Assembly: GCA_026400935.1 (NCBI GenBank)
Contig: JAPLNX010000165.1
Location: forward strand, 2,097 to 66,096
Length of the DNA: 64,000 bases
Reading direction: 5' to 3'
DNA from: Planctomycetia bacterium
Lineage (GTDB): Bacteria; Planctomycetota; Planctomycetia; Planctomycetales; Planctomycetaceae
Shown: positions 1 through 64,000 of the stretch, one piece after another
Layout of the letters: each line of letters begins with the position of its first letter
Position numbering within the stretch: the stretch's first letter is position 1
Translations under genes and position numbers: made by a program
The notes under the pieces: model-generated
The model's input: only the letters and a program-made list of their open reading frames with translations
Told to the model about the DNA's origin: nothing
Database searches by the model: none

Positions 1-1250
1 TCACGGCAGCGCAGTGGCTCGCGCTGGGTAAGGAGATCACGACGCCGGATGCCCGCGCGCCGCAGATTCAGGGGAAAGTGATTGCCGTTCTGACTGCGAC
101 AACGAAAGCGGCCGCAGCGAAGCTCGCGACGGCGAATCAACCGGCGGATGCAGAGACGCAGGCGTTGCTCAGCGGGTTGAACGAATTCATTCTCCGCACC
201 GACTGGCATGCGAAGCTCGGCAAGACGACGGCGGACATTGCGGCAGTCGTCGATAGCAAAGTGATCTCGTTCGCGATTGCCGATTATCACGAAGACCCGA
301 AGCAGTGGTCTGACGTGGAATCGCGCATGTTTTTGCGGCTGTTGCTTGAGCATGCGTTTGCGAACGCAATGCCGCGTCGCAACGCGACAGCGGGGCCGCG
401 ACGAACATTGAGTTATCTCGGACGTGGCGACTATTTCGGCGAGATGGGATTGATGACCGGCGAACCTCGTTCAGCGACGATCTACGCTTACGACCATCCG
501 GACGGTGGCGCGAACATGCGTGTGCCGGACTCGCGCACGGGTGCGGTGCCGTCACGTGTTGAGTTAGTGAAGATCAGCAAGGAAGCGTTTCAAAAGCTTT
601 GTGCTCAATCACCAAAGGTGAAGGCCCGCGTCGAAGAGATGATTGTGAAACGCCGCGCGTTCTCCGCACAGCAGATCAAATCGGATGCTTCCGAATTGAT
701 TGCGAGTCACGCTCAATCGCCGGAGTTCGAGCAGCTTGGTTTGATTCAGGGCCAGAAGCTGATGCTGATTGATCTCGATCGTTGCACTCGCTGCAATCAA
801 TGCGTGGAAGCATGCGTCGCGGCTCATGACGACGGTCACACGCGGCTGTATCTCGATGGGCCGCGTTTCGAGAATTTTCTCGTGCCGATCTCGTGCCGAT
901 CGTGCCTCGATCCAGTTTGCATGATTGGTTGCCCGGTTGGGTCGATCAATCGAGGCGACAAGGGTGAGATCGTTATCGAAAACTGGTGCATCGGCTGCGG
1001 CATGTGTGCGGAGCAATGTCCGTATGGCTCGATCGTGATGAACCCGTTGACCAAACCCGCCGATCTTAGTCCTGAAGCACGGAAGGCGCTCGGTGCGGAA
1101 GCGAAGATGAGCACAATCACCGAACAAGCGGTCGTCTGCGATCTGTGTAGCTCGCTCCCCAGTCAAGATCCTTCGTGCGTTTATGCCTGTCCGCACGACG
1201 CGGCGATGCGAGTCCATGCTCAAGACTACTTCATGAGCGGAAAGAGATAG
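1..1250 (+). CDS. cyclic-nucleotide-binding domain / four-cluster [4Fe-4S] ferredoxin fusion protein (5' end outside window)
   Basis: The reading frame is open from nt 3 to the TAG at 1248-1250, so track ORF 78..1250 is only the first in-window start. It has a cNMP phosphate-binding cassette GRGDYFGEMGLMTGEPRSATIYA. It has four Cys groups, CTRCNQCVEAC, CRSCLDPVCMIGCP, CIGCGMCAEQCP and CDLCS...CVYACP, as in NrfC/DmsB-type ferredoxins. Confidence 0.8.
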   Translation, partial: TAAQWLALGKEITTPDARAPQIQGKVIAVLTATTKAAAAKLATANQPADAETQALLSGLNEFILRTDWHAKLGKTTADIAAVVDSKVISFAIADYHEDPKQWSDVESRMFLRLLLEHAFANAMPRRNATAGPRRTLSYLGRGDYFGEMGLMTGEPRSATIYAYDHPDGGANMRVPDSRTGAVPSRVELVKISKEAFQKLCAQSPKVKARVEEMIVKRRAFSAQQIKSDASELIASHAQSPEFEQLGLIQGQKLMLIDLDRCTRCNQCVEACVAAHDDGHTRLYLDGPRFENFLVPISCRSCLDPVCMIGCPVGSINRGDKGEIVIENWCIGCGMCAEQCPYGSIVMNPLTKPADLSPEARKALGAEAKMSTITEQAVVCDLCSSLPSQDPSCVYACPHDAAMRVHAQDYFMSGKR

Positions 1251-1251
1251 C

Positions 1252-3063
1252 GTGTTAATCGACCGCACACACAACCGATGGTTCATGCTCTCGACGGCGA
1301 TCGTTGCGATCGGGGCAGTGGCGTATTCTGTCGAACGGTTGTCGCCACACGGAGCGACCGGTGGCAGCGTGTTGGGGTTAATCTTCGGCATTGTCGGTTC
1401 TGTGTTCATGGTCATTGCCGCGTTACTGGCGGTTCGCAAGAGGTTGCCGACTTGGCGAGTCGGTTCGGCAAAAGCATGGCTGCGAGCACATCTGTGGTTG
1501 GGAACGGTCGGCTTTGTGTTGATCTTGTTTCATTCCGGTTTTGGTTGGGGTGGGTTGCTCGAAAACTTGCTGTGGATTTCGTTTGGTCTCGTTGTCGTGA
1601 CCGGCTTTGCGGGGCTCGCACTGCAACAAGTGATTCCAAAGTTGCTCAGGTCCGAAGTGCCGCTCGAAACGTTCGTCGCACAGATTTCGTTTCTTGCCAA
1701 GACGATGTTGTTCCGAGCGGATCAATTGGTGGCCATGCAAACCGGGCCGCTCGATGTTCCGTTTGAAAAGCTGACTCCGTTTGCGACTGCTGTGCTCAAG
1801 CAACAAGGGGTCTTGAAGCGCGAGTCTGATTTGCCGAAGGAACTCGCGAAGGTTTACGCGAACGTTCCGCAGCCCGAAGGTGAAAAGAAGGGGCATACCG
1901 CTGAGAAGCCTGTAGCGGCTCCGAAGCTCACGGCAACCGAGACACCCGTCGCGGCAACGCCCTCTGCTGCGGCGACGTCAGCGAAACCGACGAGCGAGCA
2001 AGCGGCTCCCGTAACGAAGTCGAAATCGCCGTTGCAATTGATGCAGGAAAAGAAAGCCGCCGCCGCGAAGGAAACAGAGTCGAAAGAAGTCGCGAGCGTG
2101 CCCGCAGGTTCGGTTGCTGAAGCGACTGCGGCAAAGCCGAAATCGCCGCTCGAACTGATGCGTGAGAAAACGGCCGCGAAAGCTGCTGCTGCCGGTCCCG
2201 AAGCAACGACTGAACCTGTCGCAACGCCGGCTGCTCAGCCGAGCGAGAAGAAGCTGTCGCCGCTTGAACTGATGCGAGCGAAGCAGGGGGCGAAACAAAG
2301 TCCGACTGCTGATACCAGCGAATCACCTGTGAATGAAACTGTTGCCGAGCGGCCGAGCGAGAAAAACCTTTCGCCAGTTGAAGCCATGCGGGCAAAGTTG
2401 TCCGCGGCAAAAGGCTCACCGTCTGACAAGCCTGCGGAGACACCGAAGCCGCTGACCGTCGCGGAGAAGTTTGCGACTGGGCAAGTAATCCCACTGGCGA
2501 GCGAGGCGGCGTCAGCCCCCCAGTCTGTTGAGCAAAGTCCCGTACTTGTTGAACAGAGTCTCGTGTCTGATGAGCAAGCCACCGGGGGGCTGACGCCGCC
2601 CCGTTCGCCAAGTGCTGTTGCTGCTCCGCCGATCGTCAAGAAGCCGTTGCCGATTTCCAAGCCAGTCGCAAGTGCGGAAAATGTGGCTGCAACAAGTGCG
2701 GCTGCGAAGCCCCAGCTTGTCGTTATCTCGCCCATTCAAATCGCCGAATTGCGTGACTTTCATTTGAAGATCGTGCGACCGTACTTGGACAGAGGGATTT
2801 CGCCGCAGCATGGTTTAAATGAGTCAATCACCGCTCGAAGATTGTTCGGTCAGTTGAAATCCGACTTACCCGCGGAGTTGCATGAAGTCCTAGAACAGCT
2901 CGCAAGCTGCTGTGAAGAACGTCGGCAATTCGCCGTTCAAAAGCGACTACATCGTTGGCTGCATTGGTGGCTGATTCTGCACATCCCGCCGTCGATCGCC
3001 ATGTTGGTATTGTTTGTCGCTCACGTTTTGATGTCGCTGCGAGTGGTCCCGTTTGGAAGGTAG
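1252..3063 (+). CDS. integral membrane protein with two His-x13-His helices (cytochrome-b / ferric-reductase-like), split by a ~440-aa low-complexity linker
   Basis: GTG start lies 1 nt after the upstream stop. There are four N-terminal TM helices and one C-terminal TM helix. His80/His94 lie in RAHLWLGTVGFVLILFHSGF and His577/His591 in LILHIPPSIAMLVLFVAHVLM. The middle is rich in Ala, Pro, Ser, Lys and Glu. Confidence 0.75.
   Translation: MLIDRTHNRWFMLSTAIVAIGAVAYSVERLSPHGATGGSVLGLIFGIVGSVFMVIAALLAVRKRLPTWRVGSAKAWLRAHLWLGTVGFVLILFHSGFGWGGLLENLLWISFGLVVVTGFAGLALQQVIPKLLRSEVPLETFVAQISFLAKTMLFRADQLVAMQTGPLDVPFEKLTPFATAVLKQQGVLKRESDLPKELAKVYANVPQPEGEKKGHTAEKPVAAPKLTATETPVAATPSAAATSAKPTSEQAAPVTKSKSPLQLMQEKKAAAAKETESKEVASVPAGSVAEATAAKPKSPLELMREKTAAKAAAAGPEATTEPVATPAAQPSEKKLSPLELMRAKQGAKQSPTADTSESPVNETVAERPSEKNLSPVEAMRAKLSAAKGSPSDKPAETPKPLTVAEKFATGQVIPLASEAASAPQSVEQSPVLVEQSLVSDEQATGGLTPPRSPSAVAAPPIVKKPLPISKPVASAENVAATSAAAKPQLVVISPIQIAELRDFHLKIVRPYLDRGISPQHGLNESITARRLFGQLKSDLPAELHEVLEQLASCCEERRQFAVQKRLHRWLHWWLILHIPPSIAMLVLFVAHVLMSLRVVPFGR
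2017..2400 (+). repeat. four tandem ~38-aa coding repeats carrying an SPLELMRxK motif
   Basis: SPLQLMQEK (nt 2026), SPLELMREK (2143), SPLELMRAK (2257) and SPVEAMRAK (2371). The motifs start at aa 259, 298, 336 and 374 of the 603-aa protein. Confidence 0.8.
2495..2610. repeat. imperfect 30-bp inverted repeat (27/30) with 56-nt spacer, embedded in frame in a CDS
   Basis: The arm at 2495-2524 (tggcgagcgaggcggcgtcagccccccagt) matches the reverse complement of 2581-2610. Both strands therefore translate to TGGLTPPRSP: the + ORF and the antisense track ORF 1928..2611. Confidence 0.85.
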
Positions 3064-4692
3064 TTGGTCATGCTGCGTTCGAGCCGAGAACTTTCCAGTC
3101 GTCTGAAAATCGACGGGCATAAAAGCCCGGATCGATTTCGTCGCACGACGTGGTGGTTCGCGTTGTGGGCGGGAGTCGGATCGTTGATGTGGCTGTCGTG
3201 GCAACATGTGCAAGGAGAGAACGCGATCTACCAAGCGGGACCGGTCAGTACGCCGCATCGCTTCATCGAGAACAACTGCGAGAAGTGCCACACGACTTGG
3301 ACACCGCTGCAACGTTTGGTCTCGCTCAGCGATGACCGGCACTCCGTCAAGAATCAGAAGTGTGAACTCTGTCATCGCGTGGCCGAACATCACCACAACC
3401 AATCGCCGCGTCACGAAACGATTTCTTGCGCAGTATGCCATCAAGAGCACGACGGAGCCGAGATGCTCCAGCGTCCGAGCAACCGCTTCTGCATCGCGTG
3501 TCACTCCAAATTGGATTCGCTAGCTCACCCGAACGATTTGCAAGACGAGTCCGTCAAACCTGCCGAGACGTTTGCAAGTAACGTGACTCAGTTCGATCTC
3601 GCCGGCGGACATCCGGAGTTCCGTTTGAAGACACTGCTCGTGCCAGAACACGCGGACGAGAAGCCTGCGAAAGAACACGGAGCGCTCCGCACAGTTGAGC
3701 ATTTTCAGCGACCCGGTGAGACAGAATCGAAATGGCAAGATCGCGGTCGCATTCGGTTCAATCATGCCGCGCACTTGAAGGCCGAACGTGACGCGAAAGG
3801 TGAGTTGGTTTACGGCCTTATCGGCAAGGATCGCAAATTCATCGATTTGTCTCAAAGCTGCGAAAAGTGCCATGAACCAGACAACGAACGGCGCTTTATG
3901 AAGCCGATCTCATTCGAACGACATTGCGGTGAATGTCATCCGCTGCTGTTCGATCACCAACGCTTCCCCGGCCAAAGTGTGCCTCATCAGACGCCCGACA
4001 TCGTGCGTGGTTTCTTGACGGAGACTTACACACTGCAAGCGTTGAAGAACGAAGCGGTCGGCGGATCAGCAAATGAAACCTCGACGAAGAAATCCGAACT
4101 GCCGCGATCAATTCCGGGGCATCGCGATTTTCAGAGTGATTCACAAAAGCTATCGAAAGATCAAGCTCAAAGAGTCGATGATGCTGTCAATCAAGCGGAA
4201 GTAATCATGCAACAGCATCGCCACCGACAGTTCGGATACGAAGCGACCGGCGGATGTCGTTACTGCCATCAAGTCGAGCCGACGGCTGAAAAAGCAAACG
4301 CCGACAAGCCGACAGTCTCGCGTGCCGATTGGAAAATTGTCCCGACCAACATCCCGCAACGGTGGCTGGCACACGGTGAGTTTCATCATGGATCACATCG
4401 CTTGCTGAATTGCGCGGTATGTCACGTCGATGTCGAGAAAAGTAAGAGCACCGGTGACGTGCTAATCCCGTCGATCAATGTCTGCCGCGCGTGTCACTCG
4501 GCTGACCCGTCGCTGTGGTCGGACGCGTTGAACTCCAAGAGTTCAGGCAATGAGTCGCCAAGCCGACTGTCAGAGCACAGCGTGAAAGAACTTTTGGCAA
4601 AGAGTCGGCAAGGTGCGCGCTTCGATTGCATCGAGTGCCACCGCTACCACAACCACCACGGAGAAAAATTGAACGGGCCGTTTACGAGATAG
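3064..4692 (+). CDS. membrane-anchored decaheme c-type cytochrome
   Basis: Ten CxxCH motifs: CEKCH, CELCH, CAVCH, CIACH, CEKCH, CGECH, CRYCH, CAVCH, CRACH, CIECH. N-terminal TM anchor TTWWFALWAGVGSLMWLSW. The start abuts the upstream stop (TTG 3064, alternative ATG 3070). Confidence 0.9.
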   Translation: MVMLRSSRELSSRLKIDGHKSPDRFRRTTWWFALWAGVGSLMWLSWQHVQGENAIYQAGPVSTPHRFIENNCEKCHTTWTPLQRLVSLSDDRHSVKNQKCELCHRVAEHHHNQSPRHETISCAVCHQEHDGAEMLQRPSNRFCIACHSKLDSLAHPNDLQDESVKPAETFASNVTQFDLAGGHPEFRLKTLLVPEHADEKPAKEHGALRTVEHFQRPGETESKWQDRGRIRFNHAAHLKAERDAKGELVYGLIGKDRKFIDLSQSCEKCHEPDNERRFMKPISFERHCGECHPLLFDHQRFPGQSVPHQTPDIVRGFLTETYTLQALKNEAVGGSANETSTKKSELPRSIPGHRDFQSDSQKLSKDQAQRVDDAVNQAEVIMQQHRHRQFGYEATGGCRYCHQVEPTAEKANADKPTVSRADWKIVPTNIPQRWLAHGEFHHGSHRLLNCAVCHVDVEKSKSTGDVLIPSINVCRACHSADPSLWSDALNSKSSGNESPSRLSEHSVKELLAKSRQGARFDCIECHRYHNHHGEKLNGPFTR

Positions 4693-4712
4693 AAAAAGAC
4701 CTGACCACGTTG

Positions 4713-4771
4713 GTAGGACGGGCACTCCTGCCCGTCATCTGACTTTCGACGAGCAAGAGTGCCCGTCCTAC
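4713..4771. repeat. REP-like palindromic element / probable terminator hairpin
   Basis: gtaggacgggcactc (4713-4727) pairs with gagtgcccgtcctac (4757-4771). An inner hairpin gacgggca-ctcc-tgcccgtc lies at 4717-4736. The element sits directly after the decaheme gene. Confidence 0.8.
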
Positions 4772-4814
4772 AAAATCTGAACGCCCACCTTAGGTCGGCA
4801 GCAACTCCACCACG

Positions 4815-6377
4815 ATGTCGCACTTTGCTCCTTTACGTCTGCTGAGCCTAATAGTCGTCGCTGCGATCCTGTTCGCGGCGTTGGGGCGGGAGCGTGTCCA
4901 GACGGCTCCGCCGAACGAATCCAAAGCCAAGATAACAGCAACTCCGCGACTTGTAGGCAGCGCGTCCTGTGCGGCGGCGGCCTGTCATGGTGGGCTGGGC
5001 GGACAGCCGATTGTGGGCGCTGAATACTCCATTTGGTCACAGCGTGACCCGCATTCGCGAGCGTACTCGGTCTTGTTGAATGATCTGTCGCAGCAGATGG
5101 CGAAACGCTTAGAACTCAAACAACCGGCGCATGAGTCTGCCGTTTGCTTGAACTGTCATTCGCCCGTGACGACGACTGCGGAGAAGGCTGTGATGCAGTC
5201 AGCACCGGTTCGCGAACAGCATCTGATCGAGGGTGTCAGTTGCGAGCACTGTCACGGCCCGGCAGAGCATTGGTTGACCGCTCACGTCCGCAAAGATTGG
5301 AAGCCTCGCTCGACTGATGAGAGGCTACGACTTGGATACCGCGACCTGACAGACGTGCTCTCGCGAGCCAACTTGTGCGTCGATTGCCACGTCGGCGGGC
5401 CGGGTCGCGACGTAAATCACGACCTCATTGCGGCTGGGCATCCCCGTCTGTTCTTTGAACTCTCTGCCTTCCACGCCAACTGGCCAAAACATTGGCCAAG
5501 AGAGCTCGTAGGTCGGGCACCCCTGCCCGACCACACAAGCCCGACACGCAAGCGAGGGGTCGAGGAAACAGGGAACGGTAACCAGGGAACAAGAAGCGAG
5601 CAGCGTGCCTCTTCTTTTGAAGCAAAGTTGTGGGCCGTCGGCCAAGTCGTGACGGCTCAGCGTTCGTTGGAGTTGTTGTCTCAGCGTGCGGCGCATGCCG
5701 ATGCAAACCCATCAGCAAATTGGCCTGAATTGGCGGAATGGAATTGCTTCGCCTGCCATCACGATTTGCAAGCCGGCAGTTGGCGTCAGGCACGGGGTCC
5801 GTTAGCGAATGTCAGCCGCGTTAAAGATTCGTTCGTGGGAAACGCTTGGCCGTATGCATTGATTGAACCGCTGGCGATCACGACGAATCATGCGGAACTA
5901 GTCGGTGAGAAATCGTTATGGCAGCCTTTGCGTTCATTGATTGCCAAGTCCGCTCCGCCGCCTGTGCCAATTCAAAAACAGGCTCTAATGATTGCGGCCG
6001 AGCTTCGGGCTTGGGCAAAAGACTTAAATCATCGTGACACCGCCGAACAGCATTTCTCAGCGGCGGCCATCGACAAGCTACAACTCAGTCTGCTTGGTGA
6101 TGTTGGAGCAAAGCTGGTGGCCCAAGACTGGGACTCGGCCACGCAATTGATGCTGGCGCTGACGTCGCTGCATCACGCCAGCATCGCTCTGCGGACGGCA
6201 ACAACTCCGGTGGACGAGCAACGTGATCGCGAGATTCATGCAGTGATCGACTCAATGAATGAGACTTTGAACTTTCCATTGGGGTTTCAAAGCCCACGCG
6301 ATTTCGCAGACAAACCGATCGAACGTTTGCAAACGGATTTGCTCCGGTTGCGAAAACTGTTGACCTCACCGAAATGA
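4815..6377 (+). CDS. pentaheme c-type cytochrome (paralog 1)
   Basis: N-terminal signal-anchor. Heme motifs CAAAACH (Cx4CH), CLNCH, CEHCH, CVDCH, CFACH. Colinear with the next ORF through SCE.CHGPA, AAGHP, FELS.F...PKHW and WPELA...CFACHHDL. Confidence 0.85.
   Translation: MSHFAPLRLLSLIVVAAILFAALGRERVQTAPPNESKAKITATPRLVGSASCAAAACHGGLGGQPIVGAEYSIWSQRDPHSRAYSVLLNDLSQQMAKRLELKQPAHESAVCLNCHSPVTTTAEKAVMQSAPVREQHLIEGVSCEHCHGPAEHWLTAHVRKDWKPRSTDERLRLGYRDLTDVLSRANLCVDCHVGGPGRDVNHDLIAAGHPRLFFELSAFHANWPKHWPRELVGRAPLPDHTSPTRKRGVEETGNGNQGTRSEQRASSFEAKLWAVGQVVTAQRSLELLSQRAAHADANPSANWPELAEWNCFACHHDLQAGSWRQARGPLANVSRVKDSFVGNAWPYALIEPLAITTNHAELVGEKSLWQPLRSLIAKSAPPPVPIQKQALMIAAELRAWAKDLNHRDTAEQHFSAAAIDKLQLSLLGDVGAKLVAQDWDSATQLMLALTSLHHASIALRTATTPVDEQRDREIHAVIDSMNETLNFPLGFQSPRDFADKPIERLQTDLLRLRKLLTSPK
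5508..5532. repeat. copy of the 4713-type hairpin lying inside the cytochrome CDS
   Basis: gtagg-t-cgggca-cccc-tgcccg-a-c compared with the intergenic gtagg-a-cgggca-ctcc-tgcccg-t-c. The a/t to t/a change is compensatory and keeps the stem. It translates as VGRAPLPD and is followed by TSPTRKRG. Confidence 0.75.
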
Positions 6378-8119
6378 AGACATGCATGGAGAATGCTCCC
6401 ATGAATGATGAGTGGAATTGCTTTGTGTCGCACGCGACTCGAGTGTGTCGATGTCTTGTTGATTGTCGCGCGAACCGCGTGCGCCACATCAGTGTTTTCG
6501 CGTTTTTGTTGCTGATGCCGATGACTTTGATCGCTCAAGACGCGACGGTGAAAAGCTCTAATGGCCAGCGGACGTTTCTTGGAGCGGCCAATTGTGTGAT
6601 GTGCCACAACAACGGTTTGCCCAAAGCCGATGATGCAAATGCGGCGGCGTTGGAGGTTCTCGGTTTCACGGGGCTTGCAAATAACAGTTGGGTGACGTTG
6701 GAGGAATTGAAACTGTGGGCCAATCAAGACAAACACTCGCAAGCTTTCACGTCGCTGTTGAATGAACGCTCGCACCAAATGGGGAAGCTGCTGGGTGTTG
6801 CTGAAATTCATCGCGACAAACGCTGCCTCACTTGTCATACCGCGTACCCGTTGACTGCGATGGGAAATGATCCGCACTTGATCACGCCTGAGTTGGTCAA
6901 GAATCTGCGAGTGACTCAAGGGATTAGCTGCGAAGGTTGTCATTCACCGGCTGGAGATTCTCGCGGAGAGGGTGCTGTGGTGACTGGCTGGTTTCAGCCG
7001 CATGCTCAGCGCGACTTGTGGTGGCTCTTGTCCGCGAAGGATAAGCAAGACAAGTTTGGTTTCACCGATATCCGCTCAGCGACCGCCCGCACGCGGCTCT
7101 GTTTAACGTGTCATCTTGGCAACGCAGCCGAAGGGAAAGTGGTTACTCACGAAATGTATGCCGCAGGACATCCACCGTTGCCGGGCTTCGAGTTATCGAC
7201 TTTTGCAGCTCAGATGCCAAAGCATTGGCGAGATTTCGATAAGAAGTCAGAGGCCGTTCGCGATGAGTTCTTGAAGAAGAACATGGATGATGTCTACGGT
7301 CGCGACTCGTTCAAGCTCGACAACTTGCATGAGACGAACAATGTCCTCGTGGCCGCATTGGTGGCGTTCAGCGAGAATCTCAAACTGGCGTCGGCGCTCG
7401 CAGATGAAACAATGACGATGCCGGTGGCTAAGCCCGATTGGCCGGAGTTGGCTCAGTTTGAATGCTTTGCCTGCCACCATGATTTGAAAGATCGAAGCTG
7501 GCGTCAGCGTCGGACGCTGCGCGGTGCTCCCGGTCGCCCGATGCTACGAGCATGGCCAACAACATTGACGAAGCTGGCGATCAAGCGAGCTGGGCACGAT
7601 CCGAAAGAGTTCGATCAACGCTTGCAGGTGATCGAGAAGTTGCTCAGCGAGCAACCGTTCGGACGTCGCGAGCGTTGGCACGCAACAATCCGCCCGTTGA
7701 CCGATTGGCTCGACGAACAAGCGTTGTCGCTCGAACGGAAACCATTGCCGCGCGAAACGGGCTTCGGGTTACTCCGCGAGATTGCTGTCGTCGCGGAAAG
7801 TGATCTGTGGGATTACGACTCGGCTCGGCAACTCGTCTGGGCCGCGCAAACTTTGCGTCGTGAACTATCGAGCGAGCGCAGTGACGAAGCGCTGCGATCG
7901 AAAGTCGCCGCGTTGGAGACATCATTTGCAGAAATCGAAAAGCTCTTCGTGCTCGATCTGATTCAAGGCCGTAAAGCTCAGCAACAACTGCCCGGTTCAA
8001 CAAAGAGCCGTGAAGTTCAAGAAGTCGACCTCGAAAAGATGCTGCCACCAATCGCCAACTACGATGCAGGAGTCTTTCGCGATCAGTTTCACAAACTGGC
8101 GACGAAGCTTACTCCGTAG
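6374..8119 (+). CDS. pentaheme c-type cytochrome (paralog 2)
   Basis: CVMCH, CLTCH, CEGCH, CLTCH, CFACH. The ATG at 6374 overlaps the upstream TGA (ATGA). An in-frame GTG at 6479 would give a cleaner signal peptide (RHISVFAFLLLMPMTLIAQD), so the start is uncertain. Confidence 0.85.
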   Translation: MKTCMENAPMNDEWNCFVSHATRVCRCLVDCRANRVRHISVFAFLLLMPMTLIAQDATVKSSNGQRTFLGAANCVMCHNNGLPKADDANAAALEVLGFTGLANNSWVTLEELKLWANQDKHSQAFTSLLNERSHQMGKLLGVAEIHRDKRCLTCHTAYPLTAMGNDPHLITPELVKNLRVTQGISCEGCHSPAGDSRGEGAVVTGWFQPHAQRDLWWLLSAKDKQDKFGFTDIRSATARTRLCLTCHLGNAAEGKVVTHEMYAAGHPPLPGFELSTFAAQMPKHWRDFDKKSEAVRDEFLKKNMDDVYGRDSFKLDNLHETNNVLVAALVAFSENLKLASALADETMTMPVAKPDWPELAQFECFACHHDLKDRSWRQRRTLRGAPGRPMLRAWPTTLTKLAIKRAGHDPKEFDQRLQVIEKLLSEQPFGRRERWHATIRPLTDWLDEQALSLERKPLPRETGFGLLREIAVVAESDLWDYDSARQLVWAAQTLRRELSSERSDEALRSKVAALETSFAEIEKLFVLDLIQGRKAQQQLPGSTKSREVQEVDLEKMLPPIANYDAGVFRDQFHKLATKLTP

Positions 8120-8163
8120 TGCGGTAGACAGTGGGGAGAACATTCAATTCGTGAGTAATCCGT

Positions 8164-8562
8164 ATGAAGTTTTCTCTCTTAAATATTGGCTACTTCATGT
8201 TTGTTGGGTTGATTGCTGGCGAATTTGCAATCGACCAGCAGAGGAACATCAACGTTGGAAATCTGATCTACGATCAATTTGACGGTCATTTACGCAGCAT
8301 GACAAAGGCTGATGTCACTGAAATCGTCTTTCGAAACGTGCTCACGATGTCGTTGATCGTCGGCATAGTCGCAACGATTGTCTGGATGGCTTTAACCAGT
8401 TTTTCGAAGATCGTTGAGCGACCACGAACGGTTGCCGTCAATGCGATCATTGGCTTATCGATTGGTGCGCTTATTTCAACAACGGTTTACCAAATACTGG
8501 ATGGGTTCGGTGTTTCGATTTCAGATGGGTTCAGGATGCTGTTACGGCCAATAATAGAATAA
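8164..8562 (+). CDS. small hypothetical membrane protein
   Basis: 132-aa ORF with about three hydrophobic helices. It is visibly more AT-rich than its surroundings. No recognisable motif. Confidence 0.45.
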   Translation: MKFSLLNIGYFMFVGLIAGEFAIDQQRNINVGNLIYDQFDGHLRSMTKADVTEIVFRNVLTMSLIVGIVATIVWMALTSFSKIVERPRTVAVNAIIGLSIGALISTTVYQILDGFGVSISDGFRMLLRPIIE

Positions 8563-8563
8563 A

Positions 8564-9736
8564 TCATGGTCGAATCGCGTCCGCAGCAATCGTTCCGATG
8601 CGGCCTGCGAGTGGGTTCACGGAGCCTTTGCCGTCGGGGTGGACTCGATTGCTGAGGAAGATCACGAACAGGCCGGTGTCGGGATCAATCCAAAGAGCTG
8701 TCCCGGTGAAGCCGCCGTGGCCGAAGGCGTAGTCCGACATCGATGCGCCTCGATTGCTTGAGTATCCGGTTTTCATGTCCCAGCCGAGTGCTCGCTTTCC
8801 GGACGGGACGTTGCGGGGGCGCGTCATCTCGGTCCAAGTGACTTCGGACATGATGCGAGTTTCGCCCAGTTGGCCTTTCATCACCATCGCGGCGGCATAC
8901 TTCGCGAGGTCTTCTGCCGTTGAGAACAACCCCGCGTGGCCAGCGATGCCGCCCAGCAGATGGGCTCGCGGATCGTGGACTTCGCCGCGGATGAATTCGC
9001 CGTTTCGCTTTTCCGTCGGTGCGATCCGCAGTCGGAGTTCCGGCTTCGGTTTGAAATCGGTTTCCGACATCCCGAGCGGATCGAACACGTTGGTCTTCGC
9101 AAATTCAGCCACCGAAAGTCCGGAGATGTTTTCGACGAGTTTGCCCAAGACCTCAAAGCCGACGTCGCTGTAAGTGAACTTCACGTTCGGTTCCGCCAAT
9201 GGCTTCAGGCTCGCGATGTTCGACCACGCCTTTTCTGGTCCCTGTAAATAATCCGCAATGCGGTTGTCGGCGATGAGCCCGCCGGTGTGAGTCAGCAAGT
9301 GTTCAATGTTGATCTTCTCTTTGCCGTTATCGGCGAATTCCGGCCAATGCTTGGCAACTGGATCGTCCAATCGCAGCTTGCCCCGTTCGATCAACAACAT
9401 GATGCTCGTTGCGGTTGCGATCGGTTTGGTCAGCGAAGCGAGGTCAAAGATCGTGTCGGTGGTCATTGCCTCGGAGGACGGTTCGAGTTGCCGTTGTCCG
9501 AATGCCTTCACGATTGCCAGTCGATCGCGACGTCCGATCGCGACGACACAGCCTGGCATTTTCTTTTCGGTGAGAGCTTGCTCGACAACTCCGTCAATCT
9601 CTGCCAACTTCGGAGCATCGAAGCCGATATCAGCGGGTGCAGCTAAAGGGAGCCTTGGCGGGGATGCCTCAAGCGTCTCGCACGCAATCAGAACCACTAC
9701 TAGGATAGCGCTCACCAAAAAACGAATTAGAGTCAT
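8564..9736 (-). CDS. serine hydrolase, beta-lactamase/esterase (class C-like) family, exported
   Basis: SxxK motif in ASLTKPIA, YSD (Tyr-x-Asn-like position), HGGFTGT box, N-terminal signal peptide. Confidence 0.85.
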   Translation of the reverse strand: MTLIRFLVSAILVVVLIACETLEASPPRLPLAAPADIGFDAPKLAEIDGVVEQALTEKKMPGCVVAIGRRDRLAIVKAFGQRQLEPSSEAMTTDTIFDLASLTKPIATATSIMLLIERGKLRLDDPVAKHWPEFADNGKEKINIEHLLTHTGGLIADNRIADYLQGPEKAWSNIASLKPLAEPNVKFTYSDVGFEVLGKLVENISGLSVAEFAKTNVFDPLGMSETDFKPKPELRLRIAPTEKRNGEFIRGEVHDPRAHLLGGIAGHAGLFSTAEDLAKYAAAMVMKGQLGETRIMSEVTWTEMTRPRNVPSGKRALGWDMKTGYSSNRGASMSDYAFGHGGFTGTALWIDPDTGLFVIFLSNRVHPDGKGSVNPLAGRIGTIAADAIRP

Positions 9737-9816
9737 TGGGTTTCCAAACCGGATGAAAATCGCAAGATTTCAAAATGCGGATGAAGGACAACAATCTTGG
9801 GGGGACAACATGAATC

Positions 9817-11097
9817 ATGTCTAAGCACGATACCGCGTTTCAAATCATGGCGTCCAATTGCCGCTTCGGTTGCGGGATCACACACGAGGTCGGGATGGAC
9901 TTGGTTGATCTCGGCGCAAAGCGGGTGTTGGTCGTCATTGACCCGGCACTGAGATCGTTACCGACAGGTGCCGTCGTGCAGCAGTCGTTGGAAGAGAGCC
10001 AACTGGAGTTCGCGGTCTTCGACAAAGTAGAAGTCGAACCGACCGACACGAGCTTCCTTGCAGCAGCAAAGTTTGCGACCGAAGGACAGTTTGATGCGAT
10101 CGTGGCAGTTGGCGGCGGGAGCACGATCGACACGGCGAAAGCGGCGAACCTGTACGCGACTTATCCGGCGGATTTTCTGGACTACGTCAATCCGTCGATT
10201 GGCAAACAGAAAGCCGTGCCGGGACCGCTCAAGCCATTAATTGCGATTCCGACAACCGCGGGAACGGGGAGTGAAACAACGGGTGTCGCGATTTTCGACT
10301 ACACGCCGCTGCGAGTGAAAACGGGAATCGCGTCGAAGTACTTGCGGCCCACGATGGGGCTAGTTGATTGGGACAACACTCGGACTCAGCCGGCGGCGGT
10401 CGCCGCGAGCGCTGGCTTGGATGTGTTGAGTCATGCTCTCGAAAGTTACACAGCATTGCCTTACGACCAACGTCTTAGACCGGATCGACCGTCGCTGCGA
10501 GCGGCCTATCAAGGGGCGAATCCGATGAGCGATGTATGGGCATTGCGGGCGTTGGAAATCGTCGCTGAGTTTCTGCCGCGTGCGGTTGCTGATATCAGCG
10601 ATGATGAAGCTCGAATGCAAATGATTCTCGCGTCCTCAATGGCGGGAATCGGGTTCGGCAATGCGGGAGTTCATTTGCCGCACGCGATGGCCTATCCAGT
10701 GGCGGGTATGGTTCGGGAATTTCGACCGACTGGATACGCGACGCAGAATCCGTTGGTGCCGCATGGCATGTCAGTCATCTTCCACACTCCGGCGGTTGCG
10801 AGATTCACGGCGGTAACGTCGCCGGAGCGACACTTGATTGCAGCAAAAGCGCTCGGCGCGGATGTGTCTCACGCGAGTTTGGTTGACGCGGGACGCATCT
10901 TGGCGGATCGAGTCATTCACTACATGCAAATACTGGCGATGCCGCGCGGACTCAATGCGATCGGCTATTCGACTTCGGACCTGCCTGATTTGGTCGAAGG
11001 AACACTGGCTCAGCAGCGGCTGTTGAAATTGTCGCCGCGGTTGACGGAACCGGATGAGTTAGCAAAGTTGTTTGACGAATCACTGGTGATTTGGTGA
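9817..11097 (+). CDS. iron-containing alcohol dehydrogenase family protein (hydroxyacid-oxoacid transhydrogenase-like)
   Basis: VAVGGGSTIDTAKAANL nucleotide-binding motif, IPTTAGTGSE, and conserved His-rich metal site (GVHLPHAMAYP). Confidence 0.85.
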   Translation: MSKHDTAFQIMASNCRFGCGITHEVGMDLVDLGAKRVLVVIDPALRSLPTGAVVQQSLEESQLEFAVFDKVEVEPTDTSFLAAAKFATEGQFDAIVAVGGGSTIDTAKAANLYATYPADFLDYVNPSIGKQKAVPGPLKPLIAIPTTAGTGSETTGVAIFDYTPLRVKTGIASKYLRPTMGLVDWDNTRTQPAAVAASAGLDVLSHALESYTALPYDQRLRPDRPSLRAAYQGANPMSDVWALRALEIVAEFLPRAVADISDDEARMQMILASSMAGIGFGNAGVHLPHAMAYPVAGMVREFRPTGYATQNPLVPHGMSVIFHTPAVARFTAVTSPERHLIAAKALGADVSHASLVDAGRILADRVIHYMQILAMPRGLNAIGYSTSDLPDLVEGTLAQQRLLKLSPRLTEPDELAKLFDESLVIW

Positions 11098-11305
11098 GCC
11101 GTTGCGGTTTCTCAACACGTGGCACAATCGGATCGGACTCCTGGGCCTTCTCACTCGAAAGACCTTGTCGCTTTGACGGTCACCTGAAGCGGGCCTATCA
11201 TGGCCAGCCATCAATAGATTCAGATGGATGCTGGAGCAACGCACTGTTGCCCTTGGCTGACCAGATACGACAACACAAATCGAAACTACTCGCGAGAGGT
11301 GCAAG

Positions 11306-13621
11306 TTGAGACTCTTCGACACGAACCGGGTTTGCCTGTTGTTGTTGGCCGGAACTCTGGCGCTAGTTGCTAGTAGCCAGCATGTTTTCGCTCAAATCCC
11401 GACAATCACGTTGACGACGCCGCTGGCAGTGAAGCCCGGTCAACCGACTGACCTGAAGTTGCACGGAGCGAATTTGGTTGGGCCGACGCAACTTTGGACG
11501 AGCTTTGCGGGGACCAACGTGCTGGCTCCCGAAGTAGCAGGCAACGGGACGAACGCGGCGGAATGCGTTTATAAAGTGACTGTTCCGAGTGATGTGCCGG
11601 TCGGGATTTACGGCGTGCGCGTCGCAAATGCGAACGGAACTTCGCCGTTGCGGTTGGTGGTTGTCGATGACTTACCATCGGTGGCTCAAGTGGCCGGAAA
11701 CAATGCGCCGGCAGGTGCTCAAGCACTGACATTGCCCGTCGCGATTGATGGCCAAGTGGGTTCGCTGAGTCAGCATTACTTCAAGTTCACGGTTGCTGCC
11801 GGACAACTCGTAACGATGGATGTGCTCGCGCGACGCATTGGATCGGCTCTTGATCCGATGATTCGGCTGCTCGATGCGAAAGGTCGCGAACTTGCTTATA
11901 GCGACGATGTTCCCGGCCTCCGTTCGGACTGTCGTCTGTGTTATCAATTCAAAGACGCAGGCGAATACATACTCGAATTGCGAGATATTCGCTTTCAAGG
12001 AAGCGCCAATCACTTCTTCCGACTACGGATGGGTGACTTCCCGTGCGTGACTGTGCCATATCCATTAGCGGCGAAAAAGGGAGCCGCAGCGAGCGTCAAT
12101 TTCGCGGGACTGAATCTGGATGGCGTGTCACCGGCTGCGGTCAATTTTCCAGCAGACGCACCATTTGAGTGGGCCTCGATTGGTGCGAAACGAGCGAATG
12201 GGGCGAGCAGCAATTTTGCTCTGATCGGCGTCAGCAATCGCGATGAGTTTCTGGAAACGGAACCAAACGATGATCCGAAAGCACCGAATCGAGTTGATCT
12301 CGCACAAGGCATCAATGGTCGTTTCGACAAGCCCGGTGACATCGACCACTTCGTCTTCGCGGCCAAGGCCGGACAAGCAATGACCTTCACGGGGATTACT
12401 CGACGACAAGGATCGCCTGTGTCTTTGAATCTGCGACTAATGAATGCGGCTGGCGGACAGGTCGCCGCAAAAGAAGACTTCGGGGCAATCGATCCAACGT
12501 TTGATTTCACGTTCCCTGCCGATGGCGATTACACGCTGATTGCTCAAGACCTGCATCGTCAAGGTGGGCCACAGTACGCGTACCGCGTTGTCGCAGTGCC
12601 GTTACTGGCGGGATTCACGTTGTCTGCATCCGCAGATACTGTCAGTGCCGTCACCGGTGGCGTGACAATGATCACAGTGACGGCGGCCCGGAAGAATTAT
12701 GCCGGAACAATCAATGTCGCGGCGGTTGAGCTCCCCGCAGGCGTGACGAGTCATCCGACTTTCATCGGGCCAGGACGTGACTCTGCGGTTCTGACTTTAC
12801 GTAGTGCGGCTGAGGTTCCCTCCGGGAAAATCACGCTCTCCAAAGTCGTCGGAACAGCGAAGGTGAATAACGCGGATGTCACGGCAGTCGCTTCAGTGTC
12901 GCCCGCTTTGACTGCGTTGTTCAACGGCCTTCCATGGCCTCCGCAAGATTTGGCAAATTCGTTCTCGGTCGGTGTCGCCCCCAAAGGGGTCATCAGTTTA
13001 CGAACGGAACCGGAGGAGATCGTCTTCGGCAAAGACCTCTCTGCGACCGTGAAGTTGATTGTGACTCGACAAGAGAAATTCGATGAGCAGATCGTCGTGG
13101 CGGTTACTCCAGCGGCGAATGGATTGCCAGCAGGCATTACCGCTGCGGTGAAGCCGATTCTGAAGGGAACGAACGAGATCGAGATCGTCTTCACTGCGAA
13201 CGCTCAAGCTCCTGATGGTGAGTTTACCGCGTCGATCACCGGCGCGATCAACCAAAATGGCGTCAATACAACGCAGCCTGCTCCTGGCATCACGTTGCGG
13301 TTGAAGCCGGCATTCAACGTGGTTGCCAAATTCGACGCAGACAAAGTCGCTCGCGGCGCAACTCTCAAAGGGAAAGTGACGATCGAACGCAACCCTGCTT
13401 TCAAAGGCCCGATCACTTTGACGTTGCAGAATCTCCCCAAAGGTGTGACGGTCGCTCCCGCGATGATCGCCGAAGGAGCAGTTGAAGCAGAAATCGTTCT
13501 GACAGCCGCGGCTGATGCGGCTCAAGGCGCAGTTAATAATATCAATATCAAAGGTGACGCAATGAACGGTGCCGCTAAGTTGGCGGGAACATCACCAAAC
13601 ATTGCACTGACTGTCGAATGA
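11306..13621 (+). CDS. secreted protein with pre-peptidase C-terminal (PPC)-like domains
   Basis: TTG start and signal peptide LLLLAGTLALVASSQHVFAQ. ETEPNDDPKAPNRV...GRFDKPGDIDHFVF is typical of PPC domains. An earlier PPC-like segment ends in LDPMIRLLDAKGRELAYSDD. Confidence 0.65.
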   Translation: MRLFDTNRVCLLLLAGTLALVASSQHVFAQIPTITLTTPLAVKPGQPTDLKLHGANLVGPTQLWTSFAGTNVLAPEVAGNGTNAAECVYKVTVPSDVPVGIYGVRVANANGTSPLRLVVVDDLPSVAQVAGNNAPAGAQALTLPVAIDGQVGSLSQHYFKFTVAAGQLVTMDVLARRIGSALDPMIRLLDAKGRELAYSDDVPGLRSDCRLCYQFKDAGEYILELRDIRFQGSANHFFRLRMGDFPCVTVPYPLAAKKGAAASVNFAGLNLDGVSPAAVNFPADAPFEWASIGAKRANGASSNFALIGVSNRDEFLETEPNDDPKAPNRVDLAQGINGRFDKPGDIDHFVFAAKAGQAMTFTGITRRQGSPVSLNLRLMNAAGGQVAAKEDFGAIDPTFDFTFPADGDYTLIAQDLHRQGGPQYAYRVVAVPLLAGFTLSASADTVSAVTGGVTMITVTAARKNYAGTINVAAVELPAGVTSHPTFIGPGRDSAVLTLRSAAEVPSGKITLSKVVGTAKVNNADVTAVASVSPALTALFNGLPWPPQDLANSFSVGVAPKGVISLRTEPEEIVFGKDLSATVKLIVTRQEKFDEQIVVAVTPAANGLPAGITAAVKPILKGTNEIEIVFTANAQAPDGEFTASITGAINQNGVNTTQPAPGITLRLKPAFNVVAKFDADKVARGATLKGKVTIERNPAFKGPITLTLQNLPKGVTVAPAMIAEGAVEAEIVLTAAADAAQGAVNNINIKGDAMNGAAKLAGTSPNIALTVE

Positions 13622-13714
13622 TGTGACTTTCTGAATTACCACCGTGATGAATTCGGTGCGTTCCCAGTGCCTTCCTTGTGTTCTGCCACCCACCTACTCG
13701 GTTGAGGAATAATC

Positions 13715-16147
13715 ATGCAGAGGCCTCAAATCTTCCTCGTTGTGGCGATGATCGCCACACTCACCTCGTCATTTCTTTATGCAGCAGATCAGCCGACGGG
13801 ACTTTCGCTAGCTCCCGGCAAGTTTGAACTGCGAGGAAATCGCGCTCAGCAACAACTTGTCATCAGCGGTACCTACACCGCTGATGATGTTCGTGACCTC
13901 ACGACCGGTGTCACACTGACATCGTCGAATCCCGCTGTCGTGAAGATCGACGGAACGTTGGCGAAACCAGTAGCCGACGGAACAGCTCAAGTGACCGCAA
14001 CACTCGGCGGGCTAACTGCCTCCGCTGAAGTGACCGTCAAAGAGATGGCGATACCTTCGCCGGTCAGTTTCAAGAACGAGATGTTGGCCGCTTTGACGAA
14101 GGCCAGTTGTAATATGGGAGCGTGTCACGGATCGCCATCGGGAAAAGGGGGCTTTCGCCTCTCATTGCGCGCGTTTGATCCAACAATTGACACATTGACG
14201 CTCCGTTCGGAATTCATGCAACGCCGCATCAATCCTGTTCAGCCCGACGAGAGTTTGCTCATCAAAAAGCCGTTGATGGATGTTGCTCACGGCGGCGGAC
14301 GGCGAATTAAGAAGGGTGATCCGGTCCATCGTGTTTTTCATGGATGGATTGGTGAGGGACTGCGATTGGATGCAGACAATGTGCCTGAAGTGGCGAAGAT
14401 CGAAGTCTTTCCCAACAAGCGAGTCTTCCGCCCCGCTGGCTCACAACAACAATTGATCGTGATGGCAACATTCGCTGATGGCAGCATGCGAGATGTGACT
14501 CCGCTAACCGTCTTCAGTTCTTCAAATGAGCAGGTCGCATCTGTTAACGAAAACGGTTTGGTTTCCAAAGGTGGCCGAGGTGAGACTGCGGTGCTCGCTC
14601 GCTTCCTCGACAAGATGGCAACCAGCCAGATCACGTTCTTGGAAGATGTTCCTGGCTTCGCATGGAACAATCCTGCCGAGCACAACTTTGTCGATAACCT
14701 CGTTTTCGAGAAGCTCAAGCAACTGCAAATTCTTCCTTCGGACTTATGCTCTGACGAAGAATTTCTGAGACGAGCATACCTCGACGTGACCGGTCGCTTG
14801 CCGACAATCGAAGAGACGACGGCCTACCTCGCCAATCAAACGCCCGACAAACGAAATTTGCTGATCGACCAACTTGTCGAAAGCGACGACTTCGCAGATT
14901 TCTGGACGCTCAAATGGAGCGACATCCTGCGATCAAACAGCAAGAAGATCACAGCGGTCGGGACGCAAAAATTCCGCCGTTGGGTTTACGATTCGATCCG
15001 CACGGACAAACCATTCGATCAGTTCGCTCGTGAATTGCTGACCGCGAGTGGTAGCGTGTTTGAGAATCCCGCTGCCAACTACTGGCGGGCCAGCCGCGAT
15101 CCAAACGACGCCGTCGAAACAACGGCTCAACTCTTCCTTGGTATTCGCATTCAATGCGCGAAGTGCCACAACCATCCGTTCGAGCGTTGGTCGCAAGATA
15201 ATTATTACGGCATTGCTGCGGCGTTTACTCGGATCGCACGACAGAAAGGTGACACCGCCGAAGAAGAAATCATTTATCCAATGGCGACTGGTGAAATCAC
15301 TCAGCCGCGCACTGGTAAGCAGATGAAAGTGCATTTGCTGCTGAAAGGCGATGTTGAAGATGCGGCTGGACAGGACCGTCGCGAAGTCTTCGCGAATTGG
15401 CTGACCTCGCCAGAAAATCCGTTCTTTGCTCGATCAGCGGTGAATCGAATTTGGGGTCATCTACTCGGTCGTGGCATCGTCGAACCGGTTGACGACTTCC
15501 GCGATTCAAACCCGCCATCGAACGCCAAGCTACTGGATGAACTCGCTTCACAGTTTGCAAAGAATAAATTCAGCCAAAAGTGGGCTGTGAAAACAATCTT
15601 GAAGAGCCGGACATATCAGCTCAGCTCGCGCAAGAACAACTTCAATAAAGACGATGAGATTTATAATTCGCACGCCAACACCCGTCTGCTGTCCGCAGAA
15701 CAATTGCTGGATTCGATCTGCCAAGTGACGAACGTTCCTGAAACATTCGCGGGGCTTCCTGCTGGAACGCGTGCTGTTTCGCTCGCCGATCCCCCGACAG
15801 ATCATTACTTCTTGAAGATCTTCGGGCAGCCTCAACGTGAGATGGCTTGCCAGTGCGAGCGATCGAACGAATCGAACCTTTCCCAAGCATTGCAGATGAT
15901 TAACGGCCCGACCGTGCATGGCAAACTACGTGCGGACGCTGGTCGCATCGCGATCTTCATCAAGGAGAACAAGCCGGACGACGAGGTCATCACGACGTTG
16001 TATCTGTCGGCTCTGAGCCGCAAGCCAACGCAGGCAGAGCTCGATGCGGCAAAGCGTCACATCGCCGCTCAACAAGATCGCCGTCTGGCTCTCGAAGACG
16101 TGGGGTGGGCAATCTTGAACTCGAAGGAGTTCTTGTTCCAACACTAA
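13715..16147 (+). CDS. DUF1549/DUF1553 (PSD1-type) domain protein with N-terminal Ig-like domain
   Basis: SCNMGACHGSPSGKGGFRLSLR, IQCAKCHNHPFERWSQDNYY and MACQCERSNESNLSQALQMING are hallmark motifs of this planctomycete family. Signal peptide present. Confidence 0.85.
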   Translation: MQRPQIFLVVAMIATLTSSFLYAADQPTGLSLAPGKFELRGNRAQQQLVISGTYTADDVRDLTTGVTLTSSNPAVVKIDGTLAKPVADGTAQVTATLGGLTASAEVTVKEMAIPSPVSFKNEMLAALTKASCNMGACHGSPSGKGGFRLSLRAFDPTIDTLTLRSEFMQRRINPVQPDESLLIKKPLMDVAHGGGRRIKKGDPVHRVFHGWIGEGLRLDADNVPEVAKIEVFPNKRVFRPAGSQQQLIVMATFADGSMRDVTPLTVFSSSNEQVASVNENGLVSKGGRGETAVLARFLDKMATSQITFLEDVPGFAWNNPAEHNFVDNLVFEKLKQLQILPSDLCSDEEFLRRAYLDVTGRLPTIEETTAYLANQTPDKRNLLIDQLVESDDFADFWTLKWSDILRSNSKKITAVGTQKFRRWVYDSIRTDKPFDQFARELLTASGSVFENPAANYWRASRDPNDAVETTAQLFLGIRIQCAKCHNHPFERWSQDNYYGIAAAFTRIARQKGDTAEEEIIYPMATGEITQPRTGKQMKVHLLLKGDVEDAAGQDRREVFANWLTSPENPFFARSAVNRIWGHLLGRGIVEPVDDFRDSNPPSNAKLLDELASQFAKNKFSQKWAVKTILKSRTYQLSSRKNNFNKDDEIYNSHANTRLLSAEQLLDSICQVTNVPETFAGLPAGTRAVSLADPPTDHYFLKIFGQPQREMACQCERSNESNLSQALQMINGPTVHGKLRADAGRIAIFIKENKPDDEVITTLYLSALSRKPTQAELDAAKRHIAAQQDRRLALEDVGWAILNSKEFLFQH

Positions 16148-16187
16148 TGCGGCGACGCATTGATTGAATCATGAAGCAAACGTGACC

Positions 16188-16224
16188 GACACCCGGCGCA
16201 GTTATCTGCGTCGGGTGTTTTTCT
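16188..16224 (+). terminator. rho-independent terminator for the DUF1549/1553 gene
   Basis: cgacacccggcgcag-ttat-ctgcgtcgggtg, a 13-bp stem with one G-U pair, followed by tttttctt. The right arm overlaps the last codons of the convergent gene. Confidence 0.6.
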
Positions 16225-17278
16225 TGGGGTTTTTGATCGCTTGTTTTTCGTCCGCGTCGGTCTTTGGTGAAACAACGTTTTCCGACGGACTAGCACCTGT
16301 TCCCGCTTCTTCTTCAGCGGCCGCTTCTCGGCCAGCACGACGTTGCAGGCGGATGAAGATTTGGAAGCTGCGTGGCATTGGCGAGACGAAGCGGAGGTCT
16401 TTGCCCGTCACTGGGTGCTGGAATCCGAGGACGTGTGCGTGCAGCGCCAAGCGGGTGTGTGGCCAATCATCGTGCTTGGTCATGTTCGGTCGGTATCGGC
16501 GATCTCCAACAATGGGATGCCCTGCTTCGGCCAAGTGGACACGGATTTGGTTACGACGTCCGGTGTCGAGTTTGACGCGAACGAGTGTGGTCTCGAAGAG
16601 GATTTGATCCACCATAAAGTGGGTCATCGCATACTCGCCTTGCCCGGGAGTCGTGACAGAGTGTTGGCTGAGCCGCTTGCTAGTCACGAGATAGCTCTCG
16701 TAGGTTCCCGATTCTTGCTCCATACGTCCGGCGACCAAGGCAAGATACTCTCGTTCGGGCGCACGGAGGCGAAGCTGATCTTGTAAGGCTCCGGCAATTT
16801 CGGACTGCTTGGCGAAGACAAGCAATCCTGACGTTTCGCGGTCGAGCCGGTGAACGACTAATGCTCGCCGTTGTGGGCCGAGGTAACGCGAAACTTCATC
16901 AACAAGCGTTCGAGTTTCTTGGCGTTCGGTGGGAACGGTCAAAATTCCCGCTTGCTTATCAACAACAATGAGATAGTCGTCTTCAAAAATGATCTTGAAC
17001 GTCTGGCACTGAAAATTCTCTTTGCGGCCCTTTTCCTGAAACTTGTCGAGCCACTTCTCTCGATAACGGCATTGCGGATCGTAGGTCACGGAGACGACGT
17101 CCCCGGCTTTGACTTCGGTAGAAGGTTCTGTCGTTTTGTGGCCATTGATCGTGACGCACCCGCTCATGCACATGCCGCGTAGTTGTGAGCGAGACTTCTC
17201 GGTCAATGATTTTAGAATTAGGTCAACTCGGCCAGCTTGGTCTGCGGCGACCGCGTGTTGCTTGTGTTCAAGGGGCAT
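16202..17278 (-). CDS. RluA-family pseudouridine synthase with S4 domain
   Basis: HRLDRETSGLLVFAK catalytic motif, N-terminal S4-like segment, RNQIRVHL. Low-complexity basic C-terminal tail. Confidence 0.85.
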   Translation of the reverse strand: MPLEHKQHAVAADQAGRVDLILKSLTEKSRSQLRGMCMSGCVTINGHKTTEPSTEVKAGDVVSVTYDPQCRYREKWLDKFQEKGRKENFQCQTFKIIFEDDYLIVVDKQAGILTVPTERQETRTLVDEVSRYLGPQRRALVVHRLDRETSGLLVFAKQSEIAGALQDQLRLRAPEREYLALVAGRMEQESGTYESYLVTSKRLSQHSVTTPGQGEYAMTHFMVDQILFETTLVRVKLDTGRRNQIRVHLAEAGHPIVGDRRYRPNMTKHDDWPHTRLALHAHVLGFQHPVTGKDLRFVSPMPRSFQIFIRLQRRAGREAAAEEEAGTGASPSENVVSPKTDADEKQAIKNPKKNTRRR

Positions 17279-17338
17279 GATGAATTTCGTGAGTGTTGTG
17301 ATCGCGGCGCGAGATGACCGAAGGCAACCAGATCGCGA

Positions 17339-18697
17339 TTAAGTCATGCGCATCCAAGCGGCTTTGAGATAATCAGATTCTGGGTGGCTCGCTGAAACAG
17401 GATGGTCTGGCGATGCTCCGGTACGAAACATGAGCTGCATTTCGCGTGGGCCGCGACGTTGGAAGCCGTTGTCGTCGGCAGGGCCGATCGGTGCTCCTGC
17501 TTGTCTCGATGCGGAATACAGCAGGCGCAAGAAGTCCGCTTCTTGAAGCAGGCCAGAACAAGTACAGCTCAGTAAAATGCCACCGGGTTTGACCAACTGC
17601 ATCGCCAGGCGATTGAGGTCGAAGTGTCTACGGGTGCCTTCATCAAGTTCTGCTCGATTGCGAATCAATTTTGGCGGATCGAGTACCACGACGTCGTATT
17701 CACGACCGTTGCGAATCATGTCTCGCATATAGGCGAAGGCGTCCGCTTGGACGAAGGTTGCTTTGACACCGTTGAGCTGCGCATTGCTGCGAGCGATCTT
17801 CAGCGGTTGCTCATCGAGATCAACTCCTGTGACTTCTGCTGCTTGGCCAAGATGCTTGGCCGTGATCGAAAACCCGCCGGTGTAGCAACATAGATCAAGC
17901 ACTGACTTGCCGGCGGTGAAATCAGCCAGCCGACGGCGATTGTCTCGCTGATCGCAGAAAAATCCGGTCTTGTGGCCACCGATGAACTCGATCCGAAATT
18001 TGGTGCCGAACTCTTGCACAACAGCAGAACGGGGCAGATCGGGCGAGGTGATCGGTTCGGCGGTATAGCCCTCTTGACTCTCTGTATAAGGCCCGGGTCG
18101 AAGTACCCAGTGCTTCGTGCCAACAACTTCCGCCAAGCGTTCAAGGATCGCTTGCCCGCGTTGAAACAGGCCGAGGCCAAATGCTTCGGCAGAGAGGGTA
18201 TCGCCGTAGCGATCTATCACGATTCCCGAAATTCCGTCTCCCTCCGCGTGAATGAGGCGATAAGTGTCGGTGACCTCATCGAGCCTCAAGACTTCGCGTC
18301 GAAGCTGCACGGCCTGTCCCAGCAGATGATCCCAAAACAAATCATCGGGGGGCGCTTCACCGGGGCGGATGACTCGGATCATGATCTCAGACTTCGGGTT
18401 GAAATAGCCGAAGCCGAGCGTCTCATCGCGAGATCCGACTAACGCCACCAAATCACCAGGACCGGCTGGCGGATCAGGGGGTCCATCGAGCCGCTTACGG
18501 TAAATGACCGGGCTTGCACCGAGCGTTCGCAGCGGGACCGCTGATTCAATCTCTTCGGGCAAATCGAGGGGTCTTTGAGCGGTGAGCGACAAAGCAGACC
18601 GGAATTTGGAACGAGCAGGAGGGCGCATGGCCGCAATCTTATCGGCACCACGAACGGATTGCCAAAGAGGCCGCAGCAGCCTGAGTCGAGTGTGCAA
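17339..18697 (-). CDS. rlmI: class I SAM-dependent rRNA (cytosine-C5) methyltransferase, RlmI-like
   Basis: PUA-like N-terminal region, SAM motif VLDLCCYTGGFS, DVVVLDPPK. The start could be the internal Met 23 codons downstream. Confidence 0.7.
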   Translation of the reverse strand: MHTRLRLLRPLWQSVRGADKIAAMRPPARSKFRSALSLTAQRPLDLPEEIESAVPLRTLGASPVIYRKRLDGPPDPPAGPGDLVALVGSRDETLGFGYFNPKSEIMIRVIRPGEAPPDDLFWDHLLGQAVQLRREVLRLDEVTDTYRLIHAEGDGISGIVIDRYGDTLSAEAFGLGLFQRGQAILERLAEVVGTKHWVLRPGPYTESQEGYTAEPITSPDLPRSAVVQEFGTKFRIEFIGGHKTGFFCDQRDNRRRLADFTAGKSVLDLCCYTGGFSITAKHLGQAAEVTGVDLDEQPLKIARSNAQLNGVKATFVQADAFAYMRDMIRNGREYDVVVLDPPKLIRNRAELDEGTRRHFDLNRLAMQLVKPGGILLSCTCSGLLQEADFLRLLYSASRQAGAPIGPADDNGFQRRGPREMQLMFRTGASPDHPVSASHPESDYLKAAWMRMT

Positions 18698-18730
18698 AGA
18701 TCGTGAATCAGGGAATGATGTTCGTCAGCG

Positions 18731-19063
18731 TTAGGACTTCGGTACTGCGTCTGGAACTTCGACTTGGATCTCGTGGCCAAGCAGCCTTACGGGATAAGAC
18801 TCGGTGCGTGTCTTCGAGTTCGGATTATCGAGCCAAGTTCCCGACTTGATGCAGAATCGCCAAGCATGCCAGGGGCACGTGACTCCGTTGTCCTCGACGT
18901 AACCGGCGGCCAACGAGGCTCCCATGTGTGGACAGAGGTCGTTGATCGCGGAGTATTCCCCCTTTACGAAGAATATGGCGACCATCTTGCCGTTAACACA
19001 AAACGATCGCCCCTCCCCTTCGGGAATGTCACCCACATGTGCCACGGTTTGAAATTCCGCCAT
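18731..19063 (-). CDS. Rieske [2Fe-2S] protein, NirD-like small subunit
   Basis: CPHMGASL ... CPWHAWRF Rieske ligands. Start chosen at MAEFQTVAHVGDIPEG; track ORF 18731..19183 is longer. Confidence 0.75.
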   Translation of the reverse strand: MAEFQTVAHVGDIPEGEGRSFCVNGKMVAIFFVKGEYSAINDLCPHMGASLAAGYVEDNGVTCPWHAWRFCIKSGTWLDNPNSKTRTESYPVRLLGHEIQVEVPDAVPKS

Positions 19064-19334
19064 CAGATAACACCTCTTGACTGATTGAACTCTCCTGCCG
19101 CTCCGTCGTGGCGGCGAAGAGTACGGTTCGCGAGTCGGCCTCTCAATGTGAGGAATGAATGAATTCTTATGGCAGACTGACATGCGGATGACCGGGTCGT
19201 GGCCGAGTTTTGCACGGGCCAGTACGATCCCCGCTCACTCGGCGTGATTTTCAGTGCAGAAATGGCTCTGAATGAGTTGATTGCGTTGCGTGTCTTCGCT
19301 TTTTGATCCACCGCCCCTGATTCCAGGCAGCAAT

Positions 19335-21143
19335 ATGAAACATTCATCCGCCGTTGGTTTGGCTCTGTTACTCGGTTGCTGCTGGAACGTCATAGTGTTT
19401 GCAGAAGATGCTCTCCCGTCAGTCGTAAAGGTGGACGCGTCTGCCGATGGTTTTCGATTGGTTCGCAACGGTGAGCCGTATCTCATCAAGGGTGTGGGCG
19501 GAGATCGTCAATTGCCGGCGTTGAAGGCGGCCGGGGGCAACTCGATTCGCACGTGGGGTGCGGACAAAGTTGGGCCTGTGCTCGAAGAGGCCCAGCGATT
19601 GGGGCTGACTGTGACAGTCGGAATTTGGCTGGGGCATGAGCGGCATGGATTTAATTATAACGACGCGGATCAAGTGGCTCGACAGTACGACGCGGCCCAG
19701 AAAGTGATCGAAACTTACAAAGATCATCCGGCCTTGCTGTTGTGGGGCATCGGCAACGAGATGGAAGGTTATGAGAACGGCGGCAACGCCGCGATTTGGT
19801 CGGCGATCAACAACATCGCCAGCATGTCGAAGCGCATTGATCCAAATCATCCCACGATGACCGTCGTGGCCGAGATCGGTGGCGATCGCGTGAAGAACAT
19901 TCATCGACTTTGCCCCGACATCGATATTGTCGGCATCAACAGCTACGCGGGAGGAACTTCGATCCCGCAGCGTTACCGCGAATCGGGCGGCAAGAAGCCG
20001 TTCATCCTGACAGAGTTCGGCCCCGCTGGAATTTGGGAAGTCCCTAAGAACAGTTGGGGAGCCGCGTCAGAGTTGACCAGTACCGAGAAAGCGGAGTCTT
20101 ATCGCCGTGTGTATCAACAAGCAGTGTTGGAGCATCGCGGGCAGTGTCTCGGCGGTTACGCCTTCGTATGGGGCAACAAGCAAGAAGCGACCGCCACGTG
20201 GTTCGGGATGTTGCTCCCTGATGGTTCGCGGCTCGGTGCGGTCGATGATCTGACGGAAGTTTGGACGGGGAAACCGGCGGCGAATCGTTGTCCGATCATT
20301 AAGTTATTGAAGCTCGACGGAGCTGATCAGCTTGAACCGAAAACGGTCGTGCGCGTGTCGCTGGATGTGAGCGATCCCGAGGCGGACCCTGTGAAGGTGC
20401 AATGGATCTTGCAACGCGAACCTGAATCACTTGGAACTGGCGGCGATGCCGAAGAAGTCCCACCGACGTTCCCTGAAGCGATCGTCAAAGCGAGCGAAAA
20501 ATCGGTTGAAGTGAAGATGCCTTCTGACGGCGGTGCCTATCGGCTATTTGCGTATGTGCGTGACGATAACGGCGGAGCAGCGGTCGGCAACATTCCGCTG
20601 TTGGTCAAAGGACCGATAACGATTGCTGCGGCGAAGAAAACCGCACTCCCGTTTGTCATCTACGATGAGTTTGGTCGTGATGCTCCGCCGTTTGTGCCCA
20701 CGGGTTGGATGGGAAATTCGAAAGCGATGAAGCTCGACGAACAGTGTGCGGCGCAGCCACATTCAGGAAAAACTTGCTTGCGTTTCGATTACACGGCTGC
20801 CGATGGCTGGGGCGGAATCGTCTGGCAACAGCCCGCCGGCGATTGGGGCAATCGCCCCGGCGGCTGGAACGTCAGCGGTGCCAAGCGGCTGTCATTCTGG
20901 GCTCGCGGAGAACGAGGGACCGAAGTGGTCAGCTTTGAATTCGGTTTGATCGGTGCGGACAAGAAGTATCACGACAGCGGACGGGGCAAACTCGAAAAAG
21001 TGTCGCTTACCAACGATTGGCAGCAGTTCCAAATCGACGTTAGCAAACAAGACCTCACACGTGTGAAAACCGGATTCGTAATCACGACCGCCGGTGCGAA
21101 AGATCCGACGACCGTTTACATCGACGATATTCTTTTTGAATGA
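19335..21143 (+). CDS. secreted glycoside-hydrolase-like TIM-barrel protein with C-terminal sugar-binding-like domain
   Basis: Signal peptide from ATG 19335. LWGIGNEMEG contains a clan GH-A style NE acid/base motif. Beta-rich C-terminal half. Family not assignable by eye. Confidence 0.55.
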   Translation: MKHSSAVGLALLLGCCWNVIVFAEDALPSVVKVDASADGFRLVRNGEPYLIKGVGGDRQLPALKAAGGNSIRTWGADKVGPVLEEAQRLGLTVTVGIWLGHERHGFNYNDADQVARQYDAAQKVIETYKDHPALLLWGIGNEMEGYENGGNAAIWSAINNIASMSKRIDPNHPTMTVVAEIGGDRVKNIHRLCPDIDIVGINSYAGGTSIPQRYRESGGKKPFILTEFGPAGIWEVPKNSWGAASELTSTEKAESYRRVYQQAVLEHRGQCLGGYAFVWGNKQEATATWFGMLLPDGSRLGAVDDLTEVWTGKPAANRCPIIKLLKLDGADQLEPKTVVRVSLDVSDPEADPVKVQWILQREPESLGTGGDAEEVPPTFPEAIVKASEKSVEVKMPSDGGAYRLFAYVRDDNGGAAVGNIPLLVKGPITIAAAKKTALPFVIYDEFGRDAPPFVPTGWMGNSKAMKLDEQCAAQPHSGKTCLRFDYTAADGWGGIVWQQPAGDWGNRPGGWNVSGAKRLSFWARGERGTEVVSFEFGLIGADKKYHDSGRGKLEKVSLTNDWQQFQIDVSKQDLTRVKTGFVITTAGAKDPTTVYIDDILFE

Positions 21144-21208
21144 TTTGGTCTCTGACCTTTGAACGATCGACTTCACAACAACACCTTGCATACGGATCGT
21201 TGACACAA

Positions 21209-21322
21209 CCCTCACCGATCTTGCCTCAGTGGAACCGGGCCTTTGCACTACGAGCGAACTCCCTTGAGAGAACTCTGCGTAGTGCAAAAGCCCAAAATCT
21301 ACTAAGGCAAGCTCAGTGGGGT
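21209..21322. repeat. nested palindromic intergenic element, family A, copy 1
   Basis: Left arm ccctcaccgatcttgcctcagtggaaccgggcctttgcactacg. Right arm cgtagtgcaaaagcccaaaatctactaaggcaagctcagtggggt. The arms are mutually inverted. Confidence 0.8.
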
Positions 21323-21383
21323 TGGCGTCATTTTCTCACATACGCGGTGACTTAAATCTCAGTCAACTGCAAACGGAGCGAAC

Positions 21384-22325
21384 GTGGCCACAGAATACTT
21401 TGATTGGATTAAGGCTCTCGAAACGAATGTCTCGAAAGCGTTACTCGGAAAACCGGAGGCGGTGCGTTTGGCGATTGTTGCCTTGCTGGCCGAAGGGCAT
21501 ATTCTGATTGAAGATGCTCCGGGCGTCGGTAAGACGTCACTCGCAAAAGCGTTGGCGAAGAGTTTGAGTTGCGAGTTCAAACGGCTGCAATGCACCCCCG
21601 ACATGCTCCCCAGCGACATCTTGGGCAGCAGCGTCTACCTTCCCAATAAGGGTGAATTTGAATTCCGACCGGGGCCAATCTTTTCACACATTGTCGTGGT
21701 TGATGAGATCAACCGCACGACGCCGCGAACACAGAGCGCGTTGCTGGAAGCGATGAATGAAGGGCAGGTCTCGATCGAAGGGCAAACTTATACGCTTAAA
21801 AAACCGTTCTTCGTGCTGGCTACACAAAACCCGTTTGAGTTTGAAGGGACATTCGCGCTTCCAGAGAACCAGCTTGATCGTTTCATGCTTTGCTTAGAGA
21901 TCGGTTACCCGGACATCGCCGTGGAGAAAGATATTCTCACAAGCCATCGCACGGGTGAACCGGTCGATCAGCTCAAGCCAGCGATGTCGCTGGAGCAACT
22001 TTCGGAATTGCAGAAAGCAGTGCGCGACGTCCGCGTCGATGATTCGATCAACGATTACTTACTACGGATCGTGGCGGAAACACGGAAGCATCCAGAATTG
22101 TCTTTGGGCATCAGCACACGCGGCGCGTTGACGCTGTATCGGGCCGTTCAAAGTTTGGCGTTGGTCGAGCAACGTGCTTTCGTTGTCCCGGATGACGTGA
22201 AGCGGCTGGCCATTCCAGTATTGGCTCACCGAGCGATTAGCAAAGGGTTGATCCGCGAGGGACAACGCGACCGGGTCAAAGGGGTGATTCGGCAAATCTT
22301 GGAAAAGACGGCTGTTCCGAAATGA
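21384..22325 (+). CDS. MoxR-family AAA+ ATPase
   Basis: Walker A EDAPGVGKTS, Walker B VVVDEINR, and overall MoxR-like length and order (LATQNPFEFEGTFALPENQLDRF). Confidence 0.9.
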   Translation: MATEYFDWIKALETNVSKALLGKPEAVRLAIVALLAEGHILIEDAPGVGKTSLAKALAKSLSCEFKRLQCTPDMLPSDILGSSVYLPNKGEFEFRPGPIFSHIVVVDEINRTTPRTQSALLEAMNEGQVSIEGQTYTLKKPFFVLATQNPFEFEGTFALPENQLDRFMLCLEIGYPDIAVEKDILTSHRTGEPVDQLKPAMSLEQLSELQKAVRDVRVDDSINDYLLRIVAETRKHPELSLGISTRGALTLYRAVQSLALVEQRAFVVPDDVKRLAIPVLAHRAISKGLIREGQRDRVKGVIRQILEKTAVPK

Positions 22326-22534
22326 CCAGTTTGACTAAATCACGCGAACGGTGCCGGGCTTGTCTGTTGAATTGATCGCTGTGCTTCAATAATCCTTGTA
22401 CGGTCGTTTGGCCGCACGTTGCAGGCGCTCGCGTCCTGGAAAGTGACCACCCCCGGACATCGCGCGTGCCTACGGGGTGCGGTTAAACGACTCATCCGAA
22501 TGTTGACGGAGCCTCGAAGGATCGGGGATCGACT

Positions 22535-25498
22535 ATGAGTTTTACGAAACGGATTGAGCAGCACAGTTCTATAAGCGTGCCACAAAAAGGCGCGATCAAA
22601 GCCCCACCGAGCCGTGCATCCGTAGAGCCGTGGCTCGACGGCGTTGTTGGATTACGGATGGTTTGTTTCGCCCTCTGCTTGCTGGCAGTCGGCTGTCTCG
22701 ATGCAGATCACGGCTCCGTTGTCGTGAAGCCAAGACGAGCGAAAGGGACTGCGACCGCGTCGTCTGAAACAGCATCGCCTCGCAAAACCAAGAGCGTGCG
22801 CAAGGCTGATTCCGCTCGCGATGAGAAAGTGCTCAATCATCCGGAACTGCAAGCGGAGTTGGCGCAGGTCGATGATCTGATTCGTACCGTCAGCGGCAGT
22901 GAGGCCGATCAGCCGTCGCGCAAGAAGACTCGAAATGCGGACGAGGACTCAGTCGTTACCGCGTTTGCGGAAGACGTCGTGACGCCAGAAAAACAGACTG
23001 CGAAGAACCCTCGCAAGAATCGACTCGCCAAGGAATCAAGTCCGTATCTTTTGCTGCACGCGACGAATCCCGTCGACTGGTTCCCGTGGGGACCGGAAGC
23101 GCTAGAGCGAGCCAAGAAAGAGAAGAAGCTGATCTTCCTTTCGATCGGTTACAGCAGTTGCCACTGGTGCCACGTGATGGAACGGCTCGTCTTCTCGAAC
23201 GAGCAGATTGCGCGCTTCATGAACGAGAATTTCGTCTGCGTGAAAGTGGACCGCGAAGAGCGGCCCGACATCGACGACATCTACATGACCGCCCTGACCG
23301 TTTACTTTCGGCTGAGCCGTTCTGATCAATCGGGCGGTTGGCCGTTATCGCTGTTCCTGACGCCTGAAGGGAAACCGCTGGCTGGCGGGACGTACTTCCC
23401 GCCGGAAGATCAAGACGGTCGCATGGGCTTCCCGTCGGTGATGAATAAGATCGCGACCATGTGGCGAGATCAGAACGAGGATATGGAAAAGAACGCCGAT
23501 ATGATTACGGCGAACGTCCGCCGCACGATGTCCGCGAAGATTGTGTTGAACGATGTGCCGCTGACAGCAGAACTCGCAGCGACGATCACGACGGCAATCG
23601 CCGAGACTCACGACGCGAAGTTCGGCGGCTTCGACTTCAATCCAGCACGCCCCAACGCACCGAAGTTTCCGGTCCCCAGCAAGCTGAGACTCTTGCTGCA
23701 TCAAGCTCAGCGCGACAGCAATGAGCCGTTGCGACAGAAGGTGACGTCAACGCTCGATGCGATGGCCGCTGGCGGAATTCGCGATCACTTGGCAGGAGGT
23801 TTTCACCGCTACAGCACCGACCGAGCGTGGAAGGTGCCGCACTTTGAGAAGATGCTTTACGACAACGCGCAACTCGCCGACACCTACGTTGAAGCATTCC
23901 GGCAAACAAATCTTCCGATCTATAAAACGATCGCCGAAGAAGTCTGCGACTTCGTCCTTCGCGAGATGACCGACAAGCGCGGCGGCTTCTTTTCGGCGCT
24001 CGATGCCGACAGCGAAGAGGTCGAAGGAAAGTCGTATGTCTGGTCCGAAAAAGAGATCGACAAGCTGCTCAATCCCGGCGATGCGGAAGCGTTCAAACTG
24101 GCTTATGGCCTGACTGTGCCAAACACATTCGAGCCGGGCTTTGTGTTGCATCTACCGAAGCCGCTCGCCGATGTCGCGATTGAATTGAAGCTCGAACCGA
24201 CTGAACTCGAACGTCGCCTCACGACGATGAAACAACGTTTGCTCGCCGTGCGCAACCGCCGACCGGCTCCGCTGTGTGACGACAAAGTATTGACCGGCTG
24301 GAACGGTCTCATGATCAAGTCGCTCGCGAACGCAGGAGCCCGATTCAAACGAGCGGACTACCTCGCCGCCGCCGAACGTGCGGCGGTCTTCGTGCTGACC
24401 GAAATGCGCGACGAGCAAGGCCGCTTGCGTCGCTCGTACCGAGGAAACGTCAGCCCGATCAAGGCGTATCTCGACGACTACGCTTATCTGATTGATGGAC
24501 TGCTCGCACTGCACGTCGCGACTCGCGAAGCAAAGTGGCTGACGGCAGCGACGCGCTTGGCGGACGATCAATTGAAACTGTTTTGGGACGATGTTGCCGG
24601 AGGTTTCTTCTACACGGCGACCGATCACGAAGAGTTGCTCGCGCGATCGAAAGATCGGTACGACTCGGTCGTGCCGTCCGGCAACAGCGTCAGTGTCCGC
24701 AACCTGCTGCGGATCGCGAAGCTCACTGGCAAGAACGAATATCGCGTCAAAGCAGAGCAAACTCTGAAGGCGTTTGCACCGCTGATGAACGAGACGCCTC
24801 ACGGATCGGCCAACATGGCTGTCGCGCTGTTTGAATTCCTCGATCAACCGAACTTGGGATCGACTCGGCGCAGCGTCGATTCCAACGTCGTTCCTGCTAG
24901 TGCCGATGACGATGAGGTTCTTGATGTCGCGTTGAAGCCGAAGCGAGAAGACCTCGGTGCCGGTTTGGGGGCATCGCCGATTGCAGATAAAGCTCCGAAG
25001 AATGATAAGACAAAGAAGATTGACGTCCTTACGGCTGACGCTCATCTCAACGTCGATCGACTTCCGGCGGGGAGTACGTGCCGCGTCGCGATGATCCTCA
25101 ACATCCAAGATGGCTGGCACATCAACCAAAACCCAGCGCAACCCGAAGGCATGTCCGCGACAAGATTCACGATGAATACCAAGCTGGGGACGAAGTTGAT
25201 CGACGTGAAATATCCCAAAGGGCACAAGCTCAATGTTGTTGGTTTCGATGAACCAGTGATGGTTCACGACGGGCAAATCGTGATCTTCGGCACGATGGAG
25301 ATTCCCGAAGTTGCCGCTGGCAAAGTCGAAGAGTTCGAGTTGCTCGTCCGTTATCAAGCATGTAGTGAGTCACGTTGCGAGCCACCGAAGACGTTAAAAC
25401 TCAGCGGAAAACTCGAAGTTGCTCCTGTCGGCGAAAAAGTGAAGGCTATCAACGACAAACTGTTCAACCCACCCAAAGCGACTCCAAAGAAAAATTGA
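22535..25498 (+). CDS. DUF255 thioredoxin-like (YyaL-type) protein fused to a DsbD-N-like domain
   Basis: [16 protein letters not shown] redox motif, a long alpha-helical barrel region (KMLYDNAQL), and a C-terminal segment GWHINQNP...[12 protein letters not shown] typical of DsbD N-terminal-type domains. N-terminal TM/lipobox-like LLAVGCLD. Confidence 0.8.
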
Positions 25499-25607
25499 CC
25501 GTTTGGGTCTGTCCCCCTTGCCTGTCGCACACGTTTGTGGGCGATCTCCAAAACTTTTTCATTTTTTCATTCACAAATTGCGAGCAGATGTCGTATCCTC
25601 CCTCACC

Positions 25608-26024
25608 ATGTCTTCGCACAGTTTTCGATCTCTGAGCCTGCCGCGAACCTTCGTGATGATCACGTTGGTTGCTGTTTGCTGGGCTTCGACGGAACAACGG
25701 TGTGAAGCGAGTTGCGGTGACTACTTACTGCATCGCGCCTCATCTCCGTCACATGGTGCGAACGGCTTGCTCGGGAAAGCTGATTCGTCGTCCGACCGTT
25801 CGGTCCCCGCGTGTCCGTGTCAGGGACCGGGTTGCTCTAGTCGTTCTGAAACTCCGGTTACTCCGGCTCCTGTTCCACCAGAATTACCTTCGGAATGGGC
25901 CTGCCTCACCGAACAGATTCGCGACTGTGGTGCCGTTTCGCACGGCTGGTCGCTGGAGTCTGAGTGGCTGCTGATCCGCAGCAGCGGTCGCCGTTTAGAG
26001 CGACCGCCACAAGTCCGCGCGTAG
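25608..26024 (+). CDS. hypothetical small Cys-rich exported protein
   Basis: ATG at 25608 within track ORF 25503..26024. N-terminal hydrophobic segment FVMITLVAVCWAS. No recognisable domain. Confidence 0.3.
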   Translation: MSSHSFRSLSLPRTFVMITLVAVCWASTEQRCEASCGDYLLHRASSPSHGANGLLGKADSSSDRSVPACPCQGPGCSSRSETPVTPAPVPPELPSEWACLTEQIRDCGAVSHGWSLESEWLLIRSSGRRLERPPQVRA

Positions 26025-26373
26025 CCGACGATTGCTTTTGCACCGATTGCGCTGCTTATCTCAGTCGTGTCATATTTGGGCACTACGGGTTCACTATCGA
26101 GCGGTGATTTGATCGCCGTCCCGATCGCAATCGTGCAGAAGCCAGGAGCCGTTGAGGCAAACTCAGTGGTGACTGAGGCTGGCCATCGTTGCGACGTCTT
26201 AATGATCAATCCCTTTCAGGCTGATCTGATTTGGGAGTGACGTTGTTCTCGGCATCGAGTCAAGCAGAAAAGCCTGACCTACGAGTTGATGTCCGCCGAG
26301 ACTTGTGTCTTGAGATGTACCGTATTTGTAGTCTTCATTCAGAGTCCTGTCTGACTATTTTCGGAGCTTAGCT

Positions 26374-27366
26374 ATGCCTCGTTCTCATCTTTCTACTCGT
26401 CGTGGCTTCACGTTGATAGAGCTGTTGGTTGTCATTGCCATCATCGCCATATTGATTGCGCTCTTGTTGCCGGCGGTGCAACAAGCCCGCGAAGCCGCTC
26501 GCCGATCGCAGTGCAAAAATAACCTCAAGCAAATGGGACTCGCGATGCACTCTTACGAGTCCAGTGCCGGATGTCTGCCAATGGCTTCTGGCGGAAACGG
26601 TTTTTCGCCACATGCGCGACTGCTTCCGTATCTCGATCAGTCGGCATTGTTCAAAACACTGAATTTCAATGTCAGTGTCTCATCACGAACTGTCCCCGCC
26701 GATCCTGCCAACGCGGCTGCGTGGGCCAAGACTCTGCCAGCGTTCCGCTGCCCTTCGGATAATGACTCTCAGCTTGGCGACCCCAACGTGGTGGGAGGTC
26801 GAAACAACTACTGGACCAATTACGGCACCGGTGTTGTGGTGAGTCTTCCTGGGACAACTGTCGGATCGACCAACTACGGGATGCCGATGCCAAACGGTCC
26901 CCTGTTCAACTCCAGCAGCACGAGAATTACTGATATTAAGGATGGGACTAGCAACACCGCTTTGATGTCCGAAAAGAATTTGGGCGATGGCAGCAACGCC
27001 ATCACCACTCCGGACACGGACACTTATCAGCCCGGCACTTACCCAACGAACCAGGACGAAGCGTACGCGTTCTGCAAGGCGGCAGACGTGAACAACCTCG
27101 CCCAGCAGGGGAAATCCTTTAATGGGACTTCTTGGTTGGCGGCCTCGAATGACTCGACGTATTACTTCATGTCGATACCACCCAACCAACGCGGGTGTAT
27201 GTACCCGCCGAGCCGCATGGCATCAGCCGCCAACAGCCGGCATGTGGGTGGCGTGCATGTCCTGATGTGTGACGGCGCGGTGATATTCGCGTCAAACAGC
27301 ATCGACCTTGGGGTCTGGCGAGCCATCGGCACGCGAGCAAACAAAGAGACTGTGCCCCAATTGTAA
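26374..27366 (+). CDS. DUF1559 domain protein (type II pseudopilin-like, H-X9-DG)
   Basis: Prepilin-type N-terminus [43 protein letters not shown] and C-terminal [14 protein letters not shown] (H-x9-DG). Confidence 0.9.
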
Positions 27367-27380
27367 GGCTGTGTCTCAGG

Positions 27381-27455
27381 TCGTCGGCGCTCTTCGAGTG
27401 CCGACGGCTTTGCTCTCCAAAGGTGCGCACGACGGTGTGCGCACACCGTTTTCTG
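27381..27455 (+). terminator. two GC-rich hairpins with T-runs after the DUF1559 gene
   Basis: cgtcggcgctc-ttc-gagtgccgacg at 27382-27406 is followed by ttt. The perfect 14-nt palindrome ggtgtgcgcacacc at 27434-27447 is followed by gttttct. Confidence 0.45.
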
Positions 27456-27518
27456 CTTCGCGCTGGCGCGAGATTCGGCGCTTTCCTTTGAGTTCCCTTT
27501 GCGGTTGAAGTTTTCCCG

Positions 27519-27911
27519 ATGACAATTCGTTCGATGACAACGTGGCCATGTCGGCTGCTGATGTTGGCTCTGTTGTGCGTGGAGTTGGTGGGCTGTGGTG
27601 GACCCCGCGGTGGGCCCGTCGATTCCTCGAAGGCACAGGATGCATTTAAGACGTTCCTTAAAGCGTGGCAGGACGGCAAGAAGGCCGAAGATCTCAAACC
27701 GGGCATCACGGGCGTCGACAGAGATTGGAACGCCGGAAAGAAGCTCGTTTCCTTTGAAATCAAGCCCAACGAAAACAACCAGGGAACGACGCTGCGATTT
27801 TCGGTGCAACTGACACTGAAAGACGACAAAGGTGCCGAGTCCAAATCCACAGCGATCTACAACGTGACGACCGCCCCTGCGGTTACGGTCATTCGTGATG
27901 ACGACGACTAG
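27519..27911 (+). CDS. hypothetical lipoprotein
   Basis: Lipobox LLCVELVGCGG. 130 aa. Preferred over the overlapping antisense ORFs. Confidence 0.55.
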   Translation: MTIRSMTTWPCRLLMLALLCVELVGCGGPRGGPVDSSKAQDAFKTFLKAWQDGKKAEDLKPGITGVDRDWNAGKKLVSFEIKPNENNQGTTLRFSVQLTLKDDKGAESKSTAIYNVTTAPAVTVIRDDDD

Positions 27912-27977
27912 GCGACATCGCGAGAACCGTCTTGGCTCGTTGAGAAATCTCTTTCACGCTTGCGACGAAAGGACTGA

Positions 27978-29339
27978 ATGATGTCTTCCCGTCCCCATTT
28001 GTCTTGGATCATTTCCATGATGATGAGCGGCCTCTGCGTTCACGGCATCAGAGCCGAGGAGCCGAATCGCACGCCAAAAAACGTTCCGCAAACTCGGCCA
28101 GAAATGAAATCGCTACTGGAAGGACTCAAGCAGCGGACGCCGCGGCTCCCGTTGCCGGAACTCAAACCGGGAACGGACAAGAGCGATCTACGATCGACCG
28201 TCAACAATGGTCGGATGCGGAATCTGTATCTGCCAGCCGAATGGCAGAATACGTCTTGGGGCGGAGCCAATCGGAATGCTCAGCCTACGCAAGGGACCGC
28301 GTCGAAGACTCCGAGCTACGGCATTAACGAGCCGGGCATGACGCTCGACTATGCCTTCAAAACTAGGCTGTTCTGGTTGGTCTCGCGGCTCAACAACTGC
28401 CAGTACTGCTTGGGACATCAAGAGCACAAACTCCATGCGGCCGGCATGGATGACGACTCGATCGCGGCACTCGACAGCGACTGGTCGGTGTTCCCGGCGA
28501 ATGAGCAAGCCGCGTTGGAGTTCACTCGCCGGTTGACTTCGTTCCCGCACGAGTTCACCGACGCGGACATCAACGCTCTGCGCCCGCACTTCAACGAGAC
28601 GCAGATCGTCGAGTTGGTACAGACCATCGCGCAGTACAACTCAACGAACCGTTGGACCGATTCGATGGGGATTCCTCAGGACCAAGGGTTCGGCGAGGCG
28701 AAAGTGGAACTCGACACGCCCACGTCGGCGAAGTACCAGAAGCGTTCGACGATCGTCTTCCCGAAAACCGAGAAGTCACGTGGTGATTGGGAGCCGCGAG
28801 AAGCTGTGTTGGCCGCGTTTGAGGCCGCTCGCAGCCGTGAACCGCGAGTGAAGCTGTTGTCGGACTCAGCCGCGCGCGAAGCGTTGCAGCTTTCGGCCGA
28901 CGCTCCGTTGCCGACGTGGCAACGAGCGATGGCGTACTTCCCGCAGAGCGCTCGTCGACAAGGGGAACATCGCAAAGCGGTCGCGGAACTCGGCCGGCTT
29001 ACTCCGCGCACGAAGGCGCGGATGATGTGGTCGGTCGCTCGTGAGAACCGCGCGTGGTTCTCGGCGCAGTTGACTCGCGCGGCGTGTCACAAACTCGGCC
29101 TCACCGACGATGAGCTGTTCACGTCGGCCGATCAGTCGGGAGCGGTTCCTGCTGGCGACAAAGCGGCGGTCGCGTTCGCTCGCAAGTTGACCAGTAAGCC
29201 TCGACAGATGACCGATGGCGATATCGCCGATCTCTTGAAGCACTACTCGGCTCCCGAAGTCGCCGAGGTCGTGTACGTTGCCTGCATGAGCAATTCCTTT
29301 GACCGCTTCACCGAGGCTCTCAACCTGCGAAGCGAATGA
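27978..29339 (+). CDS. exported double AhpD/carboxymuconolactone-decarboxylase (CMD)-like domain protein, paralog A
   Basis: Signal peptide. The first domain has NNCQYCLGHQEHKL (CxxC..H). The second CMD-like domain lacks CxxC. Confidence 0.7.
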   Translation: MMSSRPHLSWIISMMMSGLCVHGIRAEEPNRTPKNVPQTRPEMKSLLEGLKQRTPRLPLPELKPGTDKSDLRSTVNNGRMRNLYLPAEWQNTSWGGANRNAQPTQGTASKTPSYGINEPGMTLDYAFKTRLFWLVSRLNNCQYCLGHQEHKLHAAGMDDDSIAALDSDWSVFPANEQAALEFTRRLTSFPHEFTDADINALRPHFNETQIVELVQTIAQYNSTNRWTDSMGIPQDQGFGEAKVELDTPTSAKYQKRSTIVFPKTEKSRGDWEPREAVLAAFEAARSREPRVKLLSDSAAREALQLSADAPLPTWQRAMAYFPQSARRQGEHRKAVAELGRLTPRTKARMMWSVARENRAWFSAQLTRAACHKLGLTDDELFTSADQSGAVPAGDKAAVAFARKLTSKPRQMTDGDIADLLKHYSAPEVAEVVYVACMSNSFDRFTEALNLRSE

Positions 29340-29397
29340 TCGCCCGTCGTTTAACCGCAACAACTTACCTCCCCCGATTTTCTTCAGGAGACTTTCC

Positions 29398-30840
29398 ATG
29401 CGATTCTCGAAGGCAGCTCTACTGGGTCTCGTGGTTTCTTCCGCTGCTTGGGTTCATGCTGTCGATTCAGATGTCGCGCCACGACCGGTGCCGCTCACTC
29501 GGCCGGAGATGAAGGAGTATCTGGAAAACATGAAAGGGCGCAAGCTGCGCATCCCACTGCCGGAGTTGACGGCGGAAGACAAAGAGAAGCTCGGCGAACG
29601 TGCGACAAGCTACGAAAGCCGCTTGCGATATCACTACGCATCCCCCGACGCGCAGGGACCGGGGGCACAAGGGGCCGGGACCGTCGGACAACCTCGCACG
29701 GGAGGCGGCGGTCGCGACAACGATCCCGATAATTCGCTCGACTACGCGTTCAAGGTCCAGTTGTTCTGGATCGTGTCGCGAACCAACAACTGTCAGTACT
29801 GCCTGGGCCATCAAGAATCGAAGCTGCTCGGCGCGGGGATGACTGAGGATGAGATCGCCGCGCTCGACGGCGACTGGTCAGCGCACACGCCGGCTCAACG
29901 AGTGGCCTACACGTTCGCTCGCAAGTTCACCTACGAGCCGCATTTGCTCAACGACGCAGACATTGACGGACTGCGCAAGCATTACACCGACAAGCAGATT
30001 TTGGAGATGATCTTGTCGATGGCCGGCAACAACTCGATCAATCGCTGGAAAGAAGGAGCCGGCATTCCGCAGTCGGCGGGTGGCGGCAACTTTGGCAATC
30101 GCCGGCCGGAAGGAAATAACCCGGCAGCAGAAAAGAAAGCGGAGCGTCCCGTTGAAACGAAACAAACCTATCTCACACCGACGTCTCCGAAGTTCCAGGA
30201 TTTGATCACGAAGGTCGCGCCGGTGACGTTTGATCCCAAGACCGGCAAACCAACAAAACAGACCGTCTCGAATCGGCCCGCGCTGGAATCTCGCGAGGAA
30301 GTTGAGAAGGCGTTGGAAGCCGCTCGCAATCGCAAACCGCGCTTGCCGTTGGCGGACGACGCCAAGACGAAAGAAGTTTTGCCCGAAGGTTTCCCGGAAG
30401 GTGCATTGCCGCAATGGGTGAGTTTGCTCGCCACGTTCCCGAACAGCGCGAAGGGCCGCATCAGCGGCATTCGTTCGGCCGACGAACGCGGTGATCTCAA
30501 CCCGCTGCTCAAGGGTCAAGTCAGTTGGATCATCGCTCGCCAAGACCGAGCGTGGTACGCGACCGGCCAAGCCAAGCAACGCCTGAAAGACCTCGGCTGG
30601 TCCGACGACCAGATTTATTCATTGGACGGCGACTGGGCGAAATTCACTCCAGCCGAACGGTCGTTGTTCACGTTGGCTCGCAAACTGGCAGCGACACCGG
30701 TCGTGCTGACCGACGCCGACGTGGCAGAAGCCGTGAAGCAAGCCGGCCCGCGCGATGTCGTGCAGACCATCATCTACACGACCAATCGTGCGTCGTTCGA
30801 CCGCATCACGGAATCCGCCGGGTTGCGAGTGGAGAATTAG
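29398..30840 (+). CDS. exported double AhpD/CMD-like domain protein, paralog B
   Basis: ATG 29398 gives the signal peptide MRFSKAALLGLVVSSAAWVHA. It has NNCQYCLGHQESKL. It shares TRPEMK..LE..K.R..R.PLPEL with paralog A. Confidence 0.7.
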   Translation: MRFSKAALLGLVVSSAAWVHAVDSDVAPRPVPLTRPEMKEYLENMKGRKLRIPLPELTAEDKEKLGERATSYESRLRYHYASPDAQGPGAQGAGTVGQPRTGGGGRDNDPDNSLDYAFKVQLFWIVSRTNNCQYCLGHQESKLLGAGMTEDEIAALDGDWSAHTPAQRVAYTFARKFTYEPHLLNDADIDGLRKHYTDKQILEMILSMAGNNSINRWKEGAGIPQSAGGGNFGNRRPEGNNPAAEKKAERPVETKQTYLTPTSPKFQDLITKVAPVTFDPKTGKPTKQTVSNRPALESREEVEKALEAARNRKPRLPLADDAKTKEVLPEGFPEGALPQWVSLLATFPNSAKGRISGIRSADERGDLNPLLKGQVSWIIARQDRAWYATGQAKQRLKDLGWSDDQIYSLDGDWAKFTPAERSLFTLARKLAATPVVLTDADVAEAVKQAGPRDVVQTIIYTTNRASFDRITESAGLRVEN

Positions 30841-30900
30841 CGTATCACATTGATTTTGGACTGGTTGAATTTCTTTGAGCATCTCACAAAATGGAATCTC

Positions 30901-30946
30901 AGTCGCGGGAGCGACTGAGCTACGTAGGCGAGTCGCTCCTGCGACT
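30901..30946. repeat. double hairpin / palindromic element
   Basis: agtcgc-ggga-gcgact (30901-30916) and agtcgc-tcct-gcgact (30931-30946). The two units can also pair with each other (15 bp, one G-U). Confidence 0.7.
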
Positions 30947-31014
30947 CGCATTCAGAACGTCTATCGGGGTTCAAACGGTTAGACGTTCCTTGGCACTTCT
31001 CAGAGACCCAGGCC

Positions 31015-32226
31015 ATGAAGACGTTCTTTCGACAGATGCTACTGGGAGCGATGCTGCTCGGTGGCGGCTTGGCCTTCGTTGGTTGTGAAGGTCAGGCCGC
31101 CAAGCCGATGCCCAACGCTGGTGGCTCAGGTGCGACTGGTTCCAAATCCACCGCTCGGAAAGTTGCCCCGCCAGACAATCAGCCCGCCGTGACCAGCGAG
31201 CTGTTTGGCAAGAACGAAAAGGGTGACGACATCCTTCAATACCGCTTGCGGAACAGCCACGGGATGAAACTCAGCGTGCTCAACCTGGGCGCGATCATCA
31301 CGTCGGTCGAAGTGCCCGATCGCGACGGTAAGTTCGCCAACGTGACGTTGAACTTCCCCGACGCGGCCTCGAACCTCGTCAATGCTCCGTACTTTGGAGG
31401 AGCCTGTGGGCGTTATGCGAATCGCATCGCGAAGGGCAAGTTCACGCTCGACGGCACCGAGTACGAACTCGATGTCAACAACGGCCCCAACCATCTGCAC
31501 GGCGGCAAGGTTGGCCTGATGAAACGAATCTGGAAGTCCGAGGGCTTTCAAAACGACGAGGCCGTTGGCGTGAACCTCTGGTACATCAGCCCCGATGGCG
31601 AAGAAGGATACCCCGGCAAGGTCAGGTTCGGCCTCGCGTACTCGCTGAACGATCAGAATGAGCTGCGCATCGAGTACCACGCCGAGACCGACAAGCCGAC
31701 CGTGATGAACCTGACGAATCATGCTTACTGGAATCTGGCCGGAGTGCCGGGCGGCTCGATCCTCGATCACGAACTGACGCTGTCTTGCTCCAAGTATCTT
31801 CCGGTGGATGAGACGTCGATCCCGACGGGCGAACTGACGGATGTTGTGGACACGCCGATGGACTTCCTCAAGCCGGAGAAGATCGGCGCGCGAATTGACC
31901 AGGCCGTCAATGGCGGCGGGGGCTACGATCACTGCTACGTCGTGGATGGCAAGGCTGGCAAACTCCGTCCGGCGGCGAAAATCGTTGAACCGACGTCGGG
32001 CCGCGTGATGGAAATCTCCACGACCGAGCCGGGCATTCAGTTCTACACCGGCAACTTTCTGGACGGGACGCCCGTCACTGGCAACGCCGCCAAGCACGGT
32101 GCGTTTTGCCTGGAAACACAGCACTTCCCGGACTCACCGAACCGCCCTGAGTTCCCCACAACGAGACTCAACCCCGGTGAAGCCTATACTCAAACGACCA
32201 TCCACAAGTTTTCGGTGGCCAAGTAG
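31015..32226 (+). CDS. galM: aldose 1-epimerase (galactose mutarotase), lipoprotein
   Basis: GPNHLHGG, LTNHAYWNLAG, FCLETQHFPDSPN. Lipobox LAFVGCEG. Confidence 0.85.
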   Translation: MKTFFRQMLLGAMLLGGGLAFVGCEGQAAKPMPNAGGSGATGSKSTARKVAPPDNQPAVTSELFGKNEKGDDILQYRLRNSHGMKLSVLNLGAIITSVEVPDRDGKFANVTLNFPDAASNLVNAPYFGGACGRYANRIAKGKFTLDGTEYELDVNNGPNHLHGGKVGLMKRIWKSEGFQNDEAVGVNLWYISPDGEEGYPGKVRFGLAYSLNDQNELRIEYHAETDKPTVMNLTNHAYWNLAGVPGGSILDHELTLSCSKYLPVDETSIPTGELTDVVDTPMDFLKPEKIGARIDQAVNGGGGYDHCYVVDGKAGKLRPAAKIVEPTSGRVMEISTTEPGIQFYTGNFLDGTPVTGNAAKHGAFCLETQHFPDSPNRPEFPTTRLNPGEAYTQTTIHKFSVAK

Positions 32227-32237
32227 GTGTCGCTGGA

Positions 32238-33677
32238 ATGACAAGGAACCCAGACATCCGCACGGAGCTTGCCGTCATGCACGAAATGGTTCTCAATTCA
32301 TTGGCTCGGACGATTTCAAAGTTTGGTTTTTTGATTGTGCTGTTATCGGCCACTCTTCTGGGAGAAGTGGCCTCCTGTCGCGCGGATGAAACTCCACGAA
32401 AACCGAAGCAATCTACTCCGAGTGTTGCCATGTTGAATGATGAAGAATGCTGGAAACAAATGCCCGCTGCCGTCTCTGGATCAGGGCAAACGCTGCCGAG
32501 TTGGGCGAAGGCGGTCGCTTCGCAGTTACCTCGAACGGCGGCCGCGATGTTGCAGCTTGATCTGGTTCATCGCACCAAGAACCCGCTTGATCCTGTCTTG
32601 CGCGCAAAGATGCGTTGGATAATTGCTCATGCGAATCGCTGTGCTTATTCCGAAGCGTATGCTCTGGCGGATTTGAAGCGTGCTTGCGCGGATGCCACAG
32701 AGTTGGAAGTCTTGTCGGGAACTGCGGCATCTTGGTCGGAAGCTGACCGCGATCCGCTGGAGTTTGCTCGGCTTTTGACGGTTGCTGCACCGACAATCTC
32801 TGACGAACTCTTTGAACGATTGCGTTCGCGATTCGGTGACAAGCAGGTTGCCGCGATGGTGTTGCTCGGAGCTTACGGCAATTTTCAGGATCGGATTGTG
32901 CTCGGCCTCAATCTTTCTTTGGAGGAAGATGGTCCGCTGAGTCCGGTGGATGTGAGATTTTCAGACGATGCCTTTCAGATTGCACCGTTCTTCCCGACCC
33001 AGAAGGAGATCCCATCGCTGATTAATTCTGGCGAGAATGTCGTTGCGAAAGATGCAGAGTGGTCGCAAATCTCTTTCAGCGAATTGCAGTCAGGTTTGGA
33101 GCGACAACGCAGTCGAATGTCACGTCTTCCCGTTCCTTTGTGGGACGAAGTGAAGAAGAACCTCCCTCCGGCGATGGCTGCCCGTCCGACGCAAATTGTC
33201 TGGAACCTCGTTTGTTCGGGTTACGTTCCTGAGCTAGCGATTCCCTGGAGCATTGCCACTCGCACCATGTGGGCCGAGTCGCCGACGGATCGGATTTTTG
33301 AGGAAAGCCTGTTCTGGATTCAAACGCGAAGCATCGGCTGCAACTACTGCATGGGCCACTGTGAAATGTTGCTGGAAGTTGCGGGACTCGACAAGAATGC
33401 GATTTCCGAACGGACCAGTCAACTTGCAGGATCGGATTGGTCTGCCTTCCCGCCAGCAGAACAACGAGCTTATGCCTACGCGCGCAAACTCAGTCGAACA
33501 CCTTGGGAATTGAGGCCAGACGATTACGCGATCCTGGAAACCGATCTGGGTTCCGAAAAAGCGATGGCCACATTTTGGTGGTTGTGCCGCGGCCTCTACA
33601 TGACTCGCGTTTCCGACGGCTTCCAACTTCCACTGGAGCGTGAGAATGTCTTTCAAAGCCTACCAATGACCAAGTGA
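32238..33677 (+). CDS. exported double AhpD/CMD-like domain protein, paralog C (domain order reversed)
   Basis: The first domain has AHANRCAYSEAYA with a single Cys. The second has RSIGCNYCMGHCEMLL (CxxC..H). N-terminal hydrophobic segment FGFLIVLLSATLL. Confidence 0.65.
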   Translation: MTRNPDIRTELAVMHEMVLNSLARTISKFGFLIVLLSATLLGEVASCRADETPRKPKQSTPSVAMLNDEECWKQMPAAVSGSGQTLPSWAKAVASQLPRTAAAMLQLDLVHRTKNPLDPVLRAKMRWIIAHANRCAYSEAYALADLKRACADATELEVLSGTAASWSEADRDPLEFARLLTVAAPTISDELFERLRSRFGDKQVAAMVLLGAYGNFQDRIVLGLNLSLEEDGPLSPVDVRFSDDAFQIAPFFPTQKEIPSLINSGENVVAKDAEWSQISFSELQSGLERQRSRMSRLPVPLWDEVKKNLPPAMAARPTQIVWNLVCSGYVPELAIPWSIATRTMWAESPTDRIFEESLFWIQTRSIGCNYCMGHCEMLLEVAGLDKNAISERTSQLAGSDWSAFPPAEQRAYAYARKLSRTPWELRPDDYAILETDLGSEKAMATFWWLCRGLYMTRVSDGFQLPLERENVFQSLPMTK

Positions 33678-33704
33678 ATGCCGCCGAGTTCAGGCAGATC
33701 ACAC

Positions 33705-35498
33705 TCACTGTTCTTGAGTCTCTGCCAGCAAGCGCCGCCAGCGGGCTTTGAGGATTTGGTGGCCGCCGTAATCGAGCGAATCTTCTTCGGTTTGACCGAT
33801 GGCCTGAACCGCGTCTTTCCAACGCTTCTGCTTGGCGAGGCTGACAGCGAGCAACGACTTCGCAGCATGAGCCCACGAACCTTCGGAATAGCGATCTAAG
33901 TACGCGAGACATTGCTCGATGGTCGCCTTGGTCCGATTTTGTTCGGCTTGGCAAAGTGCCATCCAGTAACAGGCATCGTTGCCTGCCCTGATATGCAAGT
34001 CTCGGATGTCCTTGGGAATTCGCTCGCGAAGCAGTCGCTTGGCATCTCCTGAGTCTTGGCCGGCTTGCTTCAGTGTCATCAAGAACTGCGTGAATACTTC
34101 TTTCGTGATTGGCGGATCAACCTCATAAAGCTGGACCGCCAAGTAACCCTGGACTACCTCTGGCCAATGCCCCACGACATGGTTCATGCGGAACTTCATC
34201 AGCGCCCGTTCCGGCTTGCTATAAACAAGATCGGACGTCCGTTTCTCGGCATCCTCTTTGACGCCACTAATCCGAATCGGTGCACCCAACGCATAAGTCA
34301 AACGAGCTAATTCTTTGAGCTGCTCAGGCTCCATGTGAGAAGCCGCTTCTCGGCGATTCTCCGGATAACTCCAGACAACGAGGTCGTCGGCACTCCACGT
34401 TGCACCAGGATACTGTGTGACTCGCGACCACAGACCCGGTTGATCTTCGCTGTCTTCCAACGGATCAGACACAATCGCGGTCAACTCGCCAGACAATTGT
34501 TGCTGGAGTTGCCGCATACGAGTCGAAAGTATGGCAGTGCTGCATATCAACTCGACTTGCGGCGCGGCCAAGTCATTGGCAGTCACGGTGAAGCGGTTCC
34601 CGCTATCACGGCCAATCGCGGTTAGCAGTCCGCCTGCGGACTGCGCCTGCTTCAACGTCAGTGGTTGACGCGGCATCGCCGAACGTGGTTGAGCCAAGTC
34701 GGCAGGGATCGGCATTCCGAGGTTCGGATCAAACAGATAGACCTCGTCCTCCAACAACACTCCTAACAACAACCAACGCTCGTCGCTCGCCTTTGTGCCG
34801 CGAGGCGTCAGCAAGACACAGTCAATTTGACGCTGCCTTAATAGCTCGGAAAAGATCCACACGCGGTCTTCGACGGCACCGCGTCCCAAGACCATCACAT
34901 CGAAAGGGCCGAGCGGAACTTTGCGACGTCCGGACGGGATCAGTTCCACATTTCGCACGACGTAATAGAACAGATTGACTATCCGGTCGATTTCACTTTC
35001 TGTATTTCCGATCGCTAACTTCGCGGTCTTATTTGCCCAAAAACAGTCGCGAATAAACGTCCCGTCACGCTGAATGAATTTGTCGAGCGTCGCTTGCTCG
35101 ACCCAATCTTTCGGTAATGACTTCAATAAACGTTGCGATCGATGCGGAGCCCACTGTGTTCCATTCTGCTCCGCTTCACGCTTCGCTGCTTCAGCCCATT
35201 CATTGAGAACGGCAATCGCTCGCTCAGGATCGGAACTGATCCCTAATTGATCCGGCTGTAACGCGGCCATCGCGTTCTGCAGGTTCCGTTGTGTCCGAGC
35301 ATCTGCGGCTTCGATCGACTTCGCGTCGGTTTTCTTTTCAACCTTCTTTGTTGGTGTCGGCTCGCTGCAACCAACGATCCCGCAACTAACGATGACAGTC
35401 GCAGCCATCCATAGTCCGATCGCTCGTCCTATGAATTTTTGAAACGAGATTCGCTCACCAACGGCTACTTGAGCAACTTGCATGGAAGAAACTTTCAC
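33705..35498 (-). CDS. hypothetical lipoprotein with a possible transglutaminase-like core and TPR-like C-terminus
   Basis: Lipobox IVSCGIVGCSE. The segment VMVLGRGAVEDRVWIFSELLRQRQIDCVLL resembles the G-x-G-x-C-x-D-F core of transglutaminase-like proteins, but with Ala at the Cys position. Confidence 0.45.
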   Translation of the reverse strand: MKVSSMQVAQVAVGERISFQKFIGRAIGLWMAATVIVSCGIVGCSEPTPTKKVEKKTDAKSIEAADARTQRNLQNAMAALQPDQLGISSDPERAIAVLNEWAEAAKREAEQNGTQWAPHRSQRLLKSLPKDWVEQATLDKFIQRDGTFIRDCFWANKTAKLAIGNTESEIDRIVNLFYYVVRNVELIPSGRRKVPLGPFDVMVLGRGAVEDRVWIFSELLRQRQIDCVLLTPRGTKASDERWLLLGVLLEDEVYLFDPNLGMPIPADLAQPRSAMPRQPLTLKQAQSAGGLLTAIGRDSGNRFTVTANDLAAPQVELICSTAILSTRMRQLQQQLSGELTAIVSDPLEDSEDQPGLWSRVTQYPGATWSADDLVVWSYPENRREAASHMEPEQLKELARLTYALGAPIRISGVKEDAEKRTSDLVYSKPERALMKFRMNHVVGHWPEVVQGYLAVQLYEVDPPITKEVFTQFLMTLKQAGQDSGDAKRLLRERIPKDIRDLHIRAGNDACYWMALCQAEQNRTKATIEQCLAYLDRYSEGSWAHAAKSLLAVSLAKQKRWKDAVQAIGQTEEDSLDYGGHQILKARWRRLLAETQEQ

Positions 35499-35531
35499 GG
35501 AGAAAAATCCTGTCAGAAATCGAGCGGACGT

Positions 35532-36380
35532 TTACTCGCCCGACGCTGTCATTTCCAGATACAGCGACCGCAGCCGAGACAGTTGATTGAGAAGCCTTGG
35601 TACGTCAGGAAGTCGCAGCATGTTGGGGCCGTCACTCAAAGCTTTGTCGGGATCGGGGTGAGTTTCGAGGAACACTGCATCGCAACCAACGGCAACAGCC
35701 GCTCGTGAAAGTGTCGGAACCATTTCACGTTGACCACCCGTTGTACTGCCACCCGGCATCTGCACGCTGTGAGTCGCGTCATAACAAACCGGAGTCCCCA
35801 TCCGTTGCATGATCGGAACACATCGGAAGTCATTGACGAGTCGTCCATAACCAAATGTTGTTCCGCGTTCCGTCAGCAATACGCGAGGGCAACCCGCTTC
35901 TTCGCACTTCTTCACGACGTGGCCGATGTCTTCGGGTGCGATGAACTGCGGCTTCTTAACATTGACCACTCCTCCCCATGCGGCACACGCCTCAGCGATG
36001 GCGTGGACTAGGTCCGTCTGTCGAGCCAAGAACGCAGGGACTTGCAATATCTGACAAACCTTCGCGGCAGGTGCGGCTTGCTGCGGTTCATGAATGTCCG
36101 TCGTCACGGACAAGCCGGTGACTTCGCGGACCTTCGCGAGAATATCGAGTCCTCGTTCCAACCCCGGCCCACGGAAGCTGTGATAGCTCGTCCGATTGGC
36201 CTTATCGAAGCTCGATTTGAAAACCAGTTGCCAGCCGTTTTCGTCGGCCCAGTCTGCGAGCTGCTTCGCGACGTCGAGCACCAGTTGCTCGCTTTCCATC
36301 ACACACGGCCCAGCAATGAACAACAAAGGGTGACCCGCTCCGCAGGTCAGTCCTCCAATTTTGATCGGGTTCTCTGGCAT
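35532..36380 (-). CDS. kdsA: 3-deoxy-8-phosphooctulonate synthase
   Basis: [44 protein letters not shown] and DATHSVQ are colinear with KdsA. Start taken at [10 protein letters not shown]. Confidence 0.9.
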
Positions 36381-36442
36381 GTTTCCTCCCTGATTCAATC
36401 TCATCGAGCACATTGTCTCGCGAACGCATCCATATGCACAAA

Positions 36443-36542
36443 CCCCACCGAGCTTGTCTCCGCGGAAACGGGCCTTTGCACTACGTCTGTGCTATCTCAG
36501 TAGCGCACCAGCCTCAAAACCACCGAGACAAGCTCGGCGGGG
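36443..36542. repeat. nested palindromic intergenic element, family A, copy 2
   Basis: ccccaccgagcttgtctccgcggaaacgggcctttgcactacg ... cagtagcgcaccagcctcaaaaccaccgagacaagctcggcgggg. Confidence 0.8.
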
Positions 36543-36560
36543 CTTACGTCACAGTCCCTC

Positions 36561-37457
36561 TTACTTGTTGGTTGGCTGTGGCGCAAACACCTCGACCGCC
36601 GCCGACAACACTCGCAAATCGACCGGTGTGAATCCCGCCGGATCACCGTCCATTTGCCACGGAACCGCGACGTCCGCTTCGATCCTGACTCGAGACGCTC
36701 GCAAGCAAGTGACGTCCGGAAGCGTTTGATGCCGACCGGCAATCACGTGCCCCAAATACTTCATCATCTGAAATGTCGAGCCTTGCTCGAAAAGACACAA
36801 GTCCAATCGTCCGTCATTGCCGGTCGCTTGCGGTGCGAACGGAATCCCCATCGCATACGCGGGAAGGTTCACCGCCATGAGCAGCCGAGCGACTCGCGGT
36901 TGTGGTTCGTCGTCCACAAAGATTCGTAATGGCGGATGTTCGTATTTCAGAATCGAGTTCCAAATTGGCGGAATGTAATGCCACTTGCGAATGTGACCGC
37001 GACGATTGGTGTGAGTCAGATGCACGACATTCGCGTCGAATCCGCAACTCGCCATCAATGTGAAGCTTCGCCCGTTGAGTTGCCCAACATCCAATTTTCT
37101 TTGCGAACCGGAAACGATCAGATCTGCCACCTGCTTTCCCGACGGCTGAATCTTCAAGTACTTCGCCAGCAAGTTCTCGGTTCCCAGCGGCAACACCGCG
37201 ATTGGAAGTCCGGGATACCGATTGATGACGTCGCCGACGGTGCCGTCACCACCCGCCGCCACAACGCAAATCAAATGTTCGCGAGCGGACGAATCGTCAA
37301 GTCTCGCCTGCATTTTTTGACGGTTGGCAAACATGCGCGGCGTGATGTCGTGTCGCTTCAGTTCGCGGATGAACTCCAGCAACAGCCCAGCCCGCTTGCC
37401 GGTTCCCGATGTGGGATTCCGCTGAATGGCTACCCAAGGCCGCTTCATGGTAGCCAC
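36561..37457 (-). CDS. diacylglycerol/lipid kinase family protein (YegS/BmrU-like)
   Basis: VVAAGGDGTVGDV motif and PLGTENLLA. It overlaps the upstream HAD gene by 13 nt. Confidence 0.8.
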   Translation of the reverse strand: MATMKRPWVAIQRNPTSGTGKRAGLLLEFIRELKRHDITPRMFANRQKMQARLDDSSAREHLICVVAAGGDGTVGDVINRYPGLPIAVLPLGTENLLAKYLKIQPSGKQVADLIVSGSQRKLDVGQLNGRSFTLMASCGFDANVVHLTHTNRRGHIRKWHYIPPIWNSILKYEHPPLRIFVDDEPQPRVARLLMAVNLPAYAMGIPFAPQATGNDGRLDLCLFEQGSTFQMMKYLGHVIAGRHQTLPDVTCLRASRVRIEADVAVPWQMDGDPAGFTPVDLRVLSAAVEVFAPQPTNK

Positions 37458-38185
37458 TCCAATAAGTCGGAAAGTGTTGAGATCGTCGGGACACCAGCTG
37501 CGTTCGGCATCGATGTTCCTTCCCTTCGCAAATGCACCGCTGCGATTCCCGCCTTCCGCGCCGACACCACGTCGTTCTCAAAATCATCGCCAATCATCAG
37601 CACTTCGGTCGCATCGCATTCTGCGGCTTTCAAAACAGCGGCATAGAAACCGAGATGTGTTTTGCGATATCCAACCAACGAAGAGATCACGCGAGTCGAA
37701 ACCTCTTGTAGCTCAAGCAATCCATTGCATACGGAGTGCAACCGCGCGTCGAAGTTGGACGCAATCAAGATGCGATATCCCCGTGTTTGCAAATGAGTCA
37801 ACGTCGAACCAACATCATCGAAACAGCGCCATGATGATGGCTGACCGAAATAGTCGAATAGTATTTCAAAGCAATGTTCTGGCTCACCAACATCGGGCAA
37901 GACTTCGCGAACCATTCGTCGCCAGAACTCTCTTTCGTAGTCTTCGTTCGTTCGACCGAGTTCACCAAACCAGCGTTCAGCCTCCGTGTCCGCTCGACAA
38001 AGCGCCTCGCGAAACCGAGGGCCGATTTCATCCGCCGTCACCTTCGAACCAAATTGTTGACCGACCGACGCATACACTTTTGCAACACTCGGTTCTGCAA
38101 AGATCAGCGTCCCGACCGCGTCGAAAGCGAGGCAACGAATCTTGGAAACATCTGCGTTCGGCAATTGCGGACTCGTCACGGGCAT
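37445..38185 (-). CDS. HAD-superfamily hydrolase (subfamily IA-like)
   Basis: Motif I region LAFDAVGTLI, motif III/IV MIGDDFENDV. Start taken at ATG 38185, which follows ggaaagg; track ORF 37445..38269 is longer. Confidence 0.7.
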   Translation of the reverse strand: MPVTSPQLPNADVSKIRCLAFDAVGTLIFAEPSVAKVYASVGQQFGSKVTADEIGPRFREALCRADTEAERWFGELGRTNEDYEREFWRRMVREVLPDVGEPEHCFEILFDYFGQPSSWRCFDDVGSTLTHLQTRGYRILIASNFDARLHSVCNGLLELQEVSTRVISSLVGYRKTHLGFYAAVLKAAECDATEVLMIGDDFENDVVSARKAGIAAVHLRREGTSMPNAAGVPTISTLSDLLEWLP

Positions 38186-38194
38186 CCTTTCCCT

Positions 38195-38398
38195 GGAGTG
38201 CTGCGGCTCGACGCAGCCCTCCATCCTATTGAAATAGCGATCTACAAACTCCAGAGACTGTTGTTCCAAGTAGAACCGCAGAAATAACTACGCAGGCGAG
38301 CGGGCCTACTTAGAAATCGGCGCATCGAAGATCGCAGTCTTGCCATTGAACACTGACATTCCAACTGAATGGAGGGCTGCGTCGAGCCGCAGCACTCC
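38195..38398. repeat. MITE-like element bounded by a perfect 30-bp inverted repeat
   Basis: ggagtgctgcggctcgacgcagccctccat (38195-38224) is the exact reverse complement of 38369-38398. The spacer is 144 nt. Confidence 0.85.
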
Positions 38399-38433
38399 GA
38401 GGGTAAGAACCGCTGTTCCCGCAGCTCAACGGC

Positions 38434-40272
38434 CTAGACCTCATCCGCTAACTGCACGAACCGAGCGACTCGTTGTTCGATGACGTCCAAGCTTTTGTTC
38501 CAGAAATCGGGCAGCGTGAGGTCGTAGCCGAGCGTTTGCTGGACCGCCTCTTCTGCGGTCATGCAACCGGTGGCGATGAGTAGTTCCCGGTAGCGTGTCG
38601 GAAAATCCCCAGCAGTCCCAGACGAGTTCTTCGCCAGCGAGAAAGCTCCCAACGACAACAGATACCCGAACGTGTAGGGGAAGTTGTAAAACGGCAAACC
38701 GGAGATGTAGAAGTGGAGCTTCGAGACCCAGAATCGAGGGTTCCAGCCATCGTCAGCCAGCGCATTGAGGTACGCCTCTTGTTGAGCTTGCTGCATTAAT
38801 TCCGAAAGCCGAGCAGTCGGAACTTCTCCTGCTAGTCGTTCGGTGTGAAACTGATTCTCGAAAATAAATCGAGCGTGGATATTCATCATGAAGGCCACCG
38901 CGTCTGACAGCATGTTGTCGAGCAACTTCAGTTCGTCTGTCGTGGTCTTCGCGGACTGAAGTTGTTGCTCACCAAGGACCGCTTCGGCAAACGTTGAAGC
39001 GGTCTCGGCCAGGTTCATCGGATAGTCTTGAAGGAAGAACGGCTGCGGCCACAGGACATGCGAGTGATACGCGTGCCCCAATTCGTGAGCCAATGTGCTC
39101 ATGCTGTCGGCCGAGTTTGTGTACGTCATAAAGATCCGCGACTGCTGTTTCGTTGGCAGTCCCGTGCAGAAACCTCCTTGCCGCTTGCCCGCGCGGTTTT
39201 CCACTTCGATCCATCGTTCGCGAATCGCCTTTTCGGCGAAGTCTCCAAAGTCAGGACTGAATTCACGGAAGGTCCGAATGACCGTGTCGCAGGCGTCGTC
39301 GTATGAAAGTTCGTCGGACGCGCCGTCTTGCGATCGCAGCGGTAGTGGCGCTGATTGGTCGTACCACGCCAGTTGCTTCTGGCCGAGCAGCTCCGCTTTC
39401 TTGGCAAAATATTTCAACAGCATCGGCTTGCGAGCGGTCACAGCGGACCACATGGCATCGAGCGTCTCCTGACGCATTCGATTCGCACGCAACGGCGCAT
39501 CGAGATGACTCTTCAATCCGAGATGCCGATACTTCGTCAGGCGAAATCCGGCGATGTGATTGATCGCGTCGGCACAGTTGTCTTGGATCGACTCCCACGC
39601 TTTGTCGGCAGCGAAGAAATTGTTCTCGCGAACCGCTCGCTGCGGCGAATCGAACATCACTTGGCCCGGCGATTTTTCGATGACCTCGCCCCGTTCCATC
39701 ACCCGGATCTTCAACTCGCCCGACAAACGATCGTACAACCGCCCCCAAGCGTGAATCGAATCGACCGCCAAATCATTCGCCAGTTGCTCTTGAGCTTTCG
39801 GCAATCGAAACGCGGCGTTGCGTCGCCGCTCGTCAAAGAAGAATCGCAATTCGCCGAGTTCACGGTTCGTCGCCAGCATCTCATCAAGCGAATTCACCTT
39901 CGCTTCTTTCACAGCGAACTCGACATTGGTCGCAATCTTTGATCGCAGCGGATCGAGAGCCGAAAGCTCGCCTTCCAGTTGCTGAAATCGCTTATTGGCA
40001 GCATCGGCAGCCGCATGACATCCGGCGAATGAAGCGAGGTCGTTGGCAAGCTTCTCGACGATCGCATACTCGGACAAAAACTTGGACCAGCCTTGGGTGT
40101 GATCGGCCGCGGAAGAGATCGCCGGCAGTCGATCCGACTCCTCGGCAAGCGTCATCAACCGTCGCTTGTAGTCACCGAATAACGCCGCAAACTCCGAAGT
40201 CTCCGGATGCGGCAGAATCGAATCGAGTTCCCAAGTCACCGGATATTTTACATTCGGACACCCATCTGACAT
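38434..40272 (-). CDS. M3-family oligoendopeptidase (PepF-like)
   Basis: Zinc motif HELGHAYH with a downstream Glu (ETASTFAE). Length and order are typical of M3B. Confidence 0.8.
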   Translation of the reverse strand: MSDGCPNVKYPVTWELDSILPHPETSEFAALFGDYKRRLMTLAEESDRLPAISSAADHTQGWSKFLSEYAIVEKLANDLASFAGCHAAADAANKRFQQLEGELSALDPLRSKIATNVEFAVKEAKVNSLDEMLATNRELGELRFFFDERRRNAAFRLPKAQEQLANDLAVDSIHAWGRLYDRLSGELKIRVMERGEVIEKSPGQVMFDSPQRAVRENNFFAADKAWESIQDNCADAINHIAGFRLTKYRHLGLKSHLDAPLRANRMRQETLDAMWSAVTARKPMLLKYFAKKAELLGQKQLAWYDQSAPLPLRSQDGASDELSYDDACDTVIRTFREFSPDFGDFAEKAIRERWIEVENRAGKRQGGFCTGLPTKQQSRIFMTYTNSADSMSTLAHELGHAYHSHVLWPQPFFLQDYPMNLAETASTFAEAVLGEQQLQSAKTTTDELKLLDNMLSDAVAFMMNIHARFIFENQFHTERLAGEVPTARLSELMQQAQQEAYLNALADDGWNPRFWVSKLHFYISGLPFYNFPYTFGYLLSLGAFSLAKNSSGTAGDFPTRYRELLIATGCMTAEEAVQQTLGYDLTLPDFWNKSLDVIEQRVARFVQLADEV

Positions 40273-40304
40273 TTCGCGACATCTCCAATTTGTTACTTAA
40301 GCAC

Positions 40305-40685
40305 TCATTCTTCGATCTGTGGATAAAAACTACTGAGAGTGTACTTCTTCCAAGCTTTGAGGACCGTGGCCCACAACTCGGCTTGTGTCGGCTTTGGTTT
40401 ACCTTGCATTTTGCGGTCAATCCGAAGACGTCCGACAGGCCGAGCCGAACCAAAGCCGCAGCAAAAATCGTCTTTTCGACGCAGGATGATAGATCGAACG
40501 TGATCCAACGTCGTCAATACGTCCTCGCAAGACTCCGGGCTTTGAAAGAACATTTCCGGACGAGCACCCAGTGCATGCACCAGATGTTGGTCAATAGCCG
40601 CAAGAAGTTGACGTTCTCTCTTCGTGAGCTTTGGCATGAAGCGTGGCCCGTTTTGCCGACGATGGATTGTCCGAGTTTGGTTCAA
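40305..40685 (-). CDS. hypothetical protein
   Basis: ORF only. An alternative start is ATG 40637 (MPKLTKRERQ). No motif recognised. Confidence 0.35.
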   Translation of the reverse strand: MNQTRTIHRRQNGPRFMPKLTKRERQLLAAIDQHLVHALGARPEMFFQSPESCEDVLTTLDHVRSIILRRKDDFCCGFGSARPVGRLRIDRKMQGKPKPTQAELWATVLKAWKKYTLSSFYPQIEE

Positions 40686-40798
40686 CGCAAAGAAGTTGAA
40701 AGAGACGGAACACTATCGGCTCGGACAAGCGAAGAAAACTTTCGGGCGTTATCTTGTGCCGTCCTTCAGATACCCCGCACTGCCAGACTTGGCACAGA

Positions 40799-40922
40799 CC
40801 CCACCGAGCTTGTCTCGGTGGAATCGGGCCTTTGCACTACGAGTGGTTTTCAATCGGCAGAAAACGTGTTTGCGCGACGTAGTGCAGAAGCCCTGAATCC
40901 ACCGAGACAAGCTCGGTGGGGG
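40799..40922. repeat. nested palindromic intergenic element, family A, copy 3 (best preserved)
   Basis: ccccaccgagcttgtctcggtggaatcgggcctttgcactacg ... cgtagtgcagaagccctgaatccaccgagacaagctcggtgggg. Each end also forms a local hairpin ccaccgag-cttgt-ctcggtgg. Confidence 0.85.
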
Positions 40923-40969
40923 TTGTGTCTTGTTCCGGATGCGGGGCAAGTCACAACCTTGAGGATGCC

Positions 40970-43777
<2,808 letters not shown>

Positions 43778-43778
43778 C

Positions 43779-43838
43779 GAGCACGATGAAATCGTGCTCC
43801 ACGAGACGTGGGGCACGTTTTCAACGTGCCTGCCCCTC
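43779..43838 (+). repeat. REP doublet, family B, copy 1 (3' flank of RAYT)
   Basis: gagcacgat-gaa-atcgtgctc, then ccacg-aga-cgtgg, then ggcacgtt-tt-aacgtgcc. It fills the gap between the mutS stop and the RAYT stop. Confidence 0.85.
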
Positions 43839-44502
43839 TCACAGCGCAAACTCCCGAGCCGACGAATATCGGTACTCCTCCGCCCGCTCCACCAACCCCG
43901 GCACCACGGGGTTGCCATGCACATAAGCCACGATCCGTTCCAACTCATCCTCATCGCGCACGCAATGGTCGTAAGACTCGCGTTGCCAGAACCCACCCGT
44001 TTCGCCGAGCAACTTGTTGCACTCCAGCGCCGAGTGCCGATTCACCGAATGCTGAATCCGTTGCCGAGGCGACCGCTCGTCGGTCGCCGGTCCCAGCGAC
44101 CGCACCCATTCGTCGAGTGGCCGGAAGACCCAGTGATAATGGCTGGGCATCACCACCCAAGCGATCAAGTCGTACCGTTCGCCGGCAAAGTGTTTCAGAG
44201 ATTTCTCGACCGCTTCCGCCAGTCGTTCGTCTTCCAAGTGTCGTGCCGCCGGTCGTCGATCAAGCCAGTCGTCGATCAAGCCAGTCGTCGTACTTGGCAA
44301 AGACCTGCTTCCATTTCTTGGTTTTCCAGTCCTCAGCGGACAAGCCCGCCGGTTTCGGTTGTCGTTCGAGGCTGCTGCGGAACCGTTCGATCTCGACCAA
44401 GCCCTGAGCCGGGATGCTGCCGAGCAAGCAGGTCGTGATGAAGTAGGTCGCACCGGGCAAGTCCCAATGCGGGAGTCTCCGGCGTGAGAACTTTTCGCGC
44501 AT
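43839..44502 (-). pseudogene. REP-associated tyrosine transposase (RAYT / IS200-like Y1 HUH) gene, frameshifted
   Basis: N-terminal frame (track ORF 44260..44574): MREKFSRRRLPHWDLPGATYFITT...KYDDWLDRR. C-terminal frame (track ORF 43839..44615): PAARHLEDE...VVMPSHYHWVF (HUH) ... AYVHGNPV (Tyr). The frames are separated by a perfect 16-bp tandem duplication at 44253-44284. Confidence 0.85.
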
Positions 44503-44528
44503 GACGTGGCCTTTGCTTTTCGGAGAAT

Positions 44529-44586
44529 GAGCACGATGAAATCGTGCTCCACGAGACGTGGGGCACGTTTCCAACGTGCCCGCCCC
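44529..44586 (+). repeat. REP doublet, family B, copy 2 (5' flank of RAYT)
   Basis: gagcacgatgaaatcgtgctccacgagacgtggggcacgtttccaacgtgcc is nearly identical to copy 1 and in the same orientation. Confidence 0.85.
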
Positions 44587-44696
44587 GATCCAATAAATCC
44601 CTCCTCGTACTCCACGTCAACTCACGAGGATCTCCGCTTCCCCCGCTCGGTTCGTTGCCGTTTCATCAAGCGCCGAGTCGTTTGACGCCCGAACAC

Positions 44697-44755
44697 GGGC
44701 GCGATGAAATTGTGCCCCACGCGGAGCACGTTTCCAACGTGCTCTCCCCTCCCCC
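44697..44755 (+). repeat. REP doublet, family B, copy 3
   Basis: ggcgcgatgaaattgtgcc-ccacgcg-gagcacgtttccaacgtgctc, upstream of the TPR gene. Confidence 0.75.
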
Positions 44756-44785
44756 TCTTTTTTGAAATTCCCCGGAGCCACCCCC

Positions 44786-45988
44786 ATGCGAATTCCCTTG
44801 CGGCGGTTTCTGTTCGGGCTGTTGCTGGTCGCGTGGAGCGTGTCCGGGGCGAGTGCTCAGGAATCGCTTCGCCAAGCGTACAACGACAGCGGCTATAAGA
44901 CGCGTGAAGAAGGCAAGTACGTCGAGGCCGAGCGGCTGTTCCGTACGGCGATTCAAGAAGCCGCATCCGCTCAGGTCCAGGACAGTACGCTCGCCGACAG
45001 CCTCAACGGCCTAGCGGTGTTGCTTCAATATCACGGCAACAACTACTACGACGCCGAGCAACTCTACAAACGCGCGTTAATACTACACGAAAAGTTTAGC
45101 GGGGCTGATTCGGCGAACGTGGCTACGACTCTCGGCAACCTCGCGGGGCTGTACAAGTCGCTGGCGAAGTTCGCGGAAGCCGAGTCACTCTACAAGCGGG
45201 CGCTCGCGATCAAAGAACAGAAGCTGGGCGCTAACCATCTCGAAGTCGCCACGCCGCTCAACAACCTCGCGGTTCTATATGAATCGCAAGGCAATTACGC
45301 GGAAGCCGAGTCGCTCTATAAACGGGCGCTCGCGATTCAAGAACAGAAATTAGCGCAGGACGATCCTAGTATTGCCTTGACGCTCAGTAATCTCGCGACG
45401 TTGTATGTTTGGCAGGGCATGTATTCCGAAGCCGAGCCGCTCTTAAAGCGGACGCTCACGATCCGAGTGCAAAAGTTCGGAGCCGACCATCCCGATGTCG
45501 TGAGCACACTCGATAACATGGGCTCATTGTACACACGGCAGCAAAGGTTCGAAGAAGCGGTCGTGCTGAAACGTCGAGTGATTAGGATTCAGGAAAAGAA
45601 TCAGTTGGCGGAGGTTACCGCTCCGGCCGGTACCATGCAGGAACTGGCCGCGCTGCTAGAGATTCAGGGGGAGACCGACGAGGCGGCGAAGCTCGACGCG
45701 CAGGCGTTAGAGGTGATTCGCCGCCGACCGCGAATCGGCGACACCACCGAGGCGCTGCGACTCACCAAAGAGGGGAACACATACTTCGAGAAGGGAGACT
45801 ACCTCCGCGCTGAAAAACTGTACTTTTTTGCGTTCATCCGTTACGAGCTTGCACTTGGTCCAGACGCTGCAAACGTCGCGCAGTTGTGGGACAACCTGTC
45901 TCGCGCGGTCGCCAAACAAGGCCGCGAAAAAGAAGCCGCCGTCTACACCCGCCGAGCCGAACGGATTCGACAAGGGCTAGGGAAGTGA
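44786..45988 (+). CDS. exported tetratricopeptide (TPR) repeat protein
   Basis: Signal peptide MRIPLRRFLFGLLLVAWSVSGASAQ. Repeated units AEAESLYKRALAI.EQKLG..H..VA..LNNLA.LY. Confidence 0.8.
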   Translation: MRIPLRRFLFGLLLVAWSVSGASAQESLRQAYNDSGYKTREEGKYVEAERLFRTAIQEAASAQVQDSTLADSLNGLAVLLQYHGNNYYDAEQLYKRALILHEKFSGADSANVATTLGNLAGLYKSLAKFAEAESLYKRALAIKEQKLGANHLEVATPLNNLAVLYESQGNYAEAESLYKRALAIQEQKLAQDDPSIALTLSNLATLYVWQGMYSEAEPLLKRTLTIRVQKFGADHPDVVSTLDNMGSLYTRQQRFEEAVVLKRRVIRIQEKNQLAEVTAPAGTMQELAALLEIQGETDEAAKLDAQALEVIRRRPRIGDTTEALRLTKEGNTYFEKGDYLRAEKLYFFAFIRYELALGPDAANVAQLWDNLSRAVAKQGREKEAAVYTRRAERIRQGLGK

Positions 45989-45993
45989 TTCGG

Positions 45994-46050
45994 GACGAGC
46001 ACGTTGGAAACGTGCTCCACGACGTGGGGCACGATTTCATCGTGCCCGGA
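45994..46050 (-). repeat. REP doublet, family B, copy 4 (inverted relative to copy 3)
   Basis: gagcacgttggaaacgtgctc-cacgacgtgg-ggcacgatttcatcgtgcc matches the reverse complement of copy 3. Confidence 0.8.
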
Positions 46051-46077
46051 ACTGTTTGATGAATGACGACGAACACC

Positions 46078-47382
46078 TCATCGCTGTTGCGATTGCCACC
46101 AGAGTTTCCAGCCGCGTTTGTCGTAGCCATAGTCTTGTTGCGCGATGCGGCGGAGGGCTTCGAGCACTTCGGAATTTTGAGTCGGCTGCAAGACGGTCAC
46201 CCATTTTGCGGAGGGCTTGGGGCCGGTTTGTTGGACGTTGACTCCGTTGGGGTATTGACCGGTCAGAAGACCGGCCGCGATTTCGGGGGGGAGACCGCCG
46301 GGGGTGCCCATTGAGCCGTCGTTGTTGAAGCCTGTGGCGATCCCTTGTTGGACTAAGACTCGAACTTTATGCGAAGTCACCAGTGCATCAACCAAAACCG
46401 GAATCGATCGGCGTGAACCGATTCGCGCGAGCAAGACTGCGGCTCGGCGGACAACGAAGTTTGCGTCATCTTTCAACGCTCGCTCGATCATTGAAGTTGC
46501 TAGGTCACGTTGGTCTTTCGGGACTGCGTCGAAGGCTCGCTCGCGAAGATCTTGGTCTGCGTCTGCAAGAGCCAGGCGAGTAAGTGGCGAGACTGGCATC
46601 GGGCCTTCGATCTGACCCAATGTCTGCACGGCTAAACGGCGAACTTCTAAGTTGGAATCTTTCGCTATGAAGTCGGTGATCGCGGGAACGGCATCGGCGT
46701 CACGCAGATCGCGAAACTTGGAGAGAGCCTCTCCCTGTCGCCGAACATCACGCCCATTGAGCCAGCCCAGCCAAAGCTTGATCTTGGGTCGCCACTCCGA
46801 TTGCTCTCGATGTCGAGCAGCACCCGCTTCGAGCTGGTCTCGCTCGATTGTCGTGATGACTCGCCCCTTGTAACGGACATAGCCAGATGCCAGCAGCTCA
46901 GCGTCAGCCTCCTCTGGGCTGACCCAGACCTTGCCCTGCAAACGGTGCCCCAAGCCGTAACGGGCCTGTTTGTGTTCTGGGTCCAGTTCCAGAATGAGCT
47001 GCAGTTGCTCCATACGCGGCTCCACTAATCCATGTTGTCGGCACCATTCGGAAAGTTGCCACCGAGCATCGACCGTATTTTCAACATGCTTGGCTTGAGA
47101 CTCATACTCTTCCACAACGCGAGGCCGCTTTGTGACAAACAAGACTTGGCTGTTGGGGATGGCGAGTTCCGCACCAGACAGCGTTTCGATCACCGTCTCG
47201 TCTAGTGGCCCTTGCTCGCGCCGAGATTTCGCATCTTGCGGTCGGACAACGCCACGAATCTCGCCTCCTTCGGTCAGTTTGACTACATCGGCTGAGGCAC
47301 ATGGAGCGAGCATCAAGAGGACAATCACTGCAAATACAGGCCGAGGCAGCACGCTGAGCGGACGGTGTAACAACTCACTCAT
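46078..47382 (-). CDS. exported HEAT-repeat protein
   Basis: Start taken at MSELLHRP..., followed by the signal VFAVIVLLMLAPCASA. HEAT/PBS-lyase-like units: SNLEVRRLAVQTLGQI, DQDLRERAFDAV, ANFVVRRAAVLLARIGSRRSIPVLVDAL. Confidence 0.7.
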   Translation of the reverse strand: MSELLHRPLSVLPRPVFAVIVLLMLAPCASADVVKLTEGGEIRGVVRPQDAKSRREQGPLDETVIETLSGAELAIPNSQVLFVTKRPRVVEEYESQAKHVENTVDARWQLSEWCRQHGLVEPRMEQLQLILELDPEHKQARYGLGHRLQGKVWVSPEEADAELLASGYVRYKGRVITTIERDQLEAGAARHREQSEWRPKIKLWLGWLNGRDVRRQGEALSKFRDLRDADAVPAITDFIAKDSNLEVRRLAVQTLGQIEGPMPVSPLTRLALADADQDLRERAFDAVPKDQRDLATSMIERALKDDANFVVRRAAVLLARIGSRRSIPVLVDALVTSHKVRVLVQQGIATGFNNDGSMGTPGGLPPEIAAGLLTGQYPNGVNVQQTGPKPSAKWVTVLQPTQNSEVLEALRRIAQQDYGYDKRGWKLWWQSQQR

Positions 47383-47857
47383 GACCGCGAACGGTATTAA
47401 TCTCGAATCAACGTCCGCAACGAATTGATGCCTCCACGAACACTGCGTCTCTGCGAGAGAATCTGATTTCCCGCAGAGGCGAGGAGTTCGCGGAGCGTTT
47501 GCGTTTGGATTCCAGTGATCGTGAAGGAGGCGAATCATTGGAGGGACTTGAATGCTTTTTGAAAAAATGACTCTGACGCAGCAATTCGCCGGTGACCTTT
47601 CCGGCCAAGATCATCGTACTCGGTGAAACGATCGCGTCGACAGCAAAGGTTCGACGAATTCTGTGTGGGATTGACCGCACGTCCAACAGACGATCAACCT
47701 GCGCCATTGGAACGTCCGGCTTTTCTGCAAGCGTTCCTCGAACTCGGCGGCTTGTCTCCTCACGATTTTATCCGTTTCCAAATTCGTGAGGTTAAACTCT
47801 GAAGCAACTGAGCCGGTTCAGTAGTCCCGCCAAGTACGTGATGTAGGCGCACTGATT

Positions 47858-49150
47858 ATGAAACTCCTCCGAAACCTCTTCTTCTGCCTGACGTGTGGCG
47901 TCGCGTCACTGAGCACTCCATTCGCAGTTCAAGCTCAATCAGCTTCGACGAATGTCACCACCGAACTCCCAACCGCGAGGACACTCAATCGGTACGGCTT
48001 GGAACGAGCTTGGTGGAGCCAAGCGACTTTGAACCCGAAACGGGACAAAGTGATGCACATGGTGATTGATGAAGAGAACGTCTACATGCAATCGTCGAAC
48101 GGTGTCGTCACCGCATTCAATGCTGATAGCGGCAGACAACTCTGGGCAGTCCAGATGGGGAACCGCGACGAGCCGGTTTTCCCTGGCGTGTCGAACGATC
48201 GGCATTTTTTGGCCGTGAATGGGATGACGCTGTATTGCGTCGATCGGTTCACCGGTCGCATGACTTGGGAGCTAATGCTGCCCGCGATGCCGTCCGTCGG
48301 GCCGTCTGTCGATGACGAACACGTTTATGTCGGCACGCTCGACGGCAGCATGTACTCGTTCGAACTGCGAAAGATTCGTGAACTAAGCCGCAACAACCGG
48401 CTGCCGAGCTGGTCGTTTCAAGCGATTCGCTGGCGATATAAGACCAGCAAAGAAATCACTTCTGCAGCGTACTCGACAGGCCGCTTGGTGAACTTCGCCA
48501 GCCGCGATGGTTCGCTGTATGCCGTCAGTTCAACGGAACGAGACCTGACGTGGCAGTTTGAAACCAACGCACCGATCACCGCTCCGTTTGCGACAACTGA
48601 TACCTCATTGGTATTGGCATCCGAGGACTTCTACGTCTATTGCCTCGATCGCAACAATGGTTTGGTCCGTTGGGAATTCGCATCCGGCTTCCCGATTCGC
48701 AAAGCTCCGCGAGTGATCGGTAAAGACCTTTACATCCTGCCGGATCGTGGCGGGTTATTTAGTCTTTCTTTGACGAACGGCGATCAGAAATGGACTCGCC
48801 CCGGTATCACCAACGTACTGGCGGCTACGAAGTCACGCTTGTTTGGAACAGATCAGACGGGCAATGTCGTAATCCTCAATCGCGCCGACGGACGACCGCT
48901 GGGCTCGTTGCCATTGCGAGCCTTCAGCATCCGTTTGGAAAACGATCGTACCGATCGGCTCTTCATGGCCACGCCATCGGGCTTGCTGATTTGCATGCGT
49001 GAGCAAGGCTCCGAATTCGCGTTCTACCATCGATATCCAGAACGTTCGCCGATCGTTCCAGATATCGAACCCGACGAACCAGCGGATGCTCCAAGCACGG
49101 ACACTCCCGCAGCAGCAATTCCGGAAGAGAAGCCGGCCGCGGCTAATTAA
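47858..49150 (+). CDS. PQQ-like beta-propeller repeat protein (BamB-like fold)
   Basis: Signal peptide. Repeated V.A.....G...W strands: VTAFNADSGRQLW, LYCVDRFTGRMTW, VYCLDRNNGLVRW. Confidence 0.7.
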   Translation: MKLLRNLFFCLTCGVASLSTPFAVQAQSASTNVTTELPTARTLNRYGLERAWWSQATLNPKRDKVMHMVIDEENVYMQSSNGVVTAFNADSGRQLWAVQMGNRDEPVFPGVSNDRHFLAVNGMTLYCVDRFTGRMTWELMLPAMPSVGPSVDDEHVYVGTLDGSMYSFELRKIRELSRNNRLPSWSFQAIRWRYKTSKEITSAAYSTGRLVNFASRDGSLYAVSSTERDLTWQFETNAPITAPFATTDTSLVLASEDFYVYCLDRNNGLVRWEFASGFPIRKAPRVIGKDLYILPDRGGLFSLSLTNGDQKWTRPGITNVLAATKSRLFGTDQTGNVVILNRADGRPLGSLPLRAFSIRLENDRTDRLFMATPSGLLICMREQGSEFAFYHRYPERSPIVPDIEPDEPADAPSTDTPAAAIPEEKPAAAN

Positions 49151-49343
49151 TCGAGGTTGATTCCGCAGTTTGAAGGCTGGCTGCTTACGGTCGGCAGTGC
49201 GCCGTTTGCACCACTTCATCGCATTGGACAAGACGTGACGCCGCGCACTCTGCAGATATGGTGTCACGCAACCAAATCGACTTACGATGCGAGAGTTCTC
49301 GATAGCCAACAGCGAGCCGTCGATGAAGGATCGTCGGATGAAA

Positions 49344-50861
49344 TTACGTCAGCACATCTCGCAGCACGTGACCATGCACGTCGGTTAAGCGGCGTTCGAT
49401 GCCATTGTGGTAGAAGCTGAGTCGTTCGTGGTTGAGGCCGATGAGGTGCAAAATCGTGGCGTGGAGATCGTAGATCGTGGCTACGTTTTGAATCGCGTGA
49501 TGCCCGAACTCGTCGGTCGCACCGTAAGAAAATGGAGCTTTCACGCCTGCTCCGGAAAGCCATACAGTGAAGCCTTTGGGGTTGTGATCGCGACCGTTAG
49601 CTCCCTTTTGGAACGTCGGCATCCGACCGAATTCCGTGACCCATGCAACTAGCGTGTCTTCAAGCAAGCCACGTTGCTTGAGGTCGCGCAACAAAGCGGC
49701 GCACGGCTGATCGAGAATCGGGCCATGAACGCTGTATTGCTCTTTGAGCGTTTTGTGTCCGTCCCAATTGCCGACTCCCTCACCCATCGCATAGGAGCCG
49801 TTAAAGAGTTGTACGAACCGGACGCCTCGTTCGAGCAATCGTCGAGCGAGTAAGCAATTTCGCGCAAAGCCGGCTTTGTTCTTGTTCTCGTCTTGAGTTC
49901 CATACGACTTGTGTGTGTCGATGGATTCGCTCGACAAGTCCGCCACTGCTGCCGCGCTGAGCTGCATTTTGGCCGCGAGTTCATAACTCGCGATGCGTGC
50001 CAACAACTCCGAATCGCCGGGATGTTGTTCGAGATGTTTCGCATTTAGTCGCTTGAGGAAGTCACGTGTTGAACGATCGGTCGCTTCAGAAATCTCCGGC
50101 GGACGACGCAAGTTGGGGAGCGGCTTGTCGGCGGTGAAAGGCGTTCCTTGAAACGATGCGGGAAGAAACTTCGAGTTCCAGTGACTTGGTCCAATTTGTG
50201 GAACGCCACGCGGATCGGGAATCGCAACAAATGCTGGCAGATCGGAACTCTCGCAACCGAGCGCATAGCTGACCCAACAGCCGATTCCCGGAAAGCCGTC
50301 CAAGATAAAACCGGTACTCATCTGATTTTCGGCTGGACCGTGCGTGTTCGACTTGGCGGTCATCGAATGAATGAAGCACATTTCGTCAGCCAGTTCCGCG
50401 AGGTTCGGCAACAGATCACTAACCATCTTGCCTGACTCGCCACGCGGGCGGAACGGCCAAATCGGTTTAATGAGATTGCCGTTCTCACCTTGAAACGTGA
50501 TGAGTTTTTCTGAACCTGGCATCGGCGTGTCGTGTCGTTTGATGAGTTCCGGTTTGTAATCAAACGTGTCGATATGACTGACCGCACCGGAGCAGAAGAT
50601 GAGCAAGACGCGATTCGCTCGCGGTGCGAAATGCGGCTGGCGCGCGGCATACGGAGTCTCCGGTTTTATGAGTGGTCGAATGGGTGAGTTGCTGTTGCTG
50701 AGGGGTGATGTTTCAGCCGCAGAGACTCGATCGGTCAACAAACCCTGCGAAGCGAACAACGACGTCAGCGCGAGGCCGCTTAACCCTTGAGTCGAATCAC
50801 TCAAGAAGCGTCGTCGGTCGAGTAATTGCAGTCCAGAAAGTGAAATCGGGCGATTGGTCAT
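49344..50861 (-). CDS. DUF1501 domain protein (sulfatase-like), Tat signal
   Basis: [11 protein letters not shown] twin-arginine signal. It has DTFDYKP and a GRDHNP-type motif ([12 protein letters not shown]), characteristic of DUF1501. Confidence 0.85.
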
Positions 50862-51145
50862 GATGCTGCTTCTGAGATTAAGACACGTCGCGCTTCGTTG
50901 CCACGCAATGAAATTCGATAACCACGGATTTCAAATTCCAACGGATCACCCAGCGGAGCCGCTCCAAGCGATTTGATCGCCTCGCCGTCAGTAAGCCCCA
51001 TTTCCAACAGTCGCACGGCGATGGCATCGTCACCGTCAACGTCAATGACAGTGGCAATGTCCCCTTCGGGAAGTCGATCTAACGTTCGTGACACAACCAC
51101 ACTCCTTGTAGTAACTCGCAAGCGAGTAATGCCTACTGACCCCAC
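50858..51145 (-). CDS. FeoA-domain protein
   Basis: [12 protein letters not shown]...[48 protein letters not shown] fits the FeoA SH3-like domain pattern. Its stop overlaps the DUF1501 start (ATGA). Its GTG start overlaps repeat A4, so the start is uncertain. Confidence 0.65.
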
Positions 51146-51252
51146 TGAGCTTGCCTCAATGGCTCGCAGGCTTTTGGACTACGGCGGACATGATTTCGAG
51201 TGAAATATTCCGTAGTGCAAAAGCCCGAATCCCCGAGGCAAACTCGGTGGAG
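51140..51252. repeat. nested palindromic intergenic element, family A, copy 4
   Basis: ccccactgagcttgcctcaatggctcgcaggcttttggactacg ... cgtagtgcaaaagcccgaatccccgaggcaaactcggtggag. Confidence 0.75.
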
Positions 51253-51274
51253 TTTTGGAAATTCGTAGAGGCCA

Positions 51275-52186
51275 TCATTTGGCCAACAGCTTGTCGATCA
51301 AGAACTCATTCACGTTAGCGTACTTGTCAGATTTGGAATGCCCTGGAATGAGCAGATGACATTCATGGCCCACGCTATCGGACTTCTCCTTCAGCTTCAC
51401 GCCATAGACTGGATGATGAATTCCATGTCCAGCATCTTTCGAAGGGAGCGTCATGTCGCCGCCATAAGTCATCAGCAGAGGCGGGTCTTTGGCATCAACG
51501 TGGTTGTAAGGCGAGAACTCAACATAGAGCGTGTGGTGCTTGTTGTAGTTCTGCAAAGCCCCGTCGATCGTCGCTTCGCCGACTGCCATGTTGATCATGC
51601 GGTGTTTGAGCACATTCGGGCCAAGCCAACCTTCGATCACCTTTGGATCAATCGACGTCTGCCCGGCGGAGACGGCCGCAGCACAGACTCGCGTTGATTC
51701 GCGCCGCACGGGATCAGACGCTTTCGGATCAGCGAGGTCATCGTGCAGCAATAACCACATCGAAGTGCAAGCTCCCGCGCTGCCGCCGGTCAAAGCGATG
51801 TGCTGTGTGTCGATGTTCCAATCAGATGCTTTCGTGCGGATGAACTGAATCGCTCGCGCCGCGTCATGTACTGGAGCGGGAAGCGGATGCTCGCCCGTTA
51901 GCCTGTAGTTAATTGCCGCGCAAGAGATTCCTTTATCGAGAAACGGTTGGATTGTTTTTGAGGTATCTTGCTTCTTGTCGCCAGCGACCCACCCGCCGCC
52001 GTGAATATAGACCAACAACGGACGTGGGCCGTCACCGTCGGCCGTCCAGAAATCAATCACATTCCGAGCGTGCTCTCCGTAAGAAACCTCGGCGTGCGTC
52101 GCAGGTAATTGCTTCGGCGGATCAGCGGCGAACATCGAACCGGCAGCGAAGAACAGACAGCAGAAGGCAGCCCCGAAGGATTTCAT
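51275..52186 (-). CDS. exported alpha/beta hydrolase (esterase/lipase, HGGG type)
   Basis: Start at MKSFGAAFCCLFFAAGSMFA. Oxyanion motif YIHGGGW, nucleophile elbow TGGSAGA. Confidence 0.8.
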   Translation of the reverse strand: MKSFGAAFCCLFFAAGSMFAADPPKQLPATHAEVSYGEHARNVIDFWTADGDGPRPLLVYIHGGGWVAGDKKQDTSKTIQPFLDKGISCAAINYRLTGEHPLPAPVHDAARAIQFIRTKASDWNIDTQHIALTGGSAGACTSMWLLLHDDLADPKASDPVRRESTRVCAAAVSAGQTSIDPKVIEGWLGPNVLKHRMINMAVGEATIDGALQNYNKHHTLYVEFSPYNHVDAKDPPLLMTYGGDMTLPSKDAGHGIHHPVYGVKLKEKSDSVGHECHLLIPGHSKSDKYANVNEFLIDKLLAK

Positions 52187-52435
52187 GCGGTAACTCCTAA
52201 AGTACGCGTTGAAAAATTGAGCCAACGTGAGACTCAAGATAACGAACATCCACAGAGAGTACCGTACCGACACGCTGATGTCGTTTCCGGTCCAACAGAG
52301 ATTTGGTGTTGCCAACTAACATTGCCCAGCAGGTCATCAATCGCTGTGAGATACTGCGTGAGCCGCCTATCATCCCCCCCCGCATTTGAAAATGCAGAGC
52401 ATCTTGTTTCCTATTAACTCAAATGGTTTTTGTTG

Positions 52436-53377
52436 ATGTTGCCGCAATGGCTGATTTCTGGCGATCCGACCGCTTGGTCGCGCACCGCTCGACCGATGTT
52501 GCGACATTGGCTTTCGAGTTGGTCGGGAAGTGTGCTGTTGCATGGCGCGGCGGTGTATTGCTTTGTCGCTGTTGCTCAGTCTGGTCCTCAAGCGTGGCCC
52601 GTTGTTCGTGGCCGAGCGTCGGTCGCGTCTGCTCCGGCAATCGATGCAAGAGCAGGCGGACTACTCGGACGGGTGTCAAAAACCGCAGAGCCAATGACGA
52701 TTGAATTTCCCTCGACGACAACAGGCGCAGAGCCGCCAAGTGCTCCTAAGCTCGATCACAGTTTGGTCGCTGAAATCGCTCAAGCACAGGTCACACTCGA
52801 TGCCGACGCATTGATTCAGAACGAGTTCTCCACCATCGTTCGACAACTCCACCGTAATACAACTGAACAATCGGAATCGCAGCGAATCAGAGCCCTAATC
52901 GAACGACCGTCTATTCGACAAACAGAACTCAATCGACCGTTGCAAACAGACAACGTCGAATCGCAAGCACAACCCGTTACCTCCGACGAACCAAGGGAAA
53001 CATCAGCGGTCGAAACTGGCCAAGCCGCTCGCGAGGGTGACTCGAAACAAGATTCAAAAGCTGCAACCGGCTCAGCGACGTCACGTGGTGCGGAAGCGAA
53101 CGAGCAGCCAATCAAGCTCGCCTCGAATCCCGACCCTGAATATCCGGAAGAAGCGAAAGCGGCCCGCCTGCAGGGGCGCGTCGTGCTATCGATTCGCGTT
53201 GGCATTGATGGCCGCGTGGAGTCACTCAAGCTGCTGCGGTCGAGTGGCGTGACGAGCATGGACGAATCTGCGATGAAGACTGTTAAGAATTGGCGTTTCG
53301 AACCTGCGAAACGTTTCGGGCGTCCGATTGTCATGGAGATTCGACACGCGATTCGTTTTGAGTTTGAAAAAGAATAG
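52436..53377 (+). CDS. TonB-family energy transducer
   Basis: N-terminal TM helix. C-terminal TonB domain PEYPEEAKAARLQGRVVLSIRVGIDGRV...SSGVTSMDESAMKTVKNWRFEPA. ATG at 52436; the track ORF begins at a TTG at 52430. Confidence 0.8.
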   Translation: MLPQWLISGDPTAWSRTARPMLRHWLSSWSGSVLLHGAAVYCFVAVAQSGPQAWPVVRGRASVASAPAIDARAGGLLGRVSKTAEPMTIEFPSTTTGAEPPSAPKLDHSLVAEIAQAQVTLDADALIQNEFSTIVRQLHRNTTEQSESQRIRALIERPSIRQTELNRPLQTDNVESQAQPVTSDEPRETSAVETGQAAREGDSKQDSKAATGSATSRGAEANEQPIKLASNPDPEYPEEAKAARLQGRVVLSIRVGIDGRVESLKLLRSSGVTSMDESAMKTVKNWRFEPAKRFGRPIVMEIRHAIRFEFEKE

Positions 53378-53436
53378 TTGGCCCTTCGAAACGCTGAGTC
53401 TTTAACCGTTCTCGCTTACAGTCAAAAGGCATTCTC

Positions 53437-56001
53437 ATGTCGAACCGATCGCGATCGGTGTTCCTCTCGTGTTTCTTTTTCGTGGCGATGTCGTCGTTCG
53501 TGAGTGTGGAAGTAATTGCTCAAGGGACGCGAGCAGATTATGAGCGTGCCGCACAATTATCGGGACTCACTCGCGGCAAGGTTTTCAAAACGACCGTGCG
53601 CCCACATTGGTTCTCAAACGATCGGCAGTTCTGGTATCGAAACGATTCAAGCAACGGCATCCGTGAGTTCATCTTGGTGGATGCCGTTGCTGGAGTGCGA
53701 AGTGCCGCATTCGACCATGCGCGTTTGGCGACAGTGTTGAGCAAAGTCCTTTCCAAAGATGTTGCTGCTGATCGGCTCCCCTTCGATTCAATCGGCTTCG
53801 ATGATCAGCTCGCGACCTTGCGATTCTCCGCTGGTAAACATCGTTGGGAATGCCTTCTCACGACCTATGAATTGCGTGAAGTGAACGCCGACAGTGCCCT
53901 GAGCGAGTCGCTCCCAATGCTCGAAGGTCCTCGCCCATCACGGCGGACGGGGGAAGAGACGTCGCTGAAGTTTGTGAATCGAACCAAGGATGATTTGCAG
54001 ATTTTCTGGCTCGATACCGAAGGAGGCCGAAAAGAATACGTGAAGCTGAAGCCCGATGGAGAACATCAACAACACACGTTTGCGGGACACGTTTGGCTCG
54101 TCACAAAGACGGATGGAACAACCTTAGGAGCCTACGAAGCAGCCGAAGCCGAGGGCCTAGTTGTCGTTGATGGCATTAGTAAACCCAAACCAAGCATTCA
54201 ACCAGTTGAAACTCGCGGCAAATCACCCTCCGATTCTCCTGACGGACGCTGGACGCTCGTCGTAAAGGAACAATTTGTGATTGCCCGGGATCGAAAGAGT
54301 GGCGAAGAGTTTTCACTGAGCAAAGTCGATCCCGGCCAAGTTGATTCCGGCCACGAAGCGGTGAACGCGGCTTACTCTGGATCGCCGTCGTGGTCCCCTG
54401 ATAGTCGTCGCGTTGTCGTGATGCGGACGCTGCGTGGCGACGATCGCAAAGCGCGACTCATTGAGTCATCGCCGCGTGATCAACTTCAACCGAAACTGCA
54501 CGAAATGAATTACCTGAAGCCGGGTGATCGACTGCCGATTTCAATGCCACATTTGTTTGATGTTGTTGAGCGAAAAGAGATCGCCATCTCCGATGAATTC
54601 TTCGCAAACCCTTGGAGCATAGATGACCTCCACTGGCAACCCGATTCGCGTGAGTTTCGATTCGTCTACAACCAGCGAGGCCATCAAGTGCTGCGCGTCG
54701 TCGGTGTCGATGCAGAATCAGGAAAAGCTCGGACAATTATTGACGAGCAACAAGCGACGTTTATTGATTACGCTCATAAACAGTTTCGACATGACCTAGA
54801 CGGGACTGGTGAAATCATTTGGATGTCGGAGCGTGACGGTTGGAATCACCTTTATTTGTACGACGCTCGCTCGGGAGTCGTGAAAAACCAGATCACGCGC
54901 GGCAATTGGGTGGTTCGTAGTGTTGAGCGAGTCGATGTCGAACGACGTGAGATTCGGTTTCGAGCGAGCGGCCTTGATCCTTCGCAAGACCCTTACCACT
55001 TGCACGATTGCCGCATCGGTTTCGACGGCAACAATCTCGTCCGATTGACGGTGGGTGACGGCACGCATTCGATTGAATATTCGCCCAATCGAGAGTTCTT
55101 CCTCGATACCTACTCGCGAGTCGATCTGCCGCCGATTACTGAATTACGTCGCTCGAAAGACGGATCACTGGTCTGCGAATTGGAGCGAGGTGACTGGTCA
55201 CAATTGCTTGCCACAGGATGGAAGCCTCCCGAACGATTCACGGCAAAGGGACGCGACGAGGCGACTGACATCTTCGGCGTCATTTTTCGTCCGACAAACT
55301 TCGACCCGCAGCAAAAGTATCCGGTCATCGAACAGATTTATGCCGGCCCGCATGATTCGTTCGTGCCGAAGAAATTTCAGTCGTTCTACAATTTGCAAAC
55401 ACTCACTGAACTCGGCTTTATCATCGTGCAGATCGATGGCATGGGGACGAGCAATCGCTCGAAGGCGTTTCACAATGTAGCCTGCAAAAACATTGGAGAT
55501 TCTGGTTTTCTTGATCGGATTCGCTGGATGCAAGCGGCCGCAGTGAAGTATCCGCAGATGGATCTATCACGAGTCGGCATCTATGGAGGCTCAGCGGGCG
55601 GCCAGAGTTCATTGCGGGCGTTGTTGGCTCATCCCGATTTCTACAAAGTCGCCGTTTCCGATTGCGGCTGTCACGACAACCGCATGGACAAGATTTGGTG
55701 GAACGAACTTTGGATGGGCTGGCCGATCGGCCCTCATTACTCCGAGCAATCAAACGTCACGAACGCACACAAATTGCAGGGCAAGTTGTTGCTGACCGTT
55801 GGTGAATTGGACCGCAATGTCGATCCTGCATCGACCATGCAAGTCGTCAACGCGCTTATCAAGGCTGACAAAGATTTCGACTTGCTGATCGTTCCAGGAG
55901 GGGGGCACGGCATCGGCGAATCACCGTACGCCGCTCGACGCCGACAAGACTTCTTCGTGCGACATCTGTTGGGCGTTGAGCCGCGCCGTCACTCCAATTA
56001 A
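53437..56001 (+). CDS. S9-family serine peptidase (dipeptidyl-peptidase IV-like propeller plus alpha/beta hydrolase)
   Basis: Signal peptide and a long beta-rich N-terminal half. Nucleophile motif IYGGSAGGQ. C-terminal GELDRNV and GGGHGI (Asp/His region). Confidence 0.85.
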   Translation: MSNRSRSVFLSCFFFVAMSSFVSVEVIAQGTRADYERAAQLSGLTRGKVFKTTVRPHWFSNDRQFWYRNDSSNGIREFILVDAVAGVRSAAFDHARLATVLSKVLSKDVAADRLPFDSIGFDDQLATLRFSAGKHRWECLLTTYELREVNADSALSESLPMLEGPRPSRRTGEETSLKFVNRTKDDLQIFWLDTEGGRKEYVKLKPDGEHQQHTFAGHVWLVTKTDGTTLGAYEAAEAEGLVVVDGISKPKPSIQPVETRGKSPSDSPDGRWTLVVKEQFVIARDRKSGEEFSLSKVDPGQVDSGHEAVNAAYSGSPSWSPDSRRVVVMRTLRGDDRKARLIESSPRDQLQPKLHEMNYLKPGDRLPISMPHLFDVVERKEIAISDEFFANPWSIDDLHWQPDSREFRFVYNQRGHQVLRVVGVDAESGKARTIIDEQQATFIDYAHKQFRHDLDGTGEIIWMSERDGWNHLYLYDARSGVVKNQITRGNWVVRSVERVDVERREIRFRASGLDPSQDPYHLHDCRIGFDGNNLVRLTVGDGTHSIEYSPNREFFLDTYSRVDLPPITELRRSKDGSLVCELERGDWSQLLATGWKPPERFTAKGRDEATDIFGVIFRPTNFDPQQKYPVIEQIYAGPHDSFVPKKFQSFYNLQTLTELGFIIVQIDGMGTSNRSKAFHNVACKNIGDSGFLDRIRWMQAAAVKYPQMDLSRVGIYGGSAGGQSSLRALLAHPDFYKVAVSDCGCHDNRMDKIWWNELWMGWPIGPHYSEQSNVTNAHKLQGKLLLTVGELDRNVDPASTMQVVNALIKADKDFDLLIVPGGGHGIGESPYAARRRQDFFVRHLLGVEPRRHSN

Positions 56002-56389
56002 CTCAACATTTTGAAGCATCCAAAGATGCCTGCGCACTTCGCGCCTTTGCTGCAGCTATAGAACGGTTCCTAACGCACCGCAAATGCGAGGAGAACGCTA
56101 AAACGGGCGAGCGATTCAATAAGAAATTGACGGCCGCATTTGGCAAAGTGAGCAACTTCAAAACCCAGGCTGCGGTCTCAACAAAGTCGCTGTCGTCTCG
56201 CAATTCGACTAAGAAATCTTTGGTCTTGCTGCTGTTCTGGAAGAGCCGGTACAACCTGACCCCTACAAAAAGTGGAGCGGAGTTTTCGGCAGTTTGCGAA
56301 GACTCCGCTGATGTTTTGGATGTCTGGGCGCTCTCTGACAGGAAGTCGGTGGTGCGCTCGGATGCAACGGTTTCCGCTCAGCCCCCTCG

Positions 56390-58444
56390 GTGAGACAACT
56401 CATGGCGACGACCGAATCTGATAGTGTGAAGCAAGTCCGTGAAAAGATTATTCAGCTTGCAAAAGAGATCGAAGAGCATTCTCGTTCGAGTATGCCTCCG
56501 GATGCGTTTTTCAATGAGTTCTTGAAGCGAGTCGTCGGAGCTGTTGGAGCTCGTGCCGGAGCCGTTTGGTTACGCAACGGCACTGCGAAGCTGAATCTCT
56601 TCACCGACGTGAACCTCAAACAAACAGGCTTCTTCGATAAGCCGGAAGCGGCTGCACTCAACCAAAAACTATTGGACGAAGTCCTGTCAAACGGACAAGC
56701 CTGCACGCATAGCCCGAATGACGGCAGTGGTGTGCAAGTGCCGACCAACGATTTGATCGTGCTCGCCGCGCTACAGCAGTCGAAGCAATGCGTTGGTGTT
56801 GTTCAAATTTTCCAGCGAGTCGATACGCCACAGCAGGCACGACCCGGCTTTTTGCAATTTGTCGAGCAGATGTGTGGTTACGCATGCCGCTACCTCGACC
56901 GACAAGCCGCTCCCAAAGTGACTCAGGAAACAAAGACAAAAATCACAGAGCAGTTCGAACAATTTCTGCTGCAACTGCATCGCGGCTTGGATATCGACGA
57001 AGTCACTTCCACGGCGGCAAACGATGGTCGGCTGTTGTTGGGCTGTGATCGTTTGGCGGTCGCCGTGCAATACGGCAAGAAGACAGTCATTAAGGCGATC
57101 AGCGGTCAAGACTCGGTGCATCAGCGAGCCAACCTTGTGAAGCGTATGGGTGAATTGGCCAACAAGGTCATCCTCATGCGTGAGCCTTTGACCTACACCG
57201 GCAAGCTCGATCATCTCCCGCCACAAATCACCGCACCGTTGGCGGATTACATCCAAGAGAGCGGTTCGCGAATGGTCACGATCTGGCCATTGTTTGAAAG
57301 CGAGCCGCTGCTGAAGCCCGACGAAAAGGGTGTGAAGAAACTCGATAAAGAAAAGAAGCCGATTGGCGGCTTGATCATCGAACAGATTTCCGAAAGTCAG
57401 CCACGACCTGGCTTGCAGGAAAAGATCGAATCGCTCGCCGATCACGTTGCCGAAGCGATGCATAACAGCCAGACCTATCACCGACTATTTTTACTACCGT
57501 TGTGGCGATTGTTGGGAAAAACTTTTCAGTTCATGGAAGGTCGCGGCAAGTTGAAGGTCTTGGCGGGAGTGCTCGCCGTGGCTGGATTGATCGCCGCGAT
57601 GTGCATCATCCCTTGGGATTATCGAGTCGAAGGCGAAGGCCGGTTGATGCCGATGGCTCAGACAAACATCTTTGCCCCATGGGATGGAACCGTGGCGGAG
57701 ATCTTCGTGAAAGGTGGCGACACCATAGAGGTCGGCACACCGCTAGTAAGGTTGCGCAATGAAGAACTCGACGGGCAATTACTCGCCGCAAGAAACCTCG
57801 TCAACGAAAAGGTACAGTTGAAGTACAGCCTGCAAGCAGAATACGAAGAGGCGAAGAATCAGGGGAATAAAGTGGAGATCAATCGCATCGAGGGAAAGGT
57901 TGCCTCGACCGAAGTAGAAATTCGTGGTGCGAAAAAGCAGGCTGAGAATCTCCAGAAAAGAATGGACTTGCTGAAGGTGCTGGCGACAAAAGCGGGAACG
58001 ATCGCCACTTTTGAAGTCGAGCGACAGTTGCTACATCGTCCGGTCCGACGCGGTGAATTGTTGCTGGAAATCAAAGACGAATCTGGCCCGTGGTGGTTGC
58101 AGTTGGAAATCGACGGCCACCGGATGGGACATTTGCTCCGAGCCAAGAATTCGCAAGATGAGCCGCTGCCAGTTGAGTACGTGCTCGCGACGAATCCGGA
58201 AGACCGCTATCAAGGAACCTTACGAGAGGTTGAAACAACAACAAACTCCGCTGTCTCCAAAGATCGTGCTGTGGTGCGAGTCCGTGTGGATATCAACAAA
58301 GAAGAACTTGCCGACCGCCGCCGTATCGGCGCAGAAGTCACGGCGAAAATCATCTGTGGCAAACGGAGCTTGGGTTACGTCCTCTTCGGTGACGTCGTCG
58401 AATTCGTACAACGCTATTTCTGGCTGTCGAACGGCGGCTGGTGA
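56390..58444 (+). CDS. GAF-GAF-TM-HlyD-type periplasmic adaptor protein
   Basis: Two GAF-like segments: VGARAGAVWL...VGVVQIF and LLLGCDRLAVAV...GGLIIEQ. One TM helix, VLAGVLAVAGLIAAMCII. Lipoyl-like hairpin IFAPWDGTVAEIFVKGGDTIEVGTPLVRL followed by a coiled coil. Alternative start ATG 56402. Confidence 0.7.
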   Translation: MRQLMATTESDSVKQVREKIIQLAKEIEEHSRSSMPPDAFFNEFLKRVVGAVGARAGAVWLRNGTAKLNLFTDVNLKQTGFFDKPEAAALNQKLLDEVLSNGQACTHSPNDGSGVQVPTNDLIVLAALQQSKQCVGVVQIFQRVDTPQQARPGFLQFVEQMCGYACRYLDRQAAPKVTQETKTKITEQFEQFLLQLHRGLDIDEVTSTAANDGRLLLGCDRLAVAVQYGKKTVIKAISGQDSVHQRANLVKRMGELANKVILMREPLTYTGKLDHLPPQITAPLADYIQESGSRMVTIWPLFESEPLLKPDEKGVKKLDKEKKPIGGLIIEQISESQPRPGLQEKIESLADHVAEAMHNSQTYHRLFLLPLWRLLGKTFQFMEGRGKLKVLAGVLAVAGLIAAMCIIPWDYRVEGEGRLMPMAQTNIFAPWDGTVAEIFVKGGDTIEVGTPLVRLRNEELDGQLLAARNLVNEKVQLKYSLQAEYEEAKNQGNKVEINRIEGKVASTEVEIRGAKKQAENLQKRMDLLKVLATKAGTIATFEVERQLLHRPVRRGELLLEIKDESGPWWLQLEIDGHRMGHLLRAKNSQDEPLPVEYVLATNPEDRYQGTLREVETTTNSAVSKDRAVVRVRVDINKEELADRRRIGAEVTAKIICGKRSLGYVLFGDVVEFVQRYFWLSNGGW

Positions 58445-58531
58445 TTGCGTTCAACTTAGACGGATCACACAGTGACTCGGACACTTCTACTCCCGAGTCG
58501 CTCGGCTTACTTTGCTAGCTGTACCAACAAT

Positions 58532-58565
58532 AGCCCGGCCTCGGAAAAGTGGCCGGGCTTTTTTG
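58532..58565 (+). terminator. rho-independent terminator
   Basis: agcccggcc-tcggaaaagt-ggccgggct followed by a T-run (ttttttg). Confidence 0.8.
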
Positions 58566-58742
58566 TCTCAACTTGTCTGTCGATAGCCGTTTCGACGCGA
58601 GCTAATTTCTCTGCCCATATTTGGCTATTTCGGCCATTCAATTCCGTATCAGCACTTCGATAAAGGAAGCATCACGGCGAGTTGGGCGCTAACACTCAGT
58701 AACTATCTGCCTCAGTCAATCCTGGCTCGTGGCAGCGGGATT

Positions 58743-58853
58743 GTGAAATTGATCGAAGGCTTAGGTGTAGGTGATCCGGTTGCCTGGGGAATTGTCGGGG
58801 TCATCGTATTGTTCTTCGTAGGCAAGTTCGTTTATTCCTCGATGAAGAACTAA
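58743..58853 (+). CDS. possible 36-aa single-TM micro-protein
   Basis: GTG-initiated ORF VKLIEGLGVGDPVAWGIVGVIVLFFVGKFVYSSMKN, below the track length cutoff. No clear ribosome-binding site. Confidence 0.2.
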   Translation: MKLIEGLGVGDPVAWGIVGVIVLFFVGKFVYSSMKN

Positions 58854-59029
58854 AGACAAAGACTCTTCTTAATCTGAACAAAGCGAGTGAATCTCAATAC
58901 CACCAAGCTCGGCTCGCGAGATTCACAGTCATCGTTCTGCGTTGTCAACCAGTCGTTTCAGTGAACGTTAGCGGGCAATCGGCTCGTCACGCGGGGCGAT
59001 GACGGCTACATACTTGCGGCTTCGCCGCG

Positions 59030-60526
59030 CTATTTCTTACTGCTGGCTTCAACAGCAGCATCTTCGGCATTTGGACGAATTGCTTCGAAGTAGCGGCGGA
59101 TTGTTTGGCGGTGGCCGAGCGGAATGTCTTCGGAGTCGAGGACAGCGTCACTCATTTTGCGGTATTTGCTGTAAACTTCTTTCAGACCGCGTTTCGCCGT
59201 TTCTTCGGCTTCGGGAGTCGTGATCGTTTCTTTGTCGCTATCACCTTGCTCCCCTTTGAGTCCCTGGAGTTTTTGCTCGTTTCGCTTGGCCGCCAGATTT
59301 GTCCGTTCGCCTTGAGTCTCCGAGTTCGTTCCCTTGCCTGCTTTGAGACTGGGATTCTTTGCCATCTTGTTGCCTGACGAATTGCCCTGACAGTTCCCTT
59401 TGCATTCGCCAAGTTTGTCGCACTGTTTCTTCAGCATGTTGCCAATTTTTTTGTTGTTCCCTTGCTGTTTAGCACATTCCGCGAGCTTGGATGTTCCGCT
59501 TTTGCTCTGCGACGAATTGTCGTTCTTCATCCCTTCCGAGATTTCTTTGGTCGCGTCACTGAGCTTCTTCAGACCGCTTTGAGCAGAACTCTCCGACGCC
59601 TTTTGCAGCTTGTCAGAAACCGCTCGTGATTCTTTGCGATCGAGCTTCGGGTTTTCCAACTTAGCAAGTTCCTCAGTCGCTTTTTCGTAGTTGCCGTCCT
59701 GTAGTGCTTGTCCCGCTTGTTGCAGAGCTTCAGCAGATTGCAGCGCTTCACCGATCGCCTGCATCTGCTCGTCCGTCGCCGCGACGTTGAACTGTGCAGC
59801 AACCGCTTGCAACGCGGCCTGCATCTCCGACACTTTGGCCAGCGCCTCGCGGACATCGACGCCAGGCTCTTTCATCTCATTGGCTTTGGCTTGCAATTCT
59901 TTGATCAGCGCGTCGATCTCAGGATCATGGTCTTCGGGGAGTTGATCGAGCAGCGATTGCAAATCTTCTACGACGATTTCAGCCTCAGTCACGATCGCAT
60001 CTATCGGTTGCGACGGCCCGGCATTCACCAACGCACGTGCTGTTGGCCAACACAACAGGATGACCGCCAAGGTGGCTGTGGCGGCGGCCCAGCGCCACGT
60101 AGCGGGCAGTTCAACGGGGACGACAGTTCTCGGTTCAACTCGTTGCAAGTGATGAACTGCGTCCGCTAGTTGCAGCACTTCGAGTTCACCCGCTTTGTGA
60201 GCATCTTGGCGAGTCAGAAATGCGAGTGCCGTCTCCGTTCGGTCTTTGAGTTCGTAACTCTGATCAACCGCACGAGCCGCGTTTCGCCAATCAGACTTCA
60301 TTAATCGCCACATTCCTGCCACGATCGCCGAAAGAAGCGGAACGGTGATCAAGACGCTGACGCCGCCAAGAGTCGTCGCGCCACCTATCTGATTCAGTCG
60401 CAGGATGGCAACGAGAATCGCGGCGATCGCTCCGATCAACAGACCTTGCAACGCCCCTTGGATGGCCGCGACCAACAACTGACGCTGCCGTACGGGTTTC
60501 AATTTGCTGAGGATTGTATCGCGCAT
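59030..60526 (-). CDS. hypothetical membrane protein with long coiled-coil / low-complexity ectodomain
   Basis: Two N-terminal TM helices and a third around WRWAAATATLAVILLCW. Glu/Lys/Gln/Ala-rich helices, a Cys-containing stretch (CAKQQG..CDKLGECKGNCQG), and a C-terminal IPLGHRQTIRRYFEAIRP. Confidence 0.6.
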   Translation of the reverse strand: MRDTILSKLKPVRQRQLLVAAIQGALQGLLIGAIAAILVAILRLNQIGGATTLGGVSVLITVPLLSAIVAGMWRLMKSDWRNAARAVDQSYELKDRTETALAFLTRQDAHKAGELEVLQLADAVHHLQRVEPRTVVPVELPATWRWAAATATLAVILLCWPTARALVNAGPSQPIDAIVTEAEIVVEDLQSLLDQLPEDHDPEIDALIKELQAKANEMKEPGVDVREALAKVSEMQAALQAVAAQFNVAATDEQMQAIGEALQSAEALQQAGQALQDGNYEKATEELAKLENPKLDRKESRAVSDKLQKASESSAQSGLKKLSDATKEISEGMKNDNSSQSKSGTSKLAECAKQQGNNKKIGNMLKKQCDKLGECKGNCQGNSSGNKMAKNPSLKAGKGTNSETQGERTNLAAKRNEQKLQGLKGEQGDSDKETITTPEAEETAKRGLKEVYSKYRKMSDAVLDSEDIPLGHRQTIRRYFEAIRPNAEDAAVEASSKK

Positions 60527-60926
60527 GATGTTTCCTGATGCGAAGCACGAATTAAGGCTGTTGCCGCATAGACCTTGACGGCTAACCTAGCTTCGTCGAC
60601 TCAATGAAACAACGCCGCTTATACCAACATGCCTGGAAGAATAGTTTCGTAGAACGACAAAGCGGCTGATACGTATGCGAGCCACAGCAGCGACTCGCGT
60701 TTTAAGCGATTATCAACGTCACTCTTCCGGTGGTTGGTCACGCATTGAGAATCTCGGTTACGGAGCAATCGAGCGACATAGAGTGGCGTTTCTGGAGATT
60801 CGTACTGGCAGAATTCAATTTGCGTTGGTAAGACTGCGCCACGTTCAAATGATGTCTACGGCTTGGATGCTACCAGTAGTTGGCGATGATGCCGCCCTGA
60901 AGAATGTTGCTCTCATTCGCAGGTGC

Positions 60927-62576
60927 ATGATGCCGGAATTGATGGTATTGGCTTCTTCAATGAAGGGGACTCGCTTCGTGCTGAGTCCGAATCACGATGT
61001 GATCATCGGTCGCGAAGGCTTCTGCGACGTTGTGCTGACCAAGAAGACGGTCTCGCGAAAACACGCGAGAGTTTTCTTTGATGGCGAGCATTACCAGATC
61101 GAAGACTTGGGGAGTGCTCACGGAACGTTTCTCAATAGTCGGCGAGTAACTAAGGCGACTGTCTTGATGGATGGCGATCGCTTCAACGTCTACGACATTC
61201 CGATTGCATTCTGTCAGTCGCCAGAATTGTCGCTTGCTGAAACGACCTCGATAACTCTCGGACTCACAGACGAAGGATTCACTCTCACACCGTTGCCTCC
61301 GACAAATGGTCATTCGGGAGCGATTCGTTCGCAGACAATGTTTACCGGACGACTGCGACAACTGCTGGAAATCACTCGTCGATTGGGAAGCAGTTTACTC
61401 GTCGATGAAATCTTTCCGCGCGTCCTAGACACGTTGTTTGACATGTTCCCGCAAGCGGCGATTGGTGAAATTCAGTTGATTGAACCAGACGGGCGATTGA
61501 ACCCCGTAGCGATGAAGCATGGCCGAGATGACGACAGTTCGATCATCACACGCGTGCCTGTGGGCCATGACATCTCTCTGCGAGTCCTCTCGAATGGGAA
61601 ACCATTGCTTAAGAAGGTCGATCCGAAGCCGCATGAGTCAGTGCTTGATGATGGTGAGGCCGCAGTGATCTGCGTCCCGATGCTCGGCCCTTCGCATACG
61701 AAGCTCGGAACAATCTTGCTCGAAGCGGACGACGACAATCGGACTTTCACTGACGACGATCTCGAACTGGTTGCGGCGGTCGGCATCTTGACCGGGCAAG
61801 CAGTGGAATACGCTCACGCCCACAAAGAGTTGTTGCGAATGGATCAATCGCGACGTCAACTAGAGACCGCTCGTCAGATTCAATTGCGGATGCTGCCACG
61901 CGGCAAACCGGACGTTCCGGGCTATCGCTTTTGCAAATACTACGCGCCGGCAGATGCCGTCGGAGGGGACTATTATTTCTGGGATTCGTTGCCCGATGGT
62001 CGTGTCATCATGGGTGTGGCCGATGCCTGTGGTAAAGGACTGCCAGCGGCCATGATGATCGCGCAATTCGCGACGGAGGTAAGGCACTGCCTGACAACAG
62101 CAGAAACACTAAAGATCGCAATGTTTCGCTTGAATCGGTTTGTTGCCAGTTTGGACGAAGGCTTCATTACTTTTTGTCTGTGTCTATTGGATGTGGACCA
62201 CGGCAAGTTGACCTTGCTGAATGCTGGCCATCCGCCGCCGCTTTGCTGGCGAAAAGCAACGGGAATCGTCGAGCAACTTGGAATGGATCGCAGTACGTTT
62301 CCGCTCGGCATCGCAGAGGACCATGAGTTCCATACTGCCACCGCGTTACTTCAGCCGGGTGACGAAGTTCTCTTTTTTACGGATGGCCTCATCGAAGCGA
62401 TGTCGCCGGACAACAGCCTCTTTGGAGAATCGCGAGTGCTACGTCACATGGCCGCACCACATGATGACTTGCAATCACTCATCGACACGATCATTGCCGA
62501 TGTCGAACGTTTCCGTAGCGGACGCAACCGGTCGGACGACACTTGTCTGATTGGATTCACACGCATCTGCGAGTGA
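60927..62576 (+). CDS. FHA - GAF - PP2C/SpoIIE-type phosphatase
   Basis: FHA: IIGREGFCDVVLTKKTVSRKHARVFFDGEHYQIEDLGSAHGTFLN. A central GAF-like segment. SpoIIE: GGDYYFW...GVADACGKGLPAAMM...FFTDGLIEA. Start chosen among in-frame ATGs at 60927, 60930, 60942 and 60960; the track ORF begins at 60675. Confidence 0.8.
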   Translation: MMPELMVLASSMKGTRFVLSPNHDVIIGREGFCDVVLTKKTVSRKHARVFFDGEHYQIEDLGSAHGTFLNSRRVTKATVLMDGDRFNVYDIPIAFCQSPELSLAETTSITLGLTDEGFTLTPLPPTNGHSGAIRSQTMFTGRLRQLLEITRRLGSSLLVDEIFPRVLDTLFDMFPQAAIGEIQLIEPDGRLNPVAMKHGRDDDSSIITRVPVGHDISLRVLSNGKPLLKKVDPKPHESVLDDGEAAVICVPMLGPSHTKLGTILLEADDDNRTFTDDDLELVAAVGILTGQAVEYAHAHKELLRMDQSRRQLETARQIQLRMLPRGKPDVPGYRFCKYYAPADAVGGDYYFWDSLPDGRVIMGVADACGKGLPAAMMIAQFATEVRHCLTTAETLKIAMFRLNRFVASLDEGFITFCLCLLDVDHGKLTLLNAGHPPPLCWRKATGIVEQLGMDRSTFPLGIAEDHEFHTATALLQPGDEVLFFTDGLIEAMSPDNSLFGESRVLRHMAAPHDDLQSLIDTIIADVERFRSGRNRSDDTCLIGFTRICE

Positions 62577-62592
62577 ATCACAGTGATTTCCG

Positions 62593-64000
62593 TTACTCGC
62601 CTGCGTACAACGGAGTCAACCGGCTCAACGACTTCTGGAATCGCGGTAGCAGTCTTTTGTAGAGCTTCGTGTTGTCAGGATTTGGTTCCACGCGATCAGT
62701 CAGTTCAACATGCTGCTGCAAGAGGTCGCTCAATGTAATCGGCTCGCCAGCCACTCGCAGAACCATCAACCACGCCAAGTATGCAGCTCCGCGAGTTGCC
62801 GCTTCGTCCGCGTTCTGCGGCTTCGCAACCGGAACCCCGAACACGTCGGCAATGATCTGCGGCCAGAGCGCGTTACGTGATCCGCCGCCGCTCACCACTA
62901 TTTGATCGAGATGACTCAGGCCCATCTCTTTGAAGCCGACTCGCAGCGTCAGACTGGTCGCTTCCAAACTCGCGCGGGCGAGCACTCCCGCTTTCAGCGA
63001 TGCGGCGTCGGACGTCACGGTCCCCGACGCATCACGCTTACGATCGCGCAATCCGAGGAACGACGCGAACGCGGTCGGCTGCTTGAAGACCCCTTCGCCT
63101 TTGTAAAACGGAAGTGCCAGAACGCCGTCGCAACCCGCCGGGACATTCGCCGCTTCAGACGTGAGCCAATCGCGGATGTCATCCTTCGACGTCTTCTTGC
63201 CCAGCCATTGAGCACAACCATGAAAGCAATCGACGAGTTCGTCGTAAACCACGCAACCGCTCGTCATACAGGTCATCAACAGATGCTGGTTGTCGGCTGT
63301 GCGAAACGAATCGACTAGCCCACGTTTTTTGAGAACTGGGCTGCTACCGACCGCATTAAAAACGACTGAATTTCCCAACGAGATCGATGCGCGTCCGTCA
63401 GTGCATCCCGATGCAACCATCCCAATCGGCTGGTCTCCTTCCGGGAACGCGACGGGAACCCCTTCTGGTAATCCGAGCAACTCCGCCCCGTGTGCATTCA
63501 AGCGGCCGAGCACTTCGCCAACCACACCCACTTTCGGTACTCGCTTACGCAGTTCGGGATCAATCTTGTCGAGCTTGCCGTTGCCGAACTGCCCCTTGCG
63601 ATCGAGTTGACCGAACATGCCGCTCCCTTCGCCGGGCCCGACACCAAATTCACCAGTCAACGTCAGTGCGATGTAAGTAGACGGTACGCAGACGCGCTTG
63701 ACCGCCTTACTCCAAACCTCCGGATGATGTGCAGCGAACCAGCGAACTCGCGAAGCTGTCATGCGTGCGGCAATCGGCTCGCCCAATTCTTTGGACAGCT
63801 TGCGGCCTTCTTTTTCGCCTCGCGGATCGTCCCACATGATCGCGCCAGTCAGGAGTTCATCGCGGTCAATTCTCAACAACGGTTGATCTTGAGGGTTCAG
63901 AACGACGAGCGCGTGCATGTGTCCGCCGATGCCAATGCCAACAACGGAGTTCGATTCAAACGAGACTGCTGCTCGCAATGCGGCCATCGCCACAGGAATC
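62593..64000 (-). CDS. FGGY-family carbohydrate kinase (xylulokinase-like), N-terminus outside window
   Basis: GIGIGGHMHALVVL corresponds to the GxxGQMHG region. C-terminal VSGGGSRNALWPQIIADVFGVPV. The frame is open to the window edge. Confidence 0.8.
   Translation of the reverse strand, partial: IPVAMAALRAAVSFESNSVVGIGIGGHMHALVVLNPQDQPLLRIDRDELLTGAIMWDDPRGEKEGRKLSKELGEPIAARMTASRVRWFAAHHPEVWSKAVKRVCVPSTYIALTLTGEFGVGPGEGSGMFGQLDRKGQFGNGKLDKIDPELRKRVPKVGVVGEVLGRLNAHGAELLGLPEGVPVAFPEGDQPIGMVASGCTDGRASISLGNSVVFNAVGSSPVLKKRGLVDSFRTADNQHLLMTCMTSGCVVYDELVDCFHGCAQWLGKKTSKDDIRDWLTSEAANVPAGCDGVLALPFYKGEGVFKQPTAFASFLGLRDRKRDASGTVTSDAASLKAGVLARASLEATSLTLRVGFKEMGLSHLDQIVVSGGGSRNALWPQIIADVFGVPVAKPQNADEAATRGAAYLAWLMVLRVAGEPITLSDLLQQHVELTDRVEPNPDNTKLYKRLLPRFQKSLSRLTPLYAGE

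Follow-up and report, generated by a model that had tools for sequence, protein, structure and literature searches.

The window analyzed here, a stretch of 64,000 nucleotides from a Planctomycetia bacterium, opens with five closely spaced genes, all on the + strand and here called g1 to g5, which form a real operon conserved in many bacteria. An earlier note on this DNA had described them as packed almost without gaps, and the junctions it named are as it gave them: the TAG ending g1 (1248–1250) is followed by GTG at 1252, and the TAG ending g2 (3061–3063) by TTG at 3064 or ATG at 3070. The description fails between g3 and g4, where a gap of 122 nt contains a strong hairpin (4713..4771, + strand; inverted repeat I1) with a 15-bp perfect stem and without a T-run. 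The hairpin has a free energy of -50.5 kcal/mol (z -6.1 relative to shuffled sequences) and no match in Rfam; together, gap and hairpin could split the cluster into two transcription units. The ATGA overlap of g4 and g5 (6374–6377) is present, but is doubtful as the true start of g5: the gene caller chose ATG 6401, and the first ~35 residues are unconserved among orthologues.

Domain content of the five proteins

The window contains the 3′ two thirds of g1 (3..1250, + strand), comprising the end of cNMP-binding domain 2 and a cytoplasmic four-cluster [4Fe-4S] ferredoxin domain. The full protein of 755 aa was taken from a public contig reaching 1.5 kb further upstream (L001, positions 506-2773). 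The phosphate-binding cassette previously read in g1 is indeed found in domain 2, as FGEMGLMTGEPRSATIYA at 435..488 (+ strand), with the motif GE...R[ST]A[TS], and the full-length protein contains a second canonical cassette, FGEMSCINRVRRSATVVA. The motif occurs in domain 2 of 56 of the 62 orthologues and in domain 1 of 56 of the 62. The Pfam family cNMP_binding (PF00027) matches full g1 with an E value of 7.5e-24 and 84 bits, and the part inside the window with 34.7 bits, compared with a gathering cut-off of 27.5, and the tandem cNMP-binding domains of PKG and PKA-R are among the best PDB matches of g1.

The ferredoxin domain carries 16 Cys in the four groups that had been pointed out (783..1190, + strand; CxxCxxCxxxC, CxxCx4CxxxC, CxxCxxCxxxC, and CxxCx9CxxxC), enough for four [4Fe-4S] clusters, and Fer4_7, Fer4_9, Fer4_10, and Fer4_11 all exceed their Pfam cut-offs, while every NCBIfam equivalog cut-off was missed by a wide margin. 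In the PDB it best matches HycB3/HycB4 of the hydrogen-dependent CO2 reductase and HycB of formate hydrogenlyase, and the proteins nearest to it are electron wires of the cytoplasm, namely HycB, HydN, and the N-terminus of AegA. The earlier note had named an upstream Tat signal as the feature that would place this domain in the periplasm; no twin-arginine (RRxF) motif was found in full-length g1 or in 61 orthologues, and the FeS domain is therefore cytoplasmic. Assignment of g1 to the periplasmic NrfC/DmsB subtype was rejected, given the missing twin-arginine signal and the cytoplasmic HycB/HydN proteins as closest matches.

The second gene (1252..3063, + strand) encodes a membrane protein of 603 aa, a putative di-heme b subunit. 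Its N-terminus is predicted to lie inside, and the predicted layout includes five transmembrane helices (residues 6-29, 40-60, 73-95, 102-131, and ~566-598), a helical domain in the cytoplasm, and a disordered linker of 290 residues. In the AlphaFold2 model, most blocks of ten residues in the helices and the cytoplasmic domain have pLDDT values of 82-97, and loops dip to ~65. His80 and His94 are located in transmembrane helix 3 (1489..1533, + strand), and His577 and His591 in the C-terminal transmembrane helix (2980..3024, + strand), each pair spaced i, i+14, as had been proposed. Both helices run from inside to outside according to charge distribution and the model. Conservation of these pairs was borne out in 68 homologues, in which His94, His577, and His591 are invariant and His80 is retained in at least 90%; all four are also retained in the Sphingobium homologue. 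The low-complexity cytoplasmic linker (1855..2730, + strand) contains four copies of K-SPLExMR-K about 38 residues apart, a number that ranges from 0 to 13 among planctomycete orthologues. Forms of g2 in other phyla are ~285-310 aa long (296 aa in Sphingobium) and have no linker.

The g2 protein of the window matches no Pfam or NCBIfam family above cut-off, nothing in the PDB by sequence or by fold of the model, and neither DUF4405 nor Ferric_reduct even below threshold. Its relatives give sub-threshold Pfam matches to DUF4405 (at best 9.6e-5, in 14 of 68), Ferric_reduct (0.0011), and Ni_hydr_CYTB (1.4e-4), and these matches recur and map to the His-bearing helices. Proteins of the DUF4405, MsrQ-like, and PepSY-like families carry electrons across membranes on heme b and have four central His (PMC11334425). 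Of the proposed membership of g2 in the group of ferric-reductase, DUF4405, and cytochrome b561-like di-heme membrane proteins, the four conserved His and their 13-14 spacing stand; a curated profile match does not, nor does the six-helix transmembrane core of those proteins, as five helices are predicted here. The conserved anchor of g3 might serve as the sixth helix.

The third gene (3064..4692, + strand; likely start ATG 3070) encodes a membrane-anchored decaheme c-type cytochrome. In agreement with the earlier description it has exactly ten CxxCH motifs behind an N-terminal segment that is basic and then hydrophobic (residues ~28-47; 3145-3204, + strand), with the conserved sequence RRxxWWLALWAGVGSLxWL. 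The ten motifs are 96-100% conserved, and eleven further His are conserved, which is enough for all-bis-His ligation. Its profile matches are to established wire cytochromes and include c7-type arrays (GSU1996, 3ov0), NrfB, ActA of ACIII, and 6r2q chain A, which we take to be MtrA, the file being labeled differently.

The remaining two genes encode secreted pentaheme cytochromes, g4 (4815..6377, + strand) and its paralogue g5 (6374..8119, + strand; start at 6374, 6401, or later), which share 33% identity over 278 aa (E 4e-42). Both match Pfam Cytochrome_C554 (PF13435; g4 with E 1.5e-12 and 48.7 bits, g5 with 36.0 bits, cut-off 20.8), and the C-terminal ~300 residues beyond this match gave no matches. 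The five heme motifs attributed to each hold for g5, which has five CxxCH, but g4 has four CxxCH and one CxxxxCH (C52AAAACH58), the latter 100% conserved in 42 orthologues. In g4, a c554-like N-terminal part is followed by a helical C-terminal part with a CFACHH site; conservation reaches 95-100% at the heme sites and at six additional His, and the N-terminal hydrophobic segment differs among orthologues. In g5, the five CxxCH and six extra His are 100% conserved, and the AlphaFold2 model (pLDDT 81, pTM 0.84) is helical with a single small hairpin, without a significant fold match in the PDB. Across the cytochromes of the cluster, heme-binding Cys and His are 96-100% conserved, which, like a gene order shared by dozens of genomes, exceeds what chance would give, and the conserved His would suffice for bis-His ligation of every heme in g3, g4, and g5, as expected of wires, not catalysts.

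Distribution and genomic context

The prevalence of the cluster was examined in 80 loci fetched from 244 matching stretches in GTDB species genomes. The order g1-g2-g3-g4-g5 on one strand is kept in ~30 fully covered Planctomycetota loci, establishing the co-conservation on which the earlier proposal depended, and this synteny persists down to ~31% identity in g2. One clade retains g1-g4 without g5, and no flanking gene is conserved across the 80 loci. The g1-g2-g3 core is also present in Acidobacteriota, Methylomirabilia, Wallbacteria, and Sphingobium.

Four non-planctomycete loci have an NAD(P)H-oxidizing module fused to, or adjoining, the g1 homologue. In three loci of Acidobacteriota (L071, L073, and L077), the g1 homologue includes a FeS module like the N-terminus of NuoG and is immediately preceded by a gene in which NuoE-like and NuoF-like parts are fused; in Sphingobium pMSHV, a FAD/NAD(P)H domain of the Pyr_redox type is fused to the g1 homologue ahead of its pair of cNMP-binding domains, which the four-cluster domain follows. 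Pyr_redox was found only in L073, as a separate gene identified by Pfam, and in L083, as a fusion. An ORF of equal length occupies the position of the L073 Pyr_redox gene in L077. These NAD(P)H-oxidizing modules in four loci of relatives suggest that the electrons exported come from NAD(P)H in the cytoplasm.

A putative nucleotide-gated electron path

We propose that g1 to g5 may constitute one membrane-spanning electron-export complex, with flow regulated by the cNMP-binding domains, a reading for which we see the chances as evenly balanced. In the cytoplasm, g1 would accept electrons through its chain of four [4Fe-4S] clusters and pass them to two b-type hemes of g2, stacked across the membrane, with His80 and His577 as putative ligands of the inner heme and His94 and His591 as those of the outer heme. 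The anchored decaheme g3 would receive the electrons from g2 and hand them to g4 and g5, the soluble pentahemes of the periplasm. The earlier note had outlined much the same course, from FeS through membrane bis-His sites to some 20 c hemes in the periplasm, the FeS subunit bearing a cNMP sensor. Its layout agrees with the co-conservation, the conserved His, and the missing Tat motif; for the superfamily membership it suggested for g2, the matches are sub-threshold ones of relatives.

In the relatives, the donor would be NAD(P)H, through the fused or adjacent flavoprotein module. No FAD/NAD(P) oxidoreductase of the PtdC type was found in the window or L001, and the planctomycete donor, not encoded in the cluster, may be ferredoxin or a flavoprotein encoded elsewhere. 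A porin is likewise absent from the window and L001, and the terminal acceptor is therefore probably periplasmic. Because the planctomycete cluster encodes neither an electron donor nor a catalytic end, the direction and purpose of flow are extrapolated from distant relatives.

The path might instead run through quinones. On that view, g2 would act as a quinol dehydrogenase or as a quinone reductase of the kind seen in FdnI, HyaC, NarI, and the CbcL b domain. It would connect the periplasmic cytochromes with the menaquinone pool, or quinone with NAD(P)H, and g1 would be a second entry point or regulator. Relatives of g2 do match, weakly, the FdnI/HyaC family Ni_hydr_CYTB, and FdnH and FdnI likewise combine a four-cluster ferredoxin with a di-heme b subunit. 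However, neither a quinone-site motif nor an NrfD/NarI family match (Pfam, NCBIfam) was found, and the cytoplasmic FeS subunit together with the NAD(P)H modules of relatives makes up a full path without quinone; we consider a quinone link decidedly improbable.

We regard inward flow as very improbable. The periplasmic cytochromes would then be fed from outside, for instance by Fe(II), or would register the redox state of the periplasm, and would reduce the FeS clusters of g1, which would serve as a redox/nucleotide signaling protein; such an arrangement is consistent with the lack of an encoded terminal reductase. Signaling is also suggested by FHA-like domains fused to g1 in L071 and to g3 in Sphingobium, where the domain is cytoplasmic and precedes the anchor, and by cyclase and EAL genes nearby. 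Against this, low-potential FeS clusters and NAD(P)+ would have to be reduced by electrons moving inward in opposition to the membrane potential, an unfavorable step energetically, domain searches of full g1 revealed no recognizable output domain, and ~20 hemes would be a large investment for a sensor.

The cNMP-binding domains directly precede the FeS wire in g1, and in relatives they lie between the input module and the wire. Under the proposed export reading, their most likely role is that of a switch for electron flow, with cAMP or cGMP as ligand, which would act by altering the docking of the FeS domain onto the donor or g2. Such a gate makes sense because electron export past the quinone pool dissipates membrane potential. 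The same conduit of FeS, heme b, and heme c could also operate ungated, with the cNMP folds acting as spacers, binding other ligands, or controlling assembly or localization, which we judge unlikely. CRP/FNR-type effector domains accept a variety of ligands, and the cNMP-binding folds assigned here may likewise bind ligands other than cyclic nucleotides; both g1 domains carry large insertions, so Pfam matches them in fragments only, and no cyclase is encoded inside the window. Gating is favored, on the other hand, by the ribose- and phosphate-contacting Glu and Arg, which are retained in both cassettes in most of the 62 orthologues and across phyla, and by the PDB match of the domain 2 cassette stretch to the cAMP-binding domain of the MloK1 channel. 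A CHASE2 adenylate/guanylate cyclase adjoins the cluster in L077, three other loci have neighboring genes that fall into the same BLASTP cluster as this cyclase, and cNMP-binding domains are present in every lineage, whatever the input module.

Relation to known systems

The g1-g2-g3 core is not entirely new. A 2024 bioRxiv preprint names a ptdABCDEFG operon of "completely unknown" function, in which PtdE contains cNMP-binding and 4Fe-4S domains, PtdF is a ferric-reductase-like membrane protein, and PtdG is a periplasmic decaheme; the operon was reported in Proteobacteria, Nitrospirales, Planctomycetota (MAGs), Acidobacteriota, and others (10.1101/2023.11.21.568154). The architectures of g1, g2, and g3 are those of PtdE, PtdF, and PtdG: a cNMP and 4Fe-4S protein, an adjacent membrane protein that is ferric-reductase-like by the weak matches of its relatives, then a decaheme. 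The earlier note knew of no characterized complex of this composition, and we found none, but the core itself had already been named. Accession numbers of ten g1-homologue clusters did not coincide with any in Table S7 of the preprint. The window and its ~30 planctomycete relatives differ from ptd in having no porin PtdB, oxidoreductase PtdC, or upstream beta-sandwich pentaheme PtdA, and the window cluster also has two c554-like paralogues after the decaheme and a long repeat-bearing linker in g2. By architecture, it appears to be a ptd variant without a porin or FAD oxidoreductase.

Tmc, Hmc, and DsrMKJOP of sulfate reducers are built in the same three layers, with multiheme c in the periplasm, cytochrome b in the membrane, and a FeS protein in the cytoplasm, but they have a NarI/HdrE-type b, an HdrD-like CCG subunit, no nucleotide sensor, and inward flow to sulfite reduction. 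Identity with this type was rejected, as no NarI/HdrE or HdrD-like CCG match was found in Pfam or NCBIfam; matches to DsrO and QrcC reflect the ferredoxin fold only and are far under cut-offs. The porin-cytochrome conduit MtrCAB and the inner-membrane cytochromes CbcL and ImcH of Geobacter are alike in their decaheme wire cytochromes, and CbcL joins a di-heme b to a multiheme c, whereas the present cluster has no porin, outer-membrane cytochrome, or quinol-oxidizing domain, and its electron source would be cytoplasmic FeS rather than the quinone pool. HycB, HydN, and HycB3/HycB4, which the g1 FeS domain matches best by sequence, are likewise cytoplasmic four-[4Fe-4S] wires, but HycB-type proteins link two soluble catalytic subunits, whereas g1 is fused to tandem cNMP domains and partnered with a membrane protein. 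The DUF4405, MsrQ-like, and PepSY-like (FoxB) proteins, small helical membrane proteins that give the best, though weak, Pfam matches for g2 relatives, feed flavinylated or molybdoenzyme partners, whereas g2 pairs with a FeS protein and multiheme cytochromes.

A functional parallel may be drawn with the NADPH oxidases of the ferric-reductase-domain superfamily, above all the Ca2+-gated NOX5 and DUOX. There, two b hemes, bound by two His pairs with a spacing of 13-14 residues, take electrons of NAD(P)H across the membrane, and flow is gated by a regulatory domain that binds a ligand. The Sphingobium homologue also has a flavin/NAD(P)H domain, carried by the cytoplasmic and not the membrane subunit. 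The proteins differ in that g2 has five helices and Ferric_reduct matches stay sub-threshold. Here, a FeS wire would stand between flavin and heme b, the acceptor would be c-type cytochromes instead of O2, and the sensor would be a cNMP-binding domain in place of EF-hands.

Organization and conservation of the gene cluster

The five-gene feature at positions 1–8119 is real and strongly conserved. It comprises, on one strand, genes for a cNMP-binding/four-cluster ferredoxin protein (g1), a bis-His membrane protein (g2), a decaheme cytochrome (g3), and two pentaheme cytochromes (g4 and g5), and all the coordinates given for it in the earlier note were reproduced by our ORF list and motif counts. 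The start of g2 at GTG 1252 follows the TAG at 1248–1250, and that of g3 (TTG 3064 or ATG 3070) follows the TAG at 3061–3063. The near-gapless packing described earlier holds at the g1–g2 and g2–g3 junctions, but between g3 and g4 there are 122 nt containing a very stable hairpin. The ATGA overlap at 6374–6377 is present, but the true start of g5 is uncertain (ATG 6401 according to the gene caller, with non-conserved N-terminal residues).

With each GTDB species represented by a single genome, a scan returned 244 matching stretches; 80 loci were fetched, and their ORFs were called and then searched with the five window proteins. The co-conservation implied by treating the genes as one unit was borne out: the order g1-g2-g3-g4-g5 on one strand was found in about 30 fully covered Planctomycetota loci, with g2 identity down to ~31%. 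A 7.8-Mb contig and the cultured Thalassoroseus pseudoceratinae share this order, and one clade has only g1–g4. Loci with g1–g4 and no g5 number seven (L004, L005, L006, L009, L011, L013, and L014, probably one clade); in six of these, all except L011, the gene after g4 clusters with a metallo-beta-lactamase-fold gene identified by Pfam in the L006 copy. In L075, from a Lacipirellulaceae MAG, the gene ahead of g2 is not g1 but encodes 825 aa (7362–9839), including an HbpS-like (heme-degrading protein-like) domain, and g3–g5 lie on the opposite strand. Six lake MAG contigs carrying the planctomycete-type cluster (L005, L006, L013, L020, L022, and L072) are titled Candidatus Kuenenia stuttgartiensis or Chitinophaga, titles that look like taxonomic misassignments.

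Conserved flanking genes were looked for as candidates for a donor, acceptor, porin, or cyclase, but the planctomycete loci share none of any kind; the five-gene unit is therefore self-contained. The commonest neighbor, DUF1501 (13 loci), is probably unrelated to the cluster. A related redox or cyclase gene was likewise absent from the rest of the window, which also encodes a 987-aa DUF255/thioredoxin protein with a DsbD_N domain (22535–25498) and an FHA-GAF-SpoIIE phosphatase (60675–62576), neither with a synteny link to the cluster. A horizontal-transfer island was rejected in view of the uniform GC content (0.53–0.58). No NCBIfam equivalog was returned for any of the five proteins.

The iron–sulfur and membrane subunits

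The full g1 was recovered by an exact-match look-up of g2, which led to a public contig (L001) carrying the window's cluster and reaching 1.5 kb upstream of the window. The complete protein is 755 aa long. Both of its cNMP-binding domains, which precede the four-cluster domain, have a canonical cassette (FGEMSCINRVRRSATVVA and FGEMGLMTGEPRSATIYA); the protein's Pfam families are cNMP_binding and several Fer4. The cassette reported earlier (FGEMGLMTGEPRSATIYA, window 435–488) was confirmed, as were sixteen Cys in four ferredoxin-type groups. The closest solved relatives of the cNMP part are PKG, PKA-R, and MloK1, and those of the FeS domain are the cytoplasmic wires HycB3/HycB4 of hydrogen-dependent CO2 reductase and HycB of formate hydrogenlyase. 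A Tat signal would have placed the FeS subunit in the periplasm, as in NrfC; a twin-arginine motif is absent from full g1 and from 61 orthologues, so this placement was rejected and the FeS domain is taken to be cytoplasmic. Upstream of g1, L001 carries nothing but a DDE_3 (IS630-like) transposase fragment at the contig end (L001 3–326, about 1.2–1.5 kb upstream of the window start).

Both His pairs claimed for g2, His80/His94 and His577/His591, are present and kept in 68 homologues, with H94, H577, and H591 invariant and H80 at least 90% conserved. In the AlphaFold2 model of g2, five helices span the membrane, a helical domain lies in the cytoplasm, and the linker is disordered; pLDDT is 82–97 for most 10-residue helix blocks and dips to about 65 in loops. 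The charge distribution places the N-terminus and the linker inside, so that both His-bearing helices run from inside to outside; an inner heme could then be held by His80 and His577, and an outer heme by His94 and His591.

No Pfam family placed g2, and neither a sequence-profile search of PDB (beyond heme-motif noise) nor Foldseek with the g2 model against PDB gave a significant match. When 68 family members were scanned against Pfam one at a time, the recurrent hits were all sub-threshold: DUF4405 in 14 of the 68 (best E 9.6e-5), Ni_hydr_CYTB in 12, and Ferric_reduct in six (best E 0.0013). In short g2 forms these hits coincide with the His-bearing helices. DUF4405, MsrQ-like, and PepSY-like proteins, which have four central His, have been demonstrated or argued to carry electrons across the membrane by heme b (PMC11334425). 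On these grounds g2 is plausibly a very distant member of this class, although it falls short of the curated cut-offs for membership and has five helices rather than six.

The family defined by the N-terminal domain of g2 comprises 657 clusters at 50% identity (E <= 1e-10), with most members about 290 aa long, and none of the 162 g2 homologues in the protein collection carries a functional name. Outside Planctomycetaceae the g2 homologue is short and the g1-g2-g3 core is kept. The disordered cytoplasmic linker (window 1855–2730) contains four K-SPLExMR-K repeats about 38 residues apart, and no tandem repeat was detected in it at the DNA level. The motif occurs in 0 to 13 copies among planctomycete orthologues and in none from other phyla; the copies may be partner docking sites.

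The cytochromes and the g3–g4 hairpin

The ten CxxCH motifs claimed for g3 were found. Five heme motifs had also been claimed for each of g4 and g5; g5 does have five CxxCH, but g4 has four plus one CxxxxCH (C52–H58), a fifth site that is 100% conserved. Pfam assigned g3–g5 to multiheme families, with Cytochrome_C554 for g4 and g5. All heme-binding Cys/His of the three proteins are 96–100% conserved, and in each the extra conserved His suffice to give all hemes two His ligands, as expected of wire cytochromes rather than catalytic ones; the idea of catalytic hemes in g3–g5 was rejected on this basis.

By profile, g3 matches c7-type arrays (GSU1996), NrfB, ACIII ActA, and chain A of 6r2q. Its N-terminal hydrophobic segment is conserved in sequence, preceded by basic residues, and in Sphingobium preceded by a cytoplasmic FHA-like domain, features that identify it as a membrane anchor. 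The N-terminal hydrophobic segments of g4 and g5, which are paralogous (33% identity, E 4e-42), are variable and of the signal-peptide type. PDB profile searches with g4 and g5 gave only heme-motif noise, and Foldseek with the g5 model against PDB gave nothing significant; its best match, Algp7 (3at7, probability 0.30), is a weak lead to imelysin-like helical domains.

The hairpin between g3 and g4 (window 4713–4771) has a 15-bp perfect stem, with a folding energy of -50.5 kcal/mol (z -6.1). Strong as it is, it lacks a T-run, and a scan for terminators gave no excess of sites over shuffled sequence; a classical intrinsic terminator was rejected on these grounds. No Rfam elements were found in window 1–9000. 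The hairpin could be an RNA stabilizer, a processing site, or a REP-like element. An in-frame 45-nt copy with 71% identity to its left arm lies inside g4 (window 5508–5552, codons ~232–246), overlapping the start of a ~20-residue insertion, PDHTSPTRKRGVEETGNGNQG (window 5526–5588). This insertion is missing from almost all of 41 orthologues, and a small palindromic element seems to have been inserted into a loop of the g4 coding sequence.

Redox modules in relatives, proposed gating, and known systems

The earlier note had proposed a nucleotide-gated transmembrane electron conduit running from FeS clusters through heme b to heme c. This architecture is supported by our analysis and strengthened by NAD(P)H modules in relatives. 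In three Acidobacteriota loci (L071, L073, and L077), the g1 homologue carries an N-terminal NuoG-like module ([2Fe-2S], NADH-G 4Fe-4S region, dicluster), and directly upstream lies a gene for a fused NuoE-NuoF-like flavoprotein with thioredoxin-like 2Fe-2S, Complex1_51K FMN/NADH site, and NADH_4Fe-4S domains. Plasmid pMSHV of Sphingobium herbicidovorans encodes an 825-aa protein in which a Pyr_redox FAD/NAD(P)H domain is joined to two cNMP-binding domains and the four-cluster domain; next come the 296-aa g2 homologue WP_037469326, which keeps both His pairs, and a decaheme. The Acidobacteriota and Sphingobium arrangements alike place the cNMP-binding domains between the NAD(P)H-oxidizing module and the FeS wire, a position where a conformational gate would act.

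Other genes adjoin the core in several loci. A CHASE2 adenylate/guanylate cyclase (Pfam) adjoins g1-g2-g3 in L077 (9838–12210), and BLASTP groups it with adjoining ORFs in L060, L073, and L075; the cyclase could supply the nucleotide signal locally. Large proteins of 1050–1490 aa, forming one cluster, flank the core in nine fetched loci and in Sphingobium (L083 16034–20023, L071 12659–16192, and L035 17664–22139, among others). LVIVD repeats occur in the L035 and L083 members and ten CxxCH in those of L071 and L083, and these proteins may be alternative outputs or terminal modules. In L073 a g4-like gene lies beside a Pyr_redox gene, and the layout of genes in L077 is the same. FHA or FHA-like (Yop-YscD_cpl) N-terminal fusions were seen on a Terriglobia g1 homologue (L071 7356–9935) and on the Sphingobium decaheme (L083 12288–14087), which hints at phospho-threonine-dependent regulation.

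Electrons would flow outward, a direction favored by both the NAD(P)H potential and the membrane potential. Such flow would bypass quinones and dissipate the membrane potential, which would be a reason for tight control. The planctomycete cluster encodes no donor, acceptor, or porin, and its electrons probably end in the periplasm. Gating of the conduit by cNMP is a good hypothesis. We regard the complete mechanism, outward conduit plus cNMP gating, as about evenly balanced; the conduit alone is likelier than that, and the gating part less likely.

Of a bolder reading we are rather doubtful: a second-messenger-gated respiratory wire in which the tandem domains of g1, on binding cAMP or cGMP, would act allosterically as a switch for a direct cytoplasm-to-periplasm path through FeS, heme b, and heme c that bypasses the quinone pool, letting the cell dump or deliver reducing power across the membrane within milliseconds. 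Across at least five phyla, such wires would form a modular family in which the input (NuoEF-like, Pyr_redox, or none encoded) and the output (c554-like pentahemes, porin-cytochrome, or LVIVD multihemes) could be exchanged. Known control of electron-transfer chains is transcriptional (CRP/FNR) or, in eukaryotic NOX5/DUOX, exerted by Ca2+. To our knowledge, direct allosteric cyclic-nucleotide control of such a chain is undocumented in bacteria, and a literature search found none. If true, the g2 family (657 clusters) would represent a widespread quinone-free route for cytoplasmic reducing power across the membrane, bearing on extracellular or periplasmic metal, nitrogen-oxide, or oxidant chemistry in Planctomycetota, Acidobacteriota, marine Proteobacteria, and Nitrospirota, and the ptd operon described below would gain a testable mechanism. 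Cultured hosts exist in S. herbicidovorans and T. pseudoceratinae.

Functionally, the c/b/FeS layering recalls Tmc/Hmc/Dsr, and the system also recalls a ligand-gated NADPH oxidase such as NOX5, but the defining features of either family are lacking. No characterized complex with the g1–g5 composition was found, but the novelty claimed earlier is weakened by a preprint naming an operon ptdABCDEFG (bioRxiv 10.1101/2023.11.21.568154, version February 2024). There, PtdA is a pentaheme with a beta-sandwich, PtdB a porin, PtdC an FAD/NAD(P) oxidoreductase, PtdD a tetraheme, PtdE a cyclic-nucleotide-binding protein with 4Fe-4S clusters, PtdF a ferric-reductase-like membrane protein, and PtdG a decaheme; the hosts are Alpha- and Gammaproteobacteria, Nitrospirales, Planctomycetota, Acidobacteriota, and others, and the function is called "completely unknown", with a porin-cytochrome role suggested (10.1101/2023.11.21.568154). 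By architecture, with the Ptd proteins compared by description, g1, g2, and g3 correspond to PtdE, PtdF, and PtdG; none of the cluster look-ups coincided with published Ptd accessions. Scored by CxxCH alone, g4 is a tetraheme and may correspond to PtdD. The window's cluster differs from ptd in lacking the porin, FAD oxidoreductase, and upstream pentaheme or tetraheme, and in having two c554-like paralogues after the decaheme and a long linker on g2. Judged from these architectures, the cluster appears to be a variant of the already named but unstudied ptd-type system.

Follow-up and report, generated by a model that had tools for sequence, protein, structure and literature searches.

The question raised by this locus is why a membrane protein with the marks of a haem-b electron carrier should hold, between two of its transmembrane (TM) helices, a long stretch in which one short peptide recurs four times. 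The protein, here termed the membrane subunit, is encoded in a 64,000-nucleotide stretch of planctomycete DNA that was analysed as a whole and is referred to as the window. The first-pass annotation had read the open reading frame as four TM helices, an Ala/Pro/Ser/Lys/Glu-rich segment with four motifs and a fifth TM helix, and each of these elements was confirmed (Table 1). On balance, we lean towards a five-gene redox module in which the membrane subunit combines a dihaem-b core with a portable, multivalent docking array for a cytoplasmic protein.

The membrane subunit is encoded by the second gene of a five-gene cluster. Its GTG start lies one base beyond the stop codon of gene 1 (1248 to 1250), the TTG start of gene 3 immediately follows its own stop, and genes 4 and 5 overlap by 4 nt. 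Pfam searches and comparison with full-length homologs identified a cNMP-binding domain and 4Fe-4S dicluster domains in gene 1; its full-length relatives are ∼755 aa long, carry three cNMP-binding stretches and have no signal peptide. An exhaustive search identified 2197 relatives of the membrane subunit (E < 1e-3) in freshwater, marine and soil metagenomes. Every relative with a named organism belonged to Planctomycetota, and none of the 2197 carried a functional name. Searches of the target against Pfam and NCBIfam identified no family model; DUF202, considered as its family, scored 17 to 22 bits, under its cut-off, and was rejected as a generic two-TM match only. The membrane-subunit gene was nearly always found 3′ of a gene for a cytoplasmic cNMP-binding/4Fe-4S protein and 5′ of multihaem c cytochrome genes, and this pairing was kept in distant members despite different flanking genes. 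The five-gene cluster is widespread in Planctomycetota, and it resembles a transmembrane electron path connecting 20 c-haems in the periplasm with an FeS protein that senses cyclic nucleotides. Literature searches using the motif strings and the domain combination of the cluster returned nothing relevant.

Table 1. Features of the membrane-subunit locus (window coordinates)
Feature	Position (nt)	Strand	Remarks
Gene 1, C-terminal 415 aa of cytoplasmic partner	3..1250	+	5′ end cut by window; Pfam cNMP_binding and Fer4 families
Target ORF, membrane subunit, 603 aa	1252..3063	+	GTG start; 5-TM putative dihaem-b core and disordered cytoplasmic insert
TM helices 1-4, aa ∼10-28, 38-62, 75-96, 101-126	1279..1629	+	Hydropathy; AF2 helices 6-29, 40-64, 73-95, 102-133
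Cytoplasmic helical domain, first half, aa ∼142-201	1675..1854	+	AF2 pLDDT 91-97; conservation
Disordered Ala/Pro/Ser/Lys/Glu-rich insert, aa ∼202-493	1855..2730	+	pLDDT ∼40-55; missing in compact relatives
Motif copy 1, KSKSPLQLMQEKKAAA	2017..2064	+	Core SPLQLMQEK, aa 259-267, from nt 2026; AF2 helix 260-269; orthologous copy in near relatives
Motif copy 2, KPKSPLELMREKTAAK	2134..2181	+	Core SPLELMREK, aa 298-306, from nt 2143; AF2 helix 301-304; orthologous copy in near relatives
Motif copy 3, KKLSPLELMRAKQGAK	2248..2295	+	Core SPLELMRAK, aa 336-344, from nt 2257; AF2 helix 337-343
Motif copy 4, KNLSPVEAMRAKLSAA	2362..2409	+	Core SPVEAMRAK, aa 374-382, from nt 2371; AF2 helix 375-383
Palindromic repeat element, in frame within linker	2495..2610	no strand	Arms 2495-2524 and 2581-2610, 27/30 complementary
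Cytoplasmic helical domain, second half, aa ∼494-565	2731..2946	+	AF2 pLDDT 93-98; conserved R509, H544, C554, R558/Q559
TM helix 5, aa ∼566-598 (hydrophobic segment ∼570-600)	2947..3045	+	Hydropathy; runs on from long AF2 helix 541-598
Gene 3, decahaem c cytochrome	3064..4692	+	10 CxxCH; N-terminal membrane anchor
Gene 4, pentahaem c cytochrome	4815..6377	+	4 CxxCH and 1 Cx4CH; signal peptide
Gene 5, pentahaem c cytochrome	6374..8119	+	5 CxxCH; gene 4 paralog

The sequence and the two AF2 models alike showed five TM helices. An N-in topology was indicated by a mean K+R count of 4.6 in loop 2 versus 0.5 to 0.7 in loops 1 and 3, and by the positive-inside rule TM3 and TM5 both run in-to-out; the orientations of the two helices proposed at first reading to share a bis-haem site are therefore compatible. 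Two conserved His residues lie in TM3 (His80, nt 1489 to 1491, 99%; His94, nt 1531 to 1533, 100%) and three in TM5 (His571, nt 2962 to 2964, 95%; His577, nt 2980 to 2982, 97%; His591, nt 3022 to 3024, 97%). H80/H94 and H577/H591 form pairs whose members are 14 residues apart, and these are likewise conserved in compact relatives; the expected placement of one pair on either side of the linker thus held, with 97 to 100% conservation. NOX-type ferric-reductase domains carry two His pairs 13 to 14 residues apart on TM3 and TM5, and the same spacing on parallel TM3 and TM5 was found here. The two pairs most likely ligate two stacked b-type haems, and a dihaem-b electron conduit is the likely nature predicted for the membrane subunit.

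It is unlikely that the core is something other than a dihaem wire, with the His residues binding another metal or a single haem, or with the protein acting as a quinol-interacting NarI-/NrfD-type anchor through which the FeS and cytochrome partners connect to the quinone pool. Such readings draw on the lack of significant similarity to solved haem proteins. No solved homolog was found by sequence using the family profile, hhalign of that profile was nonsignificant against E. coli MsrQ (probability, 2.4%) and b561-type YodB (probability, 1.2%), and Foldseek comparison of the compact model (pLDDT 90) with solved structures gave a best E value of 0.32 and TM scores of ≤0.40, all top matches being soluble helical bundles. 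Furthermore, the two-pair haem reading leaves H571 (the fifth conserved His), H544 and C554 unexplained, and the conserved E104, E139, T140 and Q144 could make a quinone or ion site; E139, T140 and Q144 are invariant, together with D157, in the region that holds the first half of the cytoplasmic helical domain. These alternatives must nevertheless accommodate two 14-residue-spaced His pairs on parallel helices, which is the classic bis-haem-b arrangement, a membrane with FeS at one face and c-haems at the opposite one, and repeated weak matches to the DUF4405, Ferric_reduct and Ni_hydr_CYTB models. Across 116 family members, these sub-threshold Pfam matches numbered 31, 13 (E ≤ 1) and 2, respectively. 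For the target itself, Ferric_reduct (PF01794) reached 19.3 bits, short of its cut-off of 28 (E value, 0.0013; aa 45 to 97, profile positions 1 to 54 of 121), and the E value for DUF4405 (PF14358) was 0.99. The DUF4405 gathering score of 26.7 bits was reached by 0 of the 31 matching relatives among the 116 (best E value, 0.0018).

DUF4405 proteins have been established by experiment as haem-b cytochromes, and their models have six TM helices (PMC11334425). The target family shares with the MsrQ, PepSY-like, DUF4405 and FezC b-type cytochromes a central conserved TM His and a predicted role in electron transfer across the cytoplasmic membrane, and the weak recurrent DUF4405 and Ferric_reduct matches fall over its TM2-TM3. 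It differs from the MsrQ/DUF4405 class in that all of these matches are sub-cut-off and the hhalign (MsrQ) and Foldseek comparisons nonsignificant, in having a core of five TM helices rather than the six of the Ferric_reduct/DUF4405 class, and in a TM4-TM5 loop that has grown into a ∼135-aa helical cytoplasmic domain. Partners also differ, being flavinylated or molybdo-enzymes in that class and a cNMP/FeS protein and multihaem c cytochromes here.

The ∼440-aa gap between TM4 and TM5 had been described as disordered throughout. Disorder was indeed identified, over ∼290 aa (aa ∼202 to 493), where each motif forms a short helix in the AF2 model of the window protein; the remainder forms an ordered, helical cytoplasmic domain, which compact relatives possess as well. 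The linker consists of 18.7% Ala, 12.5% Pro, 10% Ser, 9.7% Lys and 9% Glu. At least 85 of 237 relatives (about a third being compact) had linkers of ≤120 aa, and 0 of these carried the motif, which was seen only where the linker was ≥120 aa, in 0 to 8 copies. The compact relatives (∼290 aa) consist of five TM helices and the helical cytoplasmic domain, and the insertion point coincides with a low-confidence loop of their otherwise confident model. The suggestion that a compact fold was extended by insertion of the linker is thereby borne out. Relatives with 93 to 97% identity in their ordered modules showed only 59 to 64% in their linkers, which also differed by many indels. The insert is thus lineage-specific and variable in length, and it interrupts the ordered helical domain on the cytoplasmic side at a flexible loop. 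The homolog comparison called for at first reading, in which linker length would vary while the four His and the motif stayed constant, came out as anticipated for linker length and His residues; the motif was absent from most family members.

The repeated unit spans ∼16 residues and is helical, with the pattern KKLSP[LI]ExM[RK]AKAAAK: a Ser-Pro-x-Glu N-cap box is followed by a narrow Leu/Met/Ala stripe with basic residues on either side. The 38- to 39-residue phase reported for the motifs is correct for the window (39, 38 and 38 residues) and is a local feature, as the family-wide median was 42 (interquartile range, 37 to 49). Of 20000 shuffled linkers, only 8 contained even one motif match, and the motif was not found elsewhere in the 64-kb window in six frames. 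The four DNA copies in the window were 61 to 78% identical, which indicates that the repeat is kept at the peptide rather than the DNA level. A DNA-level repeat element was rejected as the origin of the motif, given that the copies resemble each other more as peptides than as DNA and that TRF identified no tandem array. Relatives with linkers otherwise 59 to 64% identical carried all four motifs as orthologs, and dN/dS was 0.12 to 0.16 for the motif versus 0.28 to 0.34 for the remaining linker (dS, 0.56 to 0.81). The motif is under purifying selection, and as a conserved island in a fast-evolving, disordered and indel-rich segment it has the sequence properties of a short linear motif (SLiM). 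The AF2 models, the family profile and dN/dS all uphold the earlier view of it as a conserved short helical element.

Several other roles could be weighed against these data. The linker might be an entropic spacer or bristle, with the motif serving as a helix-nucleating unit spread by tandem duplication that sets linker dimensions. As a helix start, the Ser-Pro-x-Glu capping box is generic, the loop accepts other inserts, and the periodicity in some relatives is exactly 51 to 53 residues, which points to recent tandem duplication in those proteins. A spacer would not account for 81 to 93% conservation of L/I(+2), M(+5), R/K(+6) and K(+8) across cores of 30 to 40% identity and two host proteins, for DNA copies in the window that have diverged so far, or for dN/dS values 2 to 3 times below those of the remaining linker, and this explanation is considered improbable. 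Still more so is regulatory phosphorylation, in which planctomycete Ser/Thr kinases would target the invariant Ser-Pro, switch linker conformation or partner binding and, jointly with the cNMP sensor domains, tune electron flow. At position −1, 94% of instances had Ser, 5% had Thr and none had Asp or Asn, though these also cap helices, and the partner is sensor-like with its three cNMP-binding domains; on the other hand, the conserved cluster encodes no kinase or phosphatase, and conservation spans 16 residues, well past a kinase site. The least credible proposal is that the motif helices are amphipathic anchors pinning the linker to the inner leaflet. They are basic (net charge about +4) and adjoin the membrane, but their mean hydrophobicity is negative, their hydrophobic moment is 0.08 to 0.24 (with MinD and FtsA peptides for comparison), hydrophobic side chains are limited to Leu, Met and Ala, Gln occupies position +4 in 47% of instances, and the array also occurs mid-chain in a soluble protein, the partner. 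A membrane-binding helix was rejected on the low hydrophobic moment.

The first-pass annotation had treated the motif as a property of the membrane protein as such, and this view did not survive the survey of other loci. At a Schlesneria locus and five others, an array of 1 to 6 copies was identified in an enlarged partner FeS protein (1143 to 1243 aa), whose gene adjoins that of a compact, motif-less membrane subunit belonging to a separate clade. Motif copy 3 of the window matches the first copy of the Schlesneria partner protein residue for residue. Of the distinct loci with both genes complete, 13 had the array in the membrane subunit only, 6 in the partner only, 50 in neither and 0 in both, counts that are biased as several loci were found through the motif itself. 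Searches with the insert of the partner matched only the membrane subunit and the partner FeS protein, 1.04 Mb of planctomycete DNA contained 88 strict motif instances, every one of them in these two subunits, and all planctomycete matches in a scan of one genome per species lay there too; no third protein family carrying the array was found by any of these three approaches. Since the array sits on either cytoplasm-facing subunit and, in this sample, never on both, it appears to be a portable cytoplasmic module of the complex, and as most complexes do without any array, it is dispensable for core function.

These observations bear on what the array could bind. Docking of the cytochrome subunits, one of the earlier suggestions, is not supported, because the linker is cytoplasmic whereas the cytochromes are periplasmic, each having a signal peptide or an N-terminal anchor. 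Another option is an intra-complex tether, in which the motif would bind a pocket on the cNMP/FeS partner or on the membrane subunit's helical domain, acting in cis or trans according to the carrier, and would hold the subunits together or cross-link complexes into membrane patches. With both carriers being subunits of the same complex and no third one found, a peptide on either could reach one shared pocket, and copy numbers of up to 8 would suit sticker-and-linker assembly by analogy with other systems (PMC10274861). We nonetheless regard a tether of this kind as unlikely. The two subunits were adjacent in the 50 of 69 sampled complexes that had no array, so the array is not required for their association, and the length and domain content of the partner were the same with or without the motif on the membrane subunit. 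Nor was a pocket signature found in a comparison of alignment columns, which is confounded by phylogeny: the partner had 24 columns, and the membrane subunit 1, with residues common to both array-bearing clades and absent from array-less complexes, and as the array-less sample is mostly one large clade, these may be changes of that clade. Docking of the neighbouring FeS protein by the motif is possible and is no longer the simplest reading.

The array is most likely a multivalent docking site. In the favoured model of a redox module with a docking array, electrons would cross the membrane through the two haems, between the cNMP-binding/4Fe-4S partner and the periplasmic 10+5+5-haem c cytochromes; the gene content suggests such a transfer, and a direction for it would likewise be a prediction. 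The array would be an accessory module of the whole complex, borne by either cytoplasm-facing subunit, and its several copies would capture a protein from the cytoplasm at the face where electrons enter or leave. First among the candidates for that protein would be an electron donor or acceptor, or a regulator, encoded outside the cluster. The 16-residue peptide could serve as bait for whatever docks on the complex from the cytoplasmic side, and hence help to reveal the role of the complex.

The overall logic is that of the Tmc and Hmc complexes of sulfate reducers, in which periplasmic multihaem c, a membrane cytochrome b and cytoplasmic FeS proteins are encoded together. The planctomycete cluster shares this plan; it differs in a b subunit unrelated to NarI/HdrE-type subunits and in an FeS protein that has cNMP-binding domains and no CCG domain. 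To our knowledge, no disordered motif array occurs in Tmc or Hmc complexes. A closer parallel for the array may be the Tic62/TROL motif for chloroplast ferredoxin-NADP+ reductase, where a soluble redox enzyme is brought to the membrane by a short motif that lies in a flexible region and is found on two different carrier proteins. That motif is eukaryotic, Ser/Pro-rich and bound as a polyproline II helix, and its partner is known, whereas the planctomycete motif is α-helical and its partner a candidate only. Tentatively, at rather less than even chances, the array may be a bacterial counterpart of Tic62/TROL, acting as a multivalent antenna by which a soluble redox partner from the cytoplasm is concentrated, or complexes are clustered, on the cytoplasmic side of a novel planctomycete transmembrane electron conduit; examples of such a partner would be an acidic ferredoxin, a flavodoxin or a dehydrogenase. 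Movement of the array between two subunits in evolution would, on the Tic62/TROL comparison, mark it as an autonomous, transferable docking device.

The array would represent a clear bacterial repeated SLiM that is selected, variable in copy number and moved between subunits of one respiratory-type complex. Chloroplast FNR tethers and Rubisco linkers are documented examples of comparable motif behaviour, and we know of no such repeated, subunit-switching motif in prokaryotic membrane redox complexes. Short helical motifs repeated in a disordered chain also provide multivalent Rubisco binding in EPYC1 and CsoS2 (PMC10274861, PMC10614612). The likeness extends to a spacing of roughly 40 to 60 residues and a variable copy number; those proteins are soluble scaffolds that condense Rubisco, whereas the planctomycete array, known from sequence, forms part of a subunit in a membrane redox complex.

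The linker loop was also found to accommodate other insertions, namely zinc ribbons and, in the window, the palindromic element. The arms of this element encode ...TGGLTPPRSP..., and of the near relatives compared, only the nearest, L007, shared it with the window. Its arms also matched unrelated contigs in DNA and RNA runs.

No Pfam or NCBIfam model matched the product of the second gene in the window, a membrane subunit, and its protein family is uncharacterized. A word-index search identified 162 relatives of 370 to 1,001 aa, and an exhaustive HMMER search identified 2,197 (E value, <1e−3), many of them just 280 to 310 aa and matching two stretches, residues 1 to 170 and ∼490 to 603. One compact member had >890 relatives, all annotated as hypothetical and, wherever named, from Planctomycetes. 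The source organism is a freshwater planctomycete whose nearest relative in the core tree was a Planctomyces sp. MAG (92% core identity); window positions 1 to 8200 were matched by a public DNA contig with one difference. Hydropathy and motif positions confirmed the layout described in the first-pass annotation, with TM helices 1 to 4, a linker carrying four repeats, and TM helix 5.

Features of the membrane subunit gene and its neighbors
Feature	Position	Strand	Remarks
Gene 1, cNMP-binding + 4Fe-4S dicluster protein	3-1250	+	truncated by window edge; upstream of gene 2
Gene 2, membrane subunit ORF	1252-3063	+	GTG start, 603 aa
TM helices of gene 2 product	aa ∼10-28, 38-62, 75-96, 101-126, 570-600	+	hydropathy
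SPLQLMQEK	starts aa 259	+
SPLELMREK	starts aa 298	+
SPLELMRAK	starts aa 336	+
SPVEAMRAK	starts aa 374	+
Inverted repeat in linker	2495-2610; arms 2495-2524 and 2581-2610		27/30 complementary
Gene 3, decaheme c cytochrome	downstream of gene 2	+	N-terminal anchor
Genes 4 and 5, two pentaheme paralogs	downstream of gene 2	+	signal peptides

His80 and His94 in TM3 and His577 and His591 in TM5 were 97 to 100% conserved, supporting the proposal that bis-His helices flank the linker. Conservation was also high for H571 (95%), H544 (93%), C554 (87%), and E104, E139, T140, Q144, and D157 (98 to 100%). Lys plus Arg averaged 4.6 in loop 2 and 0.5 to 0.7 in loops 1 and 3, which fits an N-in topology; TM3 and TM5 would then both run from inside to outside, an orientation compatible with heme ligation as first supposed. 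His80/His577 would lie near the cytoplasmic face and His94/His591 near the periplasmic face, a placement matching the standard geometry of two stacked b-hemes. Among 116 relatives, Pfam matches to DUF4405 (31), Ferric_reduct (13), and Ni_hydr_CYTB (2) were weak and all under curated cutoffs; TM2-TM3 of the window protein aligned with the first half of Ferric_reduct (E value, 0.0013). Heme b binding has been demonstrated for DUF4405 proteins, which resemble MsrQ and PepSY-like cytochromes (PMC11334425). Since these hits were below cutoff, a family profile found no solved homolog, hhalign against E. coli MsrQ and YodB was nonsignificant, and Foldseek with the confident compact model (pLDDT 90, pTM 0.80) returned no match, membership in the ferric-reductase/DUF4405 class is undemonstrated. 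The subunit is nevertheless likely to be a diheme-b conduit.

The linker is an insertion into a compact fold, as had been suggested. In 237 proteins having both ordered modules (the TM helices and helical cytoplasmic domain on either side), the linker was ≤120 aa in at least 85, none with the motif, which was restricted to linkers of ≥120 aa. A model of a compact relative showed five TM helices and a helical cytoplasmic domain, and its low-confidence loop (residues ∼167 to 188) coincided exactly with the insert site. An AF2 model of the window protein gave residues ∼202 to 493 a pLDDT of 40 to 55, with 142 to 201 and 494 to 565 confidently helical; the disordered part is therefore ∼290 aa, not the ∼440 aa claimed. 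Across homologs, linker length varied and the four His were conserved, as anticipated, but the motif was absent from short-linker relatives.

Seven motif-less long-linker homologs (P0058, P0060, P0062, P0056, P0064, P0079, and P0089; 773 to 1,001 aa) carried one or two small Cys4 zinc-ribbon-like modules in the TM4-TM5 cytoplasmic loop, as in P0058 (ITCERCGKVF...GRCPVKECQ, two copies); P0079 had a degenerate SPLEQARR just after its zinc ribbon. Because such modules replace the array in other lineages, this loop is a hotspot for accessory modules. The inverted repeat, read in frame as ...TGGLTPPRSP..., was common to the window and its nearest relative, L007, only and absent from three other close relatives. 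Its arms also matched unrelated contigs from DNA and RNA runs, and it is thus a dispersed hairpin repeat recently inserted into coding sequence.

The four motif copies are spaced by 39, 38, and 38 residues in a linker rich in Ala (18.7%), Pro (12.5%), Ser (10%), Lys (9.7%), and Glu (9%), and just 8 of 20,000 composition-preserving shuffles gave at least one match. No further copy was found in any other frame of the 64-kb window. The repeat units, 117, 114, and 114 nt apart, shared just 61 to 78% DNA identity, and TRF detected no tandem array; the repeat is conserved at the peptide rather than the DNA level. From 413 unique instances, the conserved unit exceeded a nonamer; with Pro as +1 (100%), it comprised K−4 (76%), K−3 (63%), L−2 (66%), S−1 (94%; T, 5%), L/I+2 (93%), E+3 (88%), a variable +4 (Q, 47%; L, 28%), M+5 (92%), R/K+6 (90%), A+7 (61%), K+8 (81%), A+10 (83%), A+11 (75%), and K+12 (52%). 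Its Ser-Pro-x-Glu is a helix N-cap box, and AF2 modeled all four copies as short helices; if helical, the motif would present a narrow hydrophobic stripe (L+2, M+5, A+9) with basic flanks. The low hydrophobic moment (0.08 to 0.24) argued against membrane binding.

Proteins carried zero to eight copies at a median spacing of 42 residues. Exact periodicity (51 to 53) was seen in some proteins only, indicating tandem duplication followed by drift. Relatives with ordered modules 93 to 97% identical had linkers only 59 to 64% identical with many indels, and all four motifs were kept at orthologous positions. The dN/dS ratio was 0.12 to 0.16 for motif codons, 0.28 to 0.34 for the remaining linker, and 0.04 to 0.11 for ordered modules (dS, 0.56 to 0.81).

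In another clade, the same peptide occurs instead on the partner, the counterpart of the gene 1 product. A back-translated motif scan of one genome per species gave 34 stretches. Roughly 20 were from non-planctomycetes, close to the ∼17 estimated for chance alone, mostly in short frames, with three in open frames of >300 codons; all but one of the planctomycete stretches fell in family members. A Schlesneria MAG encoded a compact (330 aa), motif-less membrane subunit, and its divergently transcribed 1,243-aa cNMP/FeS partner contained PKKLSP[LI]E[LQ]MRAK repeats within an Ala/Pro-rich insert. Searching with this insert returned two protein kinds only, long-form membrane subunits and 28 partners (26 of 1,049 to 1,243 aa, one 701-aa fragment, and one of compact size), in which one to six copies were inserted behind the second cNMP domain. 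Five more partner-borne loci likewise had compact, motif-less membrane subunits (286 to 315 aa). Among distinct loci with both genes complete, the array was on the membrane subunit only in 13, the partner only in 6, neither in 50, and both in 0; sampling was biased towards motif-bearing loci, and the proportions should therefore not be read as frequencies, although the exclusivity holds. The ordered-module tree grouped the membrane-borne forms in one supported clade; the partner-borne forms were monophyletic in a different clade, on the compact side. In 1.04 Mb of retrieved planctomycete DNA, the strict motif occurred 88 times, always in the membrane subunit or the partner.

Thus, the array serves the complex as a whole and, as most complexes do without it, is an accessory. 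It is cytoplasmic, since the membrane subunit carries it on the face assigned as inside by the positive-inside rule and, in the other clade, it belongs to an FeS protein without a signal peptide; this location precludes docking of periplasmic cytochromes. The docking idea first put forward is accordingly confined to partners in the cytoplasm, and the subunit swap recasts it. The cluster encodes neither a flavin nor an NAD(P)H module, so that a donor or acceptor of electrons in the cytoplasm would have to come from elsewhere, and multivalent basic docking helices beside the FeS entry point could plausibly capture it. Among documented systems, the FNR membrane-recruitment motif is the closest analogue, with Rubisco-binding sticker arrays (PMC10274861) as a second. 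Such capture was ranked above binding of the motif to subunits of the complex itself, with clustering; phosphoregulation at its Ser-Pro; and a mere spacer role. No earlier description of the motif or cluster was found in the literature; the complex would combine two known kinds of element, a transmembrane b-type cytochrome and a docking-motif array.

The five-gene order was conserved in distant homologs despite unrelated flanking genes, and among 80 metagenome loci, the partner was directly upstream and co-oriented in all those on sufficiently long contigs. In distant homologs, the full-length partner (∼755 aa) had FeS domains and three cNMP-binding stretches and lacked a signal peptide. Parts of gene 1, the membrane subunit N-module, and gene 5 were covered by river metatranscriptome contigs from a ∼90%-identical relative. 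Tight junctions suggest translational coupling along the cluster: the gene 1 stop (1248-1250) lies one base before the GTG start at 1252, the decaheme TTG start immediately follows the membrane subunit stop (3061-3066), and genes 4 and 5 share 4 nt (6374-6377). The first heme site of pentaheme paralog 1 (4815-6377; aa 52) is Cx4CH (SCAAAACH), and its equivalent in paralog 2 is CxxCH.

In array-bearing partners (L014 4033-7764; P0367-P0394), the FeS region held a second insertion, ∼135 aa long and located between positions ∼687 and ∼697 of the 755-aa form. The 933-aa, motif-free partner of metagenome locus L043 therefore has another kind of insertion. L013, labeled a Candidatus Kuenenia stuttgartiensis MAG, carries a membrane-borne-array gene nesting among Planctomycetia/Planctomycetaceae, and this contig may be mis-binned. 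In the partner-borne clade (L014, L118-L122), the operon is split and divergent: one strand encodes the compact membrane subunit and two cytochromes, and the opposite strand encodes the enlarged partner and two further cytochromes. Next to the cluster, 4 of 5 loci with gene calls (L118-L120 and L122) have an HlyD/CzcB-like adaptor gene.

Follow-up and report, generated by a model that had tools for sequence, protein, structure and literature searches.

The window, a 64-kb stretch of a draft planctomycete genome (G000; 643 contigs, 8.14 Mb, N50 19 kb, 55.8% G+C), carries a split gene on its minus strand between mutS (40916–43777, plus strand, with five MutS Pfam domains) and a TPR gene (44786–45988). 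This gene, which the public record gives as two separate CDSs of 80 aa (P0123, N-terminal) and 153 aa (P0121, catalytic), is a class-2 REP-associated tyrosine transposase (RAYT/TnpA-REP). The locus contains the following features:

43779–43836, no strand: REP doublet of 58 nt, made of two 25-nt units head to head and 3 nt apart, where the stops of mutS and RAYT converge; folds into two hairpins of 9 bp each (z = -6.7)
43839–44252, minus strand: catalytic part of the RAYT, shifted by +1 with respect to the frame of the N-terminal part, with the HUH motif (PSHYHW), FWQ and the catalytic Tyr in YVHGNP
44252–44290, no strand: perfect period-16 run, comprising the 16-nt unit twice, after which the 7-nt microhomology GTCGTCG (coding strand: CGACGAC) occurs for a third time
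44260–44502, minus strand: N-terminal fragment of the RAYT, 80 aa, with strand beta1 (RRLPHWD/YFIT) and a family-specific two-helix hairpin, ending at a TGA made by the frameshift (secondary structure taken from the model of an intact orthologue)
44529–44586, no strand: REP doublet of 58 nt, 27 nt upstream of the RAYT start codon; z = -5.4 and -6.2
44697–44744, no strand: third, more degenerate REP doublet, further upstream and adjoining the start of the TPR gene; z = -2.4
45997–46047, no strand: fourth REP doublet, head to head, just past the stop of the TPR gene

We observed that the 16-mer TCGTCGATCAAGCCAG occurs in two identical tandem copies, at 44253–44268 and 44269–44284. The perfect period-16 run is longer than these two 16-mers, spanning 44252–44290 (39 nt, 2.44 copies), and on the plus strand it reads GTCGTCG-ATCAAGCCA-GTCGTCG-ATCAAGCCA-GTCGTCG. 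TRF called the run at period 16 with 2.7 copies and 96% matches, because the preceding GCCG resembles GCCA. At periods of 12 or more, this is the sole perfect tandem repeat in the 64-kb window, and at random one would expect about 1.5e-5 perfect tandem copies of 16 nt in it (64000 x 4^-16). Across periods of 10–39 the whole window held one further perfect tandem repeat, an 11-mer (TCTCGTGCCGA, 2.2 copies) at 878–901; removing one copy of it in a crude collapse test made the reading frame no longer (2325 vs 2031 nt).

The N-terminal frame (MREKF...) opens on the minus strand with an ATG at 44502, reads MREKFSRRRLPHWDLPGATYFITT...KYDDWLDRRLA and ends at a TGA at 44260–44262, inside the 16-nt repeat. 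The frame one base on reads ...DDWLDRRPAARHLEDERLAE...VMPSHYHWVF...FWQRESYDH...AYVHGNPV...REFAL and reaches its stop at 43839–43841. Leaving out one 16-nt copy in silico gave a single frame of 215 aa, a joined reading that was made for searches only. The initial annotation had described a perfect 16-bp tandem duplication at 44253–44284 and a minus-strand frame that stops after KYDDWLDRRLA, and had proposed that dropping one copy would unite the RRLPHWD/YFIT, HYH and YVHGNPV parts; all of this was borne out by the sequence. In the model of the intact orthologue, the duplication is positioned at the end of the second helix of the two-helix hairpin. The 80-aa fragment would therefore consist of strand beta1 and the hairpin, with everything catalytic out of frame.

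The joined reading matched the NCBIfam model NF047646 ('REP-associated tyrosine transposase') with 83 bits against a cut-off of 80, and the catalytic C-terminal part alone scored 78 bits. The sole PDB sequence match was E. coli TnpA-REP (4ER8), in an alignment that set HYH (in PSHYHW) against HMH and YVHGNPV against YIYINPV (Y115 and N119 of 4ER8). Among 90 homologues, H116, Y188 and N192 were invariant and H118 was at least 90% conserved. Quentin et al. 2018 (PMC6006769) give Y---NP as the signature of class 2 (TnpA-REP/RAYT). An AlphaFold (AF2) model of the intact orthologue L013 (pLDDT 91.2, pTM 0.86) returned 4er8_A as its top Foldseek match (E 1.4e-7, TMt 0.68), followed by 29 chains of IS200/IS605 TnpA (IS608, IS200 and ISDra2).

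Pfam searches gave a different picture. Neither the two fragments nor the joined reading matched any Pfam family at E<=0.1, and the intact orthologue and the C-terminal fragment matched nothing, Y1_Tnp (PF01797) included, even at E<=10. The Y1_Tnp profile overlooks this RAYT clade although the fold is clearly the same, and the miss is probably due to a 55-residue two-helix hairpin, at about residues 32–77 of the model, that comes between strand beta1 and the remainder of the core. The Y1_Tnp/RAYT identity given in the initial annotation is upheld by the NF047646 score, by 4ER8 in both sequence and fold and by the dispersed flanking REPs described below, but the gene is not matched by the Pfam Y1_Tnp profile itself. 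The RAYT is present in single copy in G000, where the next paralogue is 36% identical, and it is vertically inherited at a fixed site between mutS and the TPR gene. An IS200/IS605 insertion sequence was considered and rejected, on the grounds of a Y---NP motif in place of Y---Q and of a single copy in place of multiple near-identical ones.

The 25-nt REP unit, 5'-CGTGGRGCACGWTTYCAWCGTGCYC-3', comprises a foot, CGTG, that is conserved, and after it a hairpin of 9 bp. The doublets on either side of the RAYT gene (43779–43836 and 44529–44586) are 97% identical and lie in the same orientation, and the former is conserved in the orthologous loci L001, L013 and L014. Folding as single-stranded DNA gave two hairpins per doublet, with z of about -5 to -7 for well-preserved doublets. 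Across the G000 assembly we counted 98–114 REP units, with none for a reversed-pattern control, and 42 clusters were doublets. The stem covaries among these units: positions 6–24 are A-T in 59 and G-C in 48, and positions 12–18 are T-A in 93 and A-T in 17. REP units avoid long open frames (0.53, against 0.84 for random positions). Each of the 21 genomes of the genus contained the unit, against 0 of the 20 outside it, again with reversed-pattern controls of 0. We also observed that the head-to-head arrangement (gap <=3 nt) occurs in four doublets of G000, all of them at the RAYT locus, and that the 41 dispersed doublets are tail to tail with a spacing of mostly 15 nt.

REP sequence varied with the clade of the neighbouring enzyme. 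RAYT orthologues of at least 68% protein identity were flanked by REPs with GCACG/CGTGC stems, and orthologues of 52–62% identity by REPs with GCAGG/CCTGC stems that kept the CGTGG foot (loci L003, L004, L068 and L072–L075 were compared with L001, L013 and L061–L067). The two stem types represent a compensatory change. More distant homologues had neither GCACG- nor GCAGG-stem REPs alongside, and the REPs of G000 were almost exclusively of the GCACG-stem type. The clade thus offers a clean case of co-variation between REP stem and enzyme (GCACG vs GCAGG) within a group of RAYTs missed by Pfam. At one locus (L075), two REP units lie within the RAYT reading frame itself (1869 and 1902). The 36% identical paralogue of G000, at 16200–17125 of contig C387, is intact and is flanked by a different REP family, GGAGGATGGGCACTCCTGCCCGTC, with ~103 copies in the genome. 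Because this paralogue has its own repeat family, there are two pairs of REP family and RAYT in the genome, and the first REP family has no cognate enzyme other than that of the broken gene. Homology to characterized RAYTs would predict that the enzyme acts on GCACG-stem REPs.

The ancestral state of the gene could be read from its relatives. Three syntenic orthologues (L001, L013 and L014) are intact, show 95–98% protein identity and are exactly 16 nt shorter. Among the syntenic orthologues, that of the sister species G020 keeps the same mutS–doublet–gene–doublet–TPR order and is 96% identical. On two ENA metagenome contigs (L013 and L014) the gene is intact in the same context, is 98% identical and carries CGACGACTGGCTTGATCGACGAC. 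These two contigs read CAAGTA-CGACGAC-TGGCTTGAT-CGACGAC-CGGCGG, which is the window sequence minus one unit and contains a 7-nt direct repeat at 16-nt spacing, as slippage requires. The presence of CGACGAC-TGGCTTGAT-CGACGAC in the closest relative suggests that slippage between 7-nt direct repeats accounts for the event. G020 has GACGAC...GGCGGC at this site and the CGACGAC...CGACGAC microhomology was present only in the window lineage and in L013/L014; it is thus of recent origin and is not conserved.

One copy is the ancestral state. All 584 homologues from a protein search are single proteins of about 215–250 aa, and 80 related metagenome loci all match in one frame. No split at the duplication site was found among the three syntenic orthologues, the 36 cluster members covered, 584 homologues and 80 metagenome loci. 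An exact look-up of the 80-aa fragment for independent assemblies found nothing, and a scan of metagenome and genome contigs with a pattern accepting either the one-copy or the two-copy allele gave no match. Among the three close orthologues dN/dS was about 0.15, and the window branch carries four synonymous and two non-synonymous changes and no other lesion. These values indicate that the break is young; it is younger than any detectable relaxation of selection. A recent slippage-type frameshift had been proposed when the locus was first annotated, and the comparison with relatives, all of which have one copy and an intact gene, supports that proposal: syntenic relatives are 16 nt shorter, L013/L014 preserve the exact pre-duplication sequence with its 7-nt microhomology, and the window branch shows no decay.

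We consider it likely that the locus is a REP/RAYT module whose gene has truly been knocked out by a one-off, very recent and lineage-specific slippage duplication. The module would consist of a class-2 Y1 HUH enzyme bracketed by doublets of the 25-nt unit. On the model of E. coli TnpA-REP, the enzyme would bind single-stranded DNA at the REP hairpin and foot, cleave and religate the strand beside it, and in this way maintain the REP population. The 16-nt tandem duplication would have arisen when replication slipped between two CGACGAC repeats that the ancestral sequence carries at a 16-nt spacing. The duplication would then shift the frame after Arg78, and translation would be expected to halt after 80 residues, so that the HUH and tyrosine motifs are cut off from strand beta1 and the two-helix hairpin. 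Because the frameshift separates these parts, the enzyme is predicted to be dead. The first REP family would be left without its cognate enzyme, and the second would retain its intact RAYT paralogue. The most likely reading is an unremarkable knock-out of very recent date, in a system of known kind, with the two-copy state known from one draft assembly.

An alternative that we regard as unlikely is that the second 16-nt copy was introduced by assembly, polishing or merging, or is a minority variant picked by the assembler, in which case the organism's gene would be whole; the initial annotation had likewise named a sequencing error as an alternative. The assembly is a fragmented draft, and the two-copy allele was found in no other assembly scanned. 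Perfect tandem duplications of period >=12 number 129 in the assembly, and about 43 of them have periods >=20; about two thirds of the latter have periods not divisible by 3, as if unselected. Besides the one in the RAYT gene, at least 11 duplications in the assembly, all with periods not divisible by 3, interrupt long reading frames of real genes, among them genes for an ABC ATPase, for the specificity (S) subunit of a type I restriction-modification system, for transposases and for giant surface proteins. These gene-breaking duplications reflect either many very young pseudogenes or a technical artefact, and as a group they may point to a technical cause. The ORF-length collapse test by which they were counted undercounts, as it failed to flag the split RAYT, whose C-terminal frame by chance remains open further upstream. 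Perfect duplications of period >=12 had a density of 15.8 per Mb in G000 and of 6.7 per Mb in the complete same-family genome G021, a difference of about 2.4 times that rests on small counts, the comparison having covered 800 kb of two complete related genomes.

Three points argue against an artefact at the RAYT locus. The 39-nt run is shorter than the 47 nt needed for a 31-mer to repeat, and by this reasoning it should create no de Bruijn ambiguity at the usual k. The ends of the duplication fall on a pre-existing 7-nt direct repeat at 16-nt spacing, which is a signature of polymerase slippage and is unlike joins made by k-mer overlap. Finally, perfect duplications also occur several times per Mb in a complete same-family genome, and when the comparison was confined to those with periods not divisible by 3, their density in G000 (6.6 per Mb) was near that in a complete same-family genome (5 per Mb).

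Examples of perfect tandem duplications elsewhere in the assembly, given as contig and position, are C10:41617-41681, C200:20235-20320, C239:924-962, C272:3548-3650, C408:6912-6949 and C615:10850-10962. Another lies on the window's own contig, ~10 kb past the end of the window (C529:76045-76098). Most of the gene-breaking duplications have exactly 2.0 copies and are without flanking microhomology.

The initial annotation had also raised the idea of a reversible on/off switch, in which gain and loss of the 16-nt unit by slippage at CGACGAC would make the RAYT phase-variable and so gate REP mobility. Short tandem repeats are unstable, and a perfect duplication can revert precisely by slippage; the duplication here provides 23 nt of direct-repeat homology, so that precise reversion is possible. 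If the switch were real, the sole cognate RAYT of the CGTGG-foot REPs would be phase-variable, with REP mobility on only in rare revertant cells. We nevertheless consider this idea very improbable. The two-copy state occurs in none of the relatives listed above (syntenic orthologues, cluster members, homologues and metagenome loci), and the site is not a conserved slippery tract, as the G020 sequence illustrates. Two copies of a 16-mer are also an arrangement that is not typical of contingency repeats. With no relative in the two-copy state and a microhomology that is not conserved in the family, the switch found no support.

It is barely conceivable that an active enzyme is still made, through +1 ribosomal frameshifting at the repeat or through association of the two fragments: apart from the break neither fragment has a blemish, each has the full DDWLDRR segment and the public annotation has two CDSs, but the stop context, GCU UGA U, holds no known shifty motif such as the +1 slippery site CUU UGA C, the C-terminal fragment is missing both a conserved start and the beta1 strand of the central sheet, and the arrangement was seen in none of the 584 homologues and 80 metagenome loci.

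The preferred reading, a REP/RAYT module recently inactivated by slippage, places the locus among described systems. The closest is E. coli TnpA-REP/RAYT with its REPs (4ER8; class 2 in Quentin et al. 2018, PMC6006769; REPIN-RAYT systems in Bertels and Rainey, PMC3116915), which shares the HUH motif and the catalytic Tyr in Y---NP and was the best match in both sequence and fold. Both systems also have a single-copy gene at a fixed chromosomal site, flanked by REPs, with REP doublets dispersed genome-wide. The E. coli REP likewise has an unpaired 5' foot and a hairpin, and the GTGG within the planctomycete CGTGG fits the GT[AG]G foot. The differences lie partly in the protein. The structural model places a 55-aa two-helix hairpin between beta1 and alphaA of the planctomycete RAYT (model residues about 30–80), and the only beta1:alphaA insertion named in the available text of Quentin et al. 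2018 (PMC6006769) is one of 10 aa, in subclass 2.3. The planctomycete HUH motif reads HYH, Pfam Y1_Tnp gives no match and the gene is frameshifted. The repeats differ as well, in that the planctomycete doublets beside the gene have a head-to-head arrangement with 3 nt between the units and the dispersed ones are tail to tail, mostly at 15 nt.

IS200/IS605 TnpA enzymes (IS608 and ISDra2; class 1) share the fold and the placement of the gene between two hairpin-bearing ends in the same orientation. Unlike them, the planctomycete RAYT has Y---NP and not Y---Q, is present in single copy, is syntenic across species and lacks tnpB, and its hairpins are dispersed without the gene. By the features compared here, the system works like and belongs with class-2 TnpA-REP/RAYT enzymes and their REP/REPIN populations (PMC6006769, PMC3116915, PMC3733652). 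Three local peculiarities stand out, namely the large helical insertion between beta1 and alphaA, the Pfam mismatch and the restriction of head-to-head doublets to the RAYT locus. As a mutation, the frameshift is a slippage duplication of the ordinary sort. It shares with classical duplications at short direct repeats a 7-nt microhomology in the ancestral allele that bounds the unit, perfect copies and restriction to one lineage, and shows no notable difference from them.

Taken alone, the event matters little: it adds another domesticated REP transposase, seen shortly after a loss-of-function mutation. Its value as a natural experiment is modest; here ~100 REPs have just lost their cognate enzyme beside a REP family whose RAYT is intact. 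Sister species retain the enzyme, which would allow the decay of a REP population after RAYT loss to be compared between them, as modelled for REPIN-RAYT systems.

The neighbouring mutS gene carries a repeat insertion of its own. At 42924–43000 it contains an inverted doublet of a third 25-nt repeat, GGGAGGGCGAGGCTCCCGCCGAGCC, of which there are ~24 copies in the genome; the doublet is translated in frame, just ahead of the MutS Walker A loop. We considered whether this mutS, acting as a mutator, lies behind the many duplications in the assembly, and rejected the idea on two grounds: inserts in the same loop differ among other members of the genus, so the one here is not special, and mismatch repair does not act on loops of 16–70 nt. 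Each of four other genus genomes has a different insert at this loop, which makes it a tolerant, hypervariable site.
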